This document shows positions 1 through 22,339 of a stretch of 22,339 nucleotides of DNA, piece after piece (the stretch's first letter is position 1; every line of letters begins with the position of its first letter). A program made the position numbers and the translations under genes. The stretch lies in the UHGV virus genome UHGV-0337617; one strand, given 5' to 3'. The notes beneath the pieces are model-generated. The model worked only from the letters and a program-made list of their open reading frames with translations, searched no databases and had not been told where the DNA came from. Source of the DNA: a virus.

Positions 1-1
1 C

Positions 2-1753
2 CGTTTTGAGCTGATGGTGAATGAAGTGGCACGTCATGCCGGAGCGTCATCACAGAGTGCAGCGGCGGCAAAGAAATCCGAAACGGCAGCGACATCATCG
101 AAGAACGCGGCGAAAACCTCAGAAACGAATGCAGCTAACAGCGCACAGGCGGCAGCGGCCTCGCAGACTGCATCGGCAAACTCCGCGACAGCAGCCAAAA
201 AATCAGAAACCAGCGCGAAAAATAGCGAGACAGCCACAAAGGCCAGCGAAAAAAACGCAAAATCCAGCCAGACGGCAGCGAAAACCAGTGAGACGAATGC
301 CAAAGACAGTGAAGCCAACGCAAAGGTGAGCGAAACAGCGGCGGCGAACTCGGCGAAAGCATCGGCAGCAAGCCAGACGGCAGCAAAAGCAAGTGAAGAT
401 GCTGCCAGAGAATACGCAAACCAGACAGCAGAGCCGTACAGATATGTTTTACAGCCGCTGCCGGATGTGTGGATACCCTTTAATGATTCGCTGGATATGA
501 TTACGGGCTATTCTCCGGGTTATAAAAAAGTGAAGATTGGTGATAATGTGGTTCAGGTTGCCAGTGATAAACAGGTTAATTTCAGTCGCGCATCAACGGC
601 AACATATATCAACAAATCTGGCGAACTGAAAACGGCGGAAATTAATGAGCCACGATTTGAGTGTGATGGCCTGCTTATTGAGGGGCAAAGAACGAACTTC
701 TTCCCGAACAGTACAGACCCTTCGAAGTGGAATAAGTCAACTTCACTGGACGTTACAGAAACAGGCACAGATAGTTTCGGGTTTAATTATGGCCGGTTTG
801 TCGTACAGGATTCGATTGTTGGTACAAGTAAAGCGCATACCATTACCGGGCTGTATTCGAGTACCGGAGGGGTTGATACTTCAGGGGACGAAAAGCATGT
901 AACTATATCCTGTCGGGTAAAAAGTGAAGTTGATAATATCGCCGTTCGTATTTTATTTGAACATTATGATGGGGAGGTAAGGACATCAATAGGAGCAGCA
1001 AACCTGAACCTTACCACCCGCATAATTAGCAAGACAGGTCAGACAAGCCGTGTTACAGCAAGGTCTGTTAAGGATGATGCAACTGGCTGGATATTTTTTG
1101 AGGCTACATTAAAAGCAGATACAACAGAAAATACGGTTGGTGGTTTTGTCCAGTATTCTCCGGATACAGGGCAGATGGTTGCATCAGGGGATTATCTCGA
1201 TGTAACCACTCCACAGATTGAGGCTGGTACAGGCGCATCATCTTTTATTGTTACGGGGACGGCACCGGTAACGCGGGCAAGCGATATGGTTACAGTTCCG
1301 ATTAAGAATAATCTTTATAATCTTCCTTTTACGGTTCTTTGTGAGGTACATAAGAACTGGTATAAAACGCCAAATGCAGCACCGCGTGTTTTTGACACAT
1401 ACCGGCATCAGGCAGATGCGGGGATCGTAATGGGGTTTGGTTCATCAGGTGGGTACGACGGTTTTCCGTATTGCGATATAGGTGGTTCAGACCGACGAAT
1501 AAATGAAAATGCCGGGCTGGAAAAAATGCTTATTGGTATGCGGGTAAAGTCCGAACGGTCCACATGTGTAGTCAGTAACGGTAAGTTAAGCAGCGAAACT
1601 AAAACCAAATGGGAATATATCCGGAGTACAGCAACCATTCGCATTGGTGGACAAACTACAGCAGGATTACGCCATTTATTTGGGCATGTGAGGAATTTTC
1701 GTCTCTGGCATAAAGAGCTAACAGATGCGCAGCTTGGGGAGGTTGTGGAGTGA
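2..1753 (+). CDS. Tail fibre protein, 5'-partial (frame is open to the window start); N-terminal degenerate Ala/Ser/Thr/Lys-rich repeats
   Basis: Long ORF with no in-frame stop upstream of nt 14; repeated K-x-S-E-T/N-A motifs typical of lambdoid side tail fibres; followed by tail-fibre-associated ORFs and a Tfa remnant. Confidence 0.75.
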   Translation, partial: RFELMVNEVARHAGASSQSAAAAKKSETAATSSKNAAKTSETNAANSAQAAAASQTASANSATAAKKSETSAKNSETATKASEKNAKSSQTAAKTSETNAKDSEANAKVSETAAANSAKASAASQTAAKASEDAAREYANQTAEPYRYVLQPLPDVWIPFNDSLDMITGYSPGYKKVKIGDNVVQVASDKQVNFSRASTATYINKSGELKTAEINEPRFECDGLLIEGQRTNFFPNSTDPSKWNKSTSLDVTETGTDSFGFNYGRFVVQDSIVGTSKAHTITGLYSSTGGVDTSGDEKHVTISCRVKSEVDNIAVRILFEHYDGEVRTSIGAANLNLTTRIISKTGQTSRVTARSVKDDATGWIFFEATLKADTTENTVGGFVQYSPDTGQMVASGDYLDVTTPQIEAGTGASSFIVTGTAPVTRASDMVTVPIKNNLYNLPFTVLCEVHKNWYKTPNAAPRVFDTYRHQADAGIVMGFGSSGGYDGFPYCDIGGSDRRINENAGLEKMLIGMRVKSERSTCVVSNGKLSSETKTKWEYIRSTATIRIGGQTTAGLRHLFGHVRNFRLWHKELTDAQLGEVVE

Positions 1754-2028
1754 GAGATTTCACGTTGCGTTTCAGTGATAAAGCAGATTTCAGGGCATTT
1801 CTCAGGAAACTTAACTGGGAAGAGGACGAAGAGCTGCAGAATGCCGTTCTGGTTGATGAGATTGGTTTTACGTTCAGGGAGACAGATGTTTCTGATGACG
1901 GAGAACCAGAATACACGCGAAACGAAGGGTACTTTGTTAATATCCGTCTTCTTGACGATGGATTTGATGATTCCGTGTTCCGTGAGTGGGTGGTTACACC
2001 AGAGCGCCCGCTCAGGGAGTGGTTTTAA
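1750..2028 (+). CDS. Hypothetical protein downstream of tail fibre (possible fibre accessory/chaperone), acidic, 92 aa
   Basis: GTG start overlapping the tail fibre stop (GTGA), suggesting translational coupling; no recognised family. Confidence 0.45.
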   Translation: MRDFTLRFSDKADFRAFLRKLNWEEDEELQNAVLVDEIGFTFRETDVSDDGEPEYTRNEGYFVNIRLLDDGFDDSVFREWVVTPERPLREWF

Positions 2029-2037
2029 GGATAGCAG

Positions 2038-2331
2038 ATGGATATCACGTCGATACTTCATGCGCTTTGTGCCGTAGCGGTGCAGGTACTGGCTGGTCTT
2101 TTTACCGGAAACTGGGCTTACGGTGCGATAGCCGGTTGTACGTTCTTCATTGCGCGTGAACACACCCAGGCAGAATATCGCTGGATTGAAATGTTTGGGC
2201 ATGGCAAGAGGATTAACATGCCGTGGTGGGGCGGTTTTGATCCGCGCGTGTGGGATGTGGCAAGCCTGATGGATTTTGCTGTGCCGGTGGTGGCGTGTCT
2301 GCTGGTCTGGCTGTTGGTTAATCGTGGGTGA
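2038..2331 (+). CDS. Hypothetical small membrane protein (97 aa, hydrophobic segments)
   Basis: ORF starts 10 nt after previous stop; hydrophobic stretches at N- and C-termini. Confidence 0.5.
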   Translation: MDITSILHALCAVAVQVLAGLFTGNWAYGAIAGCTFFIAREHTQAEYRWIEMFGHGKRINMPWWGGFDPRVWDVASLMDFAVPVVACLLVWLLVNRG

Positions 2332-2341
2332 AAAAAGGTGA

Positions 2342-2473
2342 GCTGTATATGCAACGGCGGAGGAAGAAACCCCGTTGCTGGAAGCCTGGAAAAAGTATCG
2401 GGTGTTGCTGAACCGTGTTGATACATCAACTGCACCTGATATTGAGTGGCCTACGAACCCTGTCAGGGAGTAA
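2342..2473 (+). pseudogene. C-terminal remnant of a tail fibre assembly (Tfa) gene (43 codons, no start)
   Basis: Translation ...[37 protein letters not shown] matches the conserved C-terminus of E. coli prophage Tfa proteins as recalled (e.g. TfaR ...[32 protein letters not shown]); in-frame TGA immediately upstream at 2339-2341. Confidence 0.6.
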
Positions 2474-2588
2474 TCATTGGGATTATGCCGCAGCACGTCT
2501 TAAGCAAGAACGTGCTGCGGTTGGATGGTGAACTTTCGATAGTGCGAGTATTGAATGATTTCCAGCCGTTACAGATTTTACGTGCTAA

Positions 2589-2837
2589 TTAGTGAACAAA
2601 CCACTCGTCAGCAGACTCCCAGGTATCTTTCAGAGTTTCCTGAACAAAAGTTTTAGCTGAATCTTTATCGGCGGTGCGCGTAACAGAAAGGCCATCGTTG
2701 CTGGTAGCTTTTACGATCACCTCTACATCGTCATAACGTTTACTGATGCGTCGGGTTAATTCTTCCTTTAACGCATCCACAGCACCGGTTGGCATTTTAG
2801 TCATTTTTTCTTTGGCTATGCAGATTTCAATACGCAT
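2589..2837 (-). CDS. dinI: DinI-like DNA-damage-inducible protein
   Basis: 82 aa; MRIEI.IAK...L..EL.RRI...Y....V.V..........DK......ETW.SAD.WFV resembles E. coli DinI; GAGGGA RBS; LexA boxes upstream. Confidence 0.8.
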
Positions 2838-2852
2838 AAAAGTCCCTCTACA

Positions 2853-2868
2853 CTGTGTTTGTATACAG
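2853..2868. promoter_or_regulatory. Putative LexA box (CTGT-N8-ACAG) upstream of dinI-like gene
   Basis: CTGTGTTTGTATACAG, 16 bp upstream of the dinI-like start. Confidence 0.5.
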
Positions 2869-2880
2869 TATCATTTTTAA

Positions 2881-2896
2881 CTGTATGGATAAACAG
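2881..2896. promoter_or_regulatory. Second putative LexA box (CTGT-N8-ACAG)
   Basis: CTGTATGGATAAACAG, 28 bp from the first box. Confidence 0.45.
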
Positions 2897-2922
2897 TGTC
2901 AAGGGTGAAGGAAAGTGATTTT

Positions 2923-2982
2923 TTGGGGCATGCATGGGGCAAAAATATTTGTTGTGGGGCATTTTGGGGCATGATTGGGACA
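2923..2982. repeat. Cluster of five direct repeats (A/T)TGGG(G/A)CA; candidate integrase arm-type sites (attP arm)
   Basis: ttggggca, atggggca, gtggggca, ttggggca, attgggaca within 60 bp; the unit TGGGGCAT(G/C)ATTGGGACA recurs at 3175-3192. Confidence 0.4.
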
Positions 2983-3128
2983 CTTTGTTACATATGAACT
3001 TTGCCGATTTTTATATGACATGGAAATACAACGCTTTGATTCTTCTAAATAAAAAACATGCTCTTGGGCGTTCTTTAGTGATTTTTAAAAATTCCGTATC
3101 ACGCAGTTAACATGACGGGTATTAAGGA

Positions 3129-4442
3129 TTAACTTACTGATTTTAATAAGCCTCTGGTGTCACTTTGGTGACTATGGGGCATCATTGGGACATAATCTGT
3201 CAGCTTCTGATTCAGCATTGCGATCTGTTCTGCATTGCTGTCAGTCATCCATGCTCCGTATACATTGAATACCATCTGGGCACTTGCATGGCCCATCTGG
3301 CTGGCAATGAAGCTTGGGTTTGCTCCGGCAGATAATGACCAGCACGCATAAGTGTGTCGTGACTGGTATGCCTTTCGATGCCTGATCCCTGCACGCTTAA
3401 TGGCTGTTTCCCATGAGTCACCTACAGAATCGACTTTGTAGACAAAACCTACCTGTTCGCTTTTTCTAACCACTTGAGGGTTAAACACGAAAGTACATTC
3501 ATGGTTCACTGAACGTCCATATTCACGTAGTTGCACCTTGATGTTGTACTGCTTACCCAGTCTTGTCATTTCAGCCTGATTTTTCAGGACACTGATAGCG
3601 GGCTGGATAAGGTGCACAACCCTGTTTGTGCTTGCTTCAGTTTTCGGTAGAGTGAACTCACCAAGTTTCGTATAATTGCGCCTGATGGTAATTGTTCCTG
3701 CCTTCAGATCGATATCTTCCCAGGCCAGGGAGACCAGTTCACCGTGACGCATTCCTGTGTACACAGCCAATGACCACAGGTTTTTCGTCTGCTGATGTCG
3801 GCAAGCATCTATCAGGCGAATAAATTCGTCACGAGTTAGCGGATCTGGCTCTGCCCTGGCTCTTTTAAGAGGCTTAATTCCCTGGAAGGGATTTGCTTCT
3901 AAGTAACCGTGATCTGCAGCAAACTGAAACATTCCAGCGATTGTCGTCATGTAATAATTTACAGTAACGACGCTCCGTCCTTTTGCTGCTGCTTTGTTTT
4001 TCGTTGAATTCTGATACCCGGTCAGCAAATCTTTCCTGATATACAGCAATTCCTCTTTGGTTACCGATGACACCAGTTTACTGCCTCCAATTTTCGGAAC
4101 CATCGTTCTTGCAACGGATTCATAGCGATTGAATGCATTTGCAGAGATTTCCATTCGTTTCAGATCCAGCCACTTTTCTTCAAGTTCCTTCACCGTAATT
4201 TCTTTTTTACTTACCCCAAAAGCCTGAAGGTTGGGGGAGTCAGGGAACTGTGCAGCATAATCAAAGCTTCCTGTGCGGATGGCAAAACATACTGATGTCC
4301 GCAGTTCCCCGGCGATCTTCCTGTTCTTGGCAGTGTCAGGGACACCAAGATTTTCCCTGACACGTTTACCTTTAAAATTAAACCAGATGCGTAATGTGCC
4401 GCCGTGGTTTTCGACGCCTGTTGGATATTTGACTTTATCCAT
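3129..4442 (-). CDS. int: Tyrosine recombinase / phage integrase
   Basis: 437 aa; C-terminal catalytic region with R...HxxR...Y pattern (GMRHGELVSL, RHTYACW, NVYGAW); GGAGGT RBS; xis-like gene immediately upstream. Confidence 0.9.
   Translation of the reverse strand: MDKVKYPTGVENHGGTLRIWFNFKGKRVRENLGVPDTAKNRKIAGELRTSVCFAIRTGSFDYAAQFPDSPNLQAFGVSKKEITVKELEEKWLDLKRMEISANAFNRYESVARTMVPKIGGSKLVSSVTKEELLYIRKDLLTGYQNSTKNKAAAKGRSVVTVNYYMTTIAGMFQFAADHGYLEANPFQGIKPLKRARAEPDPLTRDEFIRLIDACRHQQTKNLWSLAVYTGMRHGELVSLAWEDIDLKAGTITIRRNYTKLGEFTLPKTEASTNRVVHLIQPAISVLKNQAEMTRLGKQYNIKVQLREYGRSVNHECTFVFNPQVVRKSEQVGFVYKVDSVGDSWETAIKRAGIRHRKAYQSRHTYACWSLSAGANPSFIASQMGHASAQMVFNVYGAWMTDSNAEQIAMLNQKLTDYVPMMPHSHQSDTRGLLKSVS
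3174..3192. repeat. Second copy of TGGGGCAT(C)ATTGGGACA repeat at the 3' end of int; candidate arm-type site
   Basis: Matches 2965-2982 except one base; lies inside the last codons of int. Confidence 0.4.
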
Positions 4443-4497
4443 CGATACCTCCAGACGCCCAAGAGCGATACGAGCTTACATATTTCATGATATTAAA

Positions 4498-4734
4498 TCA
4501 CCTGGGTTGTTTGTTTTTCATTGAGGCGACCCAGGCATCTATTGCTTTTCTGTTATACATACATTCACTGGAAGGCTTTGGATTACCGTCTGGTGATACG
4601 TGAATATACTCTCTTCCAACCATCCAGCATTCTTTCCGGGCCCGAAGAATTGTGCCTGGTTTGAGCCCGGTAATTGCGATAAGAACGCTTTCACAAACCC
4701 ATTCATTGGGAGCCAGTTGAATCACATTGCCCAT
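4498..4734 (-). CDS. xis: Excisionase-like DNA-binding protein
   Basis: 78-aa basic protein directly upstream of int in the same orientation; GAGGT RBS. Confidence 0.65.
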   Translation of the reverse strand: MGNVIQLAPNEWVCESVLIAITGLKPGTILRARKECWMVGREYIHVSPDGNPKPSSECMYNRKAIDAWVASMKNKQPR

Positions 4735-4742
4735 GTATTACC

Positions 4743-4889
4743 TCACACAACACTCAGCCCACGGCAGTGGCACCACACTTCAAACATTCGTTTCACAATT
4801 TCACGACAGTAGAAGCCGTCAACATCTCGCGTCAGGTCATAGCGATTGCCGTAACGCTGGCGCACCCATAGCTCAAACGCTTTATTCAT
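4743..4889 (-). CDS. Small hypothetical protein (48 aa), not in supplied ORF track
   Basis: ATG preceded by AAGGAAG RBS; its stop codon sits inside the xis RBS (operon-like packing); MNKAFELWVRQRYGNRYDLTRDVDGFYCREIVKRMFEVWCHCRGLSVV. Confidence 0.35.
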   Translation of the reverse strand: MNKAFELWVRQRYGNRYDLTRDVDGFYCREIVKRMFEVWCHCRGLSVV

Positions 4890-4892
4890 TCT

Positions 4893-5135
4893 TTACTTCC
4901 TTTTCATGGCCCGTAATTTTTTCAGATGAGCCTCCTGCTCTGTTTCTGCCAGAATTTGTCGGTATTCCTGGTGATCAATCCGTTCAAACAGTTCATTGAA
5001 ATCGTTTATTTTTACTGACTGTGTTCGCCCATCAATTCTTCTGTACAACACAGTGTTGTTTATGCAGCGAATAATTATTACCGGGTAACCGGCACTGTCG
5101 GTATACAGTTGTCCCTGATTAATCAAAGCGAACAT
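4893..5135 (-). CDS. Hypothetical protein (81 aa from internal Met; longest ORF would start at 5258)
   Basis: Start at Met42 avoids a 92-nt overlap with the upstream gene; GAGAGCAGGAG upstream. Confidence 0.45.
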   Translation of the reverse strand: MFALINQGQLYTDSAGYPVIIIRCINNTVLYRRIDGRTQSVKINDFNELFERIDHQEYRQILAETEQEAHLKKLRAMKRK

Positions 5136-5166
5136 TTTTTCTCCTGCTCTCTGAATAGTGAGAACT

Positions 5167-5538
5167 TCAGAGCCGTATGTTTGTAGCGGGTTCAATACTG
5201 ATAATTTCTGCTGAGATAAGCATCCCGGCAAGCCAGAGCTCTCCGGACAGGTCTTCATCCTGGCATGTCAGTTCGCCAATATTAATGGTGGCCATGATAT
5301 CTGTTTCCCCTGTACGCTCATCCTCGACTTCTTCATAAGGCAGCGTTGCGTACAGGCTTTCAATAGCGCAACTGATAACATCGAGTCCGGTCAGGTTGCC
5401 ACCGACAGTGACTTCGAATGTTTCGCGGTATTCCCATTGCCCGAAAGTTAATCGAACGGTTTGTTTCGCCATGCGTCCGCATGACGTCAGATTTGGGTCA
5501 TAGTTCATTATTTGCGGTTGAGTATTATGAGTGTTCAT
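5167..5538 (-). CDS. Hypothetical protein (123 aa)
   Basis: ORF in leftward operon; no recognised family. Confidence 0.5.
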   Translation of the reverse strand: MNTHNTQPQIMNYDPNLTSCGRMAKQTVRLTFGQWEYRETFEVTVGGNLTGLDVISCAIESLYATLPYEEVEDERTGETDIMATINIGELTCQDEDLSGELWLAGMLISAEIISIEPATNIRL

Positions 5539-5579
5539 CTGCTTTTCCCTTAGCCCGACGGCCTGCCGGGCATATTAAG

Positions 5580-6407
5580 TTATTTAACCTGGATAAATGG
5601 TGTATTGGCACCGCTGGTCATGTATTGCGGCAGCGTGCCGTTCCATTTATTGATGGCTTCCAGCTCCATAACACCGGGGTTCTGACGCAGAGCTTCACCG
5701 CGTAAACGAATAGCATCGGCTTCAGCCTGGGCTTTTGTGCGAATCGCATCAGCCTGTCCGGCAGCTTCCGCGCGCAACATGTTGGCTTCCGCTTCGCGCT
5801 GTTTTACTTCCTGCTCGCGTTGCAGAGTTTTCTGGTTCGCCGTGACTTTGGCATTAATGCTGTCGATAACAGTAGGCGGGTACTCCGGCTTACCCACATA
5901 TGAGAGGCTTATTACCTGAATACCGATGGGCGTCATTTCTTCCTGAATGTCTTTAAGAGCTGCATCCAGCAGCTCAGACTTGCCGCCGTCGATAAATTTG
6001 TCGGTGGTCATTTTGCTGGCCAGTCGGTTGAGTGCGTCGGCTATCTTCTGGCGCAGGTCGGTGTCGGTAATGTCGTCCACGCCTTTGCGGTAGGTCTGAA
6101 AGACTGTGGTAACTTTGGATGGATCAACCTTGTAGGCTACTCCGATGTGGTAACCAATGGTTGTTCCATCGCTCATCTGGAAACTGAATGGATCATCGTA
6201 GGTCTTCATCTGCTTAAAGGTCGGGAAGATATAAACTTCAGTGTTCCAGCCTGTCCAGTAGCGACCAACACCGACCACTTCACCGACGCCTTTGTCGTCG
6301 CCAAGTTTGTTGACTTTGATGCCCACATTACCAGGCTCAACACGATCACAACCGACAAGGCCAATGGCAGGCAGAACAATGGCTAAAGAAAAAATAATTT
6401 TTTTCAT
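5580..6407 (-). CDS. SPFH/band-7 (prohibitin/stomatin-like) domain lipoprotein
   Basis: 275 aa; signal peptide with lipobox LVGC; central band-7-like region and C-terminal Ala/Glu/Arg-rich coiled coil (AEANMLRAEAAGQADAIRTKAQAEADAIR). Confidence 0.75.
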   Translation of the reverse strand: MKKIIFSLAIVLPAIGLVGCDRVEPGNVGIKVNKLGDDKGVGEVVGVGRYWTGWNTEVYIFPTFKQMKTYDDPFSFQMSDGTTIGYHIGVAYKVDPSKVTTVFQTYRKGVDDITDTDLRQKIADALNRLASKMTTDKFIDGGKSELLDAALKDIQEEMTPIGIQVISLSYVGKPEYPPTVIDSINAKVTANQKTLQREQEVKQREAEANMLRAEAAGQADAIRTKAQAEADAIRLRGEALRQNPGVMELEAINKWNGTLPQYMTSGANTPFIQVK

Positions 6408-6592
6408 CTTTTATCCTTAGTGAAAGAAAGCCCCTTATAAATGGTATAAATACATGGCGGGGTTAGAAACGTCAGTGCAAAGCCAGAAATCACCGCTACC
6501 GTATCCTTCATTGATATCAGAAACGGGACGAGCAATCCGTAAATACATGCGATAATTGCCAGTGATATAACTATTCTGAAATAAATGTTCAT
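6404..6592 (-). CDS. Small two-helix membrane protein (62 aa) translationally coupled to the SPFH gene
   Basis: ATGA start/stop overlap with the SPFH gene; two hydrophobic segments. Confidence 0.5.
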   Translation of the reverse strand: MNIYFRIVISLAIIACIYGLLVPFLISMKDTVAVISGFALTFLTPPCIYTIYKGLSFTKDKR

Positions 6593-6652
6593 GGTCCTCC
6601 TGCTGTATTCAGCTTGCCTTATTTAATTGCGTCATGGTTAATTTCGTTTACG

Positions 6653-7045
6653 TCAGAATGGTTTTGTTGCCATCAGTTCGTAATATCCGGCGCTCCATGT
6701 GTCATATTTTCTGAACCATTTTTCTGTATACTGTTTCCTGGCGATGAGTCTGCGCAGTCGTCTGATTGTTCGCTGGTGTGCGCGGGTGTACTCTGTGGTT
6801 GATTCTCCACGTTTCCATATTTCATTCCCGTTGAAGATAAAACGCTTGTCAGGATGGCGTTGTCGGAATCCTGAACGTTCAAAAGCGCGGGTGGTCATAA
6901 AGAATGCCAGGTAACGAATTGCCGTTTTTCGAGTGAGGCATTTTTTTGTTCTTCCGTGATGTGTTACAAAAAATAACGGGCCGACGGGTGTATCATGTTT
7001 CTGTAATGCCTGGTCAATGGCGCTGGCGGTGCGGTTGTCGATCAT
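6653..7045 (-). CDS. Hypothetical basic protein (130 aa)
   Basis: ORF in leftward operon; Arg/Lys-rich C-terminus. Confidence 0.5.
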   Translation of the reverse strand: MIDNRTASAIDQALQKHDTPVGPLFFVTHHGRTKKCLTRKTAIRYLAFFMTTRAFERSGFRQRHPDKRFIFNGNEIWKRGESTTEYTRAHQRTIRRLRRLIARKQYTEKWFRKYDTWSAGYYELMATKPF

Positions 7046-7260
7046 TTCTTTATTTCTCCCGAATAACGTTCATGACTCATTATTTCCCAGTTCCGGCCGT
7101 CGTCTTTCGATAACAGCCGCCAGCGACGGTTAACCTTCAGACTGAGATATCCGTTGCGCTGTATCCGATGCGGGAATATACGTCGGCATCTGTACCGCCG
7201 CAGGACCAGCAACGCCTGCTGGTGGACCCACTCAGGAATTCGCGTTGCTGTTAATGTCAC
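7042..7260 (-). CDS. Hypothetical small basic protein (72 aa)
   Basis: 4-nt overlap with downstream gene; Arg-rich. Confidence 0.45.
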   Translation of the reverse strand: MTLTATRIPEWVHQQALLVLRRYRCRRIFPHRIQRNGYLSLKVNRRWRLLSKDDGRNWEIMSHERYSGEIKK

Positions 7261-7447
7261 TGGTTTCCTCCTGAGCAGGTGCTGTTATCTGATACCCCGC
7301 TCTTTCTGCCAGCCATATGAATGTATCCATGCTGGCAATCAGCTCTCCATCGCGGACTTTGCAGACATCTGTTACCTGGCCATTTTCAATTGTCATAACG
7401 ATCTGCACTTTTTCGTGCACAACAGATACAGGGGATAAATTAGCCAT
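7232..7447 (-). CDS. Hypothetical protein (71 aa)
   Basis: ORF in leftward operon, overlaps neighbours by a few codons. Confidence 0.4.
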   Translation of the reverse strand: MANLSPVSVVHEKVQIVMTIENGQVTDVCKVRDGELIASMDTFIWLAERAGYQITAPAQEETSDINSNANS

Positions 7448-7806
7448 CAGTTAATTCCTCCGCTGATATATTTTTCTTTCGCGTAATCAATAACCTCTTG
7501 TAAAAGGTTGTCTATAATTAACTTTCCGGTTTCAGCCTGGTATTCAGTATGTTGATTAATCCCGATGGCATTCTGGTATGCAGTTCGGAATTCTGTTTCA
7601 CCCTCCACTCGACCCAATTCACCACGGGTAATATCTTCAAAGCGCAACAGCAACTGGTTTATAAACTGTTCTGTTATTTCTATGGTCGTAATGTTCCCAT
7701 CCAGAAGGTCAACAATAAGCAGATCACCACCTGTTTTACGTTTTATTCGATGGAGTGCTGCAACAGCTATACGGCGACGATATGTATTAATGGGTTCATG
7801 TGTCAT
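7447..7806 (-). CDS. Hypothetical protein (119 aa)
   Basis: ORF in leftward operon. Confidence 0.5.
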   Translation of the reverse strand: MTHEPINTYRRRIAVAALHRIKRKTGGDLLIVDLLDGNITTIEITEQFINQLLLRFEDITRGELGRVEGETEFRTAYQNAIGINQHTEYQAETGKLIIDNLLQEVIDYAKEKYISGGIN

Positions 7807-7809
7807 TTG

Positions 7810-7923
7810 TTATTTCCCGTATGCTTTACGCAGAAATAAGCAGGCAATATGCATGTAATTTTCACCGTATTGTGCAATAAGACAGGCGGTCTTGTGTGAT
7901 GCCATATTCTTTATAAAAGTCAT
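7810..7923 (-). CDS. Small hypothetical ORF (37 aa), not in supplied track
   Basis: GGAGG RBS 7 nt upstream of ATG; stop 3 nt before the next gene start; MTFIKNMASHKTACLIAQYGENYMHIACLFLRKAYGK. Confidence 0.3.
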   Translation of the reverse strand: MTFIKNMASHKTACLIAQYGENYMHIACLFLRKAYGK

Positions 7924-8001
7924 AATAAATCCTCCTGTGGATTAAGATTGTAACAATCCCCGGCGATAAAACCGCAATAAACGTTCAGAGCATATTTGTT
8001 G

Positions 8002-8367
8002 TTATTGCGCTAATTCTTTTTCGGCAGCAGTTTTTGCATACTCACATGCAAAATTCAGAATTTCGCTGCCGAGTGTTTTCGTTTCGTGATTACTGGACAT
8101 ATGTAATACCTGTGTTGCATGCAATAAATGATAAACATTTACCGCAAATGAATCAGGCTCCAGACAAATGCCTTCGTAATTATCTTGCTGTGAGGTTGTT
8201 TCTGTCATTGCTTCTGAAGTGCATGCGAGCCTGTTTTTGACAATTCTCTTTCCTCTAATCACTATATCGGCAACATCTATTGCCTTTACAACCTCCGGGA
8301 GAAGTTCCGGGTTTGTATAATCAAAGTCATCAACATGGAGAACAGTTATGTTTTCGAACTTTTTCAT
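8002..8367 (-). CDS. Hypothetical protein (121 aa)
   Basis: ORF diverging from the 8547..8774 gene across a 179-bp intergenic region. Confidence 0.5.
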   Translation of the reverse strand: MKKFENITVLHVDDFDYTNPELLPEVVKAIDVADIVIRGKRIVKNRLACTSEAMTETTSQQDNYEGICLEPDSFAVNVYHLLHATQVLHMSSNHETKTLGSEILNFACEYAKTAAEKELAQ

Positions 8368-8546
8368 GGCTTCCTCAGCTGACTTATATGTCCTGCTATA
8401 TAGCGAGTCTCAGAAGTGTTTTCATATTGAGACTGTTTCCGCAATGATTGATAATCAGTTACCGGATGCTTATCCGTGTCCGGCGCACGACCACACGTAG
8501 CCGCGTGTTGGTCCCCATTTTCAATTCAGCTCTCAATGGAGGATAA

Positions 8547-8774
8547 ATGATTAACGCAGAGCAACTCGAAAAAGAGATTTCAGAACTCAAAAAAGAATTA
8601 ATTTGGCACAAAGTTGCTATCTCCGCATTAATTCGTCAGGTAGTTTCACCTGAAGATAAAGTAAAGTTTATGAAGCAGTTCTCATCTTCATCAAAGGAGT
8701 TTTTCACTGACGAGGTTCATCCAGAGGCTGGATTTTGGATCCGTCAATTATTTTCGCAAGATAAGCGTAAATAG
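8547..8774 (+). CDS. Hypothetical protein (75 aa), N-terminal coiled-coil-like
   Basis: GGAGG RBS 7 nt upstream of ATG; rightward gene inside an otherwise leftward region. Confidence 0.5.
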   Translation: MINAEQLEKEISELKKELIWHKVAISALIRQVVSPEDKVKFMKQFSSSSKEFFTDEVHPEAGFWIRQLFSQDKRK

Positions 8775-8946
8775 CGTCATCAATACTCGCGTCGCTCTTG
8801 AATTTAAGAGCGATGCTCTTTATATCCTCTGAAATTATTACCAGATCACCATATGTTATATTTTTATTATTGCGCGCAGTGCTTTTTTGTATGAAATCAA
8901 GCAATTCACCAATGAGACAAATATGGTAAGCATCACAGTTTTTCAT
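8704..8946 (-). CDS. Hypothetical protein (80 aa from Met15), coupled to the upstream HTH gene
   Basis: ATGA overlap with the stop of 8943..9359; AAGGA RBS; 3' end overlaps convergent 8547..8774 by 71 nt. Confidence 0.4.
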   Translation of the reverse strand: MKNCDAYHICLIGELLDFIQKSTARNNKNITYGDLVIISEDIKSIALKFKSDASIDDAIYAYLAKIIDGSKIQPLDEPRQ

Positions 8947-9359
8947 GCGCAGATATCCTTTGCTGCCGTTTCGCCAGTTAACAGCCACATCGGATCGCAG
9001 CCAAGAATATTTGCCAGTGGGATAAGCATACTGATAGTTGGTTCATACTCTCCGCTCTCCCACTGGATGATAATTTCTTCATCGAGATCGAGCAGCCTGG
9101 CGAGTTCGGCGGTTGTTAAGCCGCAGGCTTCGCGTTGGGTGCGAAGACGGTTGTTGATTGCAGAATTTTTGTTCTGTAAAAGCATTGCTGACGATAGCTT
9201 TCTGGATATGCTATTTGTCATATCCCATGCCAGTCCTGCGCATGACTCTATATCGCTAGAGAGCGTAGCATCAGGTGTTGCTTTTGCTATTAGTGTAATG
9301 AGGCTGCCGAGGTTTTTCAGTTCTTCGAGACAGTCAAGAGTTGTAGCTTTATTGATCAT
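8943..9359 (-). CDS. HTH (XRE-type) DNA-binding protein with the helix-turn-helix at the C-terminus
   Basis: 138 aa; C-terminal LTTAELARLLDLDEEIIIQWESGEYEPTISMLIPLANILGCDPMWLL looks like an XRE HTH; first gene leftward of the OL operator cluster. Confidence 0.6.
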   Translation of the reverse strand: MINKATTLDCLEELKNLGSLITLIAKATPDATLSSDIESCAGLAWDMTNSISRKLSSAMLLQNKNSAINNRLRTQREACGLTTAELARLLDLDEEIIIQWESGEYEPTISMLIPLANILGCDPMWLLTGETAAKDICA

Positions 9360-9364
9360 GAGAT

Positions 9365-9442
9365 GATACCTCAGTTACGAACTTTGTTTTATGGTAACTA
9401 AGGTATCAAGGTGTGGCAAGTGATTTTTGATACTTTGGTTTC
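9365..9442. promoter_or_regulatory. Putative left operator (three 14-bp sites, GATAC-N4-GTNNC class)
   Basis: GATACCTCAGTTAC (9365-9378), GATACCTTAGTTAC (reverse, 9394-9407), GATACTTTGGTTTC (9429-9442); 32-bp centre spacing. Confidence 0.5.
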
Positions 9443-9462
9443 TTTTTGTGTTTTGTGTCTGG

Positions 9463-10119
9463 TCAGAAAATATCCCACCTGGCATCAACCACAACACCTA
9501 CTATTTCGCAATCATTGTCCATTTCTATGATTGGATATTGTGGATTAAGGGGCTTTAGAAACGCCTTTCCCATGTCAGAAATATATTTTTTGAATGTTGC
9601 TTCATTGGTGGATTTTTTTCTGGCGATGACGTAACACCCTGAAAAAACTTCTTTATCTGGGTTGACAAGGATCGACATTCCTTCAGGAAATGTTATTCCT
9701 ACGGGCGAAGTCATTGAGTCTCCGTGCACTTCCAGCCAGAACCCCCTCTCACCAGCGTATTTTACAGAATGCCTCCAATTATCCTGATCATACATGTTGT
9801 AGTCATCACCAGAAGTTGCGAATAATCCTGCCTGAACCCAGTTAATTACAGGGTAAGAGTGTGCTGTGTCTCTCTGTGGGCAGCTCTTAACATTATTTTC
9901 CCAATGCTTATCTTTTTCATCTCCGTTCTGAAGCCACTGCGGTGAACACCGCAGTGCAGCTGCAACTTTAAAAAGGGTGTCACCGTTGAAACTTTTTGTA
10001 AGGCCTTGCTCGGCTTTACTGATTGCAACTCTGGTGATCCCAGCTTTTTTAGCCAACGCATCTTGTGTTAACCCAGCTTTTTGCCGTGCGTTGATGAGAC
10101 GTTCACCTAAAGACTTCAT
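9463..10119 (-). CDS. cI: cI-like phage repressor with HTH and S24 (LexA-like) autopeptidase domain
   Basis: C-terminal FWLEVHGDSMTSP...FKK...LNPQYP resembles lambda cI; N-terminal HTH (MKSLGERLINARQKAGLTQDALAKKAGI); GAGGAG RBS before Met26 of the longest ORF. Confidence 0.85.
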   Translation of the reverse strand: MKSLGERLINARQKAGLTQDALAKKAGITRVAISKAEQGLTKSFNGDTLFKVAAALRCSPQWLQNGDEKDKHWENNVKSCPQRDTAHSYPVINWVQAGLFATSGDDYNMYDQDNWRHSVKYAGERGFWLEVHGDSMTSPVGITFPEGMSILVNPDKEVFSGCYVIARKKSTNEATFKKYISDMGKAFLKPLNPQYPIIEMDNDCEIVGVVVDARWDIF

Positions 10120-10143
10120 TTTTCTTCTCCTCTCATGGCTGTT

Positions 10144-10213
10144 GATACTAAAGTAACAGAATTTCTTGATACTTTGGATTCCCGCGGTTAACATCGTTGG
10201 ATAACAAAGTATC
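10144..10213. promoter_or_regulatory. Putative right operator (three 14-bp sites of the same class)
   Basis: GATACTAAAGTAAC (10144-10157), GATACTTTGGATTC (10168-10181), GATAACAAAGTATC (10200-10213, palindromic); between divergent cI and rightward genes. Confidence 0.55.
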
Positions 10214-10230
10214 TGGTGTGAGACTAAAGA

Positions 10231-10458
10231 ATGACCCTTTATGAAATATTAAAAATTCAATTTAAAACCAATGCCGCTATTGGTCGCAGGTTCCCAAAGA
10301 AAGGAAGGCCTCGTGGCAGTCAAGGTGTTGGAAAGTGGAAAACGCGAGGTGTTCCGGAGGATGTTGCCATTCTTTGTCATCTGGATCCGAGCATTCCATA
10401 TACACACCCAAGTCTAGCGAATACAGAAGATGACAAGCCCACAGGAGACCAACAATGA
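10231..10458 (+). CDS. Hypothetical small basic protein in the cro position
   Basis: First rightward ORF after the operator; weak RBS and no clear HTH, so coding status is uncertain. Confidence 0.3.
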   Translation: MTLYEILKIQFKTNAAIGRRFPKKGRPRGSQGVGKWKTRGVPEDVAILCHLDPSIPYTHPSLANTEDDKPTGDQQ

Positions 10459-11162
10459 ACACCGCAATTTTTAACGGCAAAGCATCCATGACCAGCGTTG
10501 AGATCGCAGAGCTGGTGGGTAAACGTCATGACAATGTGAAACGCACTATTGAAACATTAGCCAAAGGTGGCGTTGTCCGGTCTCCTCAAATTGAGGTTTC
10601 CGAAAGAATCAATAACTTAGGTTTTAAAGTTCAATATGAGCATTACCTGTTTGAAGGAGAACAAGGTAAGCGCGACAGCATCATTGTCGTCGCACAGCTC
10701 TGTCCTGAATTCACTGCTCGCCTGGTAGATCGCTGGCACGAACTGGAAGAACAGATCCGTAAGCCAATGAGCGAAATCGAAATGGTTGCCGCGATGGCTC
10801 TTGAAGCAGTTCGTCAGCAGAAACGGATCACTCAGGTGGAAGAAAAAGTCAGCCACGTTGCTGAAACAGTCGAGCAAATTAAAAAGGGCACTATTCGTGA
10901 GGGCTATGCCGGATATCGCCAACTGAAAGCAAAAACCGGTTTGTCAGATGATAAATGCCGCAATCTGGTGAACGCCTATCAGATTCCTACAGACACCCAT
11001 GAGTTCATGACGCCGGACGGATTGTTGTCACGTCGCGCAATTGTTGCTGTGGAACCGTTTATGGCTGCTTTTTATCGGGTTATGGAGGAAGCAGAACCGC
11101 GAGGGACTCGCTGGTATCACCCGAAAATGGGGTTATTTCAGGTTATTGGTTGGCAGCGGTGA
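10455..11162 (+). CDS. Rha-family phage regulatory protein
   Basis: 235 aa; N-terminal region resembles Rha family (SVEIAELVGKRHDNVKRTIETL); AGGAGA RBS; ATGA overlap with previous ORF. Confidence 0.7.
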   Translation: MNTAIFNGKASMTSVEIAELVGKRHDNVKRTIETLAKGGVVRSPQIEVSERINNLGFKVQYEHYLFEGEQGKRDSIIVVAQLCPEFTARLVDRWHELEEQIRKPMSEIEMVAAMALEAVRQQKRITQVEEKVSHVAETVEQIKKGTIREGYAGYRQLKAKTGLSDDKCRNLVNAYQIPTDTHEFMTPDGLLSRRAIVAVEPFMAAFYRVMEEAEPRGTRWYHPKMGLFQVIGWQR

Positions 11163-11384
11163 AAAAAAGCCGGGAGTAACCCGGCTCACTCAACATCAAT
11201 AACGGGGAGCTGTTTCGCATAAAACGGCTCCGAAACATCCAAGAACAGTTCTAAAGATATCAGCAGCTATATGATCATTTCAAGACCAAATATTGATTCT
11301 GCAATTTCGGGACGTTACACTGTCTCCGCACCTTATAAAGCGGGTGCCGGGGGTCGCAGCCCGGAATTGTCAACGGCGATATAT

Positions 11385-11404
11385 GACGCGCCAGCGTCTT
11401 TTTT
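11385..11404 (+). terminator. Putative intrinsic terminator inside the early-right operon
   Basis: GACGC-GCCA-GCGTC hairpin followed by TTTTTT. Confidence 0.4.
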
Positions 11405-11570
11405 ATCGTCCGCGCTCACGCACGCCAGAATTATGGTGGGCTGGGCAGGGGAGCCGAAAGGCTCGCCGGTCTCCGTTGACGCCGGTACTGCGAACCCTGT
11501 TCAGTCTGCCACCAGTGAGTTTCGCAGCTCCGGTGGTGGAAGTTTTCCACAGTCAACGGAGGCTGCCATC

Positions 11571-12122
11571 ATGGCTACGATCCCAACCCTCACTCAACCT
11601 GAAATTGCCATCGTTGATGGTCAGGCTGTTACTTCATCCCTGGCTGTTGCCAACTTCTTCTCCAAGCGTCATGACGATGTACTGAAAAAGATCCGCACGC
11701 TTGAATGCTCCGCATCATTCACTGCCCGCAATTTTTCGGTGAGTGATTACACCGATTGCACAGGCCGCAAACTACCTTGCTATCAAATCACCCGTGATGG
11801 CTTCGCGTTCCTTGCTATGGGCTTTACTGGCAAACGTGCAGCCCGGTTCAAAGAGGCATACATCAACGCCTTTAACCTGATGGAGAAGAGTTTATCAGGT
11901 GCCGATGCGTCTGATATGTCAGCTGTCGCACGAAACGCCAGAGGCGTATACCTGCATTTGCGTGAAATCCATCAAATCTGGACAAGCCAGCTTTATCCAA
12001 TGCTTAAGGCCGTTGAATCTCCGCTGGCTAGCAAACTGTACGACCGTGTTGGTGATGCTGTTTTTGGCGCTGCACTTGTTGATTCCAGGCTGAATGGTTC
12101 TGACAAGGAGGTTCGCCCATGA
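11571..12122 (+). CDS. Rha-family phage regulatory protein (second copy, divergent sequence)
   Basis: GGAGG 8 nt upstream of ATG at 11571; PEIAIVDGQAVTSSLAVANFFSKRHDDVLKKIRTL is Rha-like; the ORF is open upstream to 11271 but that extension is low-complexity. Confidence 0.6.
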   Translation: MATIPTLTQPEIAIVDGQAVTSSLAVANFFSKRHDDVLKKIRTLECSASFTARNFSVSDYTDCTGRKLPCYQITRDGFAFLAMGFTGKRAARFKEAYINAFNLMEKSLSGADASDMSAVARNARGVYLHLREIHQIWTSQLYPMLKAVESPLASKLYDRVGDAVFGAALVDSRLNGSDKEVRP

Positions 12123-12313
12123 TTAGTTACGAAATCATCATCTCCACTACGGAATACAGAAACGATGTATCAGTTCGCACGGATGTATCTGTCTGGCACC
12201 GTCGCTATAAATCCAGAAAAACAGCGGAACTGAAAGCGGCAGAGATGTGTGAAACCATCTCAATGAAAGGTAGCCCGGTTAAATACGTAACTACGGTGGA
12301 GGTGCGTCCATGA
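12119..12313 (+). CDS. Hypothetical protein (64 aa)
   Basis: ATGA overlap with previous gene. Confidence 0.45.
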   Translation: MISYEIIISTTEYRNDVSVRTDVSVWHRRYKSRKTAELKAAEMCETISMKGSPVKYVTTVEVRP

Positions 12314-12534
12314 TCCGCCACATCGTTAATTCCCTGTATCACCGATACAACCGTTGCCCCCGTGTGGGGCAGTGGTTCGCCACCAGCAACGGTCACGTTC
12401 TGCGGGTTTGCCTAGTCAACGCTGAAAGCCAGAAAGTCGTGTGCGAACTACAGGGGCGTAGCTACACCATCAGTTACCCTCTGGCGGTATTTCTGTCTGG
12501 AAAAATGTTTAAGCGTCTGGGAGGTGTGGCGTGA
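12310..12534 (+). CDS. Hypothetical protein (74 aa)
   Basis: ATGA overlap with previous gene. Confidence 0.45.
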   Translation: MIRHIVNSLYHRYNRCPRVGQWFATSNGHVLRVCLVNAESQKVVCELQGRSYTISYPLAVFLSGKMFKRLGGVA

Positions 12535-12830
12535 ACTGTTTTCAGTTTGTGTGCGGATGTGCTTTCGATAACCCGATTCAGCGCCTAATTATGTTGCGTG
12601 TTTTGATGTCGGGTTCTTCAGACGGTGAAGGCGAGAGAGTTATTGATCATCAGGTGCTTGCTGATTTCTGCTGTTGTTCTAAGCAAGCGATATTCAGGGA
12701 AACCCTGGCACTGGAAAGAGCTGGTTATCTTCATATCCGAAAAATTGCAACGCTTACTATTGATGCAAAAGCCAGACTACAACCTGCGCGTGGCTACACA
12801 ATTCTCATGCCGCGGAAGGAGGTTGTATGA
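12531..12830 (+). CDS. Hypothetical protein (99 aa)
   Basis: 4-nt overlaps on both sides; precedes replication genes. Confidence 0.45.
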   Translation: MNCFQFVCGCAFDNPIQRLIMLRVLMSGSSDGEGERVIDHQVLADFCCCSKQAIFRETLALERAGYLHIRKIATLTIDAKARLQPARGYTILMPRKEVV

Positions 12831-13819
12831 GCCGTTACGCCCCCACACCGGAAGTTATGGCTATTGGTCAAATTAATATTTCCGGCAATGTTACACCTGC
12901 GAACTGGTGGAAATATATTCGACTACCCAGTGGGCGTCCGGATGCGACGGCTATCGCTCTGCTTTCAGAGATCGTTTACTGGTACCGCCCGACAGAGGTC
13001 AGGGATGAGCACACCGGAGCGTTGTTGGGATATCGCAAGCGTTTTCAGGGCGACAAACTGCAAAGAAGCTACCAGGCGTTTGCTGAGCAGTTTGGTTTCG
13101 GGAAAAGGGAAACCGCAGATGCGCTGAAGCGTCTGCGCGATGCAGGGTTTATTACTCTGGATTTACGCACGGTGGAAATGCTCGATGGGGTGAAATGCAG
13201 CAATATTTTGTTTGTCGGGATCAACCCACAGGCAATTGCGGCCATCACCACACCTTCTTCTGTTTCGCCAGAAAGTAACAGCAATAATGCAATCAGCGAT
13301 ACAGCTATTACGTTAAAACGGAACACCCCCCGACGTCATAACGGAACAGGGGATACGCCGAATGTTGATACAAATACAGAGATTACTACAGAGATTACAA
13401 CGGAGACTAAAAACACTATTGATGCATCCGCTGACGCGTCTGCGCCAGCGCGTTCTGCCCGACAGGAATATTCACCGGAATTTGAACAGGCCTGGCAGGA
13501 ATATCCCAAACGTGCTGGTGGCAATTCCAAGTCAGCAGCCTTCAAAGCCTGGAAAGCCCGTATCAGGGAGGGAATAAAACCGGAGACCATGCTTGATGGC
13601 GTGAAGCGGTATGCCGCCTGGGTACGTGCTACAGGAAATACCGGCACACAGTTCGTGAAGCAGGCTGCGACGTTCTTTGGACCCGATCGTCACTTCGAAG
13701 ATTACTGGCAACAGCCAGCCGCTCACGGAGGTGGGCGACAGCGACAGGTCGATGTCCTGGCTGGCCTGGGAGCCATGTCTGACAAATTCGGTAAATCCAG
13801 TAACAAATTGACATTCTGA
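12827..13819 (+). CDS. Replication initiation protein (O-like), with internal tandem repeats
   Basis: 330 aa; GGAGG RBS; immediately upstream of DnaC-like and DnaB-like genes; central TEITTEITTETK linker encoded by tandem 12-bp repeats. Confidence 0.65.
   Translation: MSRYAPTPEVMAIGQINISGNVTPANWWKYIRLPSGRPDATAIALLSEIVYWYRPTEVRDEHTGALLGYRKRFQGDKLQRSYQAFAEQFGFGKRETADALKRLRDAGFITLDLRTVEMLDGVKCSNILFVGINPQAIAAITTPSSVSPESNSNNAISDTAITLKRNTPRRHNGTGDTPNVDTNTEITTEITTETKNTIDASADASAPARSARQEYSPEFEQAWQEYPKRAGGNSKSAAFKAWKARIREGIKPETMLDGVKRYAAWVRATGNTGTQFVKQAATFFGPDRHFEDYWQQPAAHGGGRQRQVDVLAGLGAMSDKFGKSSNKLTF
13376..13411. repeat. Tandem 12-bp repeats ACAGAGATTAC(T/A) x2 plus a degenerate third; candidate origin iterons inside the O-like gene
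   Basis: acagagattact / acagagattaca / acggagactaaa read directly. Confidence 0.35.
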
Positions 13820-13820
13820 G

Positions 13821-14708
13821 GTGACAGCGATGATGACGATTGACCAACGTGAGAAACAAACAAGACTACAGGCGCGAATGGATGAGTTACGGGCAGAGAT
13901 TGCATTTGCTCAGAAGGGCGAAAAGCCATGGCCTTATCGTTCCTGCCTGATGCGTGAAGGTCGCGGATATTGCGAAAAACACGGTAAATATCGTACGCAT
14001 ATACTGGTGTGGATCGATCGTAATGGCGAGGACAGAGAAAAAATTTCATGCTGCCCTGACTGCTTGATCGCTGAGGCCAGTGATTTGACCATGGAACTGT
14101 CGTCCCTCAAGGCGGAAGAACTGACTGATAACGCCGGAATTGCTCTGCGTTTTCGGGACTGCGAGTTTGATAATTATCTGGAGGTTAATCCTGACGCAGC
14201 CAGAAATCTTGCGGCCTGTCGCCGCTATGCGGAGAACTGGCCAGATATGCTGGAGAACGGTACCAGTCTTGTTATGACCGGCAGTTGCGGTACCGGGAAA
14301 AATCATCTGGCGGTATCAATGGCAAAACACATCATCCGTAACTATCTGGCCAGTGTGGAGATCACCGACGTGATGCGCCTTACCCGGGCTGTGAAAAACT
14401 GCTGGCGGAATGACAGTGAAAAAACAGCGGATGACGTCATTGAGCATTATGCGTCACTGGATTTGCTGATTGTCGACGAAGTCGGCGTTCAGTTTGGCAG
14501 TGCGGCTGAAATGGCCATTTTGCAGGAAATTATCAATGCCCGGTATGAGGGTATTTTGCCAACTATCCTGATCAGCAACCTTTCACCGGAAGAATTGTGG
14601 GCGTTCATCAGTCCCCGGATTGCCGACAGGATCACCGATGGCGGGCGCAACTGGTTGTCGTTTAACTGGCCCAGCTACCGTTCTCGTATCGGAGGTGTTG
14701 CCGCATGA
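13821..14708 (+). CDS. DnaC-like helicase loader (IstB-like AAA+ ATPase)
   Basis: Walker A GSCGTGKNHL, Walker B LLIVDEVG; N-terminal Cys/His cluster; stop overlaps helicase start. Confidence 0.8.
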   Translation: MTAMMTIDQREKQTRLQARMDELRAEIAFAQKGEKPWPYRSCLMREGRGYCEKHGKYRTHILVWIDRNGEDREKISCCPDCLIAEASDLTMELSSLKAEELTDNAGIALRFRDCEFDNYLEVNPDAARNLAACRRYAENWPDMLENGTSLVMTGSCGTGKNHLAVSMAKHIIRNYLASVEITDVMRLTRAVKNCWRNDSEKTADDVIEHYASLDLLIVDEVGVQFGSAAEMAILQEIINARYEGILPTILISNLSPEELWAFISPRIADRITDGGRNWLSFNWPSYRSRIGGVAA

Positions 14709-16105
14709 CCAGCCAGAACACCCCGGCATGGCGTAACGATGACCTGGAAGGCGCTGTCATCGGTGCGTTTTTTCTGCGTGGGGCCGATCCGGAAGTGATG
14801 GATATTCTGGCCACACTTCCGGCGGATGTATTTTTTGTGCGTCAGTACCGGGATATTTACGCGGGGATTTGCAGACAGGCTCGCATATCCGGCGTCATTG
14901 ACCCCGTACTGCTGTGCAATGAGATGCCGGAACTTGCCCCGGTGATTACCGACACCGGACGCAAAACCTGGGTGAAGTCTTCACTGGAGCACTATGTCGC
15001 AGCGTTGCGGCGCAATGCCGCACTGCGTGATGCAGAAAAAACACTGACTGAAGCATTACAGAATTTACGTGATGCGTATACCTGTGAAGCAGCCGAGGAT
15101 GCCCTGAAGGATGCGCAGAACATGATGGCCTCACTGTCGACCGGAAAGGGCGTCATTCAGCCGGTTCACATTGATGATGTCCTTCCGGAAGTGGTCGACC
15201 GTGTTGAATGCCGCAATCAGGGACTGGAGAAATCCAGGGCGCTGATGACCGGTATTGATGAACTGGACGCAAAAACGGGCGGTATGGAGCCCGGAGACCT
15301 GGTATTCATTGCCGCCCGTCCTTCGATGGGGAAAACCGAACTTGCGCTGGACATCATCGACAAGGTGACTGAGCAGGGGCATGGCGTGCTTCTGTTCACC
15401 ATGGAGATGGCGAACATCCAGATTGGTGAACGTATGGTGTCTGCTGCCGGTGGAATGCCGGTATCCCGTCTTAAGTCTGTTGCCCGTTTTGAAGATGAAG
15501 ACTGGGCGCGTTTCTCGCAGGGCGTGGGACGAATGACGGGGCGTAATATCTGGATGGTGGACCAGGCAAACCTGACCATTGATGAGATATGTGCAACCAC
15601 GAAGCACCACCGGATGAAACACCCGGAAACGGCGCTGGTGGTGGTCGATTACCTCGGCCTGATTAAAACCCGCAGCACGGGGCGTCACGACCTTGCGGTG
15701 GGGGAAATCTCAAAGGGACTTAAAAGCCTGGCAAAATCCGGCGGTTTTCCGCTGATTGCTCTGAGCCAGCTCTCCCGCGGCGTGGAATCCAGACCCAATA
15801 AACGCCCAATGAACTCGGACCTGAAAAACTCCGGGGAAATCGAGGCGGATGCCGACATCATTCTGATGCTTTACAGGGATGAGGTATACAACCCGGAAAC
15901 TCAGGCCAGAGGCATAGCAGAAATCAACATCACGAAACAGCGTAATGGCACGCTCGGGACCATTTACCGGCGTTTTCATAACGGACATTTTCTGCCTGTG
16001 GACCAGGAGAGTGCCCGGGTTCTTTCCACACCCATGACGCCGGGCAATCCGCGCAGATACAGCAATAACCGCATGTCGGGCAGTAAAACGGAGCGTTTAT
16101 TTTGA
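14705..16105 (+). CDS. Replicative DNA helicase (DnaB-like)
   Basis: 466 aa; Walker A ARPSMGKT; DnaB-like C-terminal RecA fold motifs (ALSQLSR, ADADIILMLYRDEVY). Confidence 0.85.
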   Translation: MTSQNTPAWRNDDLEGAVIGAFFLRGADPEVMDILATLPADVFFVRQYRDIYAGICRQARISGVIDPVLLCNEMPELAPVITDTGRKTWVKSSLEHYVAALRRNAALRDAEKTLTEALQNLRDAYTCEAAEDALKDAQNMMASLSTGKGVIQPVHIDDVLPEVVDRVECRNQGLEKSRALMTGIDELDAKTGGMEPGDLVFIAARPSMGKTELALDIIDKVTEQGHGVLLFTMEMANIQIGERMVSAAGGMPVSRLKSVARFEDEDWARFSQGVGRMTGRNIWMVDQANLTIDEICATTKHHRMKHPETALVVVDYLGLIKTRSTGRHDLAVGEISKGLKSLAKSGGFPLIALSQLSRGVESRPNKRPMNSDLKNSGEIEADADIILMLYRDEVYNPETQARGIAEINITKQRNGTLGTIYRRFHNGHFLPVDQESARVLSTPMTPGNPRRYSNNRMSGSKTERLF

Positions 16106-16359
16106 ACAACAGAACAATCACTGTTTCACCGGAACAACTTCGTCGGCAGGCGCAGGAGATGCTTCGTTGTGCTGAACAGATGGAAAAAACGAGCGTGAAA
16201 AAAGATACGCTCCGCAAGCAGCTTACTCCGGCGCTTAGTGATCTGCTGCAGGCAAAACACCGCACACAAAAGGCGGTGGATGAGCTGGTGGATTGCGTGG
16301 CGGAACTGGAAGGACAGGTAAGCCAGTTTGAAACGCTGGTGAAGGAGTTTACTGCGTGA
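16102..16359 (+). CDS. Hypothetical coiled-coil protein (85 aa), TTG start
   Basis: Start overlaps helicase stop; predicted helical. Confidence 0.45.
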   Translation: MNNRTITVSPEQLRRQAQEMLRCAEQMEKTSVKKDTLRKQLTPALSDLLQAKHRTQKAVDELVDCVAELEGQVSQFETLVKEFTA

Positions 16360-16405
16360 TGGCTGAATTTTTTTCTCCTGCGTTCATGCAATACCGTTCG
16401 CTGAG

Positions 16406-17401
16406 GTGACCGTGAGAGCACTGCTGACCCCTGAAATTGCCCCGCGTATGGGGATCGTCTTGTTCAGACCCGGTTCAGAGCTGATGCCCCTGTTTATGCA
16501 GGGGCGTGTCCTGCTGGAGCCTGAGCCGGAACGTTATTCATCTTTTGCCAGTGGTGCCGTTCCGGCAGCATCACAACCGCTGGCGGATGATCCTGCCGTT
16601 CGGGCCGTGTTCCGCCATGAGGCGGTGATCCGTCGTGCTGGTGGCGTGGAATGCCTTGAGAGCTGGTTACTTCGTGAAAAAGGCTGTCAGTGGCCTCATT
16701 CCGACTGGCACAGCGAGAACATGACCACAATGCGGCACGCGCCAGGCGCAATCCGTCTGTGCTGGCACTGTGACAATCTTCTCCGTGACCAGTTCACGGA
16801 ACGGCTGGAAGCAATGGCAACGGATAACTGTGCCCGCTGGGTGTTGTCTGTTGTGCGCCGTGATCTTGGTTTTGATGACAGTCACGTTGTGACAATGCCG
16901 GAACTGTGCTGGTGGCTGATTCGTAATGACCTGGCGGATGCCTTACCGGAAAGTGCAGCCCGTAAGGCACTGAGATTACCGAAGCCTGTTGTGCCGTCTG
17001 TCACCCGGGAAAGTGACCTTGTGCCTTCGGTTCCTGCCACCAGCATCATCCAGGATAAGGCGAAAAAGGTGCTGGCGCTGAAAGTGGATCCGGAGTCGCC
17101 GGAGTCTTTTATGTTACGCCCAAAACGTCGCCGCTGGGTTAATGAAAAGTACACGCGCTGGGTTAAGACGCAGCCGTGTGCATGTTGTGGTAAGCCAGCC
17201 GACGATCCTCATCACCTGATTGGTCATGGTCAGGGTGGAATGGGTACAAAAGCGCATGACCTTTTTGTGTTGCCTTTGTGCAGAAAACACCATGACGAAC
17301 TGCATGCGGATACCGTGGCATTTGAAGAGAAGTATGGTTCCCAACTGGAGCTGATATTTCGTTTTATCGATCGCGCGCTGGCGATTGGTGTGCTGTCCTG
17401 A
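16406..17401 (+). CDS. Hypothetical protein with C-terminal Cys/His zinc-binding cluster (possibly DUF968-like)
   Basis: 331 aa; C-terminal CACCGKP...HH...C..HH motif; lies in the nin-region position between replication genes and Q. Confidence 0.5.
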   Translation: MTVRALLTPEIAPRMGIVLFRPGSELMPLFMQGRVLLEPEPERYSSFASGAVPAASQPLADDPAVRAVFRHEAVIRRAGGVECLESWLLREKGCQWPHSDWHSENMTTMRHAPGAIRLCWHCDNLLRDQFTERLEAMATDNCARWVLSVVRRDLGFDDSHVVTMPELCWWLIRNDLADALPESAARKALRLPKPVVPSVTRESDLVPSVPATSIIQDKAKKVLALKVDPESPESFMLRPKRRRWVNEKYTRWVKTQPCACCGKPADDPHHLIGHGQGGMGTKAHDLFVLPLCRKHHDELHADTVAFEEKYGSQLELIFRFIDRALAIGVLS

Positions 17402-17418
17402 TTTTGTGGAGAAAGTTG

Positions 17419-17799
17419 ATGCGTGATATTCAGATGGTTCTTGAACGCTGGGGGGCATGGGCTGCAAGTGGTAACACCGGGGTGGACTATTCTCCGATCG
17501 CTGCCGGATTCAAAGGACTTTTACCATCTGCCACTAAACCACGTCCGGCCTGCTGCGATGATGACGGACTTATCATTGAAAACTGTCTTGCTCGTCTGAA
17601 GCAGAAAAAACCTGAGGAGTATTCGCTTCTCATTGCTCATTATTTGTTGCGAATATCAAAAAGACAGATAGCCAGGACGAGAAAGAAAAGCGAAAAAGCA
17701 ATACGAATTGAGATGCAGATAGCCGAAGGGTTTATTGACGGATGTTTGTCTGTGCTGGGGGTAAGACTGGAGATGGACGACTGGCTGCTAAAAAAGTAA
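17419..17799 (+). CDS. Q: Late-gene antiterminator Q-like protein
   Basis: MRDIQMVLERWGAWAASGNTGVDYS...AGFKGLL... resembles the phage antitermination Q family; GGAGAAAG RBS; terminator about 70 bp downstream. Confidence 0.65.
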   Translation: MRDIQMVLERWGAWAASGNTGVDYSPIAAGFKGLLPSATKPRPACCDDDGLIIENCLARLKQKKPEEYSLLIAHYLLRISKRQIARTRKKSEKAIRIEMQIAEGFIDGCLSVLGVRLEMDDWLLKK

Positions 17800-17870
17800 A
17801 AAATGATTAGTGCGGTCCGCAAAAAGTATGTCAGTATGTTAAGAGTGGTTACTTCGCCACACAGCTTAAA

Positions 17871-17892
17871 CCCGCCGCGAGCGGGTTTTTTT
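17871..17892 (+). terminator. Intrinsic terminator downstream of Q (tR'-like)
   Basis: CCCGC-CGCGA-GCGGG hairpin followed by TTTTTTT. Confidence 0.6.
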
Positions 17893-18014
17893 ATGGCTGA
17901 AATCGGTCCAGTACAGTAAACGTGCTGGTGGCGGTGAATACCTGTCTTTCAGCTTGCTGGCTTTTTCGACAAGAGTTATTGGTGTGTCACGTTAACCGAA
18001 AAAGGGAAAAAGAC

Positions 18015-18212
18015 ATGCTGAAACAGCAGGATATGACAGAAACCGCCAGAGTGGTGTTTAATGAATTAAGCGTCACCGAACCGGCGACAGTCGGGGAGAT
18101 TGCGCAGAATACTTACCTTTCACGCGAACGCTGCCAGTTAATACTGACCCAGCTGGTTATGGCGGGTCTGGCAGACTATCAGTTCGGTTGTTACAGACGC
18201 CTTCCGCAGTGA
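18015..18212 (+). CDS. Hypothetical small DNA-binding-like protein (65 aa from internal Met)
   Basis: AAGGGA RBS; possible winged-helix segment (VGEIAQNTYLSRERCQLILTQLVMAGL). Confidence 0.4.
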   Translation: MLKQQDMTETARVVFNELSVTEPATVGEIAQNTYLSRERCQLILTQLVMAGLADYQFGCYRRLPQ

Positions 18213-18363
18213 AGGCTTTTTTATTTGTGGTAAATGGGCGGCTGGTGGGTGTTAGGGGCACCCACCAGCCATCTGCTCATGCGTTGGGGTCACAAGCAAA
18301 CCTCAGGCCCATCTGCTTTGCGCAAAAGCGGTATGAGCCTATCAGAGAAGTGCTTATTGATCT

Positions 18364-19413
18364 ATGGCTAATACTGTAAAAATATCCAGTTGTGAGTTAA
18401 TCAACGCCGACTGCCTGGAATTTATCCGGTCGTTACCCGAAAATTCTGTTGACCTGATAGTCACGGACCCGCCGTACTTTAAAGTGAAGCCTGAGGGCTG
18501 GGATAACCAGTGGAAGGGCGACGATGATTACCTGAAGTGGCTGGACCAGTGTCTGGCGCAGTTCTGGCGGGTGCTGAAACCTGCCGGAAGTCTTTACCTG
18601 TTCTGTGGTCATCGCCTGGCATCTGATATCGAAATCATGATGCGTGAACGCTTCAGTGTGCTGAACCATATTATCTGGGCGAAGCCGTCCGGACGCTGGA
18701 ACGGATGCAACAAGGAAAGCCTGCGGGCGTATTTCCCCGCCACAGAGCGCATTCTGTTCGCGGAACATTATCAGGGGCCGTATCGTCCGAAAGATGCCGG
18801 GTATGAGGCGAAGGGCAGGGCACTGAAACAGCATGTGATGGCCCCGCTGATTGCTTACTTTCGTGATGCGCGCGCTGCCCTGGGGATAACGGCAAAACAG
18901 ATTGCAGATGCCACAGGAAAGAAAAACATGGTGCCGCACTGGTTCAGTGCCAGTCAGTGGCAGCTACCGAACGAAAGCGATTATCTGAAATTACAGTCGC
19001 TGTTTGCCCGGGTGGCAGAAGAGAAACATCAGCGCGGGGAACTGGAAAAGCCACACCACCAGCTGGTCAGCACATACAGTGAGCTGAACCGGCAGTATAT
19101 GGAACTGCTGAGTGAATATAAAAATTTGCGGCGGTATTTCGGTGTGACGGTGCAGGTGCCGTACACCGATGTGTGGACGTATAAACCGGTGCAGTACTAT
19201 CCAGGGAAACATCCGTGCGAAAAACCGGCAGAAATGCTGCAGCAGATAATCAGCGCAAGTAGTCGTCCTGGTGATCTGGTTGCGGATTTTTTCATGGGGT
19301 CGGGTTCAACGGTAAAAGCGGCGATGGCACTGGGGCGTCGTGCGATTGGTGTTGAGCTGGAGACCGGACGTTTTGAGCAGACAGTCAGGGAAGTTCAGGA
19401 TTTAATCGTTTGA
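18364..19413 (+). CDS. DNA methyltransferase (N6-adenine or N4-cytosine, beta class), apparently orphan
   Basis: DPPY motif near N-terminus (LIVTDPPYF) and FxGxG motif near C-terminus (DFFMGSGST); no adjacent restriction endonuclease ORF. Confidence 0.8.
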   Translation: MANTVKISSCELINADCLEFIRSLPENSVDLIVTDPPYFKVKPEGWDNQWKGDDDYLKWLDQCLAQFWRVLKPAGSLYLFCGHRLASDIEIMMRERFSVLNHIIWAKPSGRWNGCNKESLRAYFPATERILFAEHYQGPYRPKDAGYEAKGRALKQHVMAPLIAYFRDARAALGITAKQIADATGKKNMVPHWFSASQWQLPNESDYLKLQSLFARVAEEKHQRGELEKPHHQLVSTYSELNRQYMELLSEYKNLRRYFGVTVQVPYTDVWTYKPVQYYPGKHPCEKPAEMLQQIISASSRPGDLVADFFMGSGSTVKAAMALGRRAIGVELETGRFEQTVREVQDLIV

Positions 19414-19462
19414 AACGGATGAGATTGCAGTATTAATTCCGTAACGTTATTATTCCGCGCGC

Positions 19463-19538
19463 GGCCCTTTAGCTCAGTGGTGAGAGCGAGCGACTCATAA
19501 TCGCCAGGTCGCTGGTTCAAATCCAGCAAGGGCCACCA
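19463..19538 (+). tRNA. tRNA with CAT anticodon (Ile2/Met type; ileZ-like)
   Basis: Hand-folded cloverleaf: acceptor GGCCCTT/AAGGGCC, D-stem GCTC/GAGC, anticodon loop CTCATAA, T-arm GCTGG-TTCAAAT-CCAGC, 3' CCA. Confidence 0.8.
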
Positions 19539-19547
19539 TATCACATA

Positions 19548-19624
19548 CCGCCATTAGCTCATCGGGATAGAGCGCCAGCCTTCGAAGCTGGTTGCGCGGG
19601 GTTCGAGTCCTCGATGGCGGTCCA
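19548..19624 (+). tRNA. tRNA-Arg (anticodon TCG; argN-like)
   Basis: Acceptor CCGCCAT/ATGGCGG, anticodon stem CCAGC/GCTGG with loop CTTCGAA, T-arm CGGGG-TTCGAGT-CCTCG, 3' CCA. Confidence 0.8.
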
Positions 19625-19637
19625 TTATCTGTACCCT

Positions 19638-19714
19638 GCGTTGTTAGCTCAGCCGGACAGAGCAATTGCCTTCTAAGCAATCGGTCACTGGTTCGAATCC
19701 AGTACAACGCGCCA
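19638..19714 (+). tRNA. tRNA-Arg (anticodon TCT; argO-like)
   Basis: Acceptor GCGTTGT/ACAACGC, anticodon loop CTTCTAA, T-arm ACTGG-TTCGAAT-CCAGT, 3' CCA. Confidence 0.8.
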
Positions 19715-19728
19715 GACTTATTTTTCCC

Positions 19729-19753
19729 GGCTCGCTTTTGCGGGCCTTTTTTT
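19729..19753 (+). terminator. Putative intrinsic terminator after the tRNA cluster
   Basis: GGCTCGC-TTTT-GCGGGCC hairpin (one G-U pair) followed by TTTTTTT. Confidence 0.5.
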
Positions 19754-19952
19754 AAATGTCTCACAATTCAGACGGTTGACAGTTGTCTGTTTTGCGGGGA
19801 GTTTGTTAAAAGAAACTGGCATGGTGAATCCCCCTGTGCGGAGGGGCAATCAGCGAGTAGGTATATGGGATAATCGCGGATTCAGGTGCTGGTACTGAAT
19901 TCACCGGGAGGCACCCGGCACCATGCAGTTGACTGAAACCATGTATACTCTC

Positions 19953-19983
19953 AGGCCCCACGCACATGTGTTGGGGCCTTTTT
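19953..19983 (+). terminator. Putative intrinsic terminator upstream of the lysis cassette
   Basis: GGCCCCA / TGGGGCC perfect 7-bp stem with 11-nt loop, followed by TTTTT. Confidence 0.5.
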
Positions 19984-20154
19984 ACATGCAAAAAAAAGCC
20001 CGCATATGGATACGGGCGGCAAGGAACAAAAAACGTGAAGTGATCTATTCAGCCAGTGGATAATACCCTGACGTTACCATATTGCGCAATCGCGCATTCT
20101 TTCTTTTTCGCTCCCCTTATAACTACGCCATCCGTTCGCTGCGGAGGTGAGGCT

Positions 20155-20370
20155 ATGAAATCCATGGATAAAATTTCAACGGGCATTGCCTACGGCACCT
20201 CCGCAGGCAGTGCTGGCTACTGGTTTTTACAGTGGCTTGATCAGGTCAGTCCGTCACAGTGGGCTGCGATTGGTGTACTGGGGAGTCTGGTTCTGGGCTT
20301 CCTGACATATCTGACTAACCTGTATTTCAAAATCAGAGAGGACCGTCGTAAGGCTGCACGGGGAGAGTAA
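20155..20370 (+). CDS. S: Class II holin (phage 21 S-like pinholin), 71 aa with dual-start motif
   Basis: [71 protein letters not shown] matches phage 21 S as recalled; GGAGGTGA RBS; two TM segments. Confidence 0.8.
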
Positions 20371-20374
20371 TTCA

Positions 20375-20725
20375 ATGACTCAAAACTATGAACTGATTGT
20401 GAAAGGGATCCGCAATTTTGAGAATAAAGTTACGGTAACTTTAGCGTTACGGGACAAAAAACGCTTTGACGGTGAAATTTTTGACCTGGACATCTCGCTG
20501 GACCGTGTTGAAGGTGCCGCGCTGGGGTTTTATGAGGCAGCAGCCAGAAGGAGCATCAGACAGGTCTTCCTGGATGTTGCTGCCGGGTTATGTGAAGGGG
20601 ATGAGCAGCCGCCGGAAAAGCGCCCCGTAATTTTAGAGGCGCAGAATGTGTGGATAACCTACAAAGGAAAGCTACCAGGAAGAATTACTGGTTCTCTGAA
20701 GACTCCTCCGGAATCACAACCTTAA
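20375..20725 (+). CDS. Hypothetical protein (116 aa) inserted between holin and endolysin
   Basis: GGAGAG RBS; starts 5 nt after holin stop; no recognised family. Confidence 0.5.
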   Translation: MTQNYELIVKGIRNFENKVTVTLALRDKKRFDGEIFDLDISLDRVEGAALGFYEAAARRSIRQVFLDVAAGLCEGDEQPPEKRPVILEAQNVWITYKGKLPGRITGSLKTPPESQP

Positions 20726-20788
20726 GTCACTGACCGGAACAGATAAACCTGTCCGTGGGCAGAAACCGATAAATCCTGATAAATATCC

Positions 20789-21322
20789 ATGAACGCAAAA
20801 ATCAGATACGGCCTGTCGGCTGCCGTTCTGGCACTGATTGCCGTCGGTGCGCCCGCGCCTGATATTCTCGACCAGTTTCTGGATGAAAAAGAAGGTAACC
20901 ACACAACGGCATACCGCGATGGGTCCGGCATCTGGACCATCTGTCGGGGTGCCACGATGGTGGATGGAAAACCCGTTTTTCCCGGTATGAAACTGTCGAA
21001 GGAAAAATGCGACCAGGTCAACGCCATTGAGCGTGATAAGGCGCTGGCATGGGTGGAGCGCAATATTAAAGTACCACTGACTGAACCACAAAAAGCGGGT
21101 ATCGCGTCATTTTGTCCCTATAACATTGGCCCCGGTAAGTGTTTTCCGTCGACGTTTTATAAGCGGCTGAATGCCGGTGATCGTAAGGGCGCATGCGAGG
21201 CGATTCGCTGGTGGATAATAGATGGTGGGCGCGATTGCCGCATACGTTCAAATAACTGCTATGGACAGGTTATTCGTCGTGACCAGGAAAGCGCATTAGC
21301 CTGTTGGGGGATAGATCAGTGA
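20789..21322 (+). CDS. R: SAR (signal-anchor-release) endolysin, lysozyme-like
   Basis: N-terminal Gly/Ala-rich weakly hydrophobic segment ([17 protein letters not shown]) then E-x8-D-x5-T catalytic pattern ([16 protein letters not shown]); follows the pinholin. Confidence 0.8.
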
Positions 21323-21783
21323 GCAGAGTCGCCGCGATTATTTATGCTCTGGTTATCTGCATCATCGTCTGCCTGTCGTGGGCGGTCAATCATTACCGTG
21401 ATAACGCCATCGCCTACAAAGAACAGCGTGATAAAAAAGTCAGTGAGCTGAAGCTGGCGATCGCCACCATCGCTGACATGCAGCAGCGTCAGCGTGATGT
21501 TGCTGCGCTCGATGCAAAGTACTCGAGAGAATTAGCCAATGCGAAAGCTGAAAATGAAACTCTGCGCGCTGATGTTGCCGCTGGTCGTCGTCGGTTGCAC
21601 ATCAAAGCAGTCTGTCAGTCAGTGCGTGAAGCCACCACCGCCTCCGGCGTGGATAATGCAACCAGCCCCCGACTGGAAGACACCGCTGAACGGGATTATT
21701 TCACCCTCAGAGAGCGGCTGATGACGATGCAGATGCAACTGGAAGGGGCACAGGAGTATATCCGCACTCAGTGCATTAAGTAG
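21319..21783 (+). CDS. Rz: Rz (inner-membrane spanin), GTG start
   Basis: Near-identical to lambda Rz as recalled ([31 protein letters not shown]...); GTGA overlap with endolysin stop. Confidence 0.75.
21539..21721 (+). CDS. Rz1: Rz1 (outer-membrane lipoprotein spanin) embedded in Rz in the +1 frame
   Basis: Lipobox VVGC, proline-rich PPPPPAW; matches lambda Rz1 as recalled. Confidence 0.65.
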
Positions 21784-21825
21784 CCTTTTTATCGTGGTAA
21801 ACATTTCGCAGGGTATGAGGTATTT

Positions 21826-22176
21826 ATGCCATCACTAATCCCACGTGCCTGCCGTAAGCGTGGATGTGCAGGAACAACCACAGACAGTTCTGGTTACTGC
21901 GATAAACATCGTGGCGAAGGATGGGTACAGCATCAACGAGGACTGAGTCGCCACCAGCGTGGCTATGGTTCGAAATGGGATGCCATACGTGCGCGCATAC
22001 TGAAGCGTGATAATCATCTGTGTCAGAACTGCCTGCGCAATGGGAGAGCCGTTGAAGCCAGAACTGTGGACCACATCATTCCGAAAGCTCATGGTGGCAC
22101 AGATGCAGACAGTAACCTGCAGAGTCTGTGCTGGCCCTGTCATAAAGCAAAAACAGCGCGCGAACGCATCAATTGA
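21826..22176 (+). CDS. HNH endonuclease
   Basis: 116 aa; HNH motif DHIIPKAHGG...N...LCWPCH plus N-terminal Cys cluster; GAGGT RBS. Confidence 0.75.
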   Translation: MPSLIPRACRKRGCAGTTTDSSGYCDKHRGEGWVQHQRGLSRHQRGYGSKWDAIRARILKRDNHLCQNCLRNGRAVEARTVDHIIPKAHGGTDADSNLQSLCWPCHKAKTARERIN

Positions 22177-22339
22177 TAACAGTTCCCATCTGTAGGGGAG
22201 GGGCGGGTCAAATCTCTGCAACCCTGGCTGCTCAGTACCGCCGCCTGAGTGATCCGTTTCTGCTGACGAACTGCTTCAAGAGCCATCGCGGCAACCATTT
22301 CGATTTCGCTCATTGGCTTACGGATCTGTTCTTCCAGTT
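22140..22339 (-). CDS. 3' portion of a Rha-like gene on the minus strand (5' end beyond the window)
   Basis: 22244-22339 is the exact reverse complement of 10741-10836 (...ELEEQIRKPMSEIEMVAAMALEAVRQQKRITQ), then diverges and stops at 22140; overlaps the HNH 3' end by 37 nt. Confidence 0.35.
   Translation of the reverse strand, partial: LEEQIRKPMSEIEMVAAMALEAVRQQKRITQAAVLSSQGCRDLTRPSPTDGNCYQLMRSRAVFAL

What the first reader, a model, noticed from the sequence alone, without database searches (positions are those of the whole stretch)
2342..2473. Tfa C-terminal remnant after two unrelated small ORFs
Only the last 43 codons of a tail fibre assembly gene are present, preceded in frame by a stop codon. 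The two ORFs between the tail fibre and this remnant (92 aa acidic, 97 aa membrane) do not resemble Tfa. This suggests the fibre tip/chaperone module was exchanged by recombination at the conserved tfa 3' end, so host range may be non-standard.
Basis: partly seen in the sequence, partly recalled or inferred. Interest (0 to 1): 0.45.

Follow-up and report, generated by a model that had tools for sequence, protein, structure and literature searches.

The report
Tail fibre assembly gene scar
This is a dead 3' fragment of a lambda-type tail fibre assembly gene, left when a lambda-like E. coli phage swapped in a different, already well-sampled side-tail-fibre cassette, so the feature itself is ordinary and already annotated.

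Summary
Window 2342-2473 ends in about 40 codons that match only the conserved C-terminal domain of lambda Tfa (aa 158-194, 86% identity; Pfam Caudo_TAP E=8.8e-16). An in-frame TGA lies directly upstream, and no other Tfa piece occurs in the window.

It is not new. NCBI's PGAP annotation already calls it a tfa pseudogene "missing N-terminus". The same stf-ORF92-ORF97 cassette is carried by plaque-forming lambdoid phages, including phage 21, ev243 and PhiR49_2.

The fragment is an old scar. Its left joint is identical in every copy examined. Its right end has been cut back at several points, and one phage lacks it entirely.

The cassette was exchanged between the Ala/Ser/Thr/Lys-rich repeat linker in stf (about aa 160) and the tfa 3' end with its adjacent conserved hairpin.

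The two small ORFs are not Tfa homologues, and they behave differently. ORF92 always abuts this fibre type (79 of 80 loci, also in T1-, T5- and rV5-like phages), so it is probably the fibre's own accessory protein. ORF97 occurs only in temperate phages, downstream of unrelated receptor-binding genes, and its function is unknown.

The host-range inference is reasonable: the fibre has a GTA-head-spike-like, probably glycan-binding, domain.

The parts
2..1753 (+). Side tail fibre gene (stf), 5' end cut by the window. It has an Ala/Ser/Thr/Lys repeat linker, then a GTA-head-spike-fibre-like domain, then a C-terminal beta-rich domain.
   Evidence: phrog_1419 E=3e-271. NCBIfam GTA_spike_fiber 72.2 bits against a cutoff of 36. 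PDB 6TB9 head spike fibre Rcc01080 E=3.4e-5. The full-length 688-aa copy in locus L001 shares only aa 3-159 with lambda Stf.
1750..2028 (+). ORF92: acidic 92-aa protein. Its GTG start overlaps the stf stop (GTGA) and is preceded by a GGGGAGG ribosome-binding site. It is the candidate cognate fibre accessory protein.
   Evidence: phrog_1361 E=1.1e-40, full length. 56 representative clusters. AlphaFold2 pLDDT 90.9. It abuts a homologous fibre C-terminus in 79 of 80 IMG/VR loci and in T1-, T5- and rV5-like phages.
2038..2331 (+). ORF97: 97-aa membrane protein with two hydrophobic segments and an invariant charged loop (REHTQAEYRWI..FG.GKR.NMPWWGGFD).
   Evidence: phrog_1443 E=6.2e-58. 569 homologues, none with a Pfam domain on record. 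Alignment A3 shows the invariant columns. AlphaFold2 pLDDT 94. Hydropathy.
2332..2349 (.). Junction spacer between the ORF97 stop and the start of tfa homology. It contains the in-frame TGA (2339-2341) and an A-run whose length varies between copies.
   Evidence: Alignment A1. The junction is continuous with ORF97 in 26 of 26 IMG/VR loci that match this region.
2350..2473 (+). tfa 3' fragment: the conserved C-terminal domain only (lambda Tfa aa ~155-194), plus the TAA stop. It is a pseudogene scar.
   Evidence: PGAP annotates the same stretch as 'tail fiber assembly protein; incomplete; missing N-terminus'.
2487..2521 (.). Conserved GC-rich hairpin between the convergent late operon and the dinI-like gene. 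It lies at the right-hand limit of the lambda-homologous block and is followed by a recurrent breakpoint at about 2527.
   Evidence: Fold -33.5 kcal/mol, z=-4.66. Conserved after lambda tfa and in HK97. Matches the terminal hairpin of the Rfam CssrB model.
2589..2837 (-). DinI-like gene, with two LexA-box consensus matches upstream at 2853-2868 and 2881-2896.
   Evidence: Pfam DinI E=1.1e-19. LexA-box pattern search.
3100..3122 (.). Candidate attP core. It is flanked by a cluster of TGGGGCA repeats at 2924-3181, which are candidate integrase arm sites.
   Evidence: Prophage copies match the window up to 3122 and then run into yecD, while the int side matches from about 3100. Five of the window's six TGGGGCA copies lie here.
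3129..4442 (-). Integrase of the same phage. The window is in the attP (phage) configuration.
   Evidence: Pfam Arm-DNA-bind_2 and Phage_integrase. In strain ZH063 the integrase lies about 40 kb from the stf end of the same prophage.

Best explanation
Window 2350-2473 is a non-functional 3' fragment of a lambda-type tfa gene. It encodes only the conserved C-terminal domain and lacks the variable N-terminal domain that binds the fibre.

The fragment marks the right-hand joint of a cassette replacement. In an ancestral lambdoid phage, the distal two-thirds of stf and the first ~155 codons of tfa were replaced. What came in was a different distal fibre (GTA-head-spike-like, lectin-type domains), its own 92-aa accessory gene, and a 97-aa membrane protein gene. 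The left joint lies in the repeat linker of stf at about aa 160.

That founding event happened once, which is why the joint is identical everywhere. The fragment has since decayed passively. Together with the adjacent conserved hairpin, it also serves as a stretch of homology where further cargo is inserted or exchanged.

The phage has not lost its chaperone. This fibre type is never accompanied by Tfa and is always accompanied by ORF92. I infer that ORF92 is the fibre's assembly or accessory factor.

Shown: the identity of the fragment, the shared joint, the erosion pattern, the ORF92-fibre coupling, and the absence of Tfa.
Inferred: the order of events, the role of ORF92, and the glycan specificity of the fibre.
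For: 1. Only Tfa aa 158-194 are present, behind an in-frame stop.
2. Tfa proteins have a variable N-terminal fibre-binding domain and a conserved C-terminal helical domain (PMC9608196, citing North et al. 2019). This explains why the 3' end is the part that stays conserved at the DNA level.
3. Homology to lambda covers window 2358-2522, that is the tfa 3' end plus about 50 nt including the hairpin. Lambda Stf matches only aa 3-159 of the full Stf.
4. The left joint is the same in phage 21, ev243, 2G7b, PhiR49_1/2, Tritos and others, and in 26 of 26 IMG/VR loci that hold the junction.
5. The fragment shows decay and right-hand truncation:
   - phage 21 keeps it only to window 2410, followed by sitABCD;
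   - breakpoints cluster at 2410, about 2451 and 2527;
   - the O157 copy has an internal TAG;
   - mEp460_4F5 lacks it entirely.
6. The same fragment bounds unrelated cargo: a methyltransferase flanked by two fragments in ev243 and AREA_499, and espM2/espW effectors followed by a fragment and dinI in O157.
7. No Tfa residue below 132 is found within 3 kb downstream of ORF92 in 80 loci. The fibre C-terminus abuts ORF92 in 79 of 80.
8. The same fibre-ORF92 pair occurs in T1-like, T5-like and rV5-like virulent phages.
9. Phages carrying the cassette form plaques and carry no intact tfa next to it in the regions examined (phage 21, ev243, PhiR49_2).
Against: - Adjacency alone could reflect linkage rather than function.
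- The fragment is 87-98% identical to live tfa genes. It is either young in each lineage or kept fresh by gene conversion, and I cannot separate the two.
- Partial Rfam matches (IS009, CssrB) leave open that an RNA ending at the hairpin is made.
Confidence: 0.8

Rival explanations
1. Split chaperone. ORF92 supplies a new fibre-binding domain, and the tfa fragment is translated separately (for example from TTG 2375, 32 aa) to supply the conserved C-terminal oligomerisation domain in trans.
For: Tfa proteins are modular, with a variable N-domain and a conserved C-domain. The fragment keeps an open 43-codon frame here. A GGAGG lies about 10 nt before TTG 2375 (sequence).
Against: Viable phages keep only about 17 codons of the fragment (phage 21 group) or none (mEp460_4F5). 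The O157 copy has an internal stop. The GGAGG is simply the Glu-Glu coding sequence found in intact tfa genes too. The virulent phages with the same fibre-ORF92 pair showed no Tfa match downstream of ORF92 (L059-L063 and L066; annotations).
Confidence: 0.04
2. The region is kept because it is an RNA element. Either a 3'-end-derived small RNA (IS009/CssrB-like) or simply the terminator and 3' stabiliser of the late operon is selected, and the tfa codons ride along with it.
For: The hairpin at 2487-2521 is strong (z=-4.66). It is conserved in lambda and even in HK97, where only the hairpin region matched. It equals the terminal hairpin of the Rfam CssrB model and lies next to a partial IS009 match. 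Breakpoints fall just after it, at 2527.
Against: Both Rfam scores are far below gathering (68.4 against 117; 32.6 against 76), and the IS009 match has no structure component. No plus-strand promoter-like site lies upstream, and there is no U-tract after the stem. The phage 21 group and mEp460_4F5 lack the codons, and the phage 21 group lacks the hairpin too.
Confidence: 0.12
3. In-situ decay. An ancestor carried stf21-ORF92-ORF97 followed by an intact, needed tfa, and the 5' part of tfa was later deleted in this lineage.
For: Deletions clearly occur here, as in mEp460_4F5 and the right-hand truncations.
Against: None of the 80 IMG/VR loci, and none of the GenBank phages examined with this cassette, has Tfa residues below 132 downstream of ORF92. 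All copies that hold the junction share the same left joint. The virulent relatives of the cassette show no tfa at all in the stretches examined.
Confidence: 0.04

Closest known systems
Lambda stf-tfa (orf-401/orf-314/orf-194) and the Tfa family (Pfam PF02413, Caudo_TAP)
   Same: The Stf N-terminal 159 aa are 73% identical. The last ~37 Tfa codons plus about 50 nt downstream, including the hairpin, are 87% identical at the DNA level. The position between lom/J and the att-int region is the same.
   Different: The distal fibre is unrelated. The Tfa N-terminal fibre-binding domain is missing, so what remains is a pseudogene fragment.
Phage 21 side-tail-fibre cassette (OL657228, CPT_21_22 to CPT_21_24) and the same cassette in ev243, PhiR49_2, mEp460_4F5 and the Lambda_ev isolates
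   Same: The gene order is the same: stf, then a 92-aa ORF, then a 97-aa membrane ORF. The junction into the tfa fragment is identical.
   Different: The central receptor-binding part of Stf diverges; DNA homology is patchy and overall protein identity is 53-60%. Phage 21 keeps the fragment only to window 2410, then carries sitABCD. mEp460_4F5 has none of the fragment.
tfa fragments at the right end of other lambdoid prophages, for example O157:H7 prophages with type III effector genes, and (from my own knowledge) the tfa pseudogenes of E. coli K-12 cryptic prophages
   Same: A tfa 3' fragment followed by the hairpin and a dinI-like gene closes the late region. PGAP annotates these as tfa pseudogenes missing the N-terminus.
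   Different: The upstream cargo differs: espM2/espW effectors in O157 and a methyltransferase in ev243. The O157 copy carries an internal stop.
Lateral tail fibres of T5-like (IrisVonRoten Bas32), T1-like (tuinn) and rV5-like (CarlMeissner) phages
   Same: The distal fibre domains are homologous (42-59% identity). They are followed by an overlapping ORF92 homologue at 33-53% identity. IrisVonRoten is reported to plate on K-12 with restored O16 O-antigen (PMC8594841).
   Different: These phages are virulent and use different N-terminal anchors. They lack ORF97 and any tfa fragment, and most carry a second 'branch' fibre gene after ORF92.
Rfam IS009 (RF02111) and CssrB (RF02799)
   Same: The 3' 70 nt of the IS009 model is the conserved tfa 3' sequence. 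The CssrB terminal hairpin equals window 2487-2519.
   Different: Both matches are partial and well below gathering scores, so I do not file the region under either family.

Membership tests
Tfa / Caudo_TAP (PF02413), tested on the fragment 2342-2473 | Conserved C-terminal domain | tested here: met
   Pfam 58.7 bits against a cutoff of 22.1, profile positions 97-130 of 131. 86% identity to lambda Tfa aa 158-194.
Tfa / Caudo_TAP (PF02413), tested on the fragment 2342-2473 | N-terminal fibre-binding domain (about 150 aa) | tested here: not met
   No match to lambda Tfa aa 1-157 in any frame of the window. Profile positions 1-96 are unmatched.
Tfa / Caudo_TAP (PF02413), tested on the fragment 2342-2473 | Intact reading frame with a start codon, directly downstream of its fibre gene | tested here: not met
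   In-frame TGA at 2339-2341. Two unrelated ORFs lie between stf and the fragment. No frameshift route leads from ORF97 into the fragment (sequence).
Tfa family, tested on ORF92 as a possible divergent member | Sequence or profile similarity to Tfa | tested here: not met
   hhalign probability 0.04% against lambda Tfa. No Caudo_TAP hit in Pfam, PHROGs or NCBIfam.
Tfa family, tested on ORF92 as a possible divergent member | Fold like the TfaMu N-domain (PDB 5YVQ) | tested here: inconclusive
Fibre-cognate accessory protein (functional class), tested on ORF92 | Invariably adjacent to and co-inherited with one fibre tip type across unrelated phage backbones | tested here: met
   79 of 80 IMG/VR loci. 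31 of 35 annotated GenBank rows overlap a fibre CDS. Found on lambdoid, T1-, T5- and rV5-like backbones.
Fibre-cognate accessory protein (functional class), tested on ORF92 | Physical binding to the fibre, or a requirement for fibre folding | not testable with these tools
   Needs co-expression and pull-down, a multimer structure prediction, or a knockout.
PHROG phrog_1361 (ORF92) and phrog_1443 (ORF97) | Full-length profile match | tested here: met
   E=1.1e-40 over 1-92 of 92, and E=6.2e-58 over 1-96 of 97. Both families are listed as function unknown.
GTA head-spike-fibre domain (NCBIfam NF048003), tested on Stf | Score above the curated cutoff | tested here: met
   72.2 bits against a cutoff of 36, residues 221-422. 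Supported by PDB 6TB9, E=3.4e-5.
Moron (independently expressed lysogenic-conversion gene), tested on ORF97 | Own promoter and terminator | tested here: not met
   No plus-strand promoter-like site in 1600-2340. ORF97 starts 9 nt after ORF92 with its own ribosome-binding site. The scan covers only sigma-70 consensus sites, so the test is weak.
Rfam IS009 and CssrB | Gathering score reached | tested here: not met
   68.4 against 117 bits, and 32.6 against 76 bits.
Known anti-phage defence proteins (PADLOC), tested on ORF92 and ORF97 | Profile match | tested here: not met
   No family at E<=0.1.

The most novel reading that the evidence does not exclude
The tfa scar itself is ordinary, but the cassette it borders holds two uncharacterised families.

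ORF92 (phrog_1361) may be a new class of fibre-specific assembly or accessory protein. It would take the place of Tfa for lectin-type (GTA-spike-like) lateral fibres in lambdoid, T1-, T5- and rV5-like phages.

ORF97 (phrog_1443) may be a conserved inner-membrane protein that temperate phages of several morphotypes place directly after their receptor-binding gene. A possible role is superinfection exclusion or envelope modification, acting through its invariant charged loop.
Probability: 0.4. Interest if true: 0.5.

Novelty: already known. Interest (0 to 1): 0.22.

Why it matters
The scar itself matters little. It is a routine pseudogene call in RefSeq, and the cassette is present in classical phage 21.

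It is useful in two ways:
- **As a landmark.** The conserved tfa 3' end plus hairpin is a recurrent boundary at which lambdoid phages exchange fibre tips and take up cargo. Examples are sitABCD, a methyltransferase and type III effector genes. This helps in reading prophage mosaics and in designing chimeric fibres.
- **As a pointer to the neighbours.** A strictly fibre-linked 92-aa protein is likely to be needed when this fibre type is transplanted into engineered particles. A highly conserved 97-aa membrane protein of temperate phages also has no assigned function.

Tried and rejected
- **Other tfa pieces in the window.** tblastn with full lambda Tfa, orf-401 and orf-314 found nothing beyond aa 158-194.
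- **Fusion of ORF97 to the fragment by frameshift or readthrough.** Rejected from the sequence: the stop precedes the A-run, and the A-run length differs in ev243.
- **ORF92 as a divergent Tfa.** Rejected by hhalign and the family scans.
- **Profile searches against PDB sequences.** Nothing credible.
- **PADLOC.** No hits.
- **Giant PKD-repeat proteins matching ORF92.** These match only a short 'GY.V.[IL]...DD' motif summed over many repeats, and they are PKD/Ig proteins. The ORF92 model is alpha/beta, so I treat this as motif-level noise.
- **"Second prophage" after dinI.** Rejected. The integrase belongs to the same phage and the window is in attP form.
- **Literature.** Searches found nothing on these two ORFs or on this joint.

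Full report
**What is in the sequence**

The window is the central part of a lambda-like temperate E. coli phage in its attP (phage) configuration. In order it holds:
- the 3' 1.7 kb of the side tail fibre gene stf (to 1753);
- ORF92 (1750-2028);
- ORF97 (2038-2331);
- the tfa fragment (about 2350-2473);
- a strong hairpin (2487-2521);
- a convergent dinI-like gene (2589-2837, minus strand);
- the att region;
- integrase (3129-4442, minus strand) and excisionase;
- a CI-like repressor, Rha, DnaC/DnaB-like replication genes and a DNA methylase.

In 63 complete E. coli genomes the stf-to-dinI block is the right end of a prophage next to yecD. The integrase sits about 40 kb away, at the other end of the same prophage. 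What first looked like a second prophage is therefore the same phage read across attP.

**Checking the observation**

Window 2342-2470 translates to [43 protein letters not shown], followed by TAA. An in-frame TGA lies at 2339-2341.

Pfam Caudo_TAP matches the last 34 profile positions at E=8.8e-16. Lambda Tfa aligns only with residues 158-194, at 86% identity. Nothing else in the 22 kb resembles the other 157 residues.

A DNA alignment with intact tfa genes and other fragments puts the start of homology at about 2350-2358. This copy also has a 3-nt insertion. The description is correct, except that about 40 of the 43 codons, not all of them, are tfa-derived.

The fragment cannot be reached from ORF97 by frameshift or readthrough (sequence). 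NCBI's PGAP annotation already labels the same stretch 'tail fiber assembly protein; incomplete; missing N-terminus'.

**What the fragment is**

Tfa proteins have a variable N-terminal domain that binds the fibre tip and a conserved C-terminal helical domain (PMC9608196, citing North et al. 2019). The fragment is the conserved domain alone, so it cannot act as a Tfa.

At the DNA level, homology to lambda covers window 2358-2522. That is the last ~116 nt of tfa plus about 50 nt downstream, including the hairpin. On the other side, lambda Stf matches only residues 3-159 of the full-length Stf, up to the start of the Ala/Ser/Thr/Lys-rich repeat linker.

The exchanged unit is therefore the distal fibre plus whatever follows it, bounded by the stf linker on the left and the tfa 3' end on the right.

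**How old and how common**

The same cassette is in plaque-forming phages: classical phage 21, ev243, PhiR49_2, mEp460_4F5 and many Lambda_ev and PhiR isolates.

Every copy that retains the fragment has the same left joint, continuous with ORF97:
- 26 of 26 IMG/VR loci that hold the junction region;
- about 25 of the listed GenBank phages.

The right end varies:
- at 2410 in the phage 21 group, where sitABCD follows;
- at about 2451 in Tritos and HannyBb;
- at 2527 in ev243, 2G7b and PhiR49_1, where a methyltransferase and then a second tfa fragment follow;
- not truncated here or in PhiR49_2.

mEp460_4F5 has lost the fragment altogether. An O157:H7 prophage has the same fragment, with an internal stop, behind the effector genes espW and espM2.

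This is the pattern of a single old junction that now decays. Together with the hairpin, it also offers a patch of homology where cargo is swapped. The joint itself links unrelated sequence, so the founding event was not homologous recombination. The later spread probably was. As one sign of mosaicism, identity between this phage and phage 21 jumps from about 78% over 1669-2410 as a whole to 97.5% over 2251-2410.

**The two small ORFs behave differently**

*ORF92* is acidic (pI 4.26), belongs to phrog_1361 (function unknown) and gives a confident alpha/beta model.
- It starts on the stop codon of the fibre gene.
- In 79 of 80 IMG/VR loci the homologous fibre C-terminus ends within 3 nt of the ORF92 start.
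- The same pairing is found in T1-like tuinn, T5-like IrisVonRoten and a Salmonella Tequintavirus, Queuovirinae (JenP2), Dhillonvirus, and the rV5-like myovirus CarlMeissner. The CarlMeissner fibre C-terminus is 42% identical to this one.
- None of the 80 loci has any Tfa residue below 132 downstream of ORF92.

ORF92 is not a Tfa homologue. It is nevertheless the best candidate for this fibre's own accessory or assembly protein. That is an inference from context, not a demonstration.

*ORF97* belongs to phrog_1443, has 569 homologues and has two hydrophobic segments. Its loop is almost invariant from Escherichia to Aeromonas and Comamonas.
- It is absent from the virulent phages that carry the fibre-ORF92 pair.
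- It sits directly after unrelated receptor-binding genes in several other temperate phages:
  - P2/HP1-like prophages of Leclercia and Aeromonas;
  - Halomonas phage phiHAP-1;
  - an epsilon15-like E. coli podovirus, ahead of the lysis genes;
  - a Comamonas prophage, after the J gene.
- It also occurs once in a non-phage chromosomal setting in Aeromonas.
- The upstream fibres in the Leclercia, Aeromonas and phiv142-3 loci show no similarity to this Stf.

This argues against a chaperone role. It fits a membrane protein linked to receptor use, such as superinfection exclusion or envelope change, but nothing here tests that.

Some lambdoid variants carry an extra 'branch' fibre gene between ORF92 and ORF97. 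Its N-terminus (MATSTVIPDDIKTLK) is shared with the second fibre proteins of the T1- and T5-like phages.

**Host range**

The fibre's central domain is homologous to the Rhodobacter gene transfer agent (GTA) head spike fibre (NCBIfam 72 bits, PDB 6TB9). A T5-like phage with a related fibre plates on K-12 with restored O16 O-antigen (PMC8594841).

A glycan target, rather than lambda's OmpC, is therefore likely but untested. The variable part of Stf lies between conserved flanks: window 802-1669 differs most from phage 21.

**RNA angle**

The hairpin folds strongly (z=-4.66). It matches the terminal hairpin of the Rfam CssrB model, and the tfa codons match the 3' part of the Rfam IS009 model. 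Both matches are far below the gathering scores. I treat the hairpin as the shared terminator-like end of the convergent late and dinI transcripts, and I leave a small RNA as a minor rival.

**Verdict**

The finding is real, correctly described, and explained as an old recombination scar. It is already annotated, and it occurs in a cassette that is common among lambdoid phages. Interest in the scar is low. The uncharacterised ORF92 and ORF97 families are the only part worth follow-up.

Noticed in passing
window 2900-3200: The window is in attP configuration. Prophage copies match up to 3122 and the integrase side matches from about 3100, which gives a candidate 23-bp att core at 3100-3122. Five of the window's six TGGGGCA copies cluster at 2924-3181 and are likely integrase arm sites.
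   Followed up: partly
window 2853-2868 and 2881-2896: Two exact LexA-box consensus matches (CTGT-N8-ACAG) lie just upstream of the dinI-like gene (2589-2837, minus strand). About 0.28 matches are expected by chance in the whole window.
   Followed up: partly
window 2487-2521: A strong hairpin sits between the convergent late operon and dinI. It is conserved after lambda tfa, and in HK97 only this hairpin region matched. It is the same sequence as the terminal hairpin of the Rfam CssrB (Shigella sRNA) model. No U-tract follows it.
   Followed up: partly
window 2329-2430: Rfam IS009 (RF02111) gives a partial, structure-free match (68 bits, gathering 117). The 3' 70 nt of the match is simply conserved tfa coding sequence, which suggests that the family was built on a tfa remnant.
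   Followed up: no
window 2446-2592: PGAP calls a 48-aa 'hypothetical protein' (WP_001420444.1) that overlaps the end of the tfa fragment and the hairpin. It has no family match and is probably not a gene.
   Followed up: partly
L068, L075 and L062 (IMG/VR), about 3280-4370; also L009 4135-4635 and L010 4581-6326: In some lambdoid prophages, and in T1- and T5-like phages, a second fibre gene follows ORF92. These genes share an N-terminus (M[AV]T.TVIP.DI[KT].LK), which may be a docking motif for a branched fibre. The window's cassette lacks this gene.
   Followed up: partly
L012 6001-6309 (Aeromonas rivipollensis chromosome): An ORF97 homologue (56% identity) sits among ordinary chromosomal genes (pirin, RIO1 kinase, lipid A acyltransferases) with no phage genes within 6 kb. 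It could be a domesticated copy or a cellular one.
   Followed up: no
P0152, P0163, P0165 and others: Giant PKD-repeat proteins score against ORF92 through a repeated short motif (GY.V.[IL]..DD). I judged this to be motif-level similarity, not homology.
   Followed up: partly
window 5580-6407 (minus strand): An SPFH/Band 7 family protein (E=2.8e-31) is encoded in the early-left region of the phage, between xis and the repressor. It may be an accessory gene.
   Followed up: no
L004 4970-7954 (phage 21): Phage 21 carries the sitABCD iron/manganese transporter operon directly after the truncated tfa fragment. This shows that cargo is inserted at this boundary.
   Followed up: partly

What the first reader, a model, noticed from the sequence alone, without database searches (positions are those of the whole stretch)
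2923..3192. Cluster of TGGGGCA-type direct repeats flanking the 3' end of int (candidate attP arm sites)
Seven copies of (A/T)TGGG(G/A)CA occur within 270 bp, including two near-identical 18-bp units, one of them inside the last codons of int. In lambda-type systems the arm-type Int binding sites sit next to the int 3' end. Tail genes lying directly beside int also imply the phage (attP) arrangement or tandem prophages.
Basis: partly seen in the sequence, partly recalled or inferred. Interest (0 to 1): 0.5.

Follow-up and report, generated by a model that had tools for sequence, protein, structure and literature searches.

The report
Integrase arm sites in phage attP
The repeated TGGGGCA words are very probably the accessory ('arm') docking sites of the phage integrase, on both sides of an 11-base crossover site that targets the E. 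coli gene yecE; this is an ordinary lambda-style attachment site whose arm motif I did not find described for this integrase family.

Summary
Six exact WTGGGRCA copies plus one GTGGGGCA lie in 2923-3192, all on one strand, and no exact copy occurs elsewhere in the 22 kb. No 270-bp stretch held more than 3 copies in 2000 shuffles.

Six copies form three pairs spaced 11 bp. The crossover core is CACGCAGTTAA (3100-3110). It matches the annotated attL/attR of phage phiP27, and it is where homology to E. coli lysogens breaks, inside yecE. It lies between the five-copy cluster (2923-2982) and the pair inside the last codons of int (3174-3192).

Int has an N-terminal Arm-DNA-binding domain (PF12167), and an excisionase gene follows int.

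Nine attP sites from relatives, at least three with other cores, keep same-orientation pairs at the same distances. In 73 of 74 integrase relatives from other species the pair sits at the int 3' end, and its synonymous codon positions are frozen. Two of the window's three IHF consensus matches lie between the arm sites and the core.

Binding itself is untested. The site is a new member of a known kind and of modest interest.

The parts
2923..2941 (+). Distal P-arm pair of candidate arm-type Int sites (TTGGGGCA ... ATGGGGCA, 11 bp start-to-start).
   Evidence: Conserved in phiP27, CharmingMan, L081 and the phi80 fossil attR. Absent in Klebsiella phage Mulock.
2954..2961 (+). Single GTGGGGCA copy. 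It is weakly conserved and is probably a weak or dispensable site.
   Evidence: It is degenerate in phiP27 (TCGGGACG) and CharmingMan (TTAGGACG).
2964..2982 (+). Proximal P-arm pair of candidate arm-type Int sites (TTGGGGCA ... TTGGGACA). It ends 118 bp left of the core.
   Evidence: The block is almost invariant in all five functional yecE-type attPs. A pair lies at the same distance from the P' pair (196-200 bp between the P-arm copy nearest the core and the first P' copy) in nine attPs.
2991..3018 (.). Imperfect inverted repeat CATAYG-N15-CRTATG. This is a candidate accessory-protein site with no assigned partner.
   Evidence: phiP27 and the PPompW fossil have CATACG...CGTATG where the window has CATATG...TATATG.
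3029..3041 (-). IHF consensus match AATCAAAGCGTTG in the P arm, 59-71 bp left of the core.
   Evidence: WATCARNNNNTTR has only 3 matches in the whole window, and 2 are inside attP. This one is only partly conserved in relatives.
3059..3090 (.). Conserved block TGCTCTTGGGCGTTCTTTAGTGATTTTTAAAA next to the core on the P-arm side. It is a candidate excisionase or host-factor site.
   Evidence: It is kept in Mulock and in relatives with other cores (Stx2 phage I, IdasGreatGrand, FSL SP-016) and absent in mEp460_ev081.
3100..3110 (.). Common core CACGCAGTTAA (identity segment between attP and attB, holding the crossover region). It is flanked by the imperfect inverted repeat CCGTATCAC / ACATGACGG (3094-3118), a candidate pair of core-type Int sites.
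   Evidence: phiP27 attL/attR annotation; break points of lysogen homology; unoccupied yecE of K-12. The core-type sites are inferred from the sequence only.
3130..3142 (-). IHF consensus match AATCAGTAAGTTA in the P' arm, 20-32 bp right of the core, overlapping the int stop codon. It corresponds in position to lambda H'.
   Evidence: It sits at the same position (-45 from the P' pair) in all five yecE-type attPs. A different sequence that still fits the consensus sits at -44 in mEp460_ev081. In Mulock the element lies outside the int ORF yet is conserved.
3174..3192 (+). P'-arm pair of candidate arm-type Int sites (ATGGGGCA ... TTGGGACA), overprinted on int codons V-P-M-M-P-H.
   Evidence: The pair is present at the int 3' end in 73 of 74 relatives from other species and occurs nowhere else in 336 kb of those loci. 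Its four-fold degenerate positions are invariant, while control four-fold sites vary.
3129..4442 (-). int: a 437-aa tyrosine integrase with an N-terminal arm-binding domain.
   Evidence: Pfam PF12167 Arm-DNA-bind_2 (residues 7-70, E 1e-23) and PF00589 (E 3e-18). It is 95% identical to phiP27 Int. An AF2 model of residues 1-100 gives pLDDT 86 with three strands plus a helix.
4498..4734 (-). xis: a 78-aa excisionase of the DUF1233 (Rac XisR/YdaQ) type.
   Evidence: Pfam PF06806, E 1e-32. Rac XisR binds a Rac attR fragment in EMSA (PMC4632033).

Best explanation
Window 2921-3192 is the complete attP of a phiP27-like lambdoid phage that integrates into the 5' part of the E. coli gene yecE. Strand exchange takes place within the 11-bp common core CACGCAGTTAA (3100-3110). 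The TGGGGCA/TGGGACA words are arm-type sites read by the N-terminal domain (PF12167) of the 437-aa integrase, while its C-terminal domains bind and cut the core. There are two pairs plus a single copy in the int-distal P arm, and one pair in the int-proximal P' arm inside the last codons of int. Bends at the IHF-like sites (3029-3041 and 3130-3142) would bring the arms back to the core, so that Int protomers bridge arm and core as in the lambda intasome. The DUF1233 excisionase would act on the P arm to reverse the reaction. Shown here: the repeats, their non-random clustering, the position of the core, the Int domains, and family-wide conservation of pair position, spacing and orientation. 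Inferred: that Int, rather than another protein, binds the repeats; that IHF binds the consensus matches; and that two tandem sites 11 bp apart each take one Int protomer, giving 2 + 2 = 4 arm contacts for the tetramer.
Confidence: 0.85

Rival explanations
1. The TGGGGCA repeats are binding sites of the DUF1233 excisionase (recombination directionality factor), or of both Xis and Int, rather than Int arm-type sites.
For: Excisionases typically bind tandem direct repeats about 10-11 bp apart (lambda X1/X1.5/X2; Gifsy-1 Xis, from my own knowledge). The same Xis family accompanies Int in every relative annotated. Rac XisR shifts an attR fragment, and the Rac attR region holds the GGGGCA repeats.
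Against: The motif lies on both sides of the core, including the P' arm that stays with int in attL. It is kept there in 73 of 74 relatives. Excisionase sites in the characterised lambda-type systems are confined to one arm. Int itself carries a dedicated arm-binding domain that needs a target. Other conserved blocks in the P arm (2991-3018 and 3059-3090) are available as Xis sites.
Confidence: 0.07
2. The repeats are operators for transcriptional control of the neighbouring genes (the SOS-regulated dinI-like gene, or int) and are unrelated to recombination.
For: The P-arm cluster begins 19 bp from the -35 hexamer of the dinI promoter. The P' pair lies inside int.
Against: phiP27, Stx2 phage I and IdasGreatGrand keep the same pairs with no dinI gene next to them. 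The dinI gene already has two LexA boxes. The pairs track the core at fixed distances.
Confidence: 0.04
3. The repeats come from protein coding: a repeated peptide in ORF 2934-3110 (+) (annotated as L58 in phiP27), and a conserved A-P-x-M-P-H motif at the Int C-terminus.
For: phiP27 annotates the + strand ORF. The P' pair is always in the same reading frame of int.
Against: The + strand ORF has no Pfam match and is not open in CharmingMan, IdasGreatGrand or SP-016. Synonymous positions inside the P' pair are frozen, unlike control codons. In Rac the pair lies outside the ORF. The Int tail around the pair is otherwise poorly conserved, and it is truncated after the pair in Mulock.
Confidence: 0.02
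4. The cluster is a chance occurrence or a simple low-complexity stretch.
For: The total count in the window (6) is not itself unusual: 17 of 100 shuffles reach 6.
Against: The clustering is far beyond chance, with a maximum of 3 per 270 bp in 2000 shuffles. It is reproduced in relatives from dozens of species.
Confidence: 0.01

Closest known systems
Bacteriophage lambda attP (P1, P2 / core COC' / P'1-P'3 with IHF sites H1, H2, H', and Xis/Fis sites)
   Same: The site is about 270 bp and has a short core flanked by arm-type repeats unrelated to the core sequence. The int gene abuts the P' arm. An IHF consensus lies between the core and the tandem P' sites at a position similar to lambda H' (+20 to +32, then arm sites at +64 to +82). 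The arm sites are tandem at about one helical turn. The integrase is heterobivalent with an N-terminal arm-binding domain, and an excisionase gene lies next to int.
   Different: The arm motif is TGGGGCA rather than lambda's C/AAGTCACTAT (recalled from memory). The N-domain belongs to a different Pfam family (PF12167, not PF09003). Sites come in pairs, 2+1+2 in P and 2 in P', and all are in direct orientation, whereas lambda P2 is inverted (from memory). The P' pair is inside the int coding sequence. The target is inside a protein gene (yecE). The excisionase family is different (DUF1233).
Phage phiP27 (AJ298298 / NC_003356), a Stx2e phage integrated in yecE
   Same: Int is 95% identical. The 11-bp attL/attR sequence is the same. 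The repeat pairs are in the same positions. It shares 55% of the window at 91.5% identity.
   Different: The record is written in prophage order, so the two arms are at opposite ends. Only the 11-bp att is annotated, not the repeats. There is no dinI gene next to the P arm, and one P' copy reads TGGGACA.
Rac prophage IntR/XisR of E. coli K-12 (attL inside ttcA)
   Same: It has the same integrase family (43% identity, same N-domain signature PTGVE..RIWF.F.GKR.RE) and the same Xis family. GGGGCA repeats are in both attL and attR in one orientation. Integration is into the 5' end of a protein gene (PMC4632033).
   Different: The motif is extended to GGGGCAAA. The P' pair lies just outside the intR ORF. 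The core is different (ttcA). Four to five copies lie in attR.
933W-type Stx phages (Stx2 converting phage I, AP004402; 7-bp annotated attachment site)
   Same: Int is 68% identical. One TGCCCCA pair lies in the int 3' codons. The annotated attachment site is at the same relative position (68 and 126 bp). The block GCTCTTGGACGATCTT is conserved.
   Different: There are three pairs in the P arm, formed by a 31-bp tandem duplication. The record annotates part of this array as 'arrangement g/gg, region III' without calling it arm sites. The core is different.
Arm-type binding domain of the Yersinia HPI integrase (PDB 3jtz) and AP2-type DNA-binding domains

Membership tests
Lambda-type attP of a heterobivalent tyrosine integrase | An integrase with a tyrosine-recombinase catalytic domain is encoded next to the site. 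| tested here: met
   PF00589, E 3e-18, residues 202-395. The int stop is 18 bp from the core.
Lambda-type attP of a heterobivalent tyrosine integrase | The integrase has a separate N-terminal arm-binding domain. | tested here: met
   PF12167 Arm-DNA-bind_2, E 1e-23, residues 7-70. The AF2 model has three strands plus a helix at pLDDT 86. Structural similarity to known arm-binding domains is weak.
Lambda-type attP of a heterobivalent tyrosine integrase | A short core is identical in attP and attB, and prophage junctions map to it. | tested here: met
   CACGCAGTTAA at 3100-3110. attL starts at 3100 and attR ends at 3110 in lysogens. The same 11-mer is in the empty yecE of K-12.
Lambda-type attP of a heterobivalent tyrosine integrase | Repeated arm-type sequences, unrelated to the core, lie on both sides of the core. 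| tested here: met
   Five copies lie at -177 to -118 and two at +64 to +82 from the core. They are conserved in relatives.
Lambda-type attP of a heterobivalent tyrosine integrase | Sites for a DNA-bending host factor (IHF) lie between the arm sites and the core. | tested here: inconclusive
   Two of the window's three WATCARNNNNTTR matches lie in attP, and the P' one is positionally conserved. This is a consensus match only, with no binding data. Stx2 phage I, IdasGreatGrand and FSL SP-016 have no exact match at that position.
Lambda-type attP of a heterobivalent tyrosine integrase | The Int N-domain physically binds the arm repeats, and they are required for recombination. | not testable with these tools
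   This needs EMSA or footprinting and att-site mutagenesis. No such data were found in the searchable literature.
Lambda-type attP of a heterobivalent tyrosine integrase | An excisionase (directionality factor) is encoded beside int. | tested here: met
   ORF 4498-4734 (-), PF06806 DUF1233 putative excisionase, E 1e-32.
phiP27-like, yecE-integrating phages | The Int is closely related to phiP27 Int, and the att core in yecE is identical. | tested here: met
   95% protein identity, the same 11-bp core, and yecE junctions in 790 E. coli genomes.
IntR (Rac)-type integrase family with PF12167 N-domain | It shares the N-domain signature and GGGGCA-type repeats in both att arms. | tested here: met
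   IntR is 43% identical over 413 residues, and GGGGCA repeats are present in Rac attL and attR.

The most novel reading that the evidence does not exclude
The whole PF12167 (phiP27/933W/Rac-type) integrase family, including many Shiga-toxin phages, may use one shared arm code: TGGGGCA in tandem pairs 11 bp apart, all in direct orientation, with a fixed spacing of about 200 bp between the P and P' pairs. The P' pair is overprinted on the integrase's own last codons. That would mean an intasome built from 2 + 2 paired arm contacts, with a geometry different from lambda. Because the arm code is shared while the cores differ, it would also mean arm-level cross-talk between co-resident prophages, for example one phage's Int or Xis acting on another's arms, or on the fossil attR copies carried by phi80, mEp237 and PPompW.
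Probability: 0.2. Interest if true: 0.5.

Novelty: new member of a known kind. Interest (0 to 1): 0.3.

Why it matters
It gives a concrete, testable map of attP: arm pairs, IHF-like sites, the core and a conserved accessory block. The integrase family concerned moves many E. coli prophages, including Stx-converting phages at yecE, prophages in the O104:H4 outbreak lineage, and Rac. The shared TGGGGCA-pair signature could be used in three ways:
- to find attP, attL and attR ends of such prophages automatically;
- to design integration vectors;
- to ask whether co-resident prophages interfere with each other's integration and excision.

Conceptually it adds no new mechanism. It is the lambda paradigm with a different arm word and layout.

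Tried and rejected
- A single-sequence AlphaFold model of Int 1-100 was unusable (pLDDT 44.5), so I repeated it with a 43-sequence alignment.
- Foldseek against the PDB gave no significant match.
- A profile of nine N-domains against PDB sequences gave nothing.
- Full-length Int against the PDB matched only catalytic domains.
- Most IMG/VR relatives were useless for the P arm, because the contigs are trimmed 3 nt after int. Only L081 and L070 gave phage-form sites.
- My first regex for the pair used the wrong spacing and found nothing. It was corrected.
- Literature searches for arm-type sites in this family found no description of the repeats. The term sets were Stx/attP, yecE/attP, IntR/XisR, 933W, Arm-DNA-bind_2, phiP27/yecE and Gifsy-1 Xis. 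The Gifsy-1 Xis paper turned out not to bear on this family.
- I looked for a terminator or sib-like hairpin in the P arm and found none. The 'palindrome' I2 is not a real hairpin, because both halves carry GGGG.
- I considered the phi80, mEp237 and PPompW matches as independent functional attPs and rejected this. They end in a yecE 5' fragment, so they are fossil attR junctions. The real attP core of phi80 is 1.2 kb away.

Full report
**What is in the sequence**

The region lies between a dinI-like gene and int. The dinI-like gene is at 2589-2837 on the minus strand (PF06183). It has a sigma-70-like promoter and two LexA boxes at 2853-2868 and 2881-2896. The int gene is at 3129-4442 on the minus strand and encodes 437 aa. 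An excisionase gene of the DUF1233 type follows at 4498-4734.

The pattern WTGGGRCA matches six times in the 22,339-bp window, counting both strands. All six are on the + strand and all lie in 2923-3192.

In 2000 dinucleotide-preserving shuffles, no 270-bp stretch held more than three matches. The Poisson probability of six or more in 270 bp is about 1e-11.

Six of the copies form three pairs with exactly 11 bp start-to-start: 2923/2934, 2964/2975 and 3174/3185. The last pair lies in int codons V-P-M-M-P-H, 15-21 codons before the stop.

**Where the core is**

Phage phiP27 (AJ298298) is written in prophage order. Its first base aligns to window 3100. Its annotated 11-bp attL and attR (CACGCAGTTAA) equal window 3100-3110.

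E. coli complete genomes give independent support:
- 790 genomes match the int side starting exactly at 3100.
- Matches on the dinI side end at 3110.
- None of the 5426 genomes holds 2840-3400 in one piece.

The junctions of strain SF-088 read as follows:
- attL: ...GTTACCCTC|CACGCAGTTAA|CATGACGGG
- attR: ...TTCCGTAT|CACGCAGTTAA|AGTTGCGGGCAT

The unoccupied yecE of K-12 has ...GTTGCCCTC CACGCAGTTAA AGTGGCGGGCAT, 86-96 nt into the gene.

The window is therefore in the phage (attP) arrangement. A tandem-prophage junction would look the same. The core lies between the five-copy cluster, which ends 118 bp to its left, and the pair that starts 64 bp to its right. The core is flanked by an imperfect inverted repeat, CCGTATCAC / ACATGACGG. 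I take these to be core-type sites around a 7-bp overlap, but that is inference only.

**The integrase**

Int has PF12167 (Arm-DNA-bind_2; residues 7-70, E 1e-23) and PF00589. An AlphaFold model of residues 1-100 built on 43 homologues has pLDDT 86. It shows three antiparallel strands followed by a long helix.

The structural searches gave weak support:
- Foldseek and sequence searches of the PDB were not significant for this domain.

The Pfam assignment is strong and the structural confirmation is weak but consistent.

**Comparative evidence from attP sites**

Nine attPs in phage order were compared: the window, phiP27 (ends rejoined), CharmingMan, IMG/VR L081, Klebsiella phage Mulock, Stx2 converting phage I, IdasGreatGrand, Salmonella FSL SP-016 and mEp460_ev081. 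Their integrases are 60-100% identical to the window's, and at least three of the sites have unrelated cores.

In all nine:
- every GGGRCR copy is on the same strand;
- copies come in pairs exactly 11 bp apart;
- one pair lies at the 3' end of int;
- between the P-arm copy nearest the core and the first P' copy there are 196-200 bp;
- no copy occurs on the opposite strand in 400-500 bp.

The DNA between the pairs is often unalignable, for example in Mulock. In Stx2 phage I the annotated attachment site lies 68 bp from the P' pair and 126 bp from the first P pair, against 69 and 123 bp in the window. That record marks part of its tandem array of three pairs as repeats ('arrangement g/gg') without interpreting them.

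Rac of E. coli K-12, whose IntR is 43% identical, has ATGGGGCAAATTGGGGGCA between the attL core and the intR stop. It has four to five GGGGCAAAA repeats in attR.

**Comparative evidence from integrase relatives in other species**

Seventy-four integrase relatives from other species (47-89% identity) were scanned. They include Citrobacter, Enterobacter, Klebsiella, Pantoea, Yersinia, Rahnella and Xenorhabdus. In 73 of them a G(T/C)CCC-N6-G(T/C)CCC pair sits at the int 3' end. No such pair occurs in the remaining 336 kb of those loci on either strand.

Inside the pair, the four-fold degenerate third positions are C 74/74, A 69/74 and C 74/74. Four-fold sites at invariant residues elsewhere in the same genes use all four bases. 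The constraint is therefore on the DNA, not on the peptide.

**Other elements of the site**

WATCARNNNNTTR (the IHF consensus) has three matches in the window, and two are in attP.
- The match at 3130-3142 lies 20-32 bp right of the core, between the core and the P' pair, like lambda H'. It is at the same position in all yecE-type sites. In Mulock it lies outside the ORF. In mEp460_ev081 a different sequence at the same position still fits the consensus.
- The match at 3029-3041 is less conserved.

A block at 3059-3090 (TGCTCTTGGGCGTTCTTTAGTGATTTTTAAAA) is kept even in relatives with other cores. It is my candidate for the excisionase or another accessory factor. An inverted repeat at 2991-3018 shows a paired change in phiP27. 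For the family, the only biochemical datum I found is that Rac XisR shifts a Rac attR fragment (PMC4632033).

**Interpretation**

The simplest account is a lambda-type attP of about 270 bp (2921-3192). Int N-domains dock on the TGGGGCA words of both arms. IHF-type bends fold the arms onto the core. Int C-terminal domains exchange strands within CACGCAGTTAA. Xis acts on the P arm for excision.

One pair per arm, as in Mulock, IdasGreatGrand, SP-016 and mEp460_ev081, gives four arm sites. That matches the four protomers of a tyrosine-recombinase tetramer. The extra distal pair here may serve the integration or excision choice as lambda P1 and P2 do. Both of these points are inference.

**Rivals**

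- Xis sites. This is not excluded by conservation alone, because Xis co-occurs with Int. It is unlikely, because the motif is on both arms and Int needs an arm target.
- Transcriptional operators. The pairs persist without dinI and track the core.
- A coding artefact. This is excluded by the frozen synonymous sites, by the Rac pair lying outside the ORF, and by the non-conserved + strand ORF.
- Chance. This is excluded.

**Comparison with what is known**

Functionally this is the lambda paradigm. It differs in several ways:
- the arm word;
- the N-domain Pfam family;
- the strict pairing and uniform orientation of the sites;
- the overprinting of the P' pair on int;
- the Xis family;
- a target inside the 5' part of a protein gene.

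The phiP27 core and yecE as an integration site are published and annotated. I found no description of the arm sites for this family in the searchable literature. That literature excludes most subscription journals, so earlier work may exist.

**Verdict**

This is a new member of a known kind, of modest interest.

Noticed in passing
window 2589-2902: A dinI-like gene (82 aa, PF06183) on the minus strand, with a sigma-70-like promoter (-35 at 2897-2902). Two LexA boxes lie at CTGTGTTTGTATACAG (2853-2868) and CTGTATGGATAAACAG (2881-2896). This SOS-regulated module is shared with many phages, and its similarity ends at about 2906, just before the P arm.
   Followed up: partly
L007 2490-2766 (phi80), L008 2500-2760 (PPompW); also mEp237: These unrelated phages carry a fossil attR of a yecE-type phage: TGGGGCA pairs, then the core, then a 5' fragment of yecE. 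In phi80 the pairs are intact, and phi80's own attP core is 1.2 kb away. In PPompW the repeats and core are decayed (CATGCAGTTAA). That locus appears to be the 'attB-in-prophage' into which Stx2a phages integrate (PMC8112680).
   Followed up: partly
L006 478-1248, L004 778-1548; window 3100-3147 minus strand: In lysogens yecE loses its first 31 codons. RefSeq annotates a 256-aa DUF72 protein whose first 16 codons come from the phage P' arm, with an ATT start overlapping the int 3' end. The phage sequence next to the core (..RHV|NCVEG) mimics the native ..RHF|NCVEG. Whether yecE stays functional is unknown.
   Followed up: partly
window 3059-3090 and 2991-3018: Two further conserved elements lie in the P arm. 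The block TGCTCTTGGGCGTTCTTTAGTGATTTTTAAAA is kept in relatives with different cores. The inverted repeat CATAYG-N15-CRTATG shows a compensatory change in phiP27. Neither has an assigned binding protein.
   Followed up: partly
window 3129-3200 (Int residues ~415-437): The Int C-terminal tail beyond the catalytic domain is poorly conserved, is shortened after the motif in Mulock and is missing in Rac IntR. It always encodes A/V-P-x-M/V/L-P-H/Q where the P' pair lies. The protein tail seems to be a by-product of the DNA sites.
   Followed up: yes
window 2934-3110 (+): A 58-aa ORF spans the P arm up to the core and is annotated in phiP27 as hypothetical protein L58. It has no Pfam match and is not open in several relatives, so it is probably not a gene.
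   Followed up: yes
L045 2833 onward (IMG/VR UViG_2850796239_000011): A 95%-identical integrase whose attL side reads CATGTTAACTG and then continues into non-yecE DNA (TTAATGAGGGCATTGAG...). This suggests insertion at a secondary site or into another element.
   Followed up: no
L090 2462-2545 (Stx2 converting phage I, AP004402): The P arm holds three TGCCCCA pairs in a 31-bp tandem array. The record annotates two of the units as 'arrangement g/gg, region III', so the number of arm pairs varies by tandem duplication within the family.
   Followed up: partly
L151-L153, L155, L161 (Rahnella, Hafnia, Yersinia relatives): In these relatives (52-54% identity) both copies of the P' pair read TGCCCCG instead of TGCCCCA. 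This is a lineage-specific change in the last position of the arm word and could be checked for co-variation with N-domain residues.
   Followed up: no

What the first reader, a model, noticed from the sequence alone, without database searches (positions are those of the whole stretch)
4743..8367. Early-left operon is a dense block of unrecognised genes with no identifiable N, exo/bet/gam-type functions
Eleven tightly packed minus-strand ORFs lie between xis and the repressor region, with several ATGA overlaps and two extra small ORFs carrying strong RBSs. Apart from the SPFH protein none is recognisable by eye. The plus-strand terminators imply some antitermination mechanism, but no N-like Arg-rich protein is evident.
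Basis: inference. Interest (0 to 1): 0.4.

Follow-up and report, generated by a model that had tools for sequence, protein, structure and literature searches.

The report
Accessory early-left genes, phiP27-like phage
This is the ordinary accessory "early-left" gene block of a phiP27-like lambdoid coliphage that belongs to an already described class lacking its own N antiterminator and Red/Gam recombination genes and carrying many Chi sites, which that literature proposes let the phage use the host RecBCD enzyme.

Summary
4743-8367 carries eleven tightly packed minus-strand genes, all under purifying selection (pN/pS 0.06-0.48), including a 48-aa and a 37-aa gene. None matches N, Exo, Bet, Gam or any other recombination or antitermination family. 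Four match Pfam families: DUF4222, DUF5406, SPFH/Band_7 and ParE_like. Two others gave confident AlphaFold models with no PDB neighbour; one of these also had none in BFVD.

The context makes this ordinary. The block is 100% identical to prophages in 39 complete E. coli genomes, where RefSeq gives the same family names. The operon really starts 1 kb further right, at a CI-controlled PL/OL (9364-9442) in front of an HTH gene.

The leftward strand has no intrinsic terminator, nut site or put-like element, so early-left transcription needs no N. The strong plus-strand terminators lie downstream of a clear Q antiterminator (17404-17799) or belong to an IsrK sRNA.

The missing Red/Gam module fits the published "no Rec module, high Chi" class, 22% of enterobacterial lambdoid phages. 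The window has 15 Chi sites against 0.65 expected. The whole prophage has 12 top-strand Chi, ten of them clustered at the right end.

Verdict: real, but already explained; low interest.

The parts
3100..3110 (.). attP core. The window is the phage-form junction: tail-fibre/DinI end joined to int.
   Evidence: The window matches the attR side of the ZH063 prophage up to about 3110 and the attL side from about 3100-3104. phiP27 attL maps here.
3129..4442 (-). Tyrosine integrase; last gene of the leftward arm.
   Evidence: PF12167 and PF00589.
4498..4734 (-). Excisionase (DUF1233 family).
   Evidence: PF06806, E 9.5e-33.
4743..4889 (-). 48-aa conserved small protein (phrog_3871).
   Evidence: PHROG E 5.7e-36. 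pN/pS 0.20 over 25 homologues. 70-81% identical in Salmonella, Citrobacter and Raoultella.
4893..5135 (-). DUF4222 protein, 80 aa. The true start is Met42 of the 121-aa ORF.
   Evidence: PF13973, E 1.2e-15; phrog_285 matches residues 42-121. PGAP calls the 80-aa form.
5167..5538 (-). DUF5406 protein, 123 aa, acidic (pI 4.1).
   Evidence: PF17400, E 1.7e-22; pI.
5580..6407 (-). SPFH/Band-7 lipoprotein. Lipobox LVGC with Asp at +2, so inner-membrane retention facing the periplasm is inferred.
   Evidence: PF01145, E 2.9e-31. phrog_200 'lipoprotein', 9e-115. Best solved relative is E. coli HflK, E 2e-4. pN/pS 0.06. Lipobox read from the translation.
6404..6592 (-). 62-aa protein with two hydrophobic helices, ATGA-coupled to the SPFH gene.
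   Evidence: phrog_1130 'membrane protein', 3.6e-23. GRAVY 1.05. Present in every locus that has the SPFH gene.
6653..7045 (-). 130-aa basic protein (pI 10.8) with an orphan fold: an alpha/beta domain plus a 43-residue Arg-rich helix.
7042..7260 (-). 72-aa ParE_like-domain protein (pI 11.3). GTG start behind AGGAGG; ATGA-coupled to the next gene.
   Evidence: PF24732, E 1.6e-17, 63.7 bits against a cutoff of 24.4. PGAP names it 'ParE family toxin-like protein'.
7232..7447 (-). 71-aa acidic protein (pI 4.3, phrog_340). Candidate partner of the ParE_like protein.
   Evidence: Only 24 representative clusters among 1.84 billion proteins; apart from one 2,050-aa protein matched over 28 residues (E 7e-5), all are small standalone proteins. 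Precedes ParE_like with the same 29-nt overlap in 4 of 6 other genera; a fifth has an o8-like ORF with a shorter overlap.
7447..7806 (-). 119-aa globular protein with an orphan fold. The N-terminal helix carries the conserved motif YRRRIAxAALxRxKRKTG.
7810..7923 (-). 37-aa conserved peptide gene. Not called by PGAP; no Pfam or PHROG family.
   Evidence: AGGAGG RBS. pN/pS 0.29 over 14 homologues. 51-68% identical in other genera. Annotated only in PhiR49_2.
8002..8367 (-). phiP27 L08 homologue, 121 aa, or 68 aa if it starts at 8208.
   Evidence: phrog_5451, 1.7e-82 over the full length; phrog_4587 matches the C-terminal 65 aa. PGAP aa. The N-terminal 53 codons are uninformative.
8427..8816 (+). 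Convergent moron-like cassette: promoter-like site 8427-8455, 75-aa ORF 8547-8774, hairpin plus T-tract 8789-8816.
   Evidence: phrog_20080. Present in only 14 of the 47 loci compared.
8704..8946 (-). 80-aa ORF, ATGA-coupled to the HTH gene (phrog_23054).
   Evidence: It overlaps the plus-strand ORF tail-to-tail by 71 nt.
8943..9359 (-). First gene of the leftward operon: Xre-type HTH regulator (phiP27 L10).
   Evidence: PF01381, 2.5e-11. phrog_4836 'CII-like regulator', 4.3e-40.
9364..9442 (-). OL/PL: three TTGATAC-type operator sites (9364-9378, 9394-9409, 9427-9442) around a promoter-like -35 TTGCCA (starts 9419) and -10 TACCAT (ends 9391).
   Evidence: The heptamer is present in all 17 loci that carry this CI type and in none of 30 loci with another repressor.
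9463..10119 (-). CI repressor (HTH plus S24 peptidase).
   Evidence: PF00717 and PF01381. The 218-aa form matches phiP27 L11 and PGAP.
10142..10213 (.). OR with three matching operator sites, and PR-like TTGATA-17-TAACAT.
17404..17799 (+). Q-family late antiterminator, with terminators downstream at 17868-17888 and 18199-18216.
   Evidence: PF06530, 1.6e-52. phrog_79. Terminators.

Best explanation
The block is the non-essential accessory part of the leftward early (PL) operon of a phiP27-like lambdoid siphophage. The source is E. coli; identical prophages sit in yecE.

How it works. Shown: a CI repressor with matching tripartite operators flanks cI on both sides. Inferred: when CI is inactivated, RNA polymerase starts at PL (about 9391-9419). 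It then reads an HTH regulator gene, an optional moron cassette, the eleven small genes, and finally xis and int, as one translationally coupled unit.

Shown: no compact intrinsic terminator, nut site (boxA+boxB) or HK022-type put element lies on that strand. Inferred: no N-type early antiterminator is therefore needed. Late-gene terminators are read through by a Q-family protein.

Shown: the phage has no recognisable Exo/Bet/Gam-type module, and it has Chi sites enriched about 20-fold over chance and clustered towards the right end of the packaged DNA. Inferred from the published class: it relies on host RecBCD-Chi recombination to make concatemers.

Shown: the eleven genes are real, mosaic accessory genes. 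They include an inner-membrane SPFH lipoprotein with a coupled two-helix membrane peptide, a basic ParE_like protein preceded by a small acidic protein, two orphan-fold proteins, DUF4222, DUF5406 and two micro-proteins.

Inferred, weakly: they act on the host envelope and physiology during early development, like the lambda exo-xis/b-region genes, rather than in phage DNA transactions.
For: Identity. 93.7% identity to phiP27 over 83% of 3000-11000. The block is 100% identical in 39 complete E. coli genomes with the same family names. The complete 42-kb prophage in ZH063 has lambdoid gene order.

PL/OL. Operator repeats appear, and a promoter-like site. The operator heptamer co-varies perfectly with CI type: 17 of 17 loci against 0 of 30.

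No leftward terminators. Two independent scans agree. Leftward intergenic RNAs are unstructured, z from -1.2 to +0.3.

No nut or put. There is a single boxA octamer (31% of shuffles give at least one). No boxB-like hairpin sits next to a boxA. The two early transcripts share no element, best E 1.4. An nhmmer profile of HK022 putL/putR finds nothing at E<=100. Rfam finds nothing in 4743-9400.

Q. Searches, with terminators just downstream.

No Rec or N families.. PGAP annotates no recombination gene anywhere in the prophage.

Chi. 15 sites in the window against 0.65 expected; 0 of 100 shuffles reach 15. The ZH063 prophage has 12 top-strand and 6 bottom-strand sites, with 10 of the 12 top-strand sites in the right-hand 16 kb of the cos-to-cos map. 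phiP27 has 12 top and 5 bottom.

Published class. 'No Rec module' lambdoid phages make up 68 of 314 genomes, and 62 of them have 8 or more top-strand Chi. The prototype LLS also lacks N, and its growth is aided by RecBCD (PMC12315714).

Genes are real and mosaic. pN/pS; synteny matrix. phiP27 itself lacks three of the eleven genes, and Salmonella relatives lack the ParE_like gene.
Against: There are no expression data, so the single-operon reading, the PL assignment and read-through into xis/int are inferred from sequence alone.

Rho-dependent termination cannot be assessed with these tools. The convergent plus-strand cassette (8427-8816) could attenuate leftward transcription.

A promoter-like site inside 8002-8367 (8208-8179, 10 of 12 matches) could give independent expression. 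However, promoter-like hits in this region are no more frequent than in shuffles (16 against 15.3).

The IsrK terminator at 11385 lies between PR and the replication genes. How it is passed is not shown here.

The functions of 9 of the 11 proteins remain unknown. Reliance on RecBCD is taken from another phage of the class, not shown for this one. Whether this phage was in the published panel could not be checked, because the supplement is not held.
Confidence: 0.7

Rival explanations
1. A hidden N/Nun-type antiterminator. The 119-aa protein (7447-7806) uses its N-terminal Arg-rich helix to bind an RNA site and modify RNA polymerase.
For: The conserved motif YRRRIAVAALHRIKRK resembles the HK022 Nun Arg-rich motif DRRRIARWEKRIAYAL, read from the HK022 sequence. 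Its size, 119 aa, is close to that of N and Nun. It lies in the PL operon.
Against: AF2 predicts a compact alpha/beta globule, pLDDT 89.9 and pTM 0.81, with the Arg-rich helix packed against it. By established knowledge, N and Nun are disordered and basic. Here the pI is 5.4. It is about the fifth gene from PL, not the first. No boxA+boxB site exists on either early transcript, and they share no element. It has no profile hit to antiterminator families. There is no leftward terminator for it to suppress.
Confidence: 0.04
2. RNA-based (put-like) early antitermination, as in HK022 and as suggested for phage LLS.
For: N is absent. The published suggestion for LLS, a member of the same class (PMC12315714). 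A strongly structured two-hairpin segment lies at 11163-11270 on the plus strand, z -3.83, just upstream of the IsrK terminator.
Against: A profile of HK022 putL/putR finds nothing in the window. The PL and PR leaders are only about 25-30 nt and unstructured. No related pair of elements lies downstream of PL and PR. The first hairpin at 11167-11187 is a terminator for the opposite strand. The segment is 96-100% identical in all relatives, so covariation cannot be tested.
Confidence: 0.05
3. An unrecognised recombination or anti-RecBCD module hides among the orphan proteins, for example the basic 130-aa protein with its long Arg-rich helix together with the 119-aa and 71-aa proteins.
For: The trio of 119-aa, 71-aa and 130-aa genes is conserved together across Escherichia, Salmonella, Citrobacter and Raoultella, in the position where Rec modules usually sit. 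Two of the folds have no PDB neighbours.
Confidence: 0.07
4. A sub-hypothesis for 7042-7447: the acidic 71-aa protein and the basic ParE_like 72-aa protein form a type II toxin-antitoxin pair, acting in addiction or abortive infection.
For: PF24732 hit at 63.7 bits. pI 4.3 against 11.3. Antitoxin-then-toxin order with a 29-nt overlap, kept in 4 of 6 other genera; a fifth has an o8-like ORF with a shorter overlap. ParE-type three-gene systems with an HTH regulator are known in O157 cryptic prophages (PMC8630535, listed).
Against: The partnership is not strict. Salmonella relatives keep the 71-aa gene without ParE_like. In Rahnella, ParE_like follows a 119-aa-type gene with no 71-aa gene. A profile of the ParE_like protein finds no solved ParE or RelE structure. 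PADLOC and NCBIfam are silent. A toxin inside a CI-repressed lytic operon would not give classical addiction.
Confidence: 0.3
5. A lysogenic-conversion (moron) cluster. The block, or at least the SPFH lipoprotein pair, is expressed from the prophage and alters the host envelope, virulence or superinfection resistance, rather than acting in early lytic development.
For: Low G+C, 40-44%, around 7000-9500. PHROG labels the 62-aa protein 'moron, auxiliary metabolic gene and host takeover'. A prophage-island SPFH lipoprotein of Pasteurella multocida is reported as a virulence factor (PMC9872710). A promoter-like site lies at 8208-8179.
Against: All the genes share the strand and tight or overlapping spacing of the CI-controlled leftward unit. 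They have no flanking terminators of their own. Promoter-like sites are not enriched over shuffles.
Confidence: 0.15

Closest known systems
Early-left region of Stx2e phage phiP27 (genes L03-L10; NC_003356 / AJ298298)
   Same: Same int, xis, 48-aa gene, DUF4222, DUF5406, SPFH lipoprotein (L05), L08, L09, L10 HTH, CI and Rha genes, at 76-100% protein identity and in the same order. No N and no Rec genes. Chi count is 12 top and 5 bottom.
   Different: phiP27 carries L06/L07 in place of the 130-aa, ParE_like and 119-aa genes. It has a Mu-like contractile tail and stx2e. The phage here has a lambda-like siphovirus tail in its ZH063 copy, and no stx.
'No Rec module, high Chi' lambdoid phages: Class A, the LLS functional type (Genome Res 2025, PMC12315714)
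   Same: Lambdoid gene order. The early-left operon is filled with genes unrelated to recombination. There is no N homologue. Top-strand Chi sites are many and clustered at the right end.
   Different: The early-left genes described for LLS (the yfbR/yfdQ/yfdP type, ST64B-like) are not among the families found in this block. RecBCD dependence has not been tested for this phage. Its inclusion in the published panel could not be verified.
Lambda exo-xis / b-region accessory genes (orf60a, orf61, orf63, orf73, ea22, ea8.5; PMC3824215, PMC4195576)
   Same: A run of small, conserved genes of largely unknown function, driven by PL and lying between the essential early functions and xis/int. They are reported to modulate lysogenisation and induction (abstracts listed).
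   Different: No sequence or profile similarity to any of them. In lambda they sit beside a Red/Gam module and are expressed through N antitermination; neither exists here.
E. coli HflK/HflC (SPFH modulators of FtsH)
   Same: HflK is the best solved-structure relative of the 275-aa protein, E 2e-4 over residues 114-240, and NCBIfam gives weak HflC/HflK hits. As inferred from the lipobox, the SPFH domain would face the periplasm from the inner membrane, the topology established for HflK/C.
   Different: Scores are far below the family cutoffs: 26 bits against 134 for HflC. It is anchored by a lipid, not a transmembrane helix. It has no HflC-like paralogue; its partner is a 62-aa two-helix peptide. 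No link to FtsH has been shown.
PaaR2-PaaA2-ParE2 of E. coli O157:H7 cryptic prophages (PMC8630535)
   Same: A prophage-borne ParE-type protein preceded by a small acidic protein.
   Different: There is no detectable sequence relation to solved ParE proteins. The protein is 72 aa, against about 90 aa by my own knowledge. There is no dedicated regulator gene next to it, and the partner is not strictly co-inherited.

Membership tests
Lambda N / HK022 Nun antiterminators | Profile similarity to N or Nun families | tested here: not met
   No Pfam (E<=0.1-1) or PHROG (E<=0.01) hit to an antitermination family for any ORF in 4743-9359 or for the small early-right ORFs. That these libraries hold N models is my own knowledge.
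Lambda N / HK022 Nun antiterminators | Small, basic, intrinsically disordered protein with an N-terminal Arg-rich motif, encoded first after PL | tested here: not met
   The only candidate (7447-7806) has an Arg-rich helix, but it is a confident globular fold, has pI 5.4, and is about the fifth gene from PL.
Lambda N / HK022 Nun antiterminators | nut sites (boxA plus boxB hairpin) on both early transcripts | tested here: not met
   One boxA octamer in the window, not significant. No boxB-like hairpin lies near a boxA.
HK022 put RNA antitermination | Two related two-stem-loop elements of about 70 nt downstream of PL and PR | tested here: not met
   An nhmmer profile built from HK022 putL/putR finds nothing. 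The leftward and rightward transcripts share no element. The leaders are short and unstructured. A covariance-model search was not run.
Lambdoid Rec module (Exo/RecE, Bet/RecT/Erf/Sak, SSB, Gam/Abc2) | At least one recognisable annealase, nuclease or anti-RecBCD gene in the early-left operon | tested here: not met
'No Rec module, high Chi' lambdoid class (PMC12315714) | Lambdoid gene order with no Rec module | tested here: met
   The order int-xis-accessory-cI-cro-replication-Q-lysis-cos-head-tail, and no Rec genes as shown in the row above.
'No Rec module, high Chi' lambdoid class (PMC12315714) | [quoted passage not shown] | tested here: met
   10 top-strand Chi in the window. 12 in the 42.2-kb prophage, 10 of them in the right-hand 16 kb.
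'No Rec module, high Chi' lambdoid class (PMC12315714) | Growth aided by host RecBCD | not testable with these tools
   Needs plating on recB, recC and recD hosts.
ParE/RelE-superfamily type II toxin | Family-level profile match | tested here: met
   PF24732 ParE_like, 63.7 bits against a cutoff of 24.4.
ParE/RelE-superfamily type II toxin | Detectable relation to solved ParE or RelE proteins, or the same fold | tested here: inconclusive
   Single-sequence and 6-sequence profile searches of the PDB find none.
ParE/RelE-superfamily type II toxin | A cognate antitoxin gene always adjacent and co-inherited | tested here: inconclusive
   An acidic 71-aa-type gene precedes it in E. coli and in 5 of 6 other genera, with the same 29-nt overlap in 4 of them. 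It is missing in Rahnella. The 71-aa gene occurs without ParE_like in Salmonella.
ParE/RelE-superfamily type II toxin | Toxicity that the partner neutralises | not testable with these tools
   Needs expression assays.
SPFH / Band 7 | SPFH domain above the Pfam gathering score, plus a membrane anchor | tested here: met
   PF01145, 109 bits against 23.6. Signal peptide and lipobox LVGC read from the translation.
SPFH / Band 7 | An operon partner of the NfeD type | tested here: not met
   The coupled 62-aa gene has no Pfam hit. It is a two-helix peptide without an NfeD domain.
Q-type late antitermination | A Q-family protein followed by terminators ahead of the lysis genes | tested here: met
   PF06530, E 1.6e-52. 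Terminators at 17868-17888 and 18199-18216.

The most novel reading that the evidence does not exclude
The inner-membrane SPFH lipoprotein (5580-6407) and its translationally coupled two-helix peptide (6404-6592) may act as a phage-made mimic or modulator of the host HflK/HflC-FtsH complex. The pair sits in the PL operon of a phage with no recognisable cIII. It would then do the job of lambda CIII, tuning FtsH and hence the lysis-lysogeny decision, by a completely different route. Only three things support this: the weak best-hit relation to HflK, the inferred periplasm-facing topology, and the gene position.
Probability: 0.06. Interest if true: 0.6.

Novelty: already known. Interest (0 to 1): 0.15.

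Why it matters
It matters little beyond correct annotation. The result shows that a lambdoid early-left arm lacking N and Red/Gam is no anomaly. It is the signature of a described and common class, about one in five enterobacterial lambdoid phages, which carries abundant Chi sites. In this window the leftward arm also needs no early antitermination.

Some annotation points are useful:
- the true start of the operon, PL/OL at 9364-9442;
- a conserved 37-aa gene that PGAP does not call;
- the ambiguous start of the L08 homologue;
- the SPFH protein is probably an inner-membrane lipoprotein.

The conserved trio of 119-aa, 71-aa and 130-aa genes, with two confident orphan folds, and the loosely partnered ParE_like gene are reasonable targets for anyone screening prophage accessory genes. 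Nothing here points to a new kind of system.

Tried and rejected
- Single-sequence PDB searches for the ParE_like, 130-aa and DUF5406 proteins found nothing useful.
- Profile PDB searches with alignments of the 130-aa, 119-aa and ParE_like families found nothing.
- Foldseek against BFVD for the 119-aa model gave no hit at E<=0.001.
- The afdb50 library was not available.
- PADLOC gave no defence-system hit beyond generic HTH similarity. NCBIfam gave only sub-threshold HflK/C hits.
- An exhaustive HMMER search for the 71-aa protein found 24 representative clusters and no informative fusion.
- Rfam at E<=1 found nothing inside 4743-9400.
- The boxA octamer at 8812-8805, on the leftward transcript, was rejected as a nut site. 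It occurs once, which is compatible with chance. It forms the stem of the plus-strand ORF's terminator hairpin, and no boxB follows it.
- The put-like idea was tested by locating putL and putR in HK022, building a profile and searching. The result was negative.
- A covariation test of the two hairpins at 11163-11270 was not possible, because relatives are 96-100% identical.
- The supplementary tables of the Chi paper are not held.
- Literature searches found nothing on DUF5406 or on antitermination in phiP27.
- The 121-aa reading of 4893-5258 was rejected in favour of 80 aa.

Full report
**What the window is.**
The 22.3-kb window is a phiP27-like lambdoid phage. Region 3000-11000 is 93.7% identical to Stx2e phage phiP27 over 83% of its length and 98.5% identical to phage PhiR49_2 over 41%. 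The block 4743-8367 is 100% identical to prophages in 39 complete E. coli genomes, for example strain ZH063.

In ZH063 the prophage is about 42 kb, integrated in yecE, with lambdoid gene order and a lambda-like tail. Window positions 1-3110 are the far (attR) end of that prophage, joined to int. The window therefore carries attP at about 3100-3110 and represents the phage form.

The map from Pfam, PHROG and Rfam hits is:
- int 3129-4442 and xis 4498-4734;
- the block 4743-8367;
- a plus-strand ORF 8547-8774 and an HTH gene 8943-9359;
- cI 9463-10119 and a cro-like gene 10231-10458;
- Rha-type regulators, with IsrK and C4 RNAs at 11328-11516;
- replication genes 12827-16105;
- Q 17404-17799, a methylase and three tRNAs;
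- lysis genes 20056-21783 and an HNH gene next to cos.

**Check of the observation.**
Eleven minus-strand ORFs fill 4743-8367. The junctions read from the sequence are ATGA at 6404-6407 and 7042-7045, TGATG at 7445-7449, a 29-nt overlap at 7232-7260, and 3-nt gaps at 4890-4892 and 7807-7809. Shine-Dalgarno motifs precede most starts.

They are genes, not chance ORFs. Nei-Gojobori comparisons with 10-25 distinct homologues give pN/pS of 0.06-0.48 for each one, including the 48-aa and 37-aa ORFs.

Two starts need correction. The DUF4222 gene is 80 aa (4893-5135), not 121 aa. The L08 homologue is either 121 aa or 68 aa, because its first 53 codons carry no informative substitutions and PGAP calls the short form. 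PGAP does not call the 37-aa gene, and it has no Pfam or PHROG family.

**What profile and structure searches give.**
Pfam places four proteins: DUF4222, DUF5406, SPFH/Band_7 and ParE_like. Ten of the eleven have PHROG families, nearly all of 'unknown function'. NCBIfam gives only sub-threshold HflK/HflC hits for the SPFH protein, and PADLOC gives nothing.

No ORF matches N, Nun, Exo, Bet/RecT/Erf, Gam/Abc2, Kil or CIII families.

**Where the operon really starts.**
The heptamer TTGATAC and its extended 14-16-bp context occur three times at 10142-10213, between cI and the cro-like gene. They occur three more times at 9364-9442, between cI and the HTH gene. A promoter-like -35/-10 pair for leftward transcription (9419-9391) is embedded in the left set.

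Among the loci with an L10 homologue, all 17 that carry this CI type have the heptamer upstream of that homologue. None of the 30 with a different repressor has it, although their HTH domains are up to 99% identical. These are therefore the CI operators.

The leftward operon begins with the Xre-type HTH gene (phrog_4836, 'CII-like regulator', 4e-40). An 80-aa ORF is ATGA-coupled to it.

The segment 8427-8946 carries a convergent plus-strand ORF with its own promoter-like site and terminator. It is present in only 14 of the 47 loci compared and behaves as a moron-like insertion. In PhiR49_2 the HTH gene and the L08 homologue are adjacent.

**Antitermination.**
Two independent scans find no compact hairpin-plus-U-tract terminator on the minus strand between 9500 and 4400. 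Leftward intergenic RNAs fold no better than shuffles.

- 8789-8816 ends the convergent ORF.
- 11385-11398 is the terminator of an IsrK-family sRNA (Rfam, 58.7 bits). It is followed by a C4-type antisense RNA (78.8 bits). This is the type of RNA switch described for Gifsy-1 (PMC4825925).
- 17868-17888, 18199-18216, 19729-19746 and 19954-19978 all lie downstream of a Q-family antiterminator.

I tested the specific alternatives.
- nut sites: there is one boxA octamer, compatible with chance and part of a hairpin stem. No boxB-like hairpin lies next to a boxA.
- put sites: I located putL and putR in HK022, built a profile and found no match. The two early transcripts share no element.
- A hidden N: the 119-aa protein has an N-terminal motif, YRRRIAVAALHRIKRK, that resembles the Nun Arg-rich motif. 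However, it is a folded, acidic globule encoded about five genes from PL.

Leftward early transcription therefore appears to need no antiterminator. Rho-dependent termination cannot be excluded with these tools.

**Why there is no Red/Gam.**
The window has 15 Chi octamers (GCTGGTGG) against 0.65 expected, and none of 100 shuffles reaches 15. The whole ZH063 prophage has 12 on the top strand and 6 on the bottom. Ten of the 12 top-strand sites lie in the right-hand 16 kb of the cos-to-cos map. phiP27 has 12 top and 5 bottom.

This is the signature of the published 'no Rec module, high Chi' class (PMC12315714). In that study 68 of 314 enterobacterial lambdoid phages have no Rec module, and 62 of those have 8 or more top-strand Chi, often clustered at the right end. 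The prototype LLS also lacks N, and its growth is helped by RecBCD. The authors also note that no unknown gene is universally present in these early-left regions. This agrees with the mosaic pattern here: phiP27 lacks three of the eleven genes, and Salmonella relatives lack the ParE_like gene.

**The individual modules.**
- SPFH pair. The 275-aa protein has a signal peptide and lipobox LVGC with Asp at +2. By the established Lol-avoidance rule this predicts an inner-membrane lipoprotein facing the periplasm. Its best solved relative is HflK, E 2e-4. It is always accompanied by the ATGA-coupled 62-aa two-helix peptide. Its function is unknown. A prophage-island SPFH lipoprotein of Pasteurella multocida is reported as a virulence factor (PMC9872710).
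- ParE_like gene. This 72-aa basic protein follows a 71-aa acidic protein with a 29-nt overlap, an arrangement kept in 4 of 6 other genera. The pairing is not strict, and no link to solved ParE or RelE structures was detectable. I rate a toxin-antitoxin pair at about 0.3.
- Conserved trio. The 119-aa, 71-aa and 130-aa genes travel together across genera and across immunity types. This is the most coherent unknown unit in the block.

**Verdict.**
The implied puzzle is already resolved by known biology: a Q-only, Chi-rich, Rec-less lambdoid phage class whose leftward arm has no terminators to overcome. Identical sequences are already annotated with the same family names. What remains unknown is the function of the individual accessory proteins, which is the normal state for this part of temperate phage genomes. 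Interest is low (0.15).

Noticed in passing
window 11328-11516 (+), inside ORF 11271-12122: Rfam finds an IsrK-family sRNA (11328-11404, 58.7 bits) and a C4-type antisense RNA (11429-11516, 78.8 bits). Both lie within the 'Ash' half of an Ash+Rha antirepressor-type ORF. This looks like a P1 immI / Gifsy-1 IsrK-type RNA switch in the early-right operon. The IsrK-like segment is repeated two or three times in some related loci.
   Followed up: partly
window 11163-11283: The plus strand folds into two strong hairpins, z -3.83. The first (11167-11187) is a good terminator for the minus strand, and a minus-strand promoter-like site lies at 11283-11254. Together these suggest an unannotated leftward sRNA of about 85 nt, in an oop-like position. 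Rfam has no hit, and relatives are too similar for a covariation test.
   Followed up: partly
window 7218-21958; whole ZH063 prophage (L047 + L060): Chi (GCTGGTGG) is enriched about 20-fold: 15 sites against 0.65 expected. The whole prophage has 12 top-strand sites, 10 of them clustered in the right-hand 16 kb of the packaged genome.
   Followed up: yes
window 1-3128: The left 3.1 kb (tail-fibre genes and DinI) is the opposite end of the same prophage in E. coli ZH063. The window therefore spans attP (core about 3100-3110) and comes from an excised or phage-form genome.
   Followed up: yes
window 8427-8946: A 75-aa plus-strand ORF with its own promoter-like site and terminator converges on the PL transcript. 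It overlaps an 80-aa minus-strand ORF tail-to-tail by 71 nt, and that ORF is ATGA-coupled to the HTH gene. The segment is present in only 14 of the 47 loci compared. PGAP annotates the plus ORF but not the minus one.
   Followed up: partly
window 7810-7923 (-): A 37-aa ORF with an AGGAGG RBS is conserved at 51-68% identity in Citrobacter, Trabulsiella and Raoultella (about 41% in Pseudescherichia), pN/pS 0.29. It is absent from the PGAP annotation, Pfam and PHROGs.
   Followed up: yes
window 7447-7806 (-), residues 9-24: The conserved N-terminal motif YRRRIAVAALHRIKRK resembles the Arg-rich motif of HK022 Nun (DRRRIARWEKRIAYAL). In the AlphaFold model it is a helix packed on a globular domain. 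No nut sites were found.
   Followed up: yes
window 8805-8812 (-): This is the only exact boxA octamer (CGCTCTTA) in the window. It lies on the leftward transcript but forms part of the stem of the 8789-8816 hairpin, and it is compatible with chance (31% of shuffles).
   Followed up: yes
window 19463-19989 (+): Three tRNAs lie downstream of Q and the methylase, followed by an STnc100-family sRNA (140 bits). ARAGORN calls them Met(CAT), Arg(TCG) and Arg(TCT); PGAP calls the CAT tRNA Ile. phiP27 carries stx2e at this position; there is no stx here.
   Followed up: no
window 7000-9500: G+C falls to 40-44%, against 49-55% in the replication and late regions. This is consistent with horizontally shuffled accessory genes.
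   Followed up: no

What the first reader, a model, noticed from the sequence alone, without database searches (positions are those of the whole stretch)
5580..6592. SPFH/band-7 lipoprotein coupled to a small membrane protein in the early-left operon
A lipobox-bearing SPFH-domain protein with a long coiled-coil tail is translationally coupled (ATGA) to a 62-aa two-helix membrane protein. SPFH proteins usually work with a membrane partner; finding such a pair in a phage early operon suggests an envelope-associated accessory role such as superinfection exclusion.
Basis: partly seen in the sequence, partly recalled or inferred. Interest (0 to 1): 0.6.

Follow-up and report, generated by a model that had tools for sequence, protein, structure and literature searches.

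The report
Phage SPFH lipoprotein with hairpin partner
Two overlapping early genes of an E. coli prophage encode a lipid-anchored, periplasm-facing SPFH (HflK/prohibitin-like) scaffold protein and a tiny two-helix membrane protein; the pair travels together, and is sometimes fused, in many unrelated phages, but its function is still untested.

Summary
On the minus strand, a 62-aa two-helix membrane protein (6404-6592) overlaps by ATGA a 275-aa lipoprotein precursor (5580-6407). That precursor has a Band_7/SPFH domain and a 65-residue helix. Both lie in the leftward early operon of a phiP27-like prophage at yecE.

New here: the small protein is a conserved family (invariant Pro and Ser in a P-x-L-I-S turn motif) found directly upstream of the SPFH gene. 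This holds in Enterobacterales, Sutterella and Xanthomonadales, and in lambdoid, P2-like, P1-like, SSU5-like, N4-like and rV5-like phages. In about 17 of 150 family representatives it sits in one reading frame with the lipoprotein precursor. The reverse look-up gave SPFH immediately downstream in 4 of 4 cases.

The partner is not NfeD. The SPFH protein is structurally closest to HflK/C and prohibitins, but it is not an HflK or HflC orthologue.

An acidic +2 residue, natural Cys-less signal-anchor variants and the fusions place it on the periplasmic face of the inner membrane.

No defence-system model matches, and no paper found assigns a function. Superinfection exclusion remains a guess.

Verdict: a real, widespread phage cassette, annotated but uncharacterised; a new variant of the SPFH-plus-partner theme; moderate interest.

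The parts
6404..6592 (-). Small partner gene: a 62-aa hairpin inner-membrane protein (TM1 about aa 4-27, TM2 about aa 32-52, basic C-terminal tail; predicted N-in/C-in).
   Evidence: ORF and hydropathy. PHROG_1130 'membrane protein' at E=3.6e-23. dN/dS 0.08-0.30. Family profile A4 has invariant Pro23 and Ser27. Annotated in RefSeq as hypothetical protein WP_001538855.1.
6500..6526 (-). Conserved turn motif P-F-L-I-S-M-K-D-T (family consensus P-x-L/M-I/V-S-A/S-x-S/D-T) at the periplasmic end of TM1. This is the only part of the partner exposed to the periplasm.
   Evidence: Alignments of 28-33 partners and fused N-termini; coordinates.
6595..6600 (-). Shine-Dalgarno sequence GGAGGA, ending 2 nt before the start codon of the small gene.
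   Evidence: Read directly from the sequence.
6404..6407 (-). ATGA overlap: the stop codon of the small gene overlaps the start codon of the SPFH gene (translational coupling). An AAGGA lies 5 nt upstream of the ATG.
   Evidence: The same 4-nt overlap is present in 79 of 80 close loci, in P88 and in Pantoea.
5580..6407 (-). SPFH/Band-7 lipoprotein precursor gene, 275 aa.
   Evidence: Pfam PF01145 at E=2.9e-31. PHROG_200 'lipoprotein' at E=9e-115. RefSeq WP_001538856.1 'SPFH domain-containing protein'.
6348..6407 (-). Type II (lipoprotein) signal peptide, aa 1-19, plus lipobox L-V-G-C (6348-6359). Cys20 is the lipidation site and Asp21 is the +2 residue.
   Evidence: Cys is nearly invariant in the family and invariant in the 19 fused forms. 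The +2 residue is acidic in all 108 lipobox-bearing enteric relatives.
5883..6347 (-). Alpha/beta SPFH domain (aa 21-175), beginning only a few residues after the lipidated Cys.
   Evidence: AF2 model, pLDDT mostly above 95. Foldseek top hits are HflK, PHB1/2, HflC, erlin and stomatin at E = 1e-14 to 1e-11.
5682..5876 (-). 65-residue A/E/Q/R-rich helix (aa 178-242), the equivalent of the wall helix (CC1) of SPFH cages.
   Evidence: AF2 secondary structure; coordinates and composition.
5628..5648 (-). C-terminal family signature K-W-N-G-T-L-P. Trp and Gly are invariant and Pro nearly invariant across 60 diverse members.
   Evidence: Alignment A1 (numbering there is offset by -1); coordinates.

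Best explanation
This is a self-contained two-gene phage cassette. It builds a two-subunit SPFH scaffold on the periplasmic face of the host inner membrane during the early phase of lytic growth.

Shown by sequence analysis:
1. The upstream gene makes a 62-aa N-in/C-in hairpin protein.
2. The downstream gene is translationally coupled to it and makes a lipoprotein precursor.
3. The mature lipoprotein is an SPFH domain followed by a 65-residue helix, of the HflK/C-prohibitin-erlin structural class.
4. The two genes are linked or fused across very distant phages.

Inferred:
1. Lgt and LspA lipidate and cleave the precursor at Cys20.
2. Asp at +2 keeps the mature protein in the inner membrane.
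3. Like every solved SPFH protein, it oligomerises through its long helix into a ring or cage that encloses a membrane patch.
4. The hairpin protein supplies in trans the in-membrane 'fence' that HflK/C, prohibitins and stomatin carry as their own N-terminal anchors. It contacts the lipidated N-terminus and the SPFH domain through its conserved P-x-L-I-S turn.

Biological role (inference only): an envelope-level function of the infected cell. My leading guess, at about 0.3, is protection of the inner membrane against further insult, such as blocking DNA entry by secondary phages or preventing premature membrane failure. The architectural part of this explanation is about 0.8 likely.
For: Anatomy.

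Structural class:
- Foldseek against the PDB: HflK 7vhq_E at 2.9e-14, then PHB2, PHB1, HflC, erlin, stomatin, flotillin and QmcA.
- Profile against PDB sequences: PHB1 at 8e-11, HflK at 3e-7.

Partnership:
- The partner lies directly upstream in 13 of 17 diverse genome loci. In two more, IS1-like ORFs separate the pair; in two, the partner is damaged.
- It was found in phages not used to build the profile: SSU5 (9e-19), 4MG (2e-13), phiEaP8 (5e-13) and TL (2e-4).
- About 17 of 150 representatives, clustered at 50% identity, carry the hairpin in frame before the signal peptide, and the lipobox Cys is invariant in them.
- A reverse look-up from four partner clusters found a Band_7 gene immediately downstream every time.
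- Analogous small 2-3-TM ORFs overlap the SPFH lipoprotein start in PhiSH19 and phiCbK.

Inner-membrane, periplasm-facing location:
- The +2 residue is acidic in 108 of 108 lipobox-bearing enteric relatives.
- A widespread clade has Cys replaced by Tyr, and 37 of 150 representatives have no lipobox. Both keep an N-terminal hydrophobic anchor.
- The fused model has three helices and then the SPFH domain.

Early lytic expression: the cassette sits in the leftward early operon here, in the early operon of P88, next to recombination genes in SSU5, and in early regions of N4-like, rV5-like and LUZ24-like virulent phages.

Host range: essentially all 413 phage genomes with a homologue infect Gram-negative hosts.
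Against: - Nothing about assembly, localisation or function has been measured.
- The partner is only 21-40% identical between cassettes whose mature SPFH is 95-98% identical. Any contact must therefore rest on very few residues, or on the co-varying signal peptide.
- Only about five partner residues face the periplasm, where the SPFH domain sits.
- Outside the enterics the +2 residue is mostly Ser, Thr or Gly, and the Pasteurella prophage relative was reported in outer-membrane vesicles (PMC9872710). An outer-membrane location in some hosts is not excluded.
- No PADLOC model matches, and no known exclusion protein is homologous.
- In 4MG and TL one unrelated ORF separates the two genes.
Confidence: 0.5

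Rival explanations
1. HflK/C mimic. The periplasm-facing SPFH ring engages or sequesters the host FtsH protease, or another inner-membrane protease. This would change the turnover of phage regulators (CII, CIII or Xis-like proteins) or of phage membrane proteins, much as lambda CIII does from the same operon position.
For: - HflK, HflC and the prohibitins are the closest solved relatives by fold and by sequence profile, and they share the topology; HflK/C regulates FtsH and the prohibitins regulate related mitochondrial membrane AAA proteases (my own knowledge).
- The gene sits in the leftward early operon of a temperate phage.
- Others have speculated the same for a P4-like satellite (PMC4936722).
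Against: - NCBIfam HflC and HflK scores are 26 and 24 bits against cut-offs of 134 and 159.
- There is a single SPFH gene rather than a K/C pair.
- Sequence identity to HflK/C is 16-20%.
- The cassette is common in strictly virulent phages, which make no lysogeny decision.
- The 'FtsH' annotated near the cassette in phiEaP8 is only an AAA ATPase without a peptidase domain.
Confidence: 0.17
2. Counter-defence or membrane stabiliser. The scaffold hardens or organises the inner membrane so that host abortive-infection effectors that kill by permeabilising the membrane act too late, and so that holins do not trigger prematurely.
For: - The cassette lies in accessory early regions next to known anti-defence genes in two unrelated contexts: an Acb2/Tad1-hairpin gene two genes upstream in L102, and a Tad2-like gene about 700 nt downstream in E. 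coli phage-plasmid contigs L120-122.
- It occurs in both virulent and temperate phages.
Against: - Guilt by association in two loci only.
- The neighbours in the window itself (DUF5406, PHROG_1886, a ParE-like gene) are not known anti-defence genes.
- No mechanism is known by which a periplasmic SPFH ring would block pore formers.
Confidence: 0.13
3. Lysogenic-conversion or virulence lipoprotein. The lipoprotein is made by the lysogen, reaches the cell surface or vesicles, and acts on the animal host, for example as a TLR2 agonist.
For: A prophage-encoded HflK/C-like protein of Pasteurella multocida (PM0222) is released in outer-membrane vesicles, activates TLR1/2 and contributes to virulence in mice (PMC9872710). 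Homology of PM0222 to this family was not tested.
Against: - No promoter or terminator sets the pair apart from the early lytic operon.
- The family is common in virulent phages of plant, soil and aquatic bacteria.
- The acidic +2 residue and the Cys-less variants argue for inner-membrane retention in enterics.
- TLR2 activation is a generic property of triacylated lipoproteins.
Confidence: 0.07
4. The small ORF is not a functional partner. It would be a chance ORF or leader, a holin-like toxin with its own role, or a canonical NfeD partner.
For: - Its size, two helices, N-in/C-in topology and basic tail resemble class II holins.
- SPFH genes are classically paired with nfeD genes; for example qmcA-ybbJ also overlap by 4 nt.
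Against: - Purifying selection, deep conservation of the motif, adjacency and fusions exclude a chance ORF.
- There is no OB-fold, no NfeD Pfam hit at E<=10, no hit to YbbJ in the PDB, and hhalign gives 6%.
- The prophage has a separate lysis cassette with a class II holin about 15 kb away.
Confidence: 0.05

Closest known systems
HflK/HflC (E. coli FtsH modulators) and the mitochondrial prohibitins PHB1/PHB2
   Same: - Best structural and profile matches.
- The same order of elements: N-terminal membrane anchor, SPFH domain, long wall helix, short C-terminal segment.
- The same topology, with the SPFH domain on the non-cytoplasmic face of the energy-transducing membrane.
   Different: - 16-20% identity, and far below the HflK and HflC equivalog cut-offs.
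- One SPFH gene rather than a heteromeric pair.
- Anchored by lipid rather than a transmembrane helix.
- Accompanied by a separate hairpin protein.
- No evidence of an FtsH client.
- Carried by phages.
SPFH-NfeD operons (QmcA-YbbJ, YqiK-YqiJ, archaeal stomatin-STOPP; structure 8z5g)
   Same: An SPFH gene translationally coupled to a small membrane protein that is thought to co-assemble with the cage. qmcA and ybbJ also overlap by 4 nt.
   Different: - The partner here is 57-89 aa and has no OB-fold domain.
- It has no detectable similarity to NfeD or YbbJ.
- It is encoded upstream rather than downstream.
- The SPFH domain is periplasmic and lipid-anchored, whereas QmcA and YqiK face the cytoplasm.
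PHROG_200 ('lipoprotein') and PHROG_1130 ('membrane protein'); phiP27 L05, P88 gp11/gp12, SSU5 gp061/gp062
   Same: The window genes are members (E=9e-115 and 3.6e-23). phiP27 L05 is 98% identical. In P88 and SSU5 both genes are already annotated side by side.
   Different: These are annotation bins without function. L05 and its relatives were historically mislabelled 'putative serine protease'. In phiP27, phiEaP8 and PhiSH19 the partner ORF is not annotated at all.
Early envelope-acting phage proteins: T4 Imm and Sp, T5 Llp, Cor
   Same: From my own knowledge of these systems: small membrane proteins or lipoproteins made early in infection that act at the envelope.
   Different: No sequence or fold relationship, and none of them contains an SPFH domain. 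The resemblance is only in gene class and timing.

Membership tests
SPFH / Band 7 superfamily (PF01145) | Match to the Band_7 profile above the gathering score | tested here: met
   109.3 bits against a 23.6-bit cut-off, E=2.9e-31, aa 22-208, full profile 2-176 of 176.
SPFH / Band 7 superfamily (PF01145) | Alpha/beta SPFH fold followed by a long helix, as in the solved cage-forming members | tested here: met
   AF2 pLDDT 90.9. Foldseek probability 1.00 to HflK, PHB, erlin, stomatin, flotillin, QmcA and MVP.
SPFH / Band 7 superfamily (PF01145) | Homo- or hetero-oligomeric ring or cage on a membrane | not testable with these tools
   Only single chains can be predicted here. This needs a multimer prediction, BN-PAGE or cryo-EM.
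HflK / HflC (FtsH modulators) | Equivalog-level sequence match | tested here: not met
   TIGR01932 hflC: 26.2 bits against 134.4. TIGR01933 hflK: 23.6 bits against 159.4.
HflK / HflC (FtsH modulators) | Paired K and C subunits encoded together | tested here: not met
   There is a single SPFH gene. Its neighbour is a 62-aa hairpin without an SPFH domain.
HflK / HflC (FtsH modulators) | SPFH domain on the periplasmic face of the inner membrane | tested here: met
   At sequence level only: Sec/lipoprotein signal peptide, acidic +2 residue, Cys-less signal-anchor variants and fused 3-helix forms.
HflK / HflC (FtsH modulators) | Physical and functional association with FtsH | not testable with these tools
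   No data. The 'FtsH' neighbour annotated in phiEaP8 is an AAA ATPase without the M41 peptidase domain.
NfeD partner of SPFH proteins | C-terminal NfeD OB-fold domain (PF01957) | tested here: not met
   The protein is 62 aa and all of it is hairpin. No NfeD hit at E<=10 for three variants, or at E<=0.1 for 28 members.
NfeD partner of SPFH proteins | Homology of the membrane region to YbbJ or YqiJ | tested here: not met
   hhalign of profile A4 against E. coli YbbJ gives 6% probability. YbbJ of 8z5g was not among the PDB hits at E<=10. Only one template sequence was used, so power is limited.
NfeD partner of SPFH proteins | Operon adjacency and translational coupling with the SPFH gene | tested here: met
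   ATGA overlap, conserved widely.
Bacterial lipoprotein (Lgt/LspA/Lnt substrate) | Signal peptide ending in the lipobox [LVI][ASTVI][GAS]C | tested here: met
   MKK n-region, hydrophobic core, L-V-G-C with Cys20. Cys is nearly invariant in the family.
Bacterial lipoprotein (Lgt/LspA/Lnt substrate) | Actual acylation, and sorting (Asp +2 as the Lol-avoidance signal in Enterobacteriaceae) | not testable with these tools
   Asp21 is present, and the +2 residue is acidic in 108 of 108 enteric relatives. The effect of Arg at +3 and the real location need experiment.
Known anti-phage defence or superinfection-exclusion systems | Homology to a described defence or exclusion protein | tested here: not met
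   No PADLOC-DB v2 model matches either protein at E<=0.01. No such family appears in Pfam, NCBIfam or PHROGs.
Known anti-phage defence or superinfection-exclusion systems | Expression from the repressed prophage (own promoter) | tested here: inconclusive
   The consensus scan finds no promoter or terminator flanking the pair. Such scans are weak evidence, and no transcript data are available.
Class II holin | Small N-in/C-in two-helix protein encoded in the lysis cassette | tested here: not met
   The shape fits. However, the gene is in the early-left operon, about 15 kb from the prophage's own holin-lysozyme-spanin cassette, and there is no holin family hit.

The most novel reading that the evidence does not exclude
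Phages of more than ten unrelated lineages that infect Gram-negative hosts deploy, early in infection, a split SPFH cage made of a lipid-anchored periplasmic SPFH subunit and a hairpin 'fence' subunit. This would be a previously unrecognised class of envelope-protection system. It would either shut the inner membrane to secondary DNA injection or neutralise membrane-targeting abortive-infection effectors. In the fused variants, one precursor with an internal lipobox would be cut by signal peptidase II into both subunits, a mode of lipoprotein biogenesis not described so far.
Probability: 0.2. Interest if true: 0.75.

Novelty: new variant of a known kind. Interest (0 to 1): 0.5.

Why it matters
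SPFH proteins are now known to form membrane cages, but what most bacterial ones do is unclear, and why phages carry them is an open question. A 2026 phage genome paper says the reason 'remains unclear' (PMC13239085).

This analysis turns a lone 'lipoprotein' annotation into a defined two-component module:
- It has a recognisable partner family and a signature motif.
- It has natural fusions and natural Cys-less variants.
- It is present in about 0.8% of sequenced phage genomes (413 of 50,697) and about 10% of complete E. coli genomes (574 of 5,426).

That gives a compact, genetically tractable system for two things. It would show what a periplasm-facing SPFH scaffold does. It would also test whether phages use membrane microdomain scaffolds for exclusion, counter-defence or protease control.

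If the function proves mundane, the finding is still useful for annotation. The small gene is missed in several reference phage genomes, and the SPFH gene is still labelled 'serine protease' in many records.

Tried and rejected
1. NfeD hypothesis for the partner. Tested with Pfam at E<=10, 28 members scanned against Pfam, a profile against PDB sequences, and hhalign against YbbJ. All were negative.

2. Known defence system. PADLOC was negative for the pair and six neighbours.

3. FtsH link through the phiEaP8 neighbours annotated 'FtsH' and 'ClpX'. They are bare AAA ATPases, so this was rejected as evidence.

4. The 'superinfection exclusion protein' next to the SPFH gene of PhiSH19. It is a soluble acidic 106-aa protein of doubtful annotation. 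The real upstream neighbour is an unannotated 2-TM ORF.

5. Collection scans with broad alignments (A1, A2) failed for lack of conserved 7-mers. A scan of viral contigs with the fused P0143 found nothing. The viral scan with the window protein returned only relatives at 97% identity or more.

6. Internal translation starts in four fused ORFs. No convincing Shine-Dalgarno plus start combination was found, so fusion versus an internal start is unresolved.

7. Seven literature searches on SPFH, band 7 or NfeD together with phage, defence, exclusion or lipoprotein found no functional study of this family.

8. The stem-loop just after the SPFH stop codon has no T-run and was not called as a terminator.
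Full report
**1. What is in the sequence**

The finding's coordinates are right, but both genes are on the minus strand.

The 62-aa ORF (6404..6592) starts 2 nt after a GGAGGA (6595-6600). Its stop codon overlaps the ATG of the 275-aa ORF (5580..6407) in the tetranucleotide ATGA at 6404-6407. An AAGGA lies 5 nt before that ATG.

The small protein has two hydrophobic helices (about aa 4-27 and 32-52) joined by a five-residue turn. It ends in a basic tail (KGLSFTKDKR), which by the positive-inside rule puts both termini in the cytoplasm.

The large protein begins MKKIIFSLAIVLPAIGLVG|CD, a textbook lipoprotein signal peptide with lipobox LVGC and Asp at +2. It matches Pfam Band_7 over the whole profile (E=2.9e-31).

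An AlphaFold2 model built on 60 diverse relatives is confident (pLDDT 90.9). It shows an alpha/beta SPFH domain starting right after the Cys, a single 65-residue A/E/Q/R-rich helix (aa 178-242), a short helix, and a floppy tail containing the family signature KW(N/D)GxLP.

No promoter-like or terminator-like site separates or flanks the pair.

**2. Where it sits**

The window is an E. coli chromosome segment identical to strain ZH063 and at least a dozen other genomes. It carries a phiP27-like prophage next to the yecE-type DUF72 gene.

The pair lies in the leftward run of small genes between the LexA-type repressor and xis/int, so 'early-left operon' is fair.

RefSeq already annotates both genes: 'SPFH domain-containing protein' WP_001538856.1 and a hypothetical protein WP_001538855.1. 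Older phage records call the SPFH gene 'putative serine protease' or 'lipoprotein'. Both proteins fall in PHROGs families without function (PHROG_200 and PHROG_1130).

DNA matches occur in 574 of 5,426 complete E. coli genomes, including 241 places on plasmids.

**3. The SPFH family**

An exhaustive HMMER search found 225 clusters (at 50% identity) at E<1e-30 and 961 at E<1e-10.

By a crude lipobox pattern, most representatives (113 of 150) are lipoproteins. Most of the others examined keep an uncleaved hydrophobic N-terminal anchor.

tblastn finds a homologue in 413 of 50,697 phage genomes:
- Temperate phages: phiP27 and Stx2 phages, P2-like P88, P1-like phage-plasmids, SSU5-like phage-plasmids.
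- Virulent phages: Schitoviridae, Vequintavirinae, Ounavirinae, Bruynoghevirus, phiCbK-like, jumbo, Lak and crAss-like phages.
- Nearly all of them infect Gram-negative hosts.

The closest solved structures are HflK (7vhq_E, E=2.9e-14), prohibitin 1/2, HflC, erlin 1/2, stomatin, flotillin and QmcA. By sequence profile, prohibitin 1 (8e-11) and HflK (3e-7) lead.

It is not an HflK or HflC orthologue. NCBIfam scores are 24-26 bits against cut-offs of 134-159.

**4. The partner is real, conserved and specific**

This is the main new result.

*Close relatives.* In 79 of 80 loci the 62-aa ORF is intact with the same overlap.

*Other enteric cassettes.* In P88, RCS47 and SSU5 an ORF of 66-78 aa occupies the same place.

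*More distant genomes.* In the genome collection the ORF directly upstream of the SPFH gene is a 57-89-aa two-helix protein in the following:
- Pantoea, Yersinia, Kluyvera, Lelliottia and Chimaeribacter;
- three Sutterella contigs;
- Luteibacter and Dyella;
- an N4-like phage contig mis-binned as an archaeon.

*The motif.* All share a motif at the end of helix 1 and the turn: P-x-(L/M)-(I/V)-S-(A/S)-x-(S/D)-T. Pro and Ser are invariant in 28 sequences.

*Detection in other phages.* A profile of these sequences also detects the partner in phages not used to build it:
- SSU5 gp061, E=9e-19;
- 4MG gp235, 2e-13, with one ORF in between;
- an unannotated ORF of phiEaP8, 5e-13;
- Pseudomonas phage TL gp10, 2e-4, with one ORF in between.

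*The exceptions are instructive*:
- In Shigella and E. coli loci L084 and L085, ORFs that I read as IS1-type (not scanned against any family library) separate the two genes.
- In a Symbiopectobacterium locus both genes are decayed.
- In one Buttiauxella locus the partner has lost its start.

*Reverse look-up.* Starting from four partner clusters (Shigella virus Moo19, Turicimonas muris, a metagenomic phage and an E. coli phage-plasmid), a Band_7 gene lies immediately downstream in all eight places read.

*More divergent SPFH lipoproteins.* These have analogous though unrecognisably diverged small membrane ORFs overlapping their starts:
- PhiSH19 has an unannotated 72-aa 2-TM ORF with a 4-nt overlap.
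- phiCbK gp237 is a 116-aa 3-TM protein.

*Selection.* dN/dS of the small ORF is 0.08-0.30.

**5. Fusions**

About 17 of the 150 family representatives are 60-100 residues longer at the N-terminus. The extension is the hairpin protein, motif included, in frame with the signal peptide and lipobox.

The lipobox Cys is invariant in all 19 aligned fusions.

Four such genes were read at DNA level. They are uninterrupted ORFs in phage-like early regions, and none has a convincing internal ribosome-binding site.

An AF2 model of one of them gives helix 3-30, helix 35-58, a short linker helix, helix 76-95 (the former signal peptide) and then the SPFH domain.

Two readings remain open. Either these are anchored three-helix SPFH proteins, or signal peptidase II cuts them at the internal lipobox. 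The invariant Cys favours the second reading, but this is inference.

**6. Where the protein acts**

Four independent lines place the SPFH domain on the periplasmic face of the inner membrane:
- In all 108 lipobox-bearing relatives from Enterobacterales the +2 residue is acidic (CDR 100, CDN 3, CEY 5). Asp at +2 is the classical Lol-avoidance signal in E. coli (established knowledge; the influence of Arg at +3 is uncertain).
- A widespread SSU5-like phage-plasmid clade has Tyr in place of the Cys, which leaves an uncleavable signal anchor.
- A quarter of the family representatives lack a lipobox but keep the anchor.
- The partner and the fusions are integral inner-membrane proteins.

There are caveats. 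Outside the enterics the +2 residue is mostly Ser, Thr or Gly. The Pasteurella prophage protein PM0222 was reported in outer-membrane vesicles (PMC9872710), and its homology to this family was not tested here.

**7. An oddity**

Between the window, P88 and RCS47 the mature SPFH is 95-98% identical. The signal peptide is only 30-60% identical and the partner only 21-40%.

DNA similarity to P88 and the P1-like phages starts just after the lipobox. The cassette is therefore mosaic: a nearly fixed periplasmic part combined with very different membrane-embedded parts.

Either the partner needs little more than its shape and the P-x-L-I-S turn, or the signal peptide and partner co-vary as a unit. 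I could not distinguish these.

**8. Mechanism**

Shown: gene structure, coupling, fold class, linkage, and sequence-level topology.

Inferred from what is established for every solved SPFH protein (HflK/C, prohibitin, stomatin, flotillin, erlin, QmcA): the protein oligomerises through its long helix into a ring or cage over a membrane patch.

My proposal is that the hairpin provides in trans the transmembrane 'fence' that other SPFH proteins carry as their own N-terminal anchor. This explains three things:
- the coupling, which would give matched stoichiometry;
- the fusions;
- the fact that Cys-less variants with their own anchor exist.

The biological role is not determinable from sequence. 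The cassette always sits among early or accessory genes of the lytic programme, in virulent as well as temperate phages, and only in phages of diderm hosts. This argues for a job in the infected cell's envelope rather than lysogenic conversion.

I rank the possible roles as follows:
- Protection or insulation of the inner membrane, including exclusion of secondary infection: about 0.3.
- HflK/C-like control of FtsH or another membrane protease: about 0.17.
- Counter-defence or stabilisation against membrane-targeting abortive infection or premature holin triggering: about 0.13. The only hints are an Acb2/Tad1-type gene and a Tad2-like gene nearby in two unrelated contexts.
- A virulence lipoprotein: about 0.07.

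**9. Comparison with what is known**

It works like an SPFH scaffold with a dedicated partner, so the nearest concept is the SPFH-NfeD operon. It fails the NfeD membership tests: no OB-fold, no Pfam or PDB match, and hhalign gives 6%.

It resembles HflK/C in fold and topology but fails the orthology tests. It matches no PADLOC defence model.

No paper in the searched library assigns a function. The most recent one to mention such a phage gene says the reason for its presence is unclear (PMC13239085).

**10. Verdict**

The genes themselves are already annotated and common.

What is new is the definition of the partner family, its near-obligate linkage and fusion with the SPFH lipoprotein across phage lineages, and the evidence for an inner-membrane, periplasm-facing split SPFH scaffold.

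Novelty: a new variant of a known kind. Interest: moderate (0.5).

Noticed in passing
window 7042-7447 (-): A 72-aa ParE-like toxin-domain protein (Pfam PF24732, E=1.6e-17; 7042..7260) overlaps a 71-aa upstream ORF (7232..7447, PHROG_340). This may be a toxin-antitoxin-like pair in the same early-left operon.
   Followed up: no
L084 4024-4998 and L085 (Shigella flexneri, E. coli ECMA0423): ORFs that I read as IS1-type (an InsA-like ORF; not scanned against any family library) sit exactly between the partner gene and the SPFH gene. The insertion alters the partner's C-terminus and uncouples the pair. This SPFH variant heads a cluster of 1,366 member sequences (P0001).
   Followed up: partly
P0113-P0119 (SSU5-like phage-plasmid clade, E. 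coli and Enterobacteriaceae; up to 175 contigs per cluster): The lipobox Cys is replaced by Tyr (…IIGYDRVEPGF…). These widespread variants cannot be lipidated and must stay anchored by the uncleaved signal peptide.
   Followed up: partly
L114 2432-2650 (-), Salmonella phage PhiSH19: An unannotated 72-aa two-helix ORF overlaps the start of the phage's SPFH lipoprotein by 4 nt. The neighbouring gene annotated 'superinfection exclusion protein' is a soluble acidic protein of doubtful annotation.
   Followed up: partly
L106 2274-2516, Erwinia phage phiEaP8; L001 3304-3492 (-), phiP27: The partner ORF is missing from the reference annotations. In phiEaP8 the lipoprotein start seems to have been called too far upstream as a result.
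   Followed up: partly
L100 (JANQNF010000027.1, 'MAG: archaeon isolate PL23a_bin.95'): The contig carries N4-like phage RNA polymerase (PHROG_2051, E=2e-172) and HNH genes around the SPFH cassette. It looks like a bacteriophage contig binned into an archaeal MAG.
   Followed up: partly
L102 218-520; L120-L122 about 4230-4805: An Acb2/Tad1-hairpin family gene lies two genes upstream of a fused SPFH gene in a metagenomic phage contig. A Tad2-like gene lies about 700 nt downstream of the cassette in E. coli phage-plasmid contigs. The cassette therefore tends to sit in accessory regions that also hold anti-defence genes.
   Followed up: no
window 5541-5575 (-): A G+C-rich inverted repeat (GCCCGGCAGGCCGTCGGGC) lies just after the SPFH stop codon and before the DUF5406 gene. 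It has no T-run and was not called as a terminator. It could be an RNA-stability or processing element.
   Followed up: no
L003 3864-6093, phage-plasmid RCS47: From my own recollection of the P1 map, P1 carries other accessory genes (tciA-C) at this position; P1 itself was not examined here. In RCS47 the cassette lies among tRNA genes, between ban (dnaB) and upl/plp. This suggests a variable accessory locus.
   Followed up: no

What the first reader, a model, noticed from the sequence alone, without database searches (positions are those of the whole stretch)
8002..8774. Divergent two-gene module with an inverted repeat in its intergenic region
A 121-aa gene (minus) and a 75-aa gene (plus) diverge from a 179-bp spacer containing AGTCTCA-N15-TGAGACT. 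The plus-strand gene runs against the surrounding leftward operon, so it must have its own promoter. This looks like an independently regulated accessory insertion.
Basis: seen in the sequence. Interest (0 to 1): 0.5.

Follow-up and report, generated by a model that had tools for sequence, protein, structure and literature searches.

The report
Counter-oriented prophage gene cassette, shared leader
The two genes are not one unit: the 75-aa rightward gene is part of a 0.5-kb accessory insert in a prophage's leftward early operon, and it starts with a structured 5' leader RNA that many E. coli prophages place in front of unrelated small genes and that no database searched here describes.

Summary
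The 7-bp repeat is not beyond chance.

Sister prophages share 7900-8454 and 8971 onward but lack 8455-8970. So the insert holds the rightward gene (P75), its leader, its terminator and a leftward 80-aa ORF (M80). The 121-aa gene (phiP27 L08), the repeat and most of the promoter are backbone.

A sigma-70-like promoter, TTGAGA-17-GATAAT (8427-8455), straddles the junction. Relatives without the insert read GATAAA. An intrinsic terminator (8789-8816) follows P75.

The main new finding is the leader (8458-8550). It occurs in at least 120 viral contigs and apparently several hundred E. coli genomes, always ending AATGGAGGATAAAATG. It precedes about ten unrelated small ORF families and follows seven unrelated upstream contexts, each with a -10-like hexamer. 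It folds into three hairpins, and the third sequesters the ribosome-binding site. Rfam has no match.

P75 and M80 are E. coli-restricted orphans under purifying selection; their function is unknown. Most likely this is a moron-type unit transcribed against pL and controlled through its leader.

The parts
8002..8367 (-). L08 (phiP27 L08 homologue), 121 aa. This is a backbone gene of the leftward early operon. It has an N-terminal ~50-aa module and a C-terminal helical-hairpin domain.
   Evidence: ORF. phrog_5451, E = 1.7e-82. Full-length homologues down to 46% identity. Residues 69-115 are 45% identical to the N-domain of the PhiR49_2-type L10, E = 3e-9. Present with and without the insert. AF2 pLDDT is 64 overall and about 85 for residues 74-120.
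8368..8454 (.). Backbone spacer, nearly invariant. It contains the inverted repeat and the -35 plus five of the six -10 bases of the rightward promoter.
   Evidence: Alignment A1. 15 variants among 100 loci. 82/87 identical to A34 against pS of 0.40-0.68 in L08. Absent where L10 and L08 are directly coupled.
8406..8434 (.). Inverted repeat AGTCTCA-N15-TGAGACT. The right arm overlaps the -35 hexamer.
   Evidence: Not significant by itself (16% of shuffles). One-sided changes in phiP27 and A34 with no compensation.
8427..8455 (+). Sigma-70-like promoter TTGAGA-17-GATAAT for the rightward transcript. The last T of the -10 hexamer (8455) is the first base of the insert.
   Evidence: 10/12. Cassette-less relatives read GATAAA or GAGAGA and fail the scan.
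8455..8970 (.). Mosaic insert relative to PhiR49_2, SF-088, MS8345 and A34. The right edge lies between about 8950 and 8970.
   Evidence: BLAST breakpoints at 8454/8455 and 8970/8971. The same insert is joined to two different L10 alleles, with variation starting at 8952.
8458..8550 (+). Conserved structured 5' leader of the P75 mRNA. Hairpin 1 is 8463-8484. Hairpin 2 is 8490-8514. Hairpin 3 pairs the anti-SD (8515-8520) with the SD (8536-8541). The start codon follows at 8547.
   Evidence: 93-bp block shared with O157:H7 EDL933 and many other genomes. At least 120 IMG/VR contigs and 33 variants. Structure. Covariance model hit of 98.9 bits, E = 3.6e-22, one copy in the window. No Rfam family.
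8547..8774 (+). P75, a 75-aa all-helical orphan protein. It is the cargo of the rightward unit.
   Evidence: phrog_20080. PGAP WP_000606214.1. pN/pS = 0.24 in the non-overlapping part against 1.8 or more in four of the five off-frames (0.20 in the antisense frame that shares third positions). 6 clusters in 5.8e9 proteins and 5 hits in 1.84e9 representatives, with no credible remote homologue. AF2 gives three helices, pLDDT 67.
8789..8816 (+). Intrinsic-terminator hairpin (12 bp) followed by UCUUUAUAU. It acts in one direction only and lies inside the M80 ORF.
   Evidence: -19.2 kcal/mol, z = -3.9, 0 of 200 shuffles. A G.U to A-U change in the second haplotype keeps the stem.
8704..8946 (-). 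M80, a leftward 80-aa ORF. Its ATG overlaps the L10 stop codon (ATGA) and its 3' end overlaps P75 by 71 nt.
   Evidence: phrog_23054. Open in all 18 haplotypes. pN/pS = 0.20 against 0.6-1.4 in off-frames. Only 5 protein clusters, all at least 80% identical. Not called by PGAP.
8943..9359 (-). L10, an HTH (Xre-type, 'CII-like' PHROG) regulator and the first gene after pL. It is 138 aa here, truncated relative to 166-182 aa in relatives without the insert.
   Evidence: Pfam HTH_3, E = 2.5e-11. phrog_4739 positions 1-136 of 167 and phrog_4836. Translations.
9360..9462 (-). oL/pL region. cI-type operators lie at 9365-9378, 9394-9407 and 9429-9442. A promoter-like site lies at 9419-9391.
   Evidence: pattern found 10 times against 1.5 expected; also at oR 10144.

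Best explanation
The finding sits on a mosaic junction in the leftward early (pL) operon of a phiP27-like lambdoid prophage.

Backbone: pL/oL (9360-9462), then the HTH regulator L10, then L08 (the 121-aa gene), then further small genes.

Insert: between L10 and L08 this phage carries about 0.5 kb (8455 to about 8950-8970) with a moron-type, counter-oriented transcription unit. A sigma-70 promoter is completed by the junction: the -35 and five -10 bases come from the backbone and the final T from the insert. Transcription should start near 8461. It yields a 5' leader of about 90 nt with three hairpins, the third pairing CCCCAUU with AAUGGAG of the Shine-Dalgarno region. Then come the 75-aa ORF and a one-directional intrinsic terminator at 8789-8816. 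The insert also supplies the leftward ORF M80, which is translationally coupled to a truncated L10.

Inferred mechanism, not shown: P75 is made from its own promoter. No match to the cI-operator consensus pattern lies there, so it is probably expressed in the lysogen. Its translation is set by the leader's SD-sequestering hairpin. When pL fires, leftward transcription crosses the whole unit and produces RNA antisense to the P75 mRNA and leader, which should silence it.

The leader is a portable RNA element. Homology to other prophages begins at the predicted transcription start and ends at the start codon, and about ten unrelated small proteins use it. The inverted repeat is part of a strongly conserved backbone spacer. 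It may be a protein-binding site that overlaps the -35, but that is untested.
For: 1. Breakpoints: relatives share 7900-8454 (73-98% identity) and 8971 onward (92-99.8%), but not 8455-8970 (alignment A1). 24 of 100 spacer-bearing loci have the insert and 76 lack it. 54 of 5426 E. coli genomes carry it.

2. Promoter 10/12, with the -10 spoiled (GATAAA or GAGAGA) when the insert is absent. Terminator -19.2 kcal/mol, z = -3.9.

3. cI-type operators lie at 9365-9442 and 10144, and none lies in 8368-8546. pL therefore lies upstream of L10, and the rightward promoter shows no match to the cI-operator pattern used.

4. Leader distribution: at least 120 viral contigs, 33 variants, fixed AATGGAGGATAAAATG end, about ten unrelated cargo ORF families. 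Seven unrelated upstream contexts each carry a -10-like hexamer 6-8 nt before the first conserved base.

5. Leader conservation: 4 variable sites in 92 nt against pS = 0.23 within the cassette, and 68/75 identical against pS = 0.3-0.4 in the EDL933 type.

6. Leader structure: RNAalifold independently returns the same three hairpins. 95% of cells pair, against 24-48% when partners are slid. Two pairs in hairpin 2 show compensatory changes, and G.U intermediates pair only on the + strand.

7. Coding: P75 pN/pS = 0.24.

8. Orientation: of 80 loci chosen only for the leftward MEFKDLP-domain gene, 73 have the leader, all on the opposite strand and convergent. Annotated contexts agree.
Against: There is no expression data of any kind. 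The promoter, start site, terminator and leader fold are all predictions.

Covariation is thin: 2 compensatory pairs, and 37 of 500 shuffles reach that count. The sequences are 85% identical, and the 3' arm of hairpin 1 was fixed by the search pattern.

In this window the anti-SD carries a C.A mismatch (C at 8515), so sequestration may be weak here.

The insert shows no composition difference from its flanks.

P75 is frameshifted in phiP27 itself, so it is dispensable for that phage.

P75 function is unknown: Pfam, NCBIfam and PADLOC gave no credible family match, the only strong PHROG match (phrog_20080) is an uncharacterised family, and there is no remote homologue.

The backbone spacer is highly conserved even where the rightward -10 is spoiled, so its main role may concern L08 and not P75.
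Confidence: 0.65

Rival explanations
1. One reading: L08 and P75 are a divergently transcribed, co-regulated two-gene accessory module, and the inverted repeat is their shared operator.
For: The genes diverge from one spacer. The repeat's right arm overlaps the rightward -35. The spacer is strongly conserved.
Against: L08 and the repeat occur without P75 in 76 of 100 loci. The homology break falls between them at 8454/8455. L08 is ATGA-coupled to L10 with no spacer in five haplotypes. L08 shares a domain with L10. No good leftward promoter is found in the spacer. The repeat is within chance and shows no compensating changes.
Confidence: 0.08
2. P75 and M80 are a cognate antagonistic pair, either effector and immunity or toxin and antidote. 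M80 is made from pL on induction. P75 is made from its own promoter to neutralise it. The arrangement resembles the opposite-strand immunity genes of pore-forming colicins (my recollection). The wider hotspot would then be a polymorphic effector/immunity locus.
For: Both ORFs show purifying selection, pN/pS 0.24 and 0.20. They are always found together, with the same narrow distribution. They converge and overlap by 71 nt. In dicB-type prophages the variable C-terminal tail of the leftward MEFKDLP-domain protein changes together with the rightward cargo, and that tail is coding, pN/pS 0.29.
Against: Co-occurrence may be plain linkage within a 0.5-kb block. One tail module (EKLKHVIALLLEDAKRLQQ) sits next to two unrelated cargos. 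Two cargo types pair with partners that have no tail at all. No toxin, antitoxin or defence family matches. Neither protein is hydrophobic. PGAP does not call M80.
Confidence: 0.2
3. The conserved 90-nt block works on the minus strand, as a processing, anti-termination or stability element of the pL transcript, and the rightward ORFs are incidental.
For: The block always lies inside a leftward early operon. In dicB-type prophages it lies in the 'long untranslated region' upstream of dicF, which is known to be processed by RNase E and RNase III (PMC5069750). A hairpin forms on either strand. Degenerate copies without a complete downstream ORF persist in K-12 Qin and phage P13374.
Against: Four G.U or U.G pairs in hairpin 2 would be A.C mismatches on the minus strand. 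The block ends in a perfect SD plus ATG at fixed spacing. A -10-like hexamer precedes it in seven contexts. The cargo ORFs are under purifying selection. The minus-strand fold is no better than shuffles, z = -1.0.
Confidence: 0.07
4. The inverted repeat and spacer are a binding site for the L10 HTH regulator, or for L08 acting through the shared domain. It would control a rightward antisense promoter as feedback on the pL operon, comparable to lambda CII activating antisense promoters (my recollection). P75 would simply have been placed behind that pre-existing promoter.
For: The spacer is more conserved than synonymous sites. It occurs next to L10 and L08. L10 matches the 'CII-like regulator' PHROG. 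The -35 overlaps one arm. Arm centres are 22 bp apart, about two helical turns.
Against: The -10 is defective without the insert. No binding data exist. The repeat is not kept perfectly. Five haplotypes lack the spacer altogether.
Confidence: 0.15

Closest known systems
Morons of lambdoid phages: autonomous accessory transcription units between backbone genes (Juhala/Hendrix concept, from my own knowledge)
   Same: Present or absent at one site among close relatives. Has its own promoter and its own terminator. Carries a small gene of unknown function. Oriented so that it can be expressed independently of the phage operon around it.
   Different: The promoter is not carried by the insert; the junction completes it. 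The unit shares a conserved structured leader with about ten unrelated cargos. It brings a second, oppositely oriented ORF. It has no distinct base composition.
sieB/esc with sas antisense RNA of phage P22, and sieB of lambda and Rac (from my own knowledge; Rac layout)
   Same: A gene lying against the direction of the pL operon, close to the immunity region, with its own promoter. In P22, RNA made from the pL transcript is antisense to its leader and switches its translation.
   Different: No sequence similarity. P75 is a 75-aa soluble helical protein, not a membrane protein of about 160-190 aa. The region upstream of Rac sieB does not contain this leader.
ymfI of prophage e14, and GhoS-like small proteins
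   Same: Two of the cargo families behind the same leader match the YmfI family, NF051477, E = 8e-32 and 7e-13. One also weakly matches GhoS. K-12 ymfI likewise lies against its neighbours next to the repressor gene.
   Different: P75 itself matches neither family. e14 ymfI has no copy of the leader.
SD-sequestering mRNA leaders: RNA thermometers, the lambda cIII leader, type I toxin leaders such as hok (from my own knowledge)
   Same: A 5' hairpin pairs an anti-SD sequence with the ribosome-binding site. 5'-terminal hairpins could stabilise the mRNA.
   Different: No Rfam match. No hydrophobic toxin ORF. No dedicated antisense sRNA gene was found. No temperature or ligand dependence has been tested.
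dicBF (ydfABC-dicF-dicB) operon of Qin-type prophages
   Same: Most copies of the leader lie in this operon, between the gene at the ydfB/ydfC position and dicF, on the opposite strand. K-12 Qin keeps a truncated copy there.
   Different: The window's phage has no dicF or dicB. Here the leader sits between an HTH gene and L08. The published description treats the interval as untranslated and mentions no opposite-strand gene.

Membership tests
Moron (accessory transcription unit of lambdoid phages) | Present in some and absent from other closely related phages at the same backbone position | tested here: met
   Sharp breakpoints at 8454/8455 and 8970/8971. 24 loci with the insert and 76 without. 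54 of 5426 genomes.
Moron (accessory transcription unit of lambdoid phages) | Own promoter | tested here: met
   TTGAGA-17-GATAAT, 10/12. This is in silico only, and the promoter is half backbone.
Moron (accessory transcription unit of lambdoid phages) | Own terminator | tested here: met
   12-bp hairpin plus U-rich tail at 8789-8825. -19.2 kcal/mol, z = -3.9.
Moron (accessory transcription unit of lambdoid phages) | Expressed from the repressed prophage | not testable with these tools
   Indirect evidence only: no match to the cI-operator pattern GATAM-N4-GTTAC in 8368-8546.
Moron (accessory transcription unit of lambdoid phages) | Base composition distinct from the flanks (frequent in morons, not obligatory) | tested here: not met
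   GC is 0.37-0.42 in the insert and 0.37-0.48 in the flanks.
SieB/Esc superinfection exclusion | Sequence homology to SieB | tested here: not met
   No such family in Pfam, PHROGs, NCBIfam or PADLOC. The exhaustive HMMER search finds only P75 orthologues.
SieB/Esc superinfection exclusion | Gene oriented against pL, near the immunity region | tested here: met
Toxin-antitoxin or known anti-phage defence systems | A component matching a known toxin, antitoxin or defence protein family | tested here: not met
   PADLOC and Pfam give nothing for P75. M80 has only a weak DUF2290 hit, E = 0.0066. L10 hits are generic HTH.
Described RNA families (Rfam 15) | Covariance-model match over the leader | tested here: not met
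   No relevant hit at gathering score or at E up to 5 in 8300-8900. In the EDL933 locus only DicF is found.
cI-controlled promoter of this phage | Operator of the oL/oR type overlapping the promoter | tested here: not met
   GATAM-N4-GTTAC with up to 1 mismatch hits oL three times and oR once, but nothing in 8368-8546. GATAATCAGTTAC at 8450-8462 has the wrong spacing.
'CII-like' HTH regulators of phrog_4836 (for L10 and L08) | Profile match including the HTH domain | tested here: inconclusive
   L10 matches at E = 4e-40 with an HTH. L08 matches only the N-terminal, non-HTH part of the profile, E = 3.7e-4, and BLAST gives 3e-9 to the L10 N-domain. So L08 shares a domain but is not a DNA-binding member.

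The most novel reading that the evidence does not exclude
The roughly 92-nt leader is an undescribed, widespread cis-regulatory RNA of E. coli lambdoid prophages. It marks a hypervariable hotspot inside the early-left operon. On one side is the leader, conserved from the transcription start to the start codon. On the other side is a conserved leftward gene: the MEFKDLP N-domain gene, or L10 here. Between these two anchors, prophages swap blocks made of a rightward small protein plus a leftward C-terminal tail or ORF. The leader would act as a common post-transcriptional switch through SD sequestration and through antisense control by pL read-through. It would also act as the homologous-recombination anchor for cargo exchange. 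The cargo pairs could be effector/immunity or exclusion/anti-exclusion sets.
Probability: 0.3. Interest if true: 0.75.

Novelty: new variant of a known kind. Interest (0 to 1): 0.55.

Why it matters
As flagged, the gene pair is ordinary prophage mosaicism. Following it led to three less ordinary things.

1. A conserved, structured leader RNA is shared by about ten unrelated small genes in several hundred E. coli genomes, including O157:H7. None of the RefSeq or phage records examined annotates it, and it is absent from Rfam 15.

2. Its homology runs exactly from the predicted transcription start to the start codon. That points to selection on the RNA itself, not on a promoter or a protein.

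3. It defines a previously unremarked variable locus. In dicB-type prophages this locus lies in what has been described as a long untranslated region upstream of dicF.

If the leader is a common switch, it gives a single handle on when a whole class of lysogen-expressed orphan genes is made. It also gives a sequence tag for finding more of them. The junction-completed -10 hexamer is a compact example of how an insertion can create a promoter.

Tried and rejected
- The genome-contig scan with the 16-mer CCGTGTCCGGCGCACG returned almost only chance hits in high-GC genomes. Only E. albertii was a real hit.
- Foldseek of the L08 model against the PDB found nothing below E = 2. The model is only moderately confident.
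- The AF2 model of P75 shows three generic helices at pLDDT 67. I did not search it further.
- Literature: searches for KilS/sieB and for phiP27 L08-L10 returned noise. A search for a leader substring found nothing relevant. The Pas sRNAs (bioRxiv 10.64898/2026.05.13.724894) are late-region sRNAs and unrelated. The DicF paper does not mention the opposite-strand unit.
- An ORF-coverage heuristic for orientation in IMG/VR loci was inconclusive. I replaced it with the covariance-model test on loci chosen independently of the leader.
- A cI operator at the P75 promoter is rejected: GATAATCAGTTAC resembles oL half-sites but has the wrong spacing.
- I first judged M80 spurious from pooled codon-position counts of 5/6/7. 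Pairwise dN/dS reversed that view.
- The search for related loci with L08 returned only relatives at 95% identity or more, so it gave no view of the spacer at greater divergence.
- The leader is not upstream of Rac sieB or e14 ymfI in K-12.
Full report
**Setting**

The window is a lambdoid prophage. It is identical to a region of E. coli ZH063 and about 93% identical to Stx2e phage phiP27. The repressor gene (S24 peptidase plus HTH; 9463-10119 by the phiP27 and PGAP start) faces a cro-like gene across oR. A second set of the same operators (GATAC-N4-GTTAC type, 10 hits against 1.5 expected) lies at 9365-9442, between the repressor gene and the next leftward gene. pL therefore lies there. The leftward early operon starts with a 138-aa HTH protein (phiP27 L10, 8943-9359; Pfam HTH_3, phrog_4739 and the 'CII-like' phrog_4836).

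**Observation**

- The spacer 8368-8546 is 179 bp.
- The repeat arms are 8406-8412 and 8428-8434.
- The repeat is not remarkable in itself. 16% of dinucleotide shuffles of the spacer, and 45 of 124 real 179-nt tiles of the window, hold an equivalent perfect 7-bp inverted repeat.
- phiP27 and strain A34 each carry a one-sided change with no compensation.

**What is backbone and what is insert**

I compared the region with PhiR49_2, SF-088, MS8345 and A34. Homology runs to 8454 and resumes at 8971. The 516 bp between is replaced in those phages by about 156 bp, partly the longer 3' end of L10, which is 166-182 aa there and 265 aa in A34.

The 121-aa gene, the repeat, the -35 hexamer and five of the six -10 bases are therefore backbone. 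Among 100 viral contigs that contain the spacer, 24 carry the insert and 76 do not.

The insert also occurs joined to two different L10 alleles, which places its right edge near 8950-8970. It is found in 54 of 5426 complete E. coli genomes, in two sequence types. Its base composition does not differ from the flanks.

A third junction form exists. In five haplotypes L10 (138 aa) is ATGA-coupled directly to L08, with no spacer and no repeat. In the window the same ATGA junction leads instead into an 80-aa leftward ORF (M80, 8704-8946). M80 and L08 both begin ATGAAAAA.

**The 121-aa gene (L08)**

The full-length form is real.
- Homologues down to 46% identity keep all 121 residues.
- Codons 1-53 give pN/pS = 0.60 and codons 54-121 give 0.44 against A34.
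- The direct ATGA coupling in the third junction form uses the long start.
- PGAP's 68-aa call in ZH063 corresponds to the C-terminal domain, which also exists as a free-standing protein.

That C-terminal domain is a predicted helical hairpin with pLDDT about 85. It is 45% identical (E = 3e-9) to the N-terminal, non-DNA-binding domain of the PhiR49_2-type L10 (phrog_4836 overlap). L08 is thus tied to L10 and not to P75. It may act through the shared domain, but that is inference. Foldseek gave nothing.

**The rightward unit**

A promoter-like site, TTGAGA-17-GATAAT (8427-8455, 10 of 12), ends exactly at the breakpoint. Phages without the insert read GATAAA or GAGAGA and fail the same scan.

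Right after the P75 stop codon lies a 12-bp hairpin with a U-rich tail at 8789-8816 (-19.2 kcal/mol, z = -3.9). On the other strand it has no U-tract, so leftward transcription should pass through it.

P75 shows pN/pS = 0.24 in its non-overlapping part. Four of the five off-frames give 1.8 or more; the antisense frame that shares third codon positions gives 0.20, as expected for that frame. The AF2 model has three helices. P75 is an orphan: six clusters among 5.8 billion proteins and no credible remote homologue among 1.84 billion representatives, and its only family match, phrog_20080, is an uncharacterised family. It is frameshifted in phiP27, whose annotated L09 is a different reading frame.

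M80 also looks coding. It gives pN/pS = 0.20 against 0.6-1.4 in off-frames, is open in all 18 haplotypes and has the same narrow distribution as P75. PGAP does not call it.

**The leader**

The 93 bp from 8455 to the start codon match O157:H7 EDL933 and, judging from the listed sample, several hundred other E. coli genomes at 81-89% identity. In the rows listed, nothing is annotated under the match except one 'hypothetical protein'.

The invariant core of the leader occurs in at least 120 IMG/VR contigs. There are 33 leader variants, and all end in AATGGAGGATAAAATG. They are followed by about ten mutually unrelated ORF families of 57-101 aa. Two of these families are YmfI-family/GhoS-like. The others have no family.

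Upstream, seven unrelated sequence contexts abut the leader. Each has a -10-like hexamer 6-8 nt before the first conserved base. Homology therefore runs from the predicted transcription start to the start codon.

The leader is far more conserved than neighbouring synonymous sites: 4 variable positions in 92 against pS = 0.23, and 68/75 identical against pS = 0.3-0.4.

RNAalifold and my hand-drawn model agree on three hairpins. The third pairs CUCCAUU with AAUGGAG of the Shine-Dalgarno region across a loop that varies in sequence.
- 95% of cells pair, against 24-48% for slid partners.
- Hairpin 2 has two compensatory pairs (A-U to U-A, and C-G to U-A) plus G.U intermediates that would not pair on the other strand.
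- Covariation is nevertheless thin: 37 of 500 shuffles reach the count of compensatory pairs, and part of hairpin 1 was fixed by my search pattern.

A covariance model built from the alignment finds one copy in the window (8458-8550, + strand, 98.9 bits). It finds none in relatives without the insert, and degenerate copies in K-12 Qin (between ydfC and dicF, opposite strand), E. albertii and phage P13374. Rfam 15 has no match, and I found no description in the literature searched.

**Wider locus**

In dicB-type prophages the unit lies between dicF and a leftward gene. The product of that gene has a conserved 50-aa N-domain (MEFKDLP...) and a C-terminal tail of 0-160 aa that changes together with the rightward cargo. 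The tail is coding, with pN/pS = 0.29.

552 viral contigs encode that N-domain. Of the 80 loci retrieved on that basis alone, 73 contain the leader, always on the opposite strand and convergent.

This resembles a polymorphic two-gene hotspot bracketed by two conserved anchors. However, one tail module sits next to two different cargos, and two cargo types have tail-less partners. Cognate pairing is therefore not established.

**Mechanism I commit to**

P75 is a moron-type gene transcribed rightward from a junction-completed sigma-70 promoter, and its transcript is ended by its own terminator. Its translation is governed by the leader's SD-sequestering hairpin. It is opposed by leftward pL transcription, which makes RNA antisense to the entire unit. 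I put the probability near 0.65 for the architecture and lower for the regulation.

- Shown here: the breakpoints, the presence/absence pattern, the coding signatures, the conservation and distribution of the leader, and its orientation.
- Inferred: promoter activity, the transcription start site, expression in the lysogen, the role of the leader, the antisense interplay and any function of the proteins or of the inverted repeat.

**Verdict**

The flagged pair itself is ordinary mosaicism. The shared leader and the hotspot it marks are the interesting and apparently undescribed part.

Noticed in passing
window 11328-11516 (+): Rfam isrK (58.7 bits) and C4 antisense RNA (78.8 bits) lie in tandem inside or at the start of the Rha/Ant-like gene 11271-12122. 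This is a P1/P7-type c4-ant immunity element within a lambdoid prophage.
   Followed up: no
window 19463-19989 (+): Three tRNA genes (19463-19535, 19548-19621, 19638-19711) are followed by the prophage sRNA STnc100 (19790-19989, 140 bits).
   Followed up: no
L229, L230, L243, L281, L282 (IMG/VR), upstream of the L08 start: This is the third form of the L10-L08 junction. L10 (138 aa, tail KPTGGDTCA) is ATGA-coupled directly to L08, with no spacer or repeat. M80 and L08 both begin ATGAAAAA, which hints at how the insert was joined.
   Followed up: partly
L006 2056-2140 (SF-088); also L002 and L009: In phages without the insert, a plus-strand ORF of about 27 codons (MFACTLKGEAAIMSPLVLVLPQKSFAR, partly hydrophobic) begins right where the weakened rightward promoter would start transcription. 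It is antisense to the L10 tail. Its length is not conserved in A34 (and my reading of the alignment).
   Followed up: no
L004 about 3249-3347 (+), EDL933: A strongly hydrophobic 32-codon ORF (MALLILIVLLVAAALLVFPYNYQSIQSGPCSA) lies in another frame. It overlaps the 3' end of the 69-aa cargo and the 3' end of the leftward partner gene. It resembles a type I toxin but was not tested.
   Followed up: no
L134 about 5073-5134 (-), K-12 MG1655 Qin, between ydfC and dicF: A truncated copy of the promoter region plus hairpin 1 of the leader lies on the strand opposite the dicBF operon (27 bits with model R1). E. albertii has the same remnant.
   Followed up: partly
Upstream of the leader in dicB-type loci, for example L004 2945-3000: A further 60 bp or so is conserved there. 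It includes the inverted repeat CCCTGA-N4-TCAGGG, which overlaps the putative -35 (TTTTCA-17-TAAACT). The window's repeat overlaps its own -35 in the same way.
   Followed up: no
window 8450-8462: GATAATCAGTTAC, at the -10 and start of the rightward promoter, resembles the oL half-operators GATACCTCAGTTAC and GATACCTTAGTTAC but is one base shorter. It fails the operator pattern. Probably coincidence.
   Followed up: partly
window 8002-8367 and 9463-10194: Two start-site discrepancies. PGAP calls L08 as 68 aa (8002-8208) in ZH063, although the 121-aa form is conserved. The longest repressor ORF is 243 aa, whereas phiP27 and PGAP use 218 aa, starting at 10119.
   Followed up: partly
window 5580-7260 (-): The leftward operon also carries an SPFH-domain lipoprotein gene (5580-6407) and a small ORF that PGAP names ParE family toxin-like (7042-7260).
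   Followed up: no
L133 6406-6503 (-), K-12 Rac: RefSeq now annotates a small RNA, KilS, between kilR and the opposite-strand sieB. This is the position that corresponds to dicF in Qin-type prophages. My search found no literature on it.
   Followed up: no

What the first reader, a model, noticed from the sequence alone, without database searches (positions are those of the whole stretch)
8547..9359. HTH regulator plus small partner gene at the head of the leftward operon, with a convergent overlapping gene
The first gene leftward of the operator (the position lambda N occupies) is a 138-aa protein with a C-terminal XRE-like HTH. It is translationally coupled (ATGA) to an 80-aa protein, whose 3' end overlaps by 71 nt an oppositely oriented 75-aa gene with a strong GGAGG RBS. 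A regulator plus small effector beside the repressor is where lambdoid phages commonly carry exclusion or toxin-antitoxin-like cargo; none of the three proteins matches a family I recognise.
Basis: partly seen in the sequence, partly recalled or inferred. Interest (0 to 1): 0.6.

Follow-up and report, generated by a model that had tools for sequence, protein, structure and literature searches.

The report
Prophage regulator plus convergent two-gene cargo cassette
The three genes are real: the DNA-binding one is a standard early gene of this E. coli prophage group, and the two small facing genes are an optional insert of unknown function whose rightward gene carries a folded RNA leader shared by many unrelated small prophage genes and absent from Rfam 15.

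Summary

The HTH protein is not cargo. It is the conserved first gene after the CI-like repressor in phiP27-like E. coli prophages. It is usually 216-230 aa with two XRE HTH domains, and it mostly occurs without the small genes.

The two small genes form an accessory cassette of about 0.55 kb, inserted between the HTH gene and the next conserved gene. Only 32 of 5426 complete E. coli genomes carry it. Both ORFs look coding:
- They are intact in 21 distinct loci.
- pN/pS is about 0.2 in their own frames.
- The whole trio recurs at 32/38/62% identity in a diverged locus.

Both proteins are predicted three-helix orphans with no sequence or fold match.

The 75-aa gene looks like a self-contained moron, with its own promoter-like site, an 85-nt structured leader and a 3' hairpin. 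The leader has three hairpins, the last pairing with the ribosome-binding site. Covariation supports it. It precedes about 20 unrelated small ORFs in prophages and matches no Rfam 15 family.

My best model is an excludon-like switch between lysogeny and lytic growth. An exclusion-plus-antidote function is inferred only.

The parts
9463..10119 (-). CI-like repressor (LexA/S24 family). Context for the finding, not part of it.
   Evidence: Pfam Peptidase_S24 and HTH_3. PGAP annotates a 'LexA family protein'.
9364..9442 (.). OL-like operator cluster, with a PL promoter-like site at 9419-9391 on the minus strand
   Evidence: Motif TTGATACYWWRG at 9398-9409 and 9427-9438, plus an inverted copy at 9364-9378. 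The same motif occurs in the cI-cro gap at 10142-10213. Enrichment is 5 matches against 0.51 expected. Promoter-like TTGCCA-17-TACCAT.
8943..9359 (-). 138-aa XRE-family HTH regulator, the first gene of the leftward early operon. It is the single-HTH form of a family that usually has two HTH domains. The N-terminal helical domain of about 65 aa is of unknown function.
   Evidence: HTH_3 at aa 72-126. phrog_4739, E = 2.6e-84. The closest solved relatives are the DNA-binding domains of the P22 C2 and 434 repressors.
8704..8946 (-). 80-aa acidic protein, predicted as three helices. It is translationally coupled (ATGA) to the HTH gene and is the leftward half of the cassette.
   Evidence: phrog_23054, function unknown. 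pN/pS about 0.2. AF2 gives pLDDT 69 with helices at 4-26, 32-49 and 55-67. Only one remote homologue was found among 1.84 billion representatives. No fold match.
8547..8774 (+). 75-aa helical protein, the cargo ORF of a moron-like unit. It is convergent with the 80-aa gene.
   Evidence: phrog_20080. Annotated by PGAP as WP_000606214. pN/pS about 0.2. 62% identical in the diverged locus L153. AF2 predicts three helices at pLDDT 67. No fold match.
8462..8546 (+). Structured 5' leader with three hairpins: HP1 8462-8483, HP2 8489-8513, and HP3, in which the anti-SD at 8513-8519 pairs with the SD region at 8535-8541.
   Evidence: Covariance-model hit at 8460-8549, 103.6 bits. 92% of cells are paired, against 20-48% in slid controls, and 10 pairs change on both sides. 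Folds. No Rfam match.
8427..8455 (+). Sigma-70 promoter-like site for the 75-aa gene. The predicted start is at about 8461-8463, at the foot of HP1.
   Evidence: TTGAGA-17-GATAAT, 10 of 12 matches. Each of at least five unrelated upstream contexts supplies its own -10-like hexamer 5-7 nt before the leader.
8789..8816 (+). Terminator-like hairpin 15 nt after the 75-aa stop codon. It lies inside the 80-aa coding sequence and is unidirectional.
   Evidence: 12-bp stem followed by TCTTTATATC. Free energy -19.2 kcal/mol, z = -3.65. L153 has a different GC-rich hairpin at the same relative position.
8368..8946 (.). The accessory insertion, measured against relatives in which the HTH gene is ATGA-coupled directly to the 121-aa gene. 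Measured against strain SF-088, the replaced segment is 8448-8973.
   Evidence: Alignment with SF-088 and RM12579. L201 junction. An 8-bp direct repeat, ATGAAAAA on the minus strand, sits at 8360-8367 and 8939-8946.
8002..8367 (-). Next conserved early-left gene (121 aa; PGAP calls only the last 68 aa). Context only.
   Evidence: phrog_5451. Its C-terminal half is 45% identical to the N-terminal domain of the 230-aa HTH form P0084.

Best explanation
Two things lie side by side.

(1) The 138-aa protein is a core early regulator of this phiP27-like prophage group. It is an XRE-type DNA-binding protein and the first gene transcribed from the CI-controlled leftward promoter. Its DNA target is unknown. 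It is not an N analogue and it is not cargo.

(2) A cassette of about 0.55 kb has been inserted between this gene and the next conserved gene. The cassette holds two convergent genes whose 3' ends overlap.
- The rightward 75-aa gene is a self-contained moron. It has its own sigma-70 promoter, an 85-nt three-hairpin leader whose last hairpin pairs with the ribosome-binding site, the ORF, and a 3' hairpin.
- The leftward 80-aa gene has no promoter of its own. It has taken over the ATGA coupling site at the end of the HTH gene, so it is made only when PL fires.

Proposed operation (inferred):
- In the lysogen, CI shuts PL. Only the 75-aa protein is made, at a level set by the leader.
- On induction or infection, PL transcription runs antisense through the moron. 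This lowers 75-aa expression through transcriptional interference and antisense pairing, which is the excludon logic. It also delivers the 80-aa protein.

Most likely biological role (inferred, about 0.3): the 75-aa protein gives a prophage-expressed host-protection or exclusion function, and the 80-aa protein neutralises or replaces it during the phage's own lytic growth.

Shown here: the anatomy, the coding status, the accessory nature of the cassette, the core status of the HTH gene, and the leader structure. Not shown: expression timing, interference, protein function and any 75/80 interaction.
For: HTH gene is core:
- It always follows the CI-like gene, across four or more immunity types.
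- The common forms are 216-230 aa with two HTH domains and are seen on hundreds to more than 1000 contigs.
- The operator motif lies on both sides of cI.

Cassette is accessory:
- It is absent from SF-088, RM12579, L140-L142 and L201, and the HTH gene and the 121/66-aa gene that flank its position are present in all of them.
- Only 32 of 5426 genomes cover at least 80% of the locus.

Both ORFs are coding:
-.
- The diverged trio in L153.

The 75-aa gene is an autonomous unit:
- Promoter-like and terminator-like sites.
- The leader is the most conserved part of the cassette, with 5 variable sites in 92.
- The leader structure shows compensatory changes.
- The same leader precedes about 20 unrelated small ORFs.
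- The dominant ORFs downstream lie on the opposite strand in 111 of 121 contexts.

Precedent for the position and logic:
- In K-12, ymfI/ymfJ lie downstream of the repressor gene ymfK and overlap by 63 nt.
- sieB/ydaF lie downstream of racR.
- Both pairs are listed as convergent excludons from RNA-seq (PMC12288877).
- ymfJ is induced late in the SOS response (PMC11002266).
- sieB, a known exclusion gene, occupies the cargo position in Rac.
Against: - There are no expression data for this locus. The promoter, the terminator and the interference are sequence predictions only.
- The 3' hairpin has a poor U-tract, and in L153 it has none.
- Co-occurrence of the 75-aa and 80-aa genes could be pure linkage, because nothing conserved lies between them for recombination to act on.
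- Neither protein matches any toxin, defence or anti-defence family or fold.
- The AF2 models have only moderate confidence (pLDDT 67-69, from alignments of 4-5 sequences).
- In the window itself one base change (UCUCCAUU to UCCCCAUU) weakens the SD-sequestering hairpin.
- The covariation count was made on an alignment fitted to the model. Part of the leader was also fixed by the search pattern, so HP1 is untested.
Confidence: 0.55

Rival explanations
1. Independent neighbours. The 80-aa gene is just one more early-left gene. The 75-aa gene is an unrelated solitary moron. They were acquired together, or one after the other, and the 3' overlap is only genome compaction. There is no functional pairing and no regulatory interference of consequence.
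For: - Co-variation of the two halves is expected from linkage alone.
- The overlap region is the most variable part of the cassette (14 variable sites in 71), and it covers the variable C-terminal tail of the 80-aa protein, whose last residues (76-80) have pLDDT below 50.
- The same leader drives many cargos in other contexts, including between cro and rha (L007).
Against: - The pair stays together, and still overlaps (89 nt), in a locus diverged to 38% and 62% identity.
- In all 21 distinct loci the two are found together, and no 80-aa homologue was found on its own.
- In Qin-like prophages each cargo type also comes with its own C-terminal variant of the convergent gene.
Confidence: 0.3
2. 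One reading: a type II toxin-antitoxin-like or regulator-effector pair. The HTH protein would be an antitoxin or autoregulator, and the ATGA-coupled 80-aa protein its toxin or effector.
For: - The gene order and 4-nt overlap resemble XRE-antitoxin/toxin operons.
- The HTH domain gives weak generic hits to HipB-type and MqsA-type antitoxin models and to capH and RmrA.
Against: - The HTH family occurs mostly without the 80-aa gene. In L201 the same ATGA site couples it to the 121-aa gene instead.
- The hits are confined to the generic HTH domain and fall below the family cutoffs.
- The 80-aa protein has no toxin family or fold and is acidic and helical.
- The promoter upstream carries CI operator motifs, not a private autoregulated site.
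Confidence: 0.08
3. Only one of the two overlapping small ORFs is a real gene. The other strand serves only as antisense RNA or is an annotation artefact.
For: - PGAP annotates only the 75-aa ORF.
- The phiP27 record annotates neither in this frame.
- The terminator-like hairpin of the 75-aa unit lies inside the 80-aa ORF.
Against: - Both ORFs are intact in all variants, with pN/pS about 0.2 in their non-overlapping parts.
- Both are kept as ORFs with recognisable protein similarity in L153.
- A Shine-Dalgarno-like AAGGA/GGGGA precedes the 80-aa start in both tail variants.
Confidence: 0.05
4. The HTH protein is the dedicated regulator of the adjacent moron. For example, it would shut off the 75-aa promoter on induction.
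For: Adjacency only. The HTH protein would be produced exactly when the moron should be silenced.
Against: - The HTH family is conserved in prophages that have no cassette, so its primary target must lie elsewhere.
- The same leader and cargo units occur in Qin-like prophages that have no such HTH gene next to them.
Confidence: 0.07

Closest known systems
E. coli K-12 e14 prophage: ymfK (cohE) - ymfJ / ymfI
   Same: - A LexA-like CI repressor gene is followed on the same strand by a small early gene (ymfJ).
- That gene overlaps a convergent gene on the other strand (ymfI) by 63 nt.
- The pair is listed as a convergent excludon (PMC12288877).
- ymfJ is induced late in the SOS response, like a CI-controlled gene (PMC11002266).
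- YmfI-family proteins are among the cargos that follow the leader in other prophages.
   Different: - There is no sequence similarity to the 75-aa or 80-aa proteins.
- e14 has no HTH gene between the repressor and the pair.
- ymfI in K-12 lacks the leader: the covariance model finds no hit in L139.
- The functions of ymfI and ymfJ are themselves unknown.
Rac prophage sieB facing ydaF-ydaG downstream of racR; more generally P22/lambda sieB (and its internal product Esc), and lambda rexAB
   Same: - A prophage exclusion or abortive-infection gene sits next to the repressor gene.
- In Rac it lies on the strand opposite to the early-left genes, and its 3' end abuts ydaF with a 4-nt overlap.
- sieB-ydaF is listed as an excludon.
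- From general knowledge of P22: the sieB/esc logic is an exclusion function plus a phage-encoded escape function. That is the functional model proposed here.
   Different: - There is no homology.
- From general knowledge, SieB is a larger protein, about 160-190 aa, with hydrophobic segments.
- No leader hit was found near sieB.
- Exclusion activity of the 75-aa protein is untested.
Morons (Juhala et al. 2000; reviewed in 'The moron comes of age', PMC3594210, listed)
   Same: - An independent transcription unit (promoter, ORF, terminator-like hairpin).
- Present in some related prophage genomes and absent in others.
- Inserted between two conserved genes.
   Different: - Here the insert carries a second gene on the other strand, wired into the phage's early operon.
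- The cargo gene uses a conserved structured leader shared among many unrelated cargos, which is not part of the moron definition.
XRE/Cro-CI family phage regulators (P22 C2 and 434 repressor DNA-binding domains; DicA)
   Same: The HTH domain of the 138-aa protein aligns with the P22 C2 and 434 repressor DNA-binding domains (E = 2e-6 to 8e-4) and with the DicA model NF007257 (46 bits).
   Different: - The DicA score is far below that model's cutoff of 101 bits.
- The HTH is C-terminal to an unrelated helical domain of about 65 aa.
- There is no S24 peptidase or dimerisation domain.
- Family members usually carry two tandem HTH domains.
- The gene is under CI control rather than being the immunity repressor.

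Membership tests
XRE / HTH_3 (PF01381) DNA-binding proteins | Score above the Pfam gathering threshold over the full HTH domain | tested here: met
   43.9 bits against a cutoff of 23, covering aa 72-126 and model positions 1-55 of 55. PDB relatives are P22 C2 and the 434 repressor.
Lambda N-type antiterminator | Sequence similarity to an N family (arginine-rich RNA-binding motif) at the first PL position | tested here: not met
   Pfam, PHROGs and NCBIfam return only HTH regulator families. The protein is a DNA-binding HTH protein. nut-like sites were not searched for.
DicA (NF007257) / RstR / HipB-type or MqsA-type antitoxins | Score above the NCBIfam curated cutoff | tested here: not met
   DicA 46 bits against 101, RstR 26.3 against 80, HipB-type 25.9 against 71.65, MqsA 25 against 61.8. 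All hits cover only the generic HTH.
Type II toxin-antitoxin pair | The downstream partner belongs to a toxin family, and the pair co-occurs as a unit | tested here: not met
   The 80-aa protein matches no Pfam, NCBIfam or PADLOC family. The HTH family mostly occurs without it.
Type II toxin-antitoxin pair | Toxicity of one partner that the other neutralises | not testable with these tools
   This needs expression experiments.
Known anti-phage defence systems (PADLOC-DB 2.0) | A significant match of any component to a defence-system model | tested here: not met
   There were only generic HTH hits (RmrA, capH) for the 138-aa protein. The 75-aa protein gave nothing. The 80-aa protein gave DUF2290 at E = 0.0066, which is not significant. 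The other leader cargos gave nothing.
Moron | Present or absent between otherwise collinear related phages, and inserted between conserved genes | tested here: met
   The insertion is 579 bp relative to L201 and is bounded by an 8-bp repeat.
Moron | Own promoter and terminator, with expression from the repressed prophage | tested here: inconclusive
   The promoter-like site (10 of 12) and the strong hairpin are predictions only. Expression was not measured.
Excludon (convergent genes with overlapping transcripts and mutually exclusive expression) | Convergent genes whose transcripts must overlap | tested here: met
   The coding sequences themselves overlap, by 71 nt here and 89 nt in L153.
Excludon (convergent genes with overlapping transcripts and mutually exclusive expression) | Reciprocal expression, or RNase III-dependent or interference-dependent repression | not testable with these tools
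   This needs strand-specific RNA-seq with and without induction. The analogous K-12 pairs are listed as excludons.
Any Rfam 15 RNA family (for the leader) | A covariance-model match at the gathering score, or at E below 1-5 | tested here: not met
   There was no hit at 8455-8549 at the gathering threshold or at E <= 5. Four other leader types gave no hit at E <= 1.

The most novel reading that the evidence does not exclude
The 85-nt leader would define an undescribed class of riboregulated expression platform for prophage accessory genes in E. coli. It has a 5'-terminal hairpin, a variable-sequence hairpin and an SD-sequestering hairpin. Its cassettes would be two-part lysogeny/lysis modules: a small protein made from the silent prophage, for host protection or exclusion, paired with a cognate partner encoded on the opposite strand inside the early lytic operon. 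That partner would switch the small protein off or neutralise it when the phage itself grows. The 75-aa/80-aa pair in this window would be one such module among about 20 cargo types.
Probability: 0.3. Interest if true: 0.8.

Novelty: new variant of a known kind. Interest (0 to 1): 0.6.

Why it matters
- The locus gives a clean, small test case of about 0.55 kb for how prophage accessory genes are wired to the lysogeny/lysis switch. One gene has its own promoter and faces a partner that can only be made from PL.
- The shared structured leader is the wider point. It precedes about 20 unrelated small ORFs, including YmfI-family proteins, a zinc-ribbon protein and proline-rich 30-mers. DNA matching part of the 1.1-kb query lies in 1047 of 5426 complete E. 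coli genomes; in the sampled rows most of these matches, including those in O157:H7, cover only the leader. It matches no Rfam family.
- If the leader controls translation, it is a handle for finding and studying a whole set of unannotated lysogen-expressed small proteins. It could also serve as a portable expression element.
- If the cargo/partner pairing is functional, it would be a general self-immunity design for prophage exclusion genes.

Tried and rejected
- Family searches. Pfam, PHROGs, NCBIfam and PADLOC on the three proteins gave only generic HTH hits and PHROGs of unknown function.
- Homologue searches for the small proteins. The word-indexed search of 5.8 billion proteins found only homologues at 71% identity or more.
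- Full HMMER search with the 80-aa profile. Across 1.84 billion representatives it found one real remote homologue, P0133, and one dubious repeat-protein hit.
- Structure. AF2 models of both small proteins (pLDDT 69 and 67) gave no Foldseek match with E below 1 in PDB or BFVD. PDB sequence profiles gave nothing.
- The idea that the 80-aa ORF is a split-off second HTH domain of the 218-aa forms is rejected. There is no similarity, and the long forms carry a true second HTH.
- The idea that the leader is a known sRNA (DicF, AgvB/AsxR anti-sRNAs, IsrK, STnc100) is rejected. Those Rfam hits lie elsewhere, and the anti-sRNAs of Tree et al. map to the PR' region.
- An exact-sequence search of the literature for the leader core found no paper.
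- A scan of species-representative genomes for the type-A leader found only chance hits in GC-rich MAGs.
- RNAalifold on a plain MAFFT alignment missed HP2 because of register shifts. This was solved with a covariance-model alignment.
- Megablast of one non-A leader locus against the phage records found nothing.
Full report
**Where the window comes from**

The window is identical to a chromosomal prophage of E. coli strain ZH063 (100% over the 1.1 kb searched). Its early region is about 94% identical to that of the Stx2e phage phiP27, genes L08-L11.

**The observation**

- A LexA/S24-type CI-like repressor lies at 9463-10119 on the minus strand.
- A 104-bp gap follows.
- The 138-aa ORF is at 8943-9359 (-), with Pfam HTH_3 at aa 72-126.
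- The 80-aa ORF is at 8704-8946 (-). Its ATG overlaps the TGA of the HTH gene.
- The convergent 75-aa ORF is at 8547-8774 (+). It is preceded by GGAGG at 8538-8542 and overlaps the 80-aa ORF by 71 nt.

A motif, TTGATACYWWRG, occurs five times in the window against 0.51 expected by chance. Four of the five flank the repressor gene: 9398-9409 and 9427-9438 on the left, 10142-10153 and 10166-10177 on the right. Related inverted copies lie at 9364-9378 and 10200-10213. A promoter-like site on the minus strand, 9419-9391, overlaps the left cluster. The HTH gene is therefore very probably the first gene of a CI-controlled leftward operon.

**Are the small ORFs genes?**

I collected ten distinct sequence variants of the cassette and later 21 distinct loci.
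- Both ORFs and the 71-nt overlap are intact in all of them. The one exception is the phiP27 record, which has one extra A in an A-run of the 75-aa ORF.
- In the non-overlapping parts, variable sites favour the third codon position (13 of 22 and 12 of 22).
- Pairwise pN/pS against the window is about 0.2 in each ORF's own frame. In the other frames it is 0.44 to above 3, apart from the one antisense frame that shares wobble positions.
- A full HMMER search of 1.84 billion representative proteins with the 80-aa profile found one real remote homologue, P0133 (86 aa, E = 1.9e-5).
- The contig of that homologue (L153) carries the whole arrangement again: a CI-like gene, a 139-aa single-HTH protein (32% identical), the 86-aa protein (38%) starting one base after the HTH stop, and a convergent 76-aa protein (62%) that overlaps it by 89 nt.

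Both small ORFs are therefore real genes with high probability. The trio is an old association, not a one-off.

**The HTH protein is a core gene, not cargo**

- Its homologues sit directly downstream of the CI-like gene in every related prophage examined. These prophages span at least four immunity types, with repressors of 218, 229, 230 and 128 aa.
- The commonest forms are 216-230 aa and carry two tandem XRE HTH domains behind a variable N-terminal domain of 65-85 aa. One such protein, P0084, is seen on more than 1000 contigs.
- The window's 138-aa protein is a single-HTH form. Its HTH begins like HTH1 of the long forms and ends like HTH2 (PLANILGCDPMWLLTGE). It looks like a recombinational collapse of the two repeats.
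- The N-terminal domain type changed together with the repressor type in my sample. This could be simple linkage or real specificity.
- The HTH domain is closest to the DNA-binding domains of the P22 C2 and 434 repressors. It falls well below the cutoffs of the DicA, RstR, HipB and MqsA models.
- No N-like family matches.

The DNA target and role of this regulator remain unknown. PHROGs labels a neighbouring family 'CII-like regulator' (phrog_4836), but that is an annotation, not a test.

**The two small genes are an insertion**

- In strains SF-088 and RM12579, the segment 8448-8973 is replaced by about 165 bp. The HTH protein there simply runs on to 166 aa.
- In L201, which has the same immunity type, a 218-aa two-HTH protein ends ...GATACTTGCGCATGAAAAAGTTCGAAAAC. 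It is ATGA-coupled directly to the 121-aa gene, which in the window lies at 8002-8367.
- Relative to L201, the window has 579 extra bases (8368-8946), bounded by the 8-bp repeat ATGAAAAA. The 80-aa gene has taken over the pre-existing coupling site.
- In the commonest arrangement, the 230-aa protein is followed after 5 nt by the short form of the next gene.
- Only 32 of 5426 complete E. coli genomes cover at least 80% of the locus.

The unit of cargo is the convergent 80-aa/75-aa pair.

**The 75-aa gene looks like a self-contained transcription unit**

- A promoter-like site, TTGAGA-17-GATAAT (10 of 12), lies at 8427-8455.
- A 12-bp hairpin (-19.2 kcal/mol, z = -3.65) lies 15 nt after the stop codon, inside the 80-aa coding sequence. 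A moderately U-rich tail follows it on the plus strand only.
- L153 has its own ATGATA-16-TATAAT promoter-like site and a different GC-rich hairpin at the same relative positions.
- No minus-strand terminator was predicted between 8704 and 8367. PL transcripts should therefore read through the unit in antisense.

**The leader**

The roughly 90 bases between the -10 box and the ATG are the most conserved part of the cassette, with 5 variable sites in 92. Part of the 1.1-kb query matches in 1047 of 5426 complete E. coli genomes. In the sampled rows most of these matches, including many in O157:H7 genomes, cover only the leader bases (query 56-148) and usually carry no annotation.

Pattern scans of IMG/VR gave about 170 instances and 45 distinct leaders. 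The leader precedes about 20 unrelated small ORFs:
- the 75-aa protein of this window
- a 69-aa protein in O157 prophages
- two YmfI-family proteins (NF051477, with a weak GhoS hit)
- a zinc-ribbon 80-mer
- proline-rich peptides of 30-32 aa
- several others

None of these cargos matches a PADLOC model.

At least five unrelated upstream contexts each supply their own -10-like hexamer 5-7 nt before the conserved sequence begins. Conservation therefore starts at about the transcription start.

The RNA is predicted to form three hairpins.
- HP1, at the 5' end.
- HP2. Its sequence differs between types (CCACACG/CGUGUGG, CCUCACG/CGUGAGG, CUCUAC/GUGGAG, CUCCAC/GUGGAG, CCACA/UGUGG, CCCUAC/GUAGGG, CUCCAU/AUGGAG) but it forms a hairpin in all 19 distinct variants; the fold beats shuffles clearly (at most 3.3% do as well) in 15 and is weak in 4.
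- HP3, in which CUCCAU(U) pairs with (A)AUGGAG of the ribosome-binding site. The L154/L183 type has the compensatory switch to CUCCUU/AAGGAG.

A covariance model built from nine type-A leaders recovered all the other types (28-68 bits). On the resulting alignment:
- 92% of cells are paired, against 20-48% when partners are slid.
- 10 of 23 pairs change on both sides (7 of 10 in HP2, 3 of 6 in HP3).
- 0 of 500 shuffles reach the observed covariation.

G-U pairs are frequent, which places the structure on the sense RNA.

Caveats:
- The alignment is fitted to the model.
- HP1's 3' arm was fixed by my search pattern.
- All sequences are from close enterobacterial prophages.

No Rfam 15 family matches. 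An exact-sequence literature search found nothing.

The dominant ORFs downstream of the leader-driven ORF lie on the opposite strand in 111 of 121 distinct contexts.

In Qin-like prophages, each cargo type comes with its own C-terminal variant of the convergent 'MEFKDLP...' protein. This is the same two-part pattern as here.

K-12 retains a decayed copy (promoter, HP1 and HP2, but no cargo) between ydfC and dicF on the minus strand.

**The proteins**

- The 80-aa protein is acidic. AF2 predicts three helices (pLDDT 69, pTM 0.52).
- The 75-aa protein is predicted as a long N-terminal helix plus two more (pLDDT 67, pTM 0.39).
- Neither has a Foldseek match with E below 1, nor a PDB sequence match.
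- In the overlap, the conserved C-terminal helix of the 75-aa protein (HPEAGFWIRQLF) faces the variable tail of the 80-aa protein (only residues 76-80 have pLDDT below 50). The 75-aa gene therefore sets the constraint there.
- The 75-aa protein evolves much more slowly than its partner (62% against 38% identity in L153).

**How it most likely works**

Shown here:
- the anatomy
- the coding status of both ORFs
- the accessory nature of the pair
- the core status of the HTH gene
- the operator motifs
- the leader structure

Inferred:
- In the lysogen, CI keeps PL off. Only the 75-aa gene is transcribed, and translation is limited by the SD-sequestering hairpin.
- On induction, PL transcription produces the HTH regulator and, by coupling, the 80-aa protein.
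- The same transcription runs antisense through the 75-aa unit and lowers its expression.

This is the excludon logic. The analogous K-12 pairs, ymfI-ymfJ downstream of ymfK and sieB-ydaF downstream of racR, are listed as convergent excludons from RNA-seq (PMC12288877). ymfJ behaves as a late SOS, CI-type-controlled gene (PMC11002266). sieB, a known exclusion gene, occupies the cargo position in Rac.

My preferred function is a prophage-expressed exclusion or host-protection protein (75 aa) with a lytic-phase neutraliser (80 aa). I put this at about 0.3. It rests on position, orientation and persistent pairing, not on homology.

**Rivals**

- The two genes are functionally independent neighbours (0.3).
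- A toxin-antitoxin-like HTH/80-aa pair (0.08). This is contradicted by the HTH family's independence from the 80-aa gene and by the lack of any toxin signature.
- Only one ORF is real (0.05).
- The HTH protein is the moron's regulator (0.07).

**Verdict**

The cassette is a new variant of known kinds (moron, excludon). The shared structured leader is the most interesting by-product and deserves its own follow-up.

Noticed in passing
window 8462-8546; also L016 2505-2596, L007 2265-2355, L153 2401-2486 (-), L154, L164 and others: A conserved three-hairpin 5' leader whose last hairpin pairs with the SD. It precedes about 20 unrelated small ORFs in enterobacterial prophages. Matches that cover only the leader make up most of the 1047 (of 5426) complete E. 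coli genomes hit by the query, judging from the sampled rows. It matches no Rfam 15 family. In the non-A types the HP2 arms (CUCCAY/RUGGAG) copy the anti-SD and SD, so an alternative pairing could free the SD.
   Followed up: yes
L016 2594-3454 (O157 strain 644-PT8) and many IMG/VR loci: In Qin-like prophages the gene convergent with the leader-driven ORF is a 'MEFKDLP...' protein. Its N-terminus is conserved. Its C-terminal part (forms of 216, 186, 137, 126 and 105 aa) changes together with the cargo ORF type.
   Followed up: partly
L164, L172, L191, L197, L155, L181 (downstream of the leader): Some leaders drive proline-rich peptides of 30-32 aa, for example MRINQFGGTERPRPDGQVPYRPTPAPKPKK. 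In composition they are reminiscent of proline-rich antimicrobial peptides.
   Followed up: no
NC_000913.3 about 1,649,072-1,649,131 (L203 19073-19132, minus strand): K-12 Qin carries a decayed leader copy between ydfC and dicF, facing the 3' end of ydfC. It has a -10 box, HP1 and HP2, but no SD and no cargo (covariance model 26 bits, E = 3e-4). It may give an antisense or small RNA.
   Followed up: partly
window 11328-11404 and 11429-11516 (+): Rfam hits at the gathering threshold to isrK and to C4 antisense RNA. They lie at the 5' end of the 283-aa Rha-family ORF (11271-12122). This suggests a second, RNA-based antirepressor or immunity module of the P1 c4/ant or Gifsy IsrK type.
   Followed up: no
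window 19463-19711 and 19790-19989 (+): Three tRNA genes and an STnc100 sRNA match (140 bits) in the rightward part of the window.
   Followed up: no
window 7042-7260 (-) and 7232-7447 (-): PGAP names the 72-aa ORF a ParE-family toxin-like protein. It overlaps the preceding 71-aa ORF. This is a possible toxin-antitoxin pair inside the early-left operon, and it is conserved in related prophages (L140).
   Followed up: no
window 8002-8367 (-): The C-terminal half of the 121-aa ORF is 45% identical to the N-terminal domain of the 230-aa two-HTH regulator P0084. It is thus a free-standing copy of the regulator's N-terminal domain, encoded just downstream. PGAP annotates only its last 68 aa.
   Followed up: partly
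L001 (phiP27 NC_003356) about 5170-5200: The phiP27 reference has one extra A in an A-run of the 75-aa ORF. L09 is therefore annotated in a different frame, and the 80-aa gene is not annotated at all. This is either a sequencing error or a real frameshift.
   Followed up: partly
window 8360-8367 and 8939-8946: An 8-bp direct repeat (ATGAAAAA on the minus strand) bounds the 579-bp insertion relative to the L201 arrangement. This is consistent with microhomology-mediated insertion at the start codon of the next gene.
   Followed up: partly

What the first reader, a model, noticed from the sequence alone, without database searches (positions are those of the whole stretch)
9365..10213. Two tripartite operator sets sharing a 14-bp GATAC-N4-GTNNC site
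Six related 14-bp sites are visible: three left of the repressor gene (32-bp spacing) and three between the repressor and the rightward genes, one a perfect GATA/TATC palindrome. This reproduces the lambda OL/OR architecture with a distinct site sequence, which would define this phage's immunity specificity.
Basis: seen in the sequence. Interest (0 to 1): 0.5.

Follow-up and report, generated by a model that had tools for sequence, protein, structure and literature searches.

The report
Repressor binding sites of a phiP27-type prophage
The six short repeats are almost certainly the DNA sites where this E. coli prophage's CI repressor (and its Cro partner) bind to hold the virus dormant; this is an ordinary lambda-style switch with its own site sequence, one that no paper I could search describes.

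Summary
The six sites are real. All lie within the 214 bp of intergenic DNA on either side of the repressor gene. They occur at 28 per kb against 0.45 per kb in the rest of the window, and 0 of 20,000 composition-matched shuffles reach six.

Two details need correcting:
- Start-to-start spacings are 29 and 35 bp on the left and 24 and 32 bp on the right, not a uniform 32.
- Only four sites fit GATAC-N4-GTNNC exactly. The better consensus is (T)GATAC-N4-GTATC(A).

The window is an E. coli prophage whose immunity region is 95% identical to Stx2e phage phiP27. The repressor has a P22/434-type helix-turn-helix domain and a lambda-type self-cleaving C-terminal domain. The divergent 75-aa gene folds like Cro.

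In nine lineages from five genera the right-hand sites align without gaps (24/32 bp spacing), although the DNA between them has diverged (identity 0.85 in sites, 0.49 in spacers). The sites overlap conserved PR and PL promoter matches.

Relatives with a changed recognition helix carry changed sites in the same positions (TAAAC-N4-GTTTA, GAAAC-N4-GTTTC, or P22-type).

Verdict: a new member of a known kind. Binding itself is untested, and PRM could not be located.

The parts
8943..9359 (-). First leftward gene: a 138-aa HTH_3 protein, homologue of phiP27 L10. It is the presumed first gene of the PL transcript. It is not the protein the sites track.
   Evidence: Pfam HTH_3 E 2.5e-11. phrog_4739, with a C-terminal part like phrog_4836. 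Annotated L10 in phiP27. Klebsiella, Salmonella and Yersinia relatives keep the sites without an HTH gene called in this position.
9365..9378 (.). Left operator site L1, GATACCTCAGTTAC. It lies in the predicted PL leader (centre about +12.5) and covers the Shine-Dalgarno GAGG of the leftward gene.
   Evidence: Invariant in the E. coli lineages apart from one centre-position substitution. An equivalent site sits 24-26 bp from L2 in Photorhabdus and Providencia. Absent in Klebsiella, Salmonella and Yersinia.
9391..9419 (-). Candidate PL promoter: -35 TTGCCA (9419-9414), 17-bp spacer, -10 TACCAT (9396-9391). Predicted start near 9384.
   Evidence: Consensus scan. The same register in relatives gives TTGCCC/TACCAT, TTGCAC/TACCTT, TTGACA/TACATT and TTGAAC/TACAGT.
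9394..9407 (.). Left operator site L2, GATACCTTAGTTAC on the minus strand. It fills the PL spacer and overlaps the -10 (centre about -16.5).
   Evidence: Present at this register in every lineage examined.
9429..9442 (.). Left operator site L3, GATACTTTGGTTTC. It starts 9 bp upstream of the PL -35 (centre about -51.5).
   Evidence: Strong half-site kept in all lineages, 34-35 bp from L2.
9463..10119 (-). cI repressor gene, 218 aa: P22/434-type HTH N-terminal domain plus lambda-type S24 self-cleaving C-terminal domain.
   Evidence: Pfam HTH_3 and Peptidase_S24. PDB: lambda cI C-terminal domain E 1e-31; 434 Cro and P22 C2 N-terminal domain E 1e-8. The alignment keeps VQAG, GDSMT and FKK at the positions of lambda's cleavage site, Ser and Lys. 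97.7% identical to the phiP27 'putative lambda repressor'.
10144..10157 (.). Right operator site A, GATACTAAAGTAAC. It is nearest cI, in the OR3-like position, with its centre about -50.5 from PR.
   Evidence: In register in nine lineages, 24 bp from site B (Providencia and Yersinia).
10166..10194 (+). Candidate PR promoter: -35 TTGATA (10166-10171), 17-bp spacer, -10 TAACAT (10189-10194). Predicted start near 10201.
   Evidence: Consensus scan. TTGATA-17-(TAATAT/TACTAT/TAGATT/TAGTAT) is conserved in relatives.
10168..10181 (.). Right operator site B, GATACTTTGGATTC. It overlaps the PR -35 and spacer (centre about -26.5).
   Evidence: It is the most conserved site: 10 of 14 columns are invariant across eight lineages.
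10200..10213 (.). Right operator site C, GATAACAAAGTATC. It covers the predicted PR start (centre about +5.5), in the OR1-like position.
   Evidence: In register 32 bp from site B in all GATAC-type lineages. It reads GATACTTAAGTATC, with both half-sites matching the consensus, in Stx2_12E129.
10231..10458 (+). cro-like gene, 75 aa, first gene of the rightward operon.

Best explanation
The six sites are the operators of a lambdoid CI/Cro lysis-lysogeny switch of the phiP27 immunity type.

Shown:
- A CI repressor gene (P22/434-type helix-turn-helix, lambda-type self-cleaving C-terminal domain) sits between two AT-rich intergenic regions.
- Each region carries three imperfect 14-bp dyads, consensus (T)GATAC-N4-GTATC(A). 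Each dyad has one strong GATAC half and one weaker half.
- The sites overlap outward-facing sigma-70 promoter matches.
- Site sequence and position are conserved across genera, and the site sequence covaries with the repressor's recognition helix.

Inferred:
- In the lysogen, CI dimers occupy sites B and C (PR -35/spacer and start) and L2 and L1 (PL spacer/-10 and leader). This shuts off cro and the replication genes on the right and the early-left genes.
- The upstream sites A and L3, both centred near -51, probably add cooperative binding through the lambda-like C-terminal domain. They may also allow OL-OR looping over about 770 bp.
- Site A lies 24 bp from the cI start codon. It is placed to limit cI transcription at high CI levels, as OR3 does in lambda.
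- After DNA damage, RecA-stimulated self-cleavage at the conserved Ala-Gly site frees the operators. Cro, made from PR, then binds the same sites to keep cI off.
- Because the site sequence differs from those of lambda, 434, P22 and other known phages, it defines a separate immunity group.
For: - Clustering far above chance.
- CI domains, lambda-like C-terminal domain and conserved cleavage and catalytic motifs.
- Cro-like fold of the divergent gene.
- PR and PL consensus matches overlapping the sites, conserved in position in relatives.
- Ungapped register of sites A, B and C (24/32 bp) in nine lineages from E. coli, Klebsiella, Photorhabdus, Salmonella and Serratia, and also in Providencia and Yersinia.
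- Across the eight GATAC-type lineages, mean pairwise identity is 0.85 in site columns, 0.49 in spacers and 0.33 in flanks (Mann-Whitney P 4e-10).
- Among 24-28 distinct E. coli variants, nearly all substitutions inside sites fall in the central N4 or in the weak half.
- Covariation of helix and site:
  - [T/S]RVAISKAE goes with GATAC sites in six genera.
  - SRMAISKIE (Serratia) goes with TAAAC-N4-GTTTA.
  - SRVTISKIE goes with (C)GAAAC-N4-GTTTC(G).
  - The P22-like helix SNAAISQWE goes with ATTTAAG..CTTAAAT-type sites.
- More distant CI homologues with other helices have no GATAC sites beside cI.
Against: - No binding or transcription data exist for this phage in anything I could read.
- The promoters are only 9-of-12 consensus matches.
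- No PRM could be identified consistently across lineages, so autoregulation is inferred from geometry alone.
- Site placement differs from lambda, with one site downstream of each predicted start and spacings of 24 to 35 bp. Which pairs cooperate is therefore unknown.
- The strong half of four sites is embedded in TTGATA, a -35-like hexamer. For site B, part of the conservation is confounded with promoter function.
- The putative recognition stretch of Cro (SQxVGKW) is invariant across the three operator groups. It is therefore not shown that Cro reads the same specificity positions as CI.
Confidence: 0.85

Rival explanations
1. The sites are bound not by CI but by the other helix-turn-helix protein next to them, the 138-aa product of 8943-9359. 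This would make them an autoregulatory or DicA-like operator set.
For: The protein has an HTH_3 domain with weak DicA-like matches. Site L1 lies directly on its ribosome-binding site.
Against: - Its helix region (…DEEIIIQWESGE…) is unrelated to the helix that covaries with the sites.
- Klebsiella, Salmonella (L125) and Yersinia relatives keep five GATAC sites in register but have no HTH gene called left of OL.
- Three of the six sites lie between cI and cro, far from this gene.
Confidence: 0.04
2. The repeats are not protein operators. They are recurring -35-like promoter hexamers (TTGATA), or chance AT-rich repeats in AT-rich intergenic DNA.
For: Four of the six strong halves read TTGATAC. 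The intergenic regions are 36-38% G+C against 49% for the window.
Against: - Composition-matched shuffles give 0.086 hits against 6 observed.
- The sites are dyads with a conserved second half and a fixed 4-bp centre.
- Sites C and L1 lie at or downstream of the predicted starts, where a -35 hexamer has no role.
- The half-site sequence changes with the CI recognition helix, while the true -35 and -10 hexamers stay in place.
Confidence: 0.03
3. The inverted pair L1/L2 acts mainly at the RNA level. In read-through transcripts coming from cI it forms a hairpin that hides the ribosome-binding site of the leftward gene. Its resemblance to an operator would then be secondary.
For: The arms are 15 nt long and 93% complementary. 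The RNA fold is -20 kcal/mol, z -5.9, and includes the GAGG. This window lacks the terminator that relatives have just after cI.
Against: - In Photorhabdus and Providencia the two sites match the operator consensus but not each other in their centres, and their spacing differs (24-26 bp). What is conserved is the operator, not the hairpin.
- L2 lies upstream of the predicted PL start, so it is absent from the PL transcript.
- This role could at most be added to operator function; it would not replace it.
Confidence: 0.06

Closest known systems
Phage lambda OR/OL (cI, cro, PR, PL, PRM)
   Same: - The repressor gene is flanked by two sets of three imperfect dyad operators that overlap divergent early promoters.
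- The repressor C-terminal domain is homologous to lambda cI (E 1e-31) and keeps the Ala-Gly, Ser and Lys motifs.
- A small Cro is encoded divergently.
- One adjacent pair is 24 bp apart, as OR1-OR2 is in lambda (lambda value from my own knowledge).
   Different: - Sites are 14 bp (possibly 16-18), not 17 bp, and their sequence is unrelated.
- The DNA-binding domain is of the P22/434 class, not lambda's.
- One site of each set lies at or after the predicted start, and spacings are 24-35 bp.
- cI has a Shine-Dalgarno leader, so its transcript is not leaderless.
- PRM was not found.
- OL and OR are only about 770 bp apart.
- No N, cII or cIII was recognised (PMC3430580).
Phage P22 / phage 21 immC (c2 repressor and its operators)
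   Same: - Closest characterised repressor: 44% identity over the full length, N-terminal domain E 1.4e-8.
- Same operator geometry: half-sites separated by a 4-bp A/T-rich centre.
- P22-helix relatives L072 and L078 carry ATTTAAG-N4-CTTAAAT-type sites at the same places beside cI.
   Different: The half-site sequence (TGATAC against TTTAAG) and the recognition helix (TRVAISKAE against SNVAISQWE) both differ, so this is a different immunity group. The Cro here is from a different sequence family.
Phage 434 OR/OL
   Same: The operators are 14 bp with conserved outer bases and an uncontacted centre (from my own knowledge). The repressor N-terminal domain is in the same HTH_3 class (434 Cro E 1e-8, 434 repressor E 2e-4).
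   Different: 434 sites are ACAA-N6-TTGT, and the proteins share no closer relationship.
Operator regions of Stx phages 933W and H-19B
   Same: Stx-phage immunity regions vary in operator number: 933W has 3 OR and 2 OL sites, and H-19B has 4 OR sites (review PMC8065619). Here too OL varies between 2 and 3 sites among relatives.
   Different: The repressor and operator sequences are unrelated. phiP27-type operators are not described in any paper I could search.

Membership tests
Lambdoid CI/Cro immunity switch | Repressor with an N-terminal HTH domain and a C-terminal LexA/S24 self-cleavage domain | tested here: met
   Pfam HTH_3 E 1.7e-14 and Peptidase_S24 E 3.2e-22. Lambda cI C-terminal domain E 1e-31, with the VQAG, GDSMT and FKK motifs aligned.
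Lambdoid CI/Cro immunity switch | Small Cro-type DNA-binding protein encoded divergently from the repressor | tested here: met
Lambdoid CI/Cro immunity switch | Multiple imperfect dyad operators clustered on both sides of the repressor gene, far above background | tested here: met
   Six sites in 214 bp against 0.086 expected; 28 per kb against 0.45 per kb elsewhere.
Lambdoid CI/Cro immunity switch | Operators overlap the early promoters PR and PL | tested here: met
   This holds at the level of consensus matches only. PR is TTGATA-17-TAACAT and PL is TTGCCA-17-TACCAT, both conserved in register in relatives. Transcription starts are not mapped.
Lambdoid CI/Cro immunity switch | Operator sequence coevolves with the repressor's recognition helix (this is what defines an immunity group) | tested here: met
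   Four helix variants pair with four site types at the same positions.
Lambdoid CI/Cro immunity switch | Autoregulated maintenance promoter (PRM) overlapping the cI-proximal operator | tested here: inconclusive
   A relaxed promoter scan on the cI strand in nine lineages found no candidate conserved in position. Geometry (a Shine-Dalgarno sequence upstream of the ATG, site A 24 bp from the ATG) forces any nearby promoter to overlap sites A and B.
Lambdoid CI/Cro immunity switch | Repressor and Cro physically bind the sites with differential affinity and cooperativity | not testable with these tools
   This needs EMSA, footprinting or ChIP.
Lambda-type early regulation (N/nut, cII, cIII) | N antiterminator as the first PL gene, and cII after cro | tested here: not met
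   The first PL gene is an HTH_3 protein, and the genes after cro are Rha/Ant-like. Smith et al. 2012 also found no N, cII or cIII in P27 (PMC3430580). A Q antiterminator is present at 17404-17799.
P22 immC immunity group | Operators of the ATTTAAG-N4-CTTAAAT type and the c2 recognition helix SNVAISQWE | tested here: not met
   The sites here are GATAC-N4-GTATC and the helix is TRVAISKAE. P22-type sites occur only in relatives with the P22-type helix. The repressor is homologous (44% identity) but belongs to a different immunity group.

The most novel reading that the evidence does not exclude
One CI/Cro scaffold spread across Enterobacterales carries at least three natural operator specificities in an identical promoter and operator frame: GATAC, TAAAC and GAAAC half-sites. 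The CI recognition helix changes with the half-site (A-to-T and A-to-I, V-to-M). The presumed recognition stretch of Cro (SQxVGKW) stays invariant, and only Cro residues 12-13 switch (KT against GS). If Cro reads mainly the shared xAxAC-N4-GTxTx core while CI reads the variable positions, Cro proteins would cross-react between immunity groups while repressors would not. That would be an asymmetric 'anti-immunity' relationship between heteroimmune prophages, and a compact natural system for studying how the helix-turn-helix recognition code evolves.
Probability: 0.2. Interest if true: 0.5.

Novelty: new member of a known kind. Interest (0 to 1): 0.3.

Why it matters
The result gives a concrete, testable operator consensus and promoter map for the phiP27-type immunity region. 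That region is carried by Stx2e, Stx1a and Stx2a-converting phages and by a prophage present in 195 of 5,426 complete E. coli genomes, including ST131 strains. In Stx phages the repressor-operator interaction controls prophage induction and so toxin release (review PMC8065619). Knowing the sites allows prediction of which prophages are homoimmune. It also supports the design of reporter and induction assays, and the use of the three natural specificity variants to study repressor-operator coevolution. Conceptually it is one more lambda-style switch, so a specialist would not be surprised.

Tried and rejected
- **The phiP27 genome paper** (Recktenwald and Schmidt 2002, PMC127862) is not held. 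I cannot say whether it already lists these operators.
- **Full-text searches** for the exact site strings and for P27 with operator terms returned nothing relevant: only unrelated primer matches and two reviews or comparisons that give no P27 operator.
- **PRM search:** a relaxed -35/-10 scan on the cI strand in nine lineages gave only lineage-specific candidates. Examples are GTATCA-16-TAGTAT in the window and TTGTAT-17-TAGAAT in Klebsiella and Salmonella. I do not assign a PRM.
- **The genome-contig scan with CI** returned only relatives at 51% identity or less. Relatives with the same helix had to be reached through Cro homologues.
- **Other matches within 2 mismatches in the window** (for example 11105, 12344, 16056) lie inside coding regions, have G/C-rich centres, and occur at close to the chance rate. 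I rejected them as operators.
- **Uniform 32-bp spacing** is rejected.
- My first coordinates for cI (ending at 10120) were out of frame. The correct start is 10119.
Full report
**What is there**

The region 9360-10230 holds a leftward gene for a 218-aa protein (9463-10119, minus strand). It is flanked by two AT-rich intergenic stretches of 103 and 111 bp (36-38% G+C against 49% for the window). Each stretch has three 14-bp sites.
- Left: 9365-9378 GATACCTCAGTTAC (L1); 9394-9407 GATACCTTAGTTAC on the minus strand (L2); 9429-9442 GATACTTTGGTTTC (L3).
- Right: 10144-10157 GATACTAAAGTAAC (A); 10168-10181 GATACTTTGGATTC (B); 10200-10213 GATAACAAAGTATC (C).

Each site has one strong half (GATAC, usually preceded by T or TT), a 4-bp A/T-rich centre, and a weaker half (GTTAC, GTTTC, GTAAC, GATTC or TTATC). 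The best consensus is therefore the dyad (T)GATAC-N4-GTATC(A).

**Is it more than chance?**

- All six sites are within 2 mismatches of the dyad. The three matches with 1 mismatch or fewer are all among the six.
- Six of the 45 GATAC pentamers in the window fall in 214 bp, which is 1% of the window (P = 4.6e-6).
- Shuffling the two intergenic stretches themselves, which keeps their AT-richness, gives a mean of 0.086 hits. None of 20,000 shuffles reaches six.
- Site density is 28 per kb against 0.45 per kb elsewhere.

Start-to-start spacing is 29 and 35 bp on the left and 24 and 32 bp on the right, not 32 throughout. Only four sites fit GTNNC exactly. The 'perfect palindrome' is perfect only in its outer GATA/TATC.

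**Where the window comes from**

- The stretch 8900-10500 is 95% identical to Stx2e-converting phage phiP27 (genes L10, L11, L12). It is 85-86% identical to a set of Stx1a- and Stx2a-converting phages.
- The same 1-kb region occurs once each in 195 of 5,426 complete E. coli genomes, always on the chromosome. This includes 100% matches in human isolates.
- Gene order in the window is lambdoid:
  - integrase (3129-4442)
  - early-left genes
  - repressor
  - small divergent gene
  - Rha/Ant-like genes
  - DnaC-like and DnaB-like replication genes
  - Q antiterminator (17404-17799)
  - methylase
  - lysozyme

**The proteins**

*The 218-aa repressor.*
- It has HTH_3 and Peptidase_S24 domains.
- Residues 87-215 match the lambda cI C-terminal domain (E about 1e-31). 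The alignment keeps VQAG, GDSMT and FKK where lambda has its Ala-Gly cleavage site and its catalytic Ser and Lys. The motif match is a tool result; the roles of those lambda residues are established knowledge.
- Residues 1-70 match 434 Cro and the P22 C2 N-terminal domain (E 1e-8).
- Among sequenced phages, only phiP27 and the Stx phages above carry this repressor at 90% identity or more. The next relatives are P22 c2 and phage 21 at 44%.

*The divergent 75-aa ORF (10231-10458).*
- It has no Pfam, NCBIfam or PDB sequence match.
- It forms a well-conserved family in Klebsiella, Salmonella, Yersinia, Photorhabdus, Providencia and others.
- Its AlphaFold2 model is confident (pLDDT 87).

I therefore call the two genes cI and cro.

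**Promoters**

The consensus scan finds two promoters that face away from cI.
- PR is TTGATA-17-TAACAT (10166-10194, plus strand).
- PL is TTGCCA-17-TACCAT (9419 to 9391, minus strand).

Taking the start as 7 nt after the -10 hexamer (an inference) gives the following placements.
- Site B covers the PR -35 and spacer (centre -26.5).
- Site C covers the PR start (centre +5.5).
- Site A lies upstream (centre -50.5).
- L2 fills the PL spacer and touches the -10 (centre -16.5).
- L3 lies upstream (centre -51.5).
- L1 lies in the leader (centre +12.5), on top of the Shine-Dalgarno sequence of the first leftward gene.

**Comparative test 1: conservation**

Across 24 and 28 distinct variants of the two intergenic regions from 69 E. 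coli-type loci, the GATAC halves are almost invariant. Most substitutions inside sites fall in the N4 centre or in the weak half.

I reached more distant relatives through Cro homologues: Klebsiella L120, Photorhabdus L123, Salmonella L125, Providencia L127 and Yersinia L128. Their CI proteins are only 61-74% identical to the window's, but all have the same recognition-helix region [T/S]RVAISKAE.

Anchored on site B, the right-hand regions of nine lineages align without a single gap through sites A, B and C, with spacing 24 and 32 bp. The Providencia and Yersinia loci, scanned separately, have their three right-hand sites at the same 24 and 32 bp spacing. The inter-site DNA has diverged. For the eight GATAC-type lineages of the alignment, mean pairwise identity is:
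- 0.85 in site columns
- 0.66 in the -10 hexamer
- 0.49 in the other spacer columns
- 0.33 in the outer flanks

The difference between site columns and the spacer and flank columns is significant (Mann-Whitney P = 4e-10).

The PR -35 TTGATA and a -10 hexamer 17 bp downstream are kept in all of them. On the left, L2 and L3 and the PL hexamers are kept in every lineage; in Photorhabdus the promoter reads TTGACA-17-TACATT. L1 is present in the E. coli lineages, Photorhabdus and Providencia, and absent in Klebsiella, Salmonella and Yersinia. OL therefore has two core sites plus one lineage-specific site. This recalls the variation in operator number among Stx phages described in the review PMC8065619.

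**Comparative test 2: covariation**

- A Serratia prophage (L071/L084) has a CI about 50% identical, with helix SRMAISKIE. At the same registers on both sides of cI it carries TAAACTAAAGTTTA, TAAACTTTAGTTTA, TAAACCAAAGTTAC and GATACTTTAGTTTA.
- Two further loci (L129, L130) have helix SRVTISKIE. They carry (C)GAAAC-N4-GTTTC(G)-type sites, again about 24 and 31 bp apart.
- Loci whose CI has the P22 c2 helix (SNAAISQWE) carry ATTTAAG..CTTAAAT-type sites in the same positions.
- More distant homologues with other helices have no GATAC dyads next to cI.

The site sequence follows the repressor's recognition helix while the promoter frame stays fixed. This is what is expected of operators. It is not expected of promoter elements or chance repeats.

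**Mechanism**

*Shown:* the anatomy, the conservation and the covariation described above.

*Inferred from the known behaviour of lambda, 434 and P22 repressors:*
- CI dimers on B and C block PR, and CI dimers on L2 (and L1) block PL.
- A and L3, each near -51, probably contribute cooperative contacts through the lambda-like C-terminal domain. They may also allow OL-OR looping over about 770 bp.
- A is only 24 bp from the cI start codon, and that interval holds the Shine-Dalgarno sequence. Any nearby maintenance promoter must therefore overlap A and B, which gives A the negative-autoregulation position of lambda's OR3.
- RecA-stimulated self-cleavage after DNA damage lifts repression.
- Cro made from PR then occupies the same sites.

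I could not locate PRM. A relaxed scan in nine lineages gave no candidate conserved in position.

**Rivals**

- *The neighbouring 138-aa HTH protein as the binder.* This is unlikely. Relatives without an HTH gene in that position keep the sites, and half the sites lie on the other side of cI.
- *Mere -35-like hexamers or AT-rich chance repeats.* The shuffles, the dyad structure, the sites downstream of the starts and the covariation all exclude this.
- *L1 and L2 acting as an RNA hairpin.* The two are inverted copies that would fold into a -20 kcal/mol hairpin over the leftward gene's ribosome-binding site in any read-through transcript. This window, unlike its relatives, has no terminator after cI. 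The hairpin is not conserved in Photorhabdus or Providencia, so at most this is an added role.

**Comparison with known systems**

- It works like lambda OR/OL.
- The DNA-binding domain and the half-site-N4-half-site geometry are closest to P22 c2.
- The 14-bp length recalls 434.
- It fails membership of the P22, 434 and lambda immunity groups, because site and helix sequences differ.
- It also lacks the lambda N/cII/cIII layer (PMC3430580).

It is therefore a new member of a known kind, best described as the phiP27 immunity type.

I found no paper in the searchable library that prints or discusses these sites. The 2002 phiP27 genome paper could not be read, so prior description cannot be excluded.

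**Verdict**

- Confidence that these are the CI/Cro operators is about 0.85.
- Interest is modest (0.3). The result is useful for predicting immunity and induction behaviour in Stx and ST131 prophages, and the three natural specificity variants make a neat coevolution system. It is not surprising.

Noticed in passing
window 9364-9408 (minus strand): Operator sites L1 and L2 are inverted copies: 15-nt arms, 93% complementary, 15-nt loop. As RNA they fold to -20 kcal/mol (z -5.9) and would bury the GAGG ribosome-binding site of the leftward HTH gene in any transcript that reads through from cI. The hairpin is not conserved in Photorhabdus or Providencia.
   Followed up: partly
window 9443-9462; compare L120 1660-1694, L123, L125, L127, L128: Klebsiella, Salmonella, Photorhabdus, Providencia, Yersinia and Serratia relatives have a clear rho-independent terminator (AAAAAAAGCCGG...CCGGC) between the cI stop codon and L3. 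The window and the other E. coli lineages have only a T/G-rich stretch there, so cI transcripts may read through OL.
   Followed up: no
L071/L084 (Serratia), L129, L130: There are sister immunity types in the same CI/Cro family: TAAAC-N4-GTTTA with CI helix SRMAISKIE, and (C)GAAAC-N4-GTTTC(G) with SRVTISKIE. Both sit in the same register relative to PR and PL as the GATAC sites.
   Followed up: partly
window 10231-10458 and alignment A3: The Cro-like family has an invariant SQxVGKW..GVPEDVAILCH core in all three operator groups. Residues 12-13 are KT in the GATAC group and GS in the two other groups. This may mark where Cro reads the variable operator positions, or it may mean that Cro is less specific than CI.
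   Followed up: no
window 8943-9359 (minus strand): The first leftward gene, where lambda has N, encodes a 138-aa HTH_3 protein (phrog_4739; its C-terminal part resembles phrog_4836 'CII-like regulator' and DicA). In the Stx1a/Stx2a relatives it is replaced by a longer protein of about 215 aa annotated as a transcriptional regulator. Its role in the switch is unknown.
   Followed up: no
window 10455-11162 and 11271-12122: Two Rha/Ant-like genes follow cro directly, where lambda has cII. The first is Phage_pRha (phrog_63, anti-repressor Ant); the second is Ash plus Phage_pRha. phiP27 has an extra leftward ORF (L13) between cro and these genes that the window lacks.
   Followed up: no
window 5580-6407 (minus strand): An SPFH/Band 7 family protein (275 aa) is encoded in the early-left region. 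phiP27 and a relative annotate the corresponding gene as 'lipoprotein' and 'serine protease' respectively.
   Followed up: no
window 12344-12357: One further exact match to GATACN4GTNNC (GATACAACCGTTGC) lies inside a coding region and has a G/C-rich centre. I judged it a chance match.
   Followed up: partly
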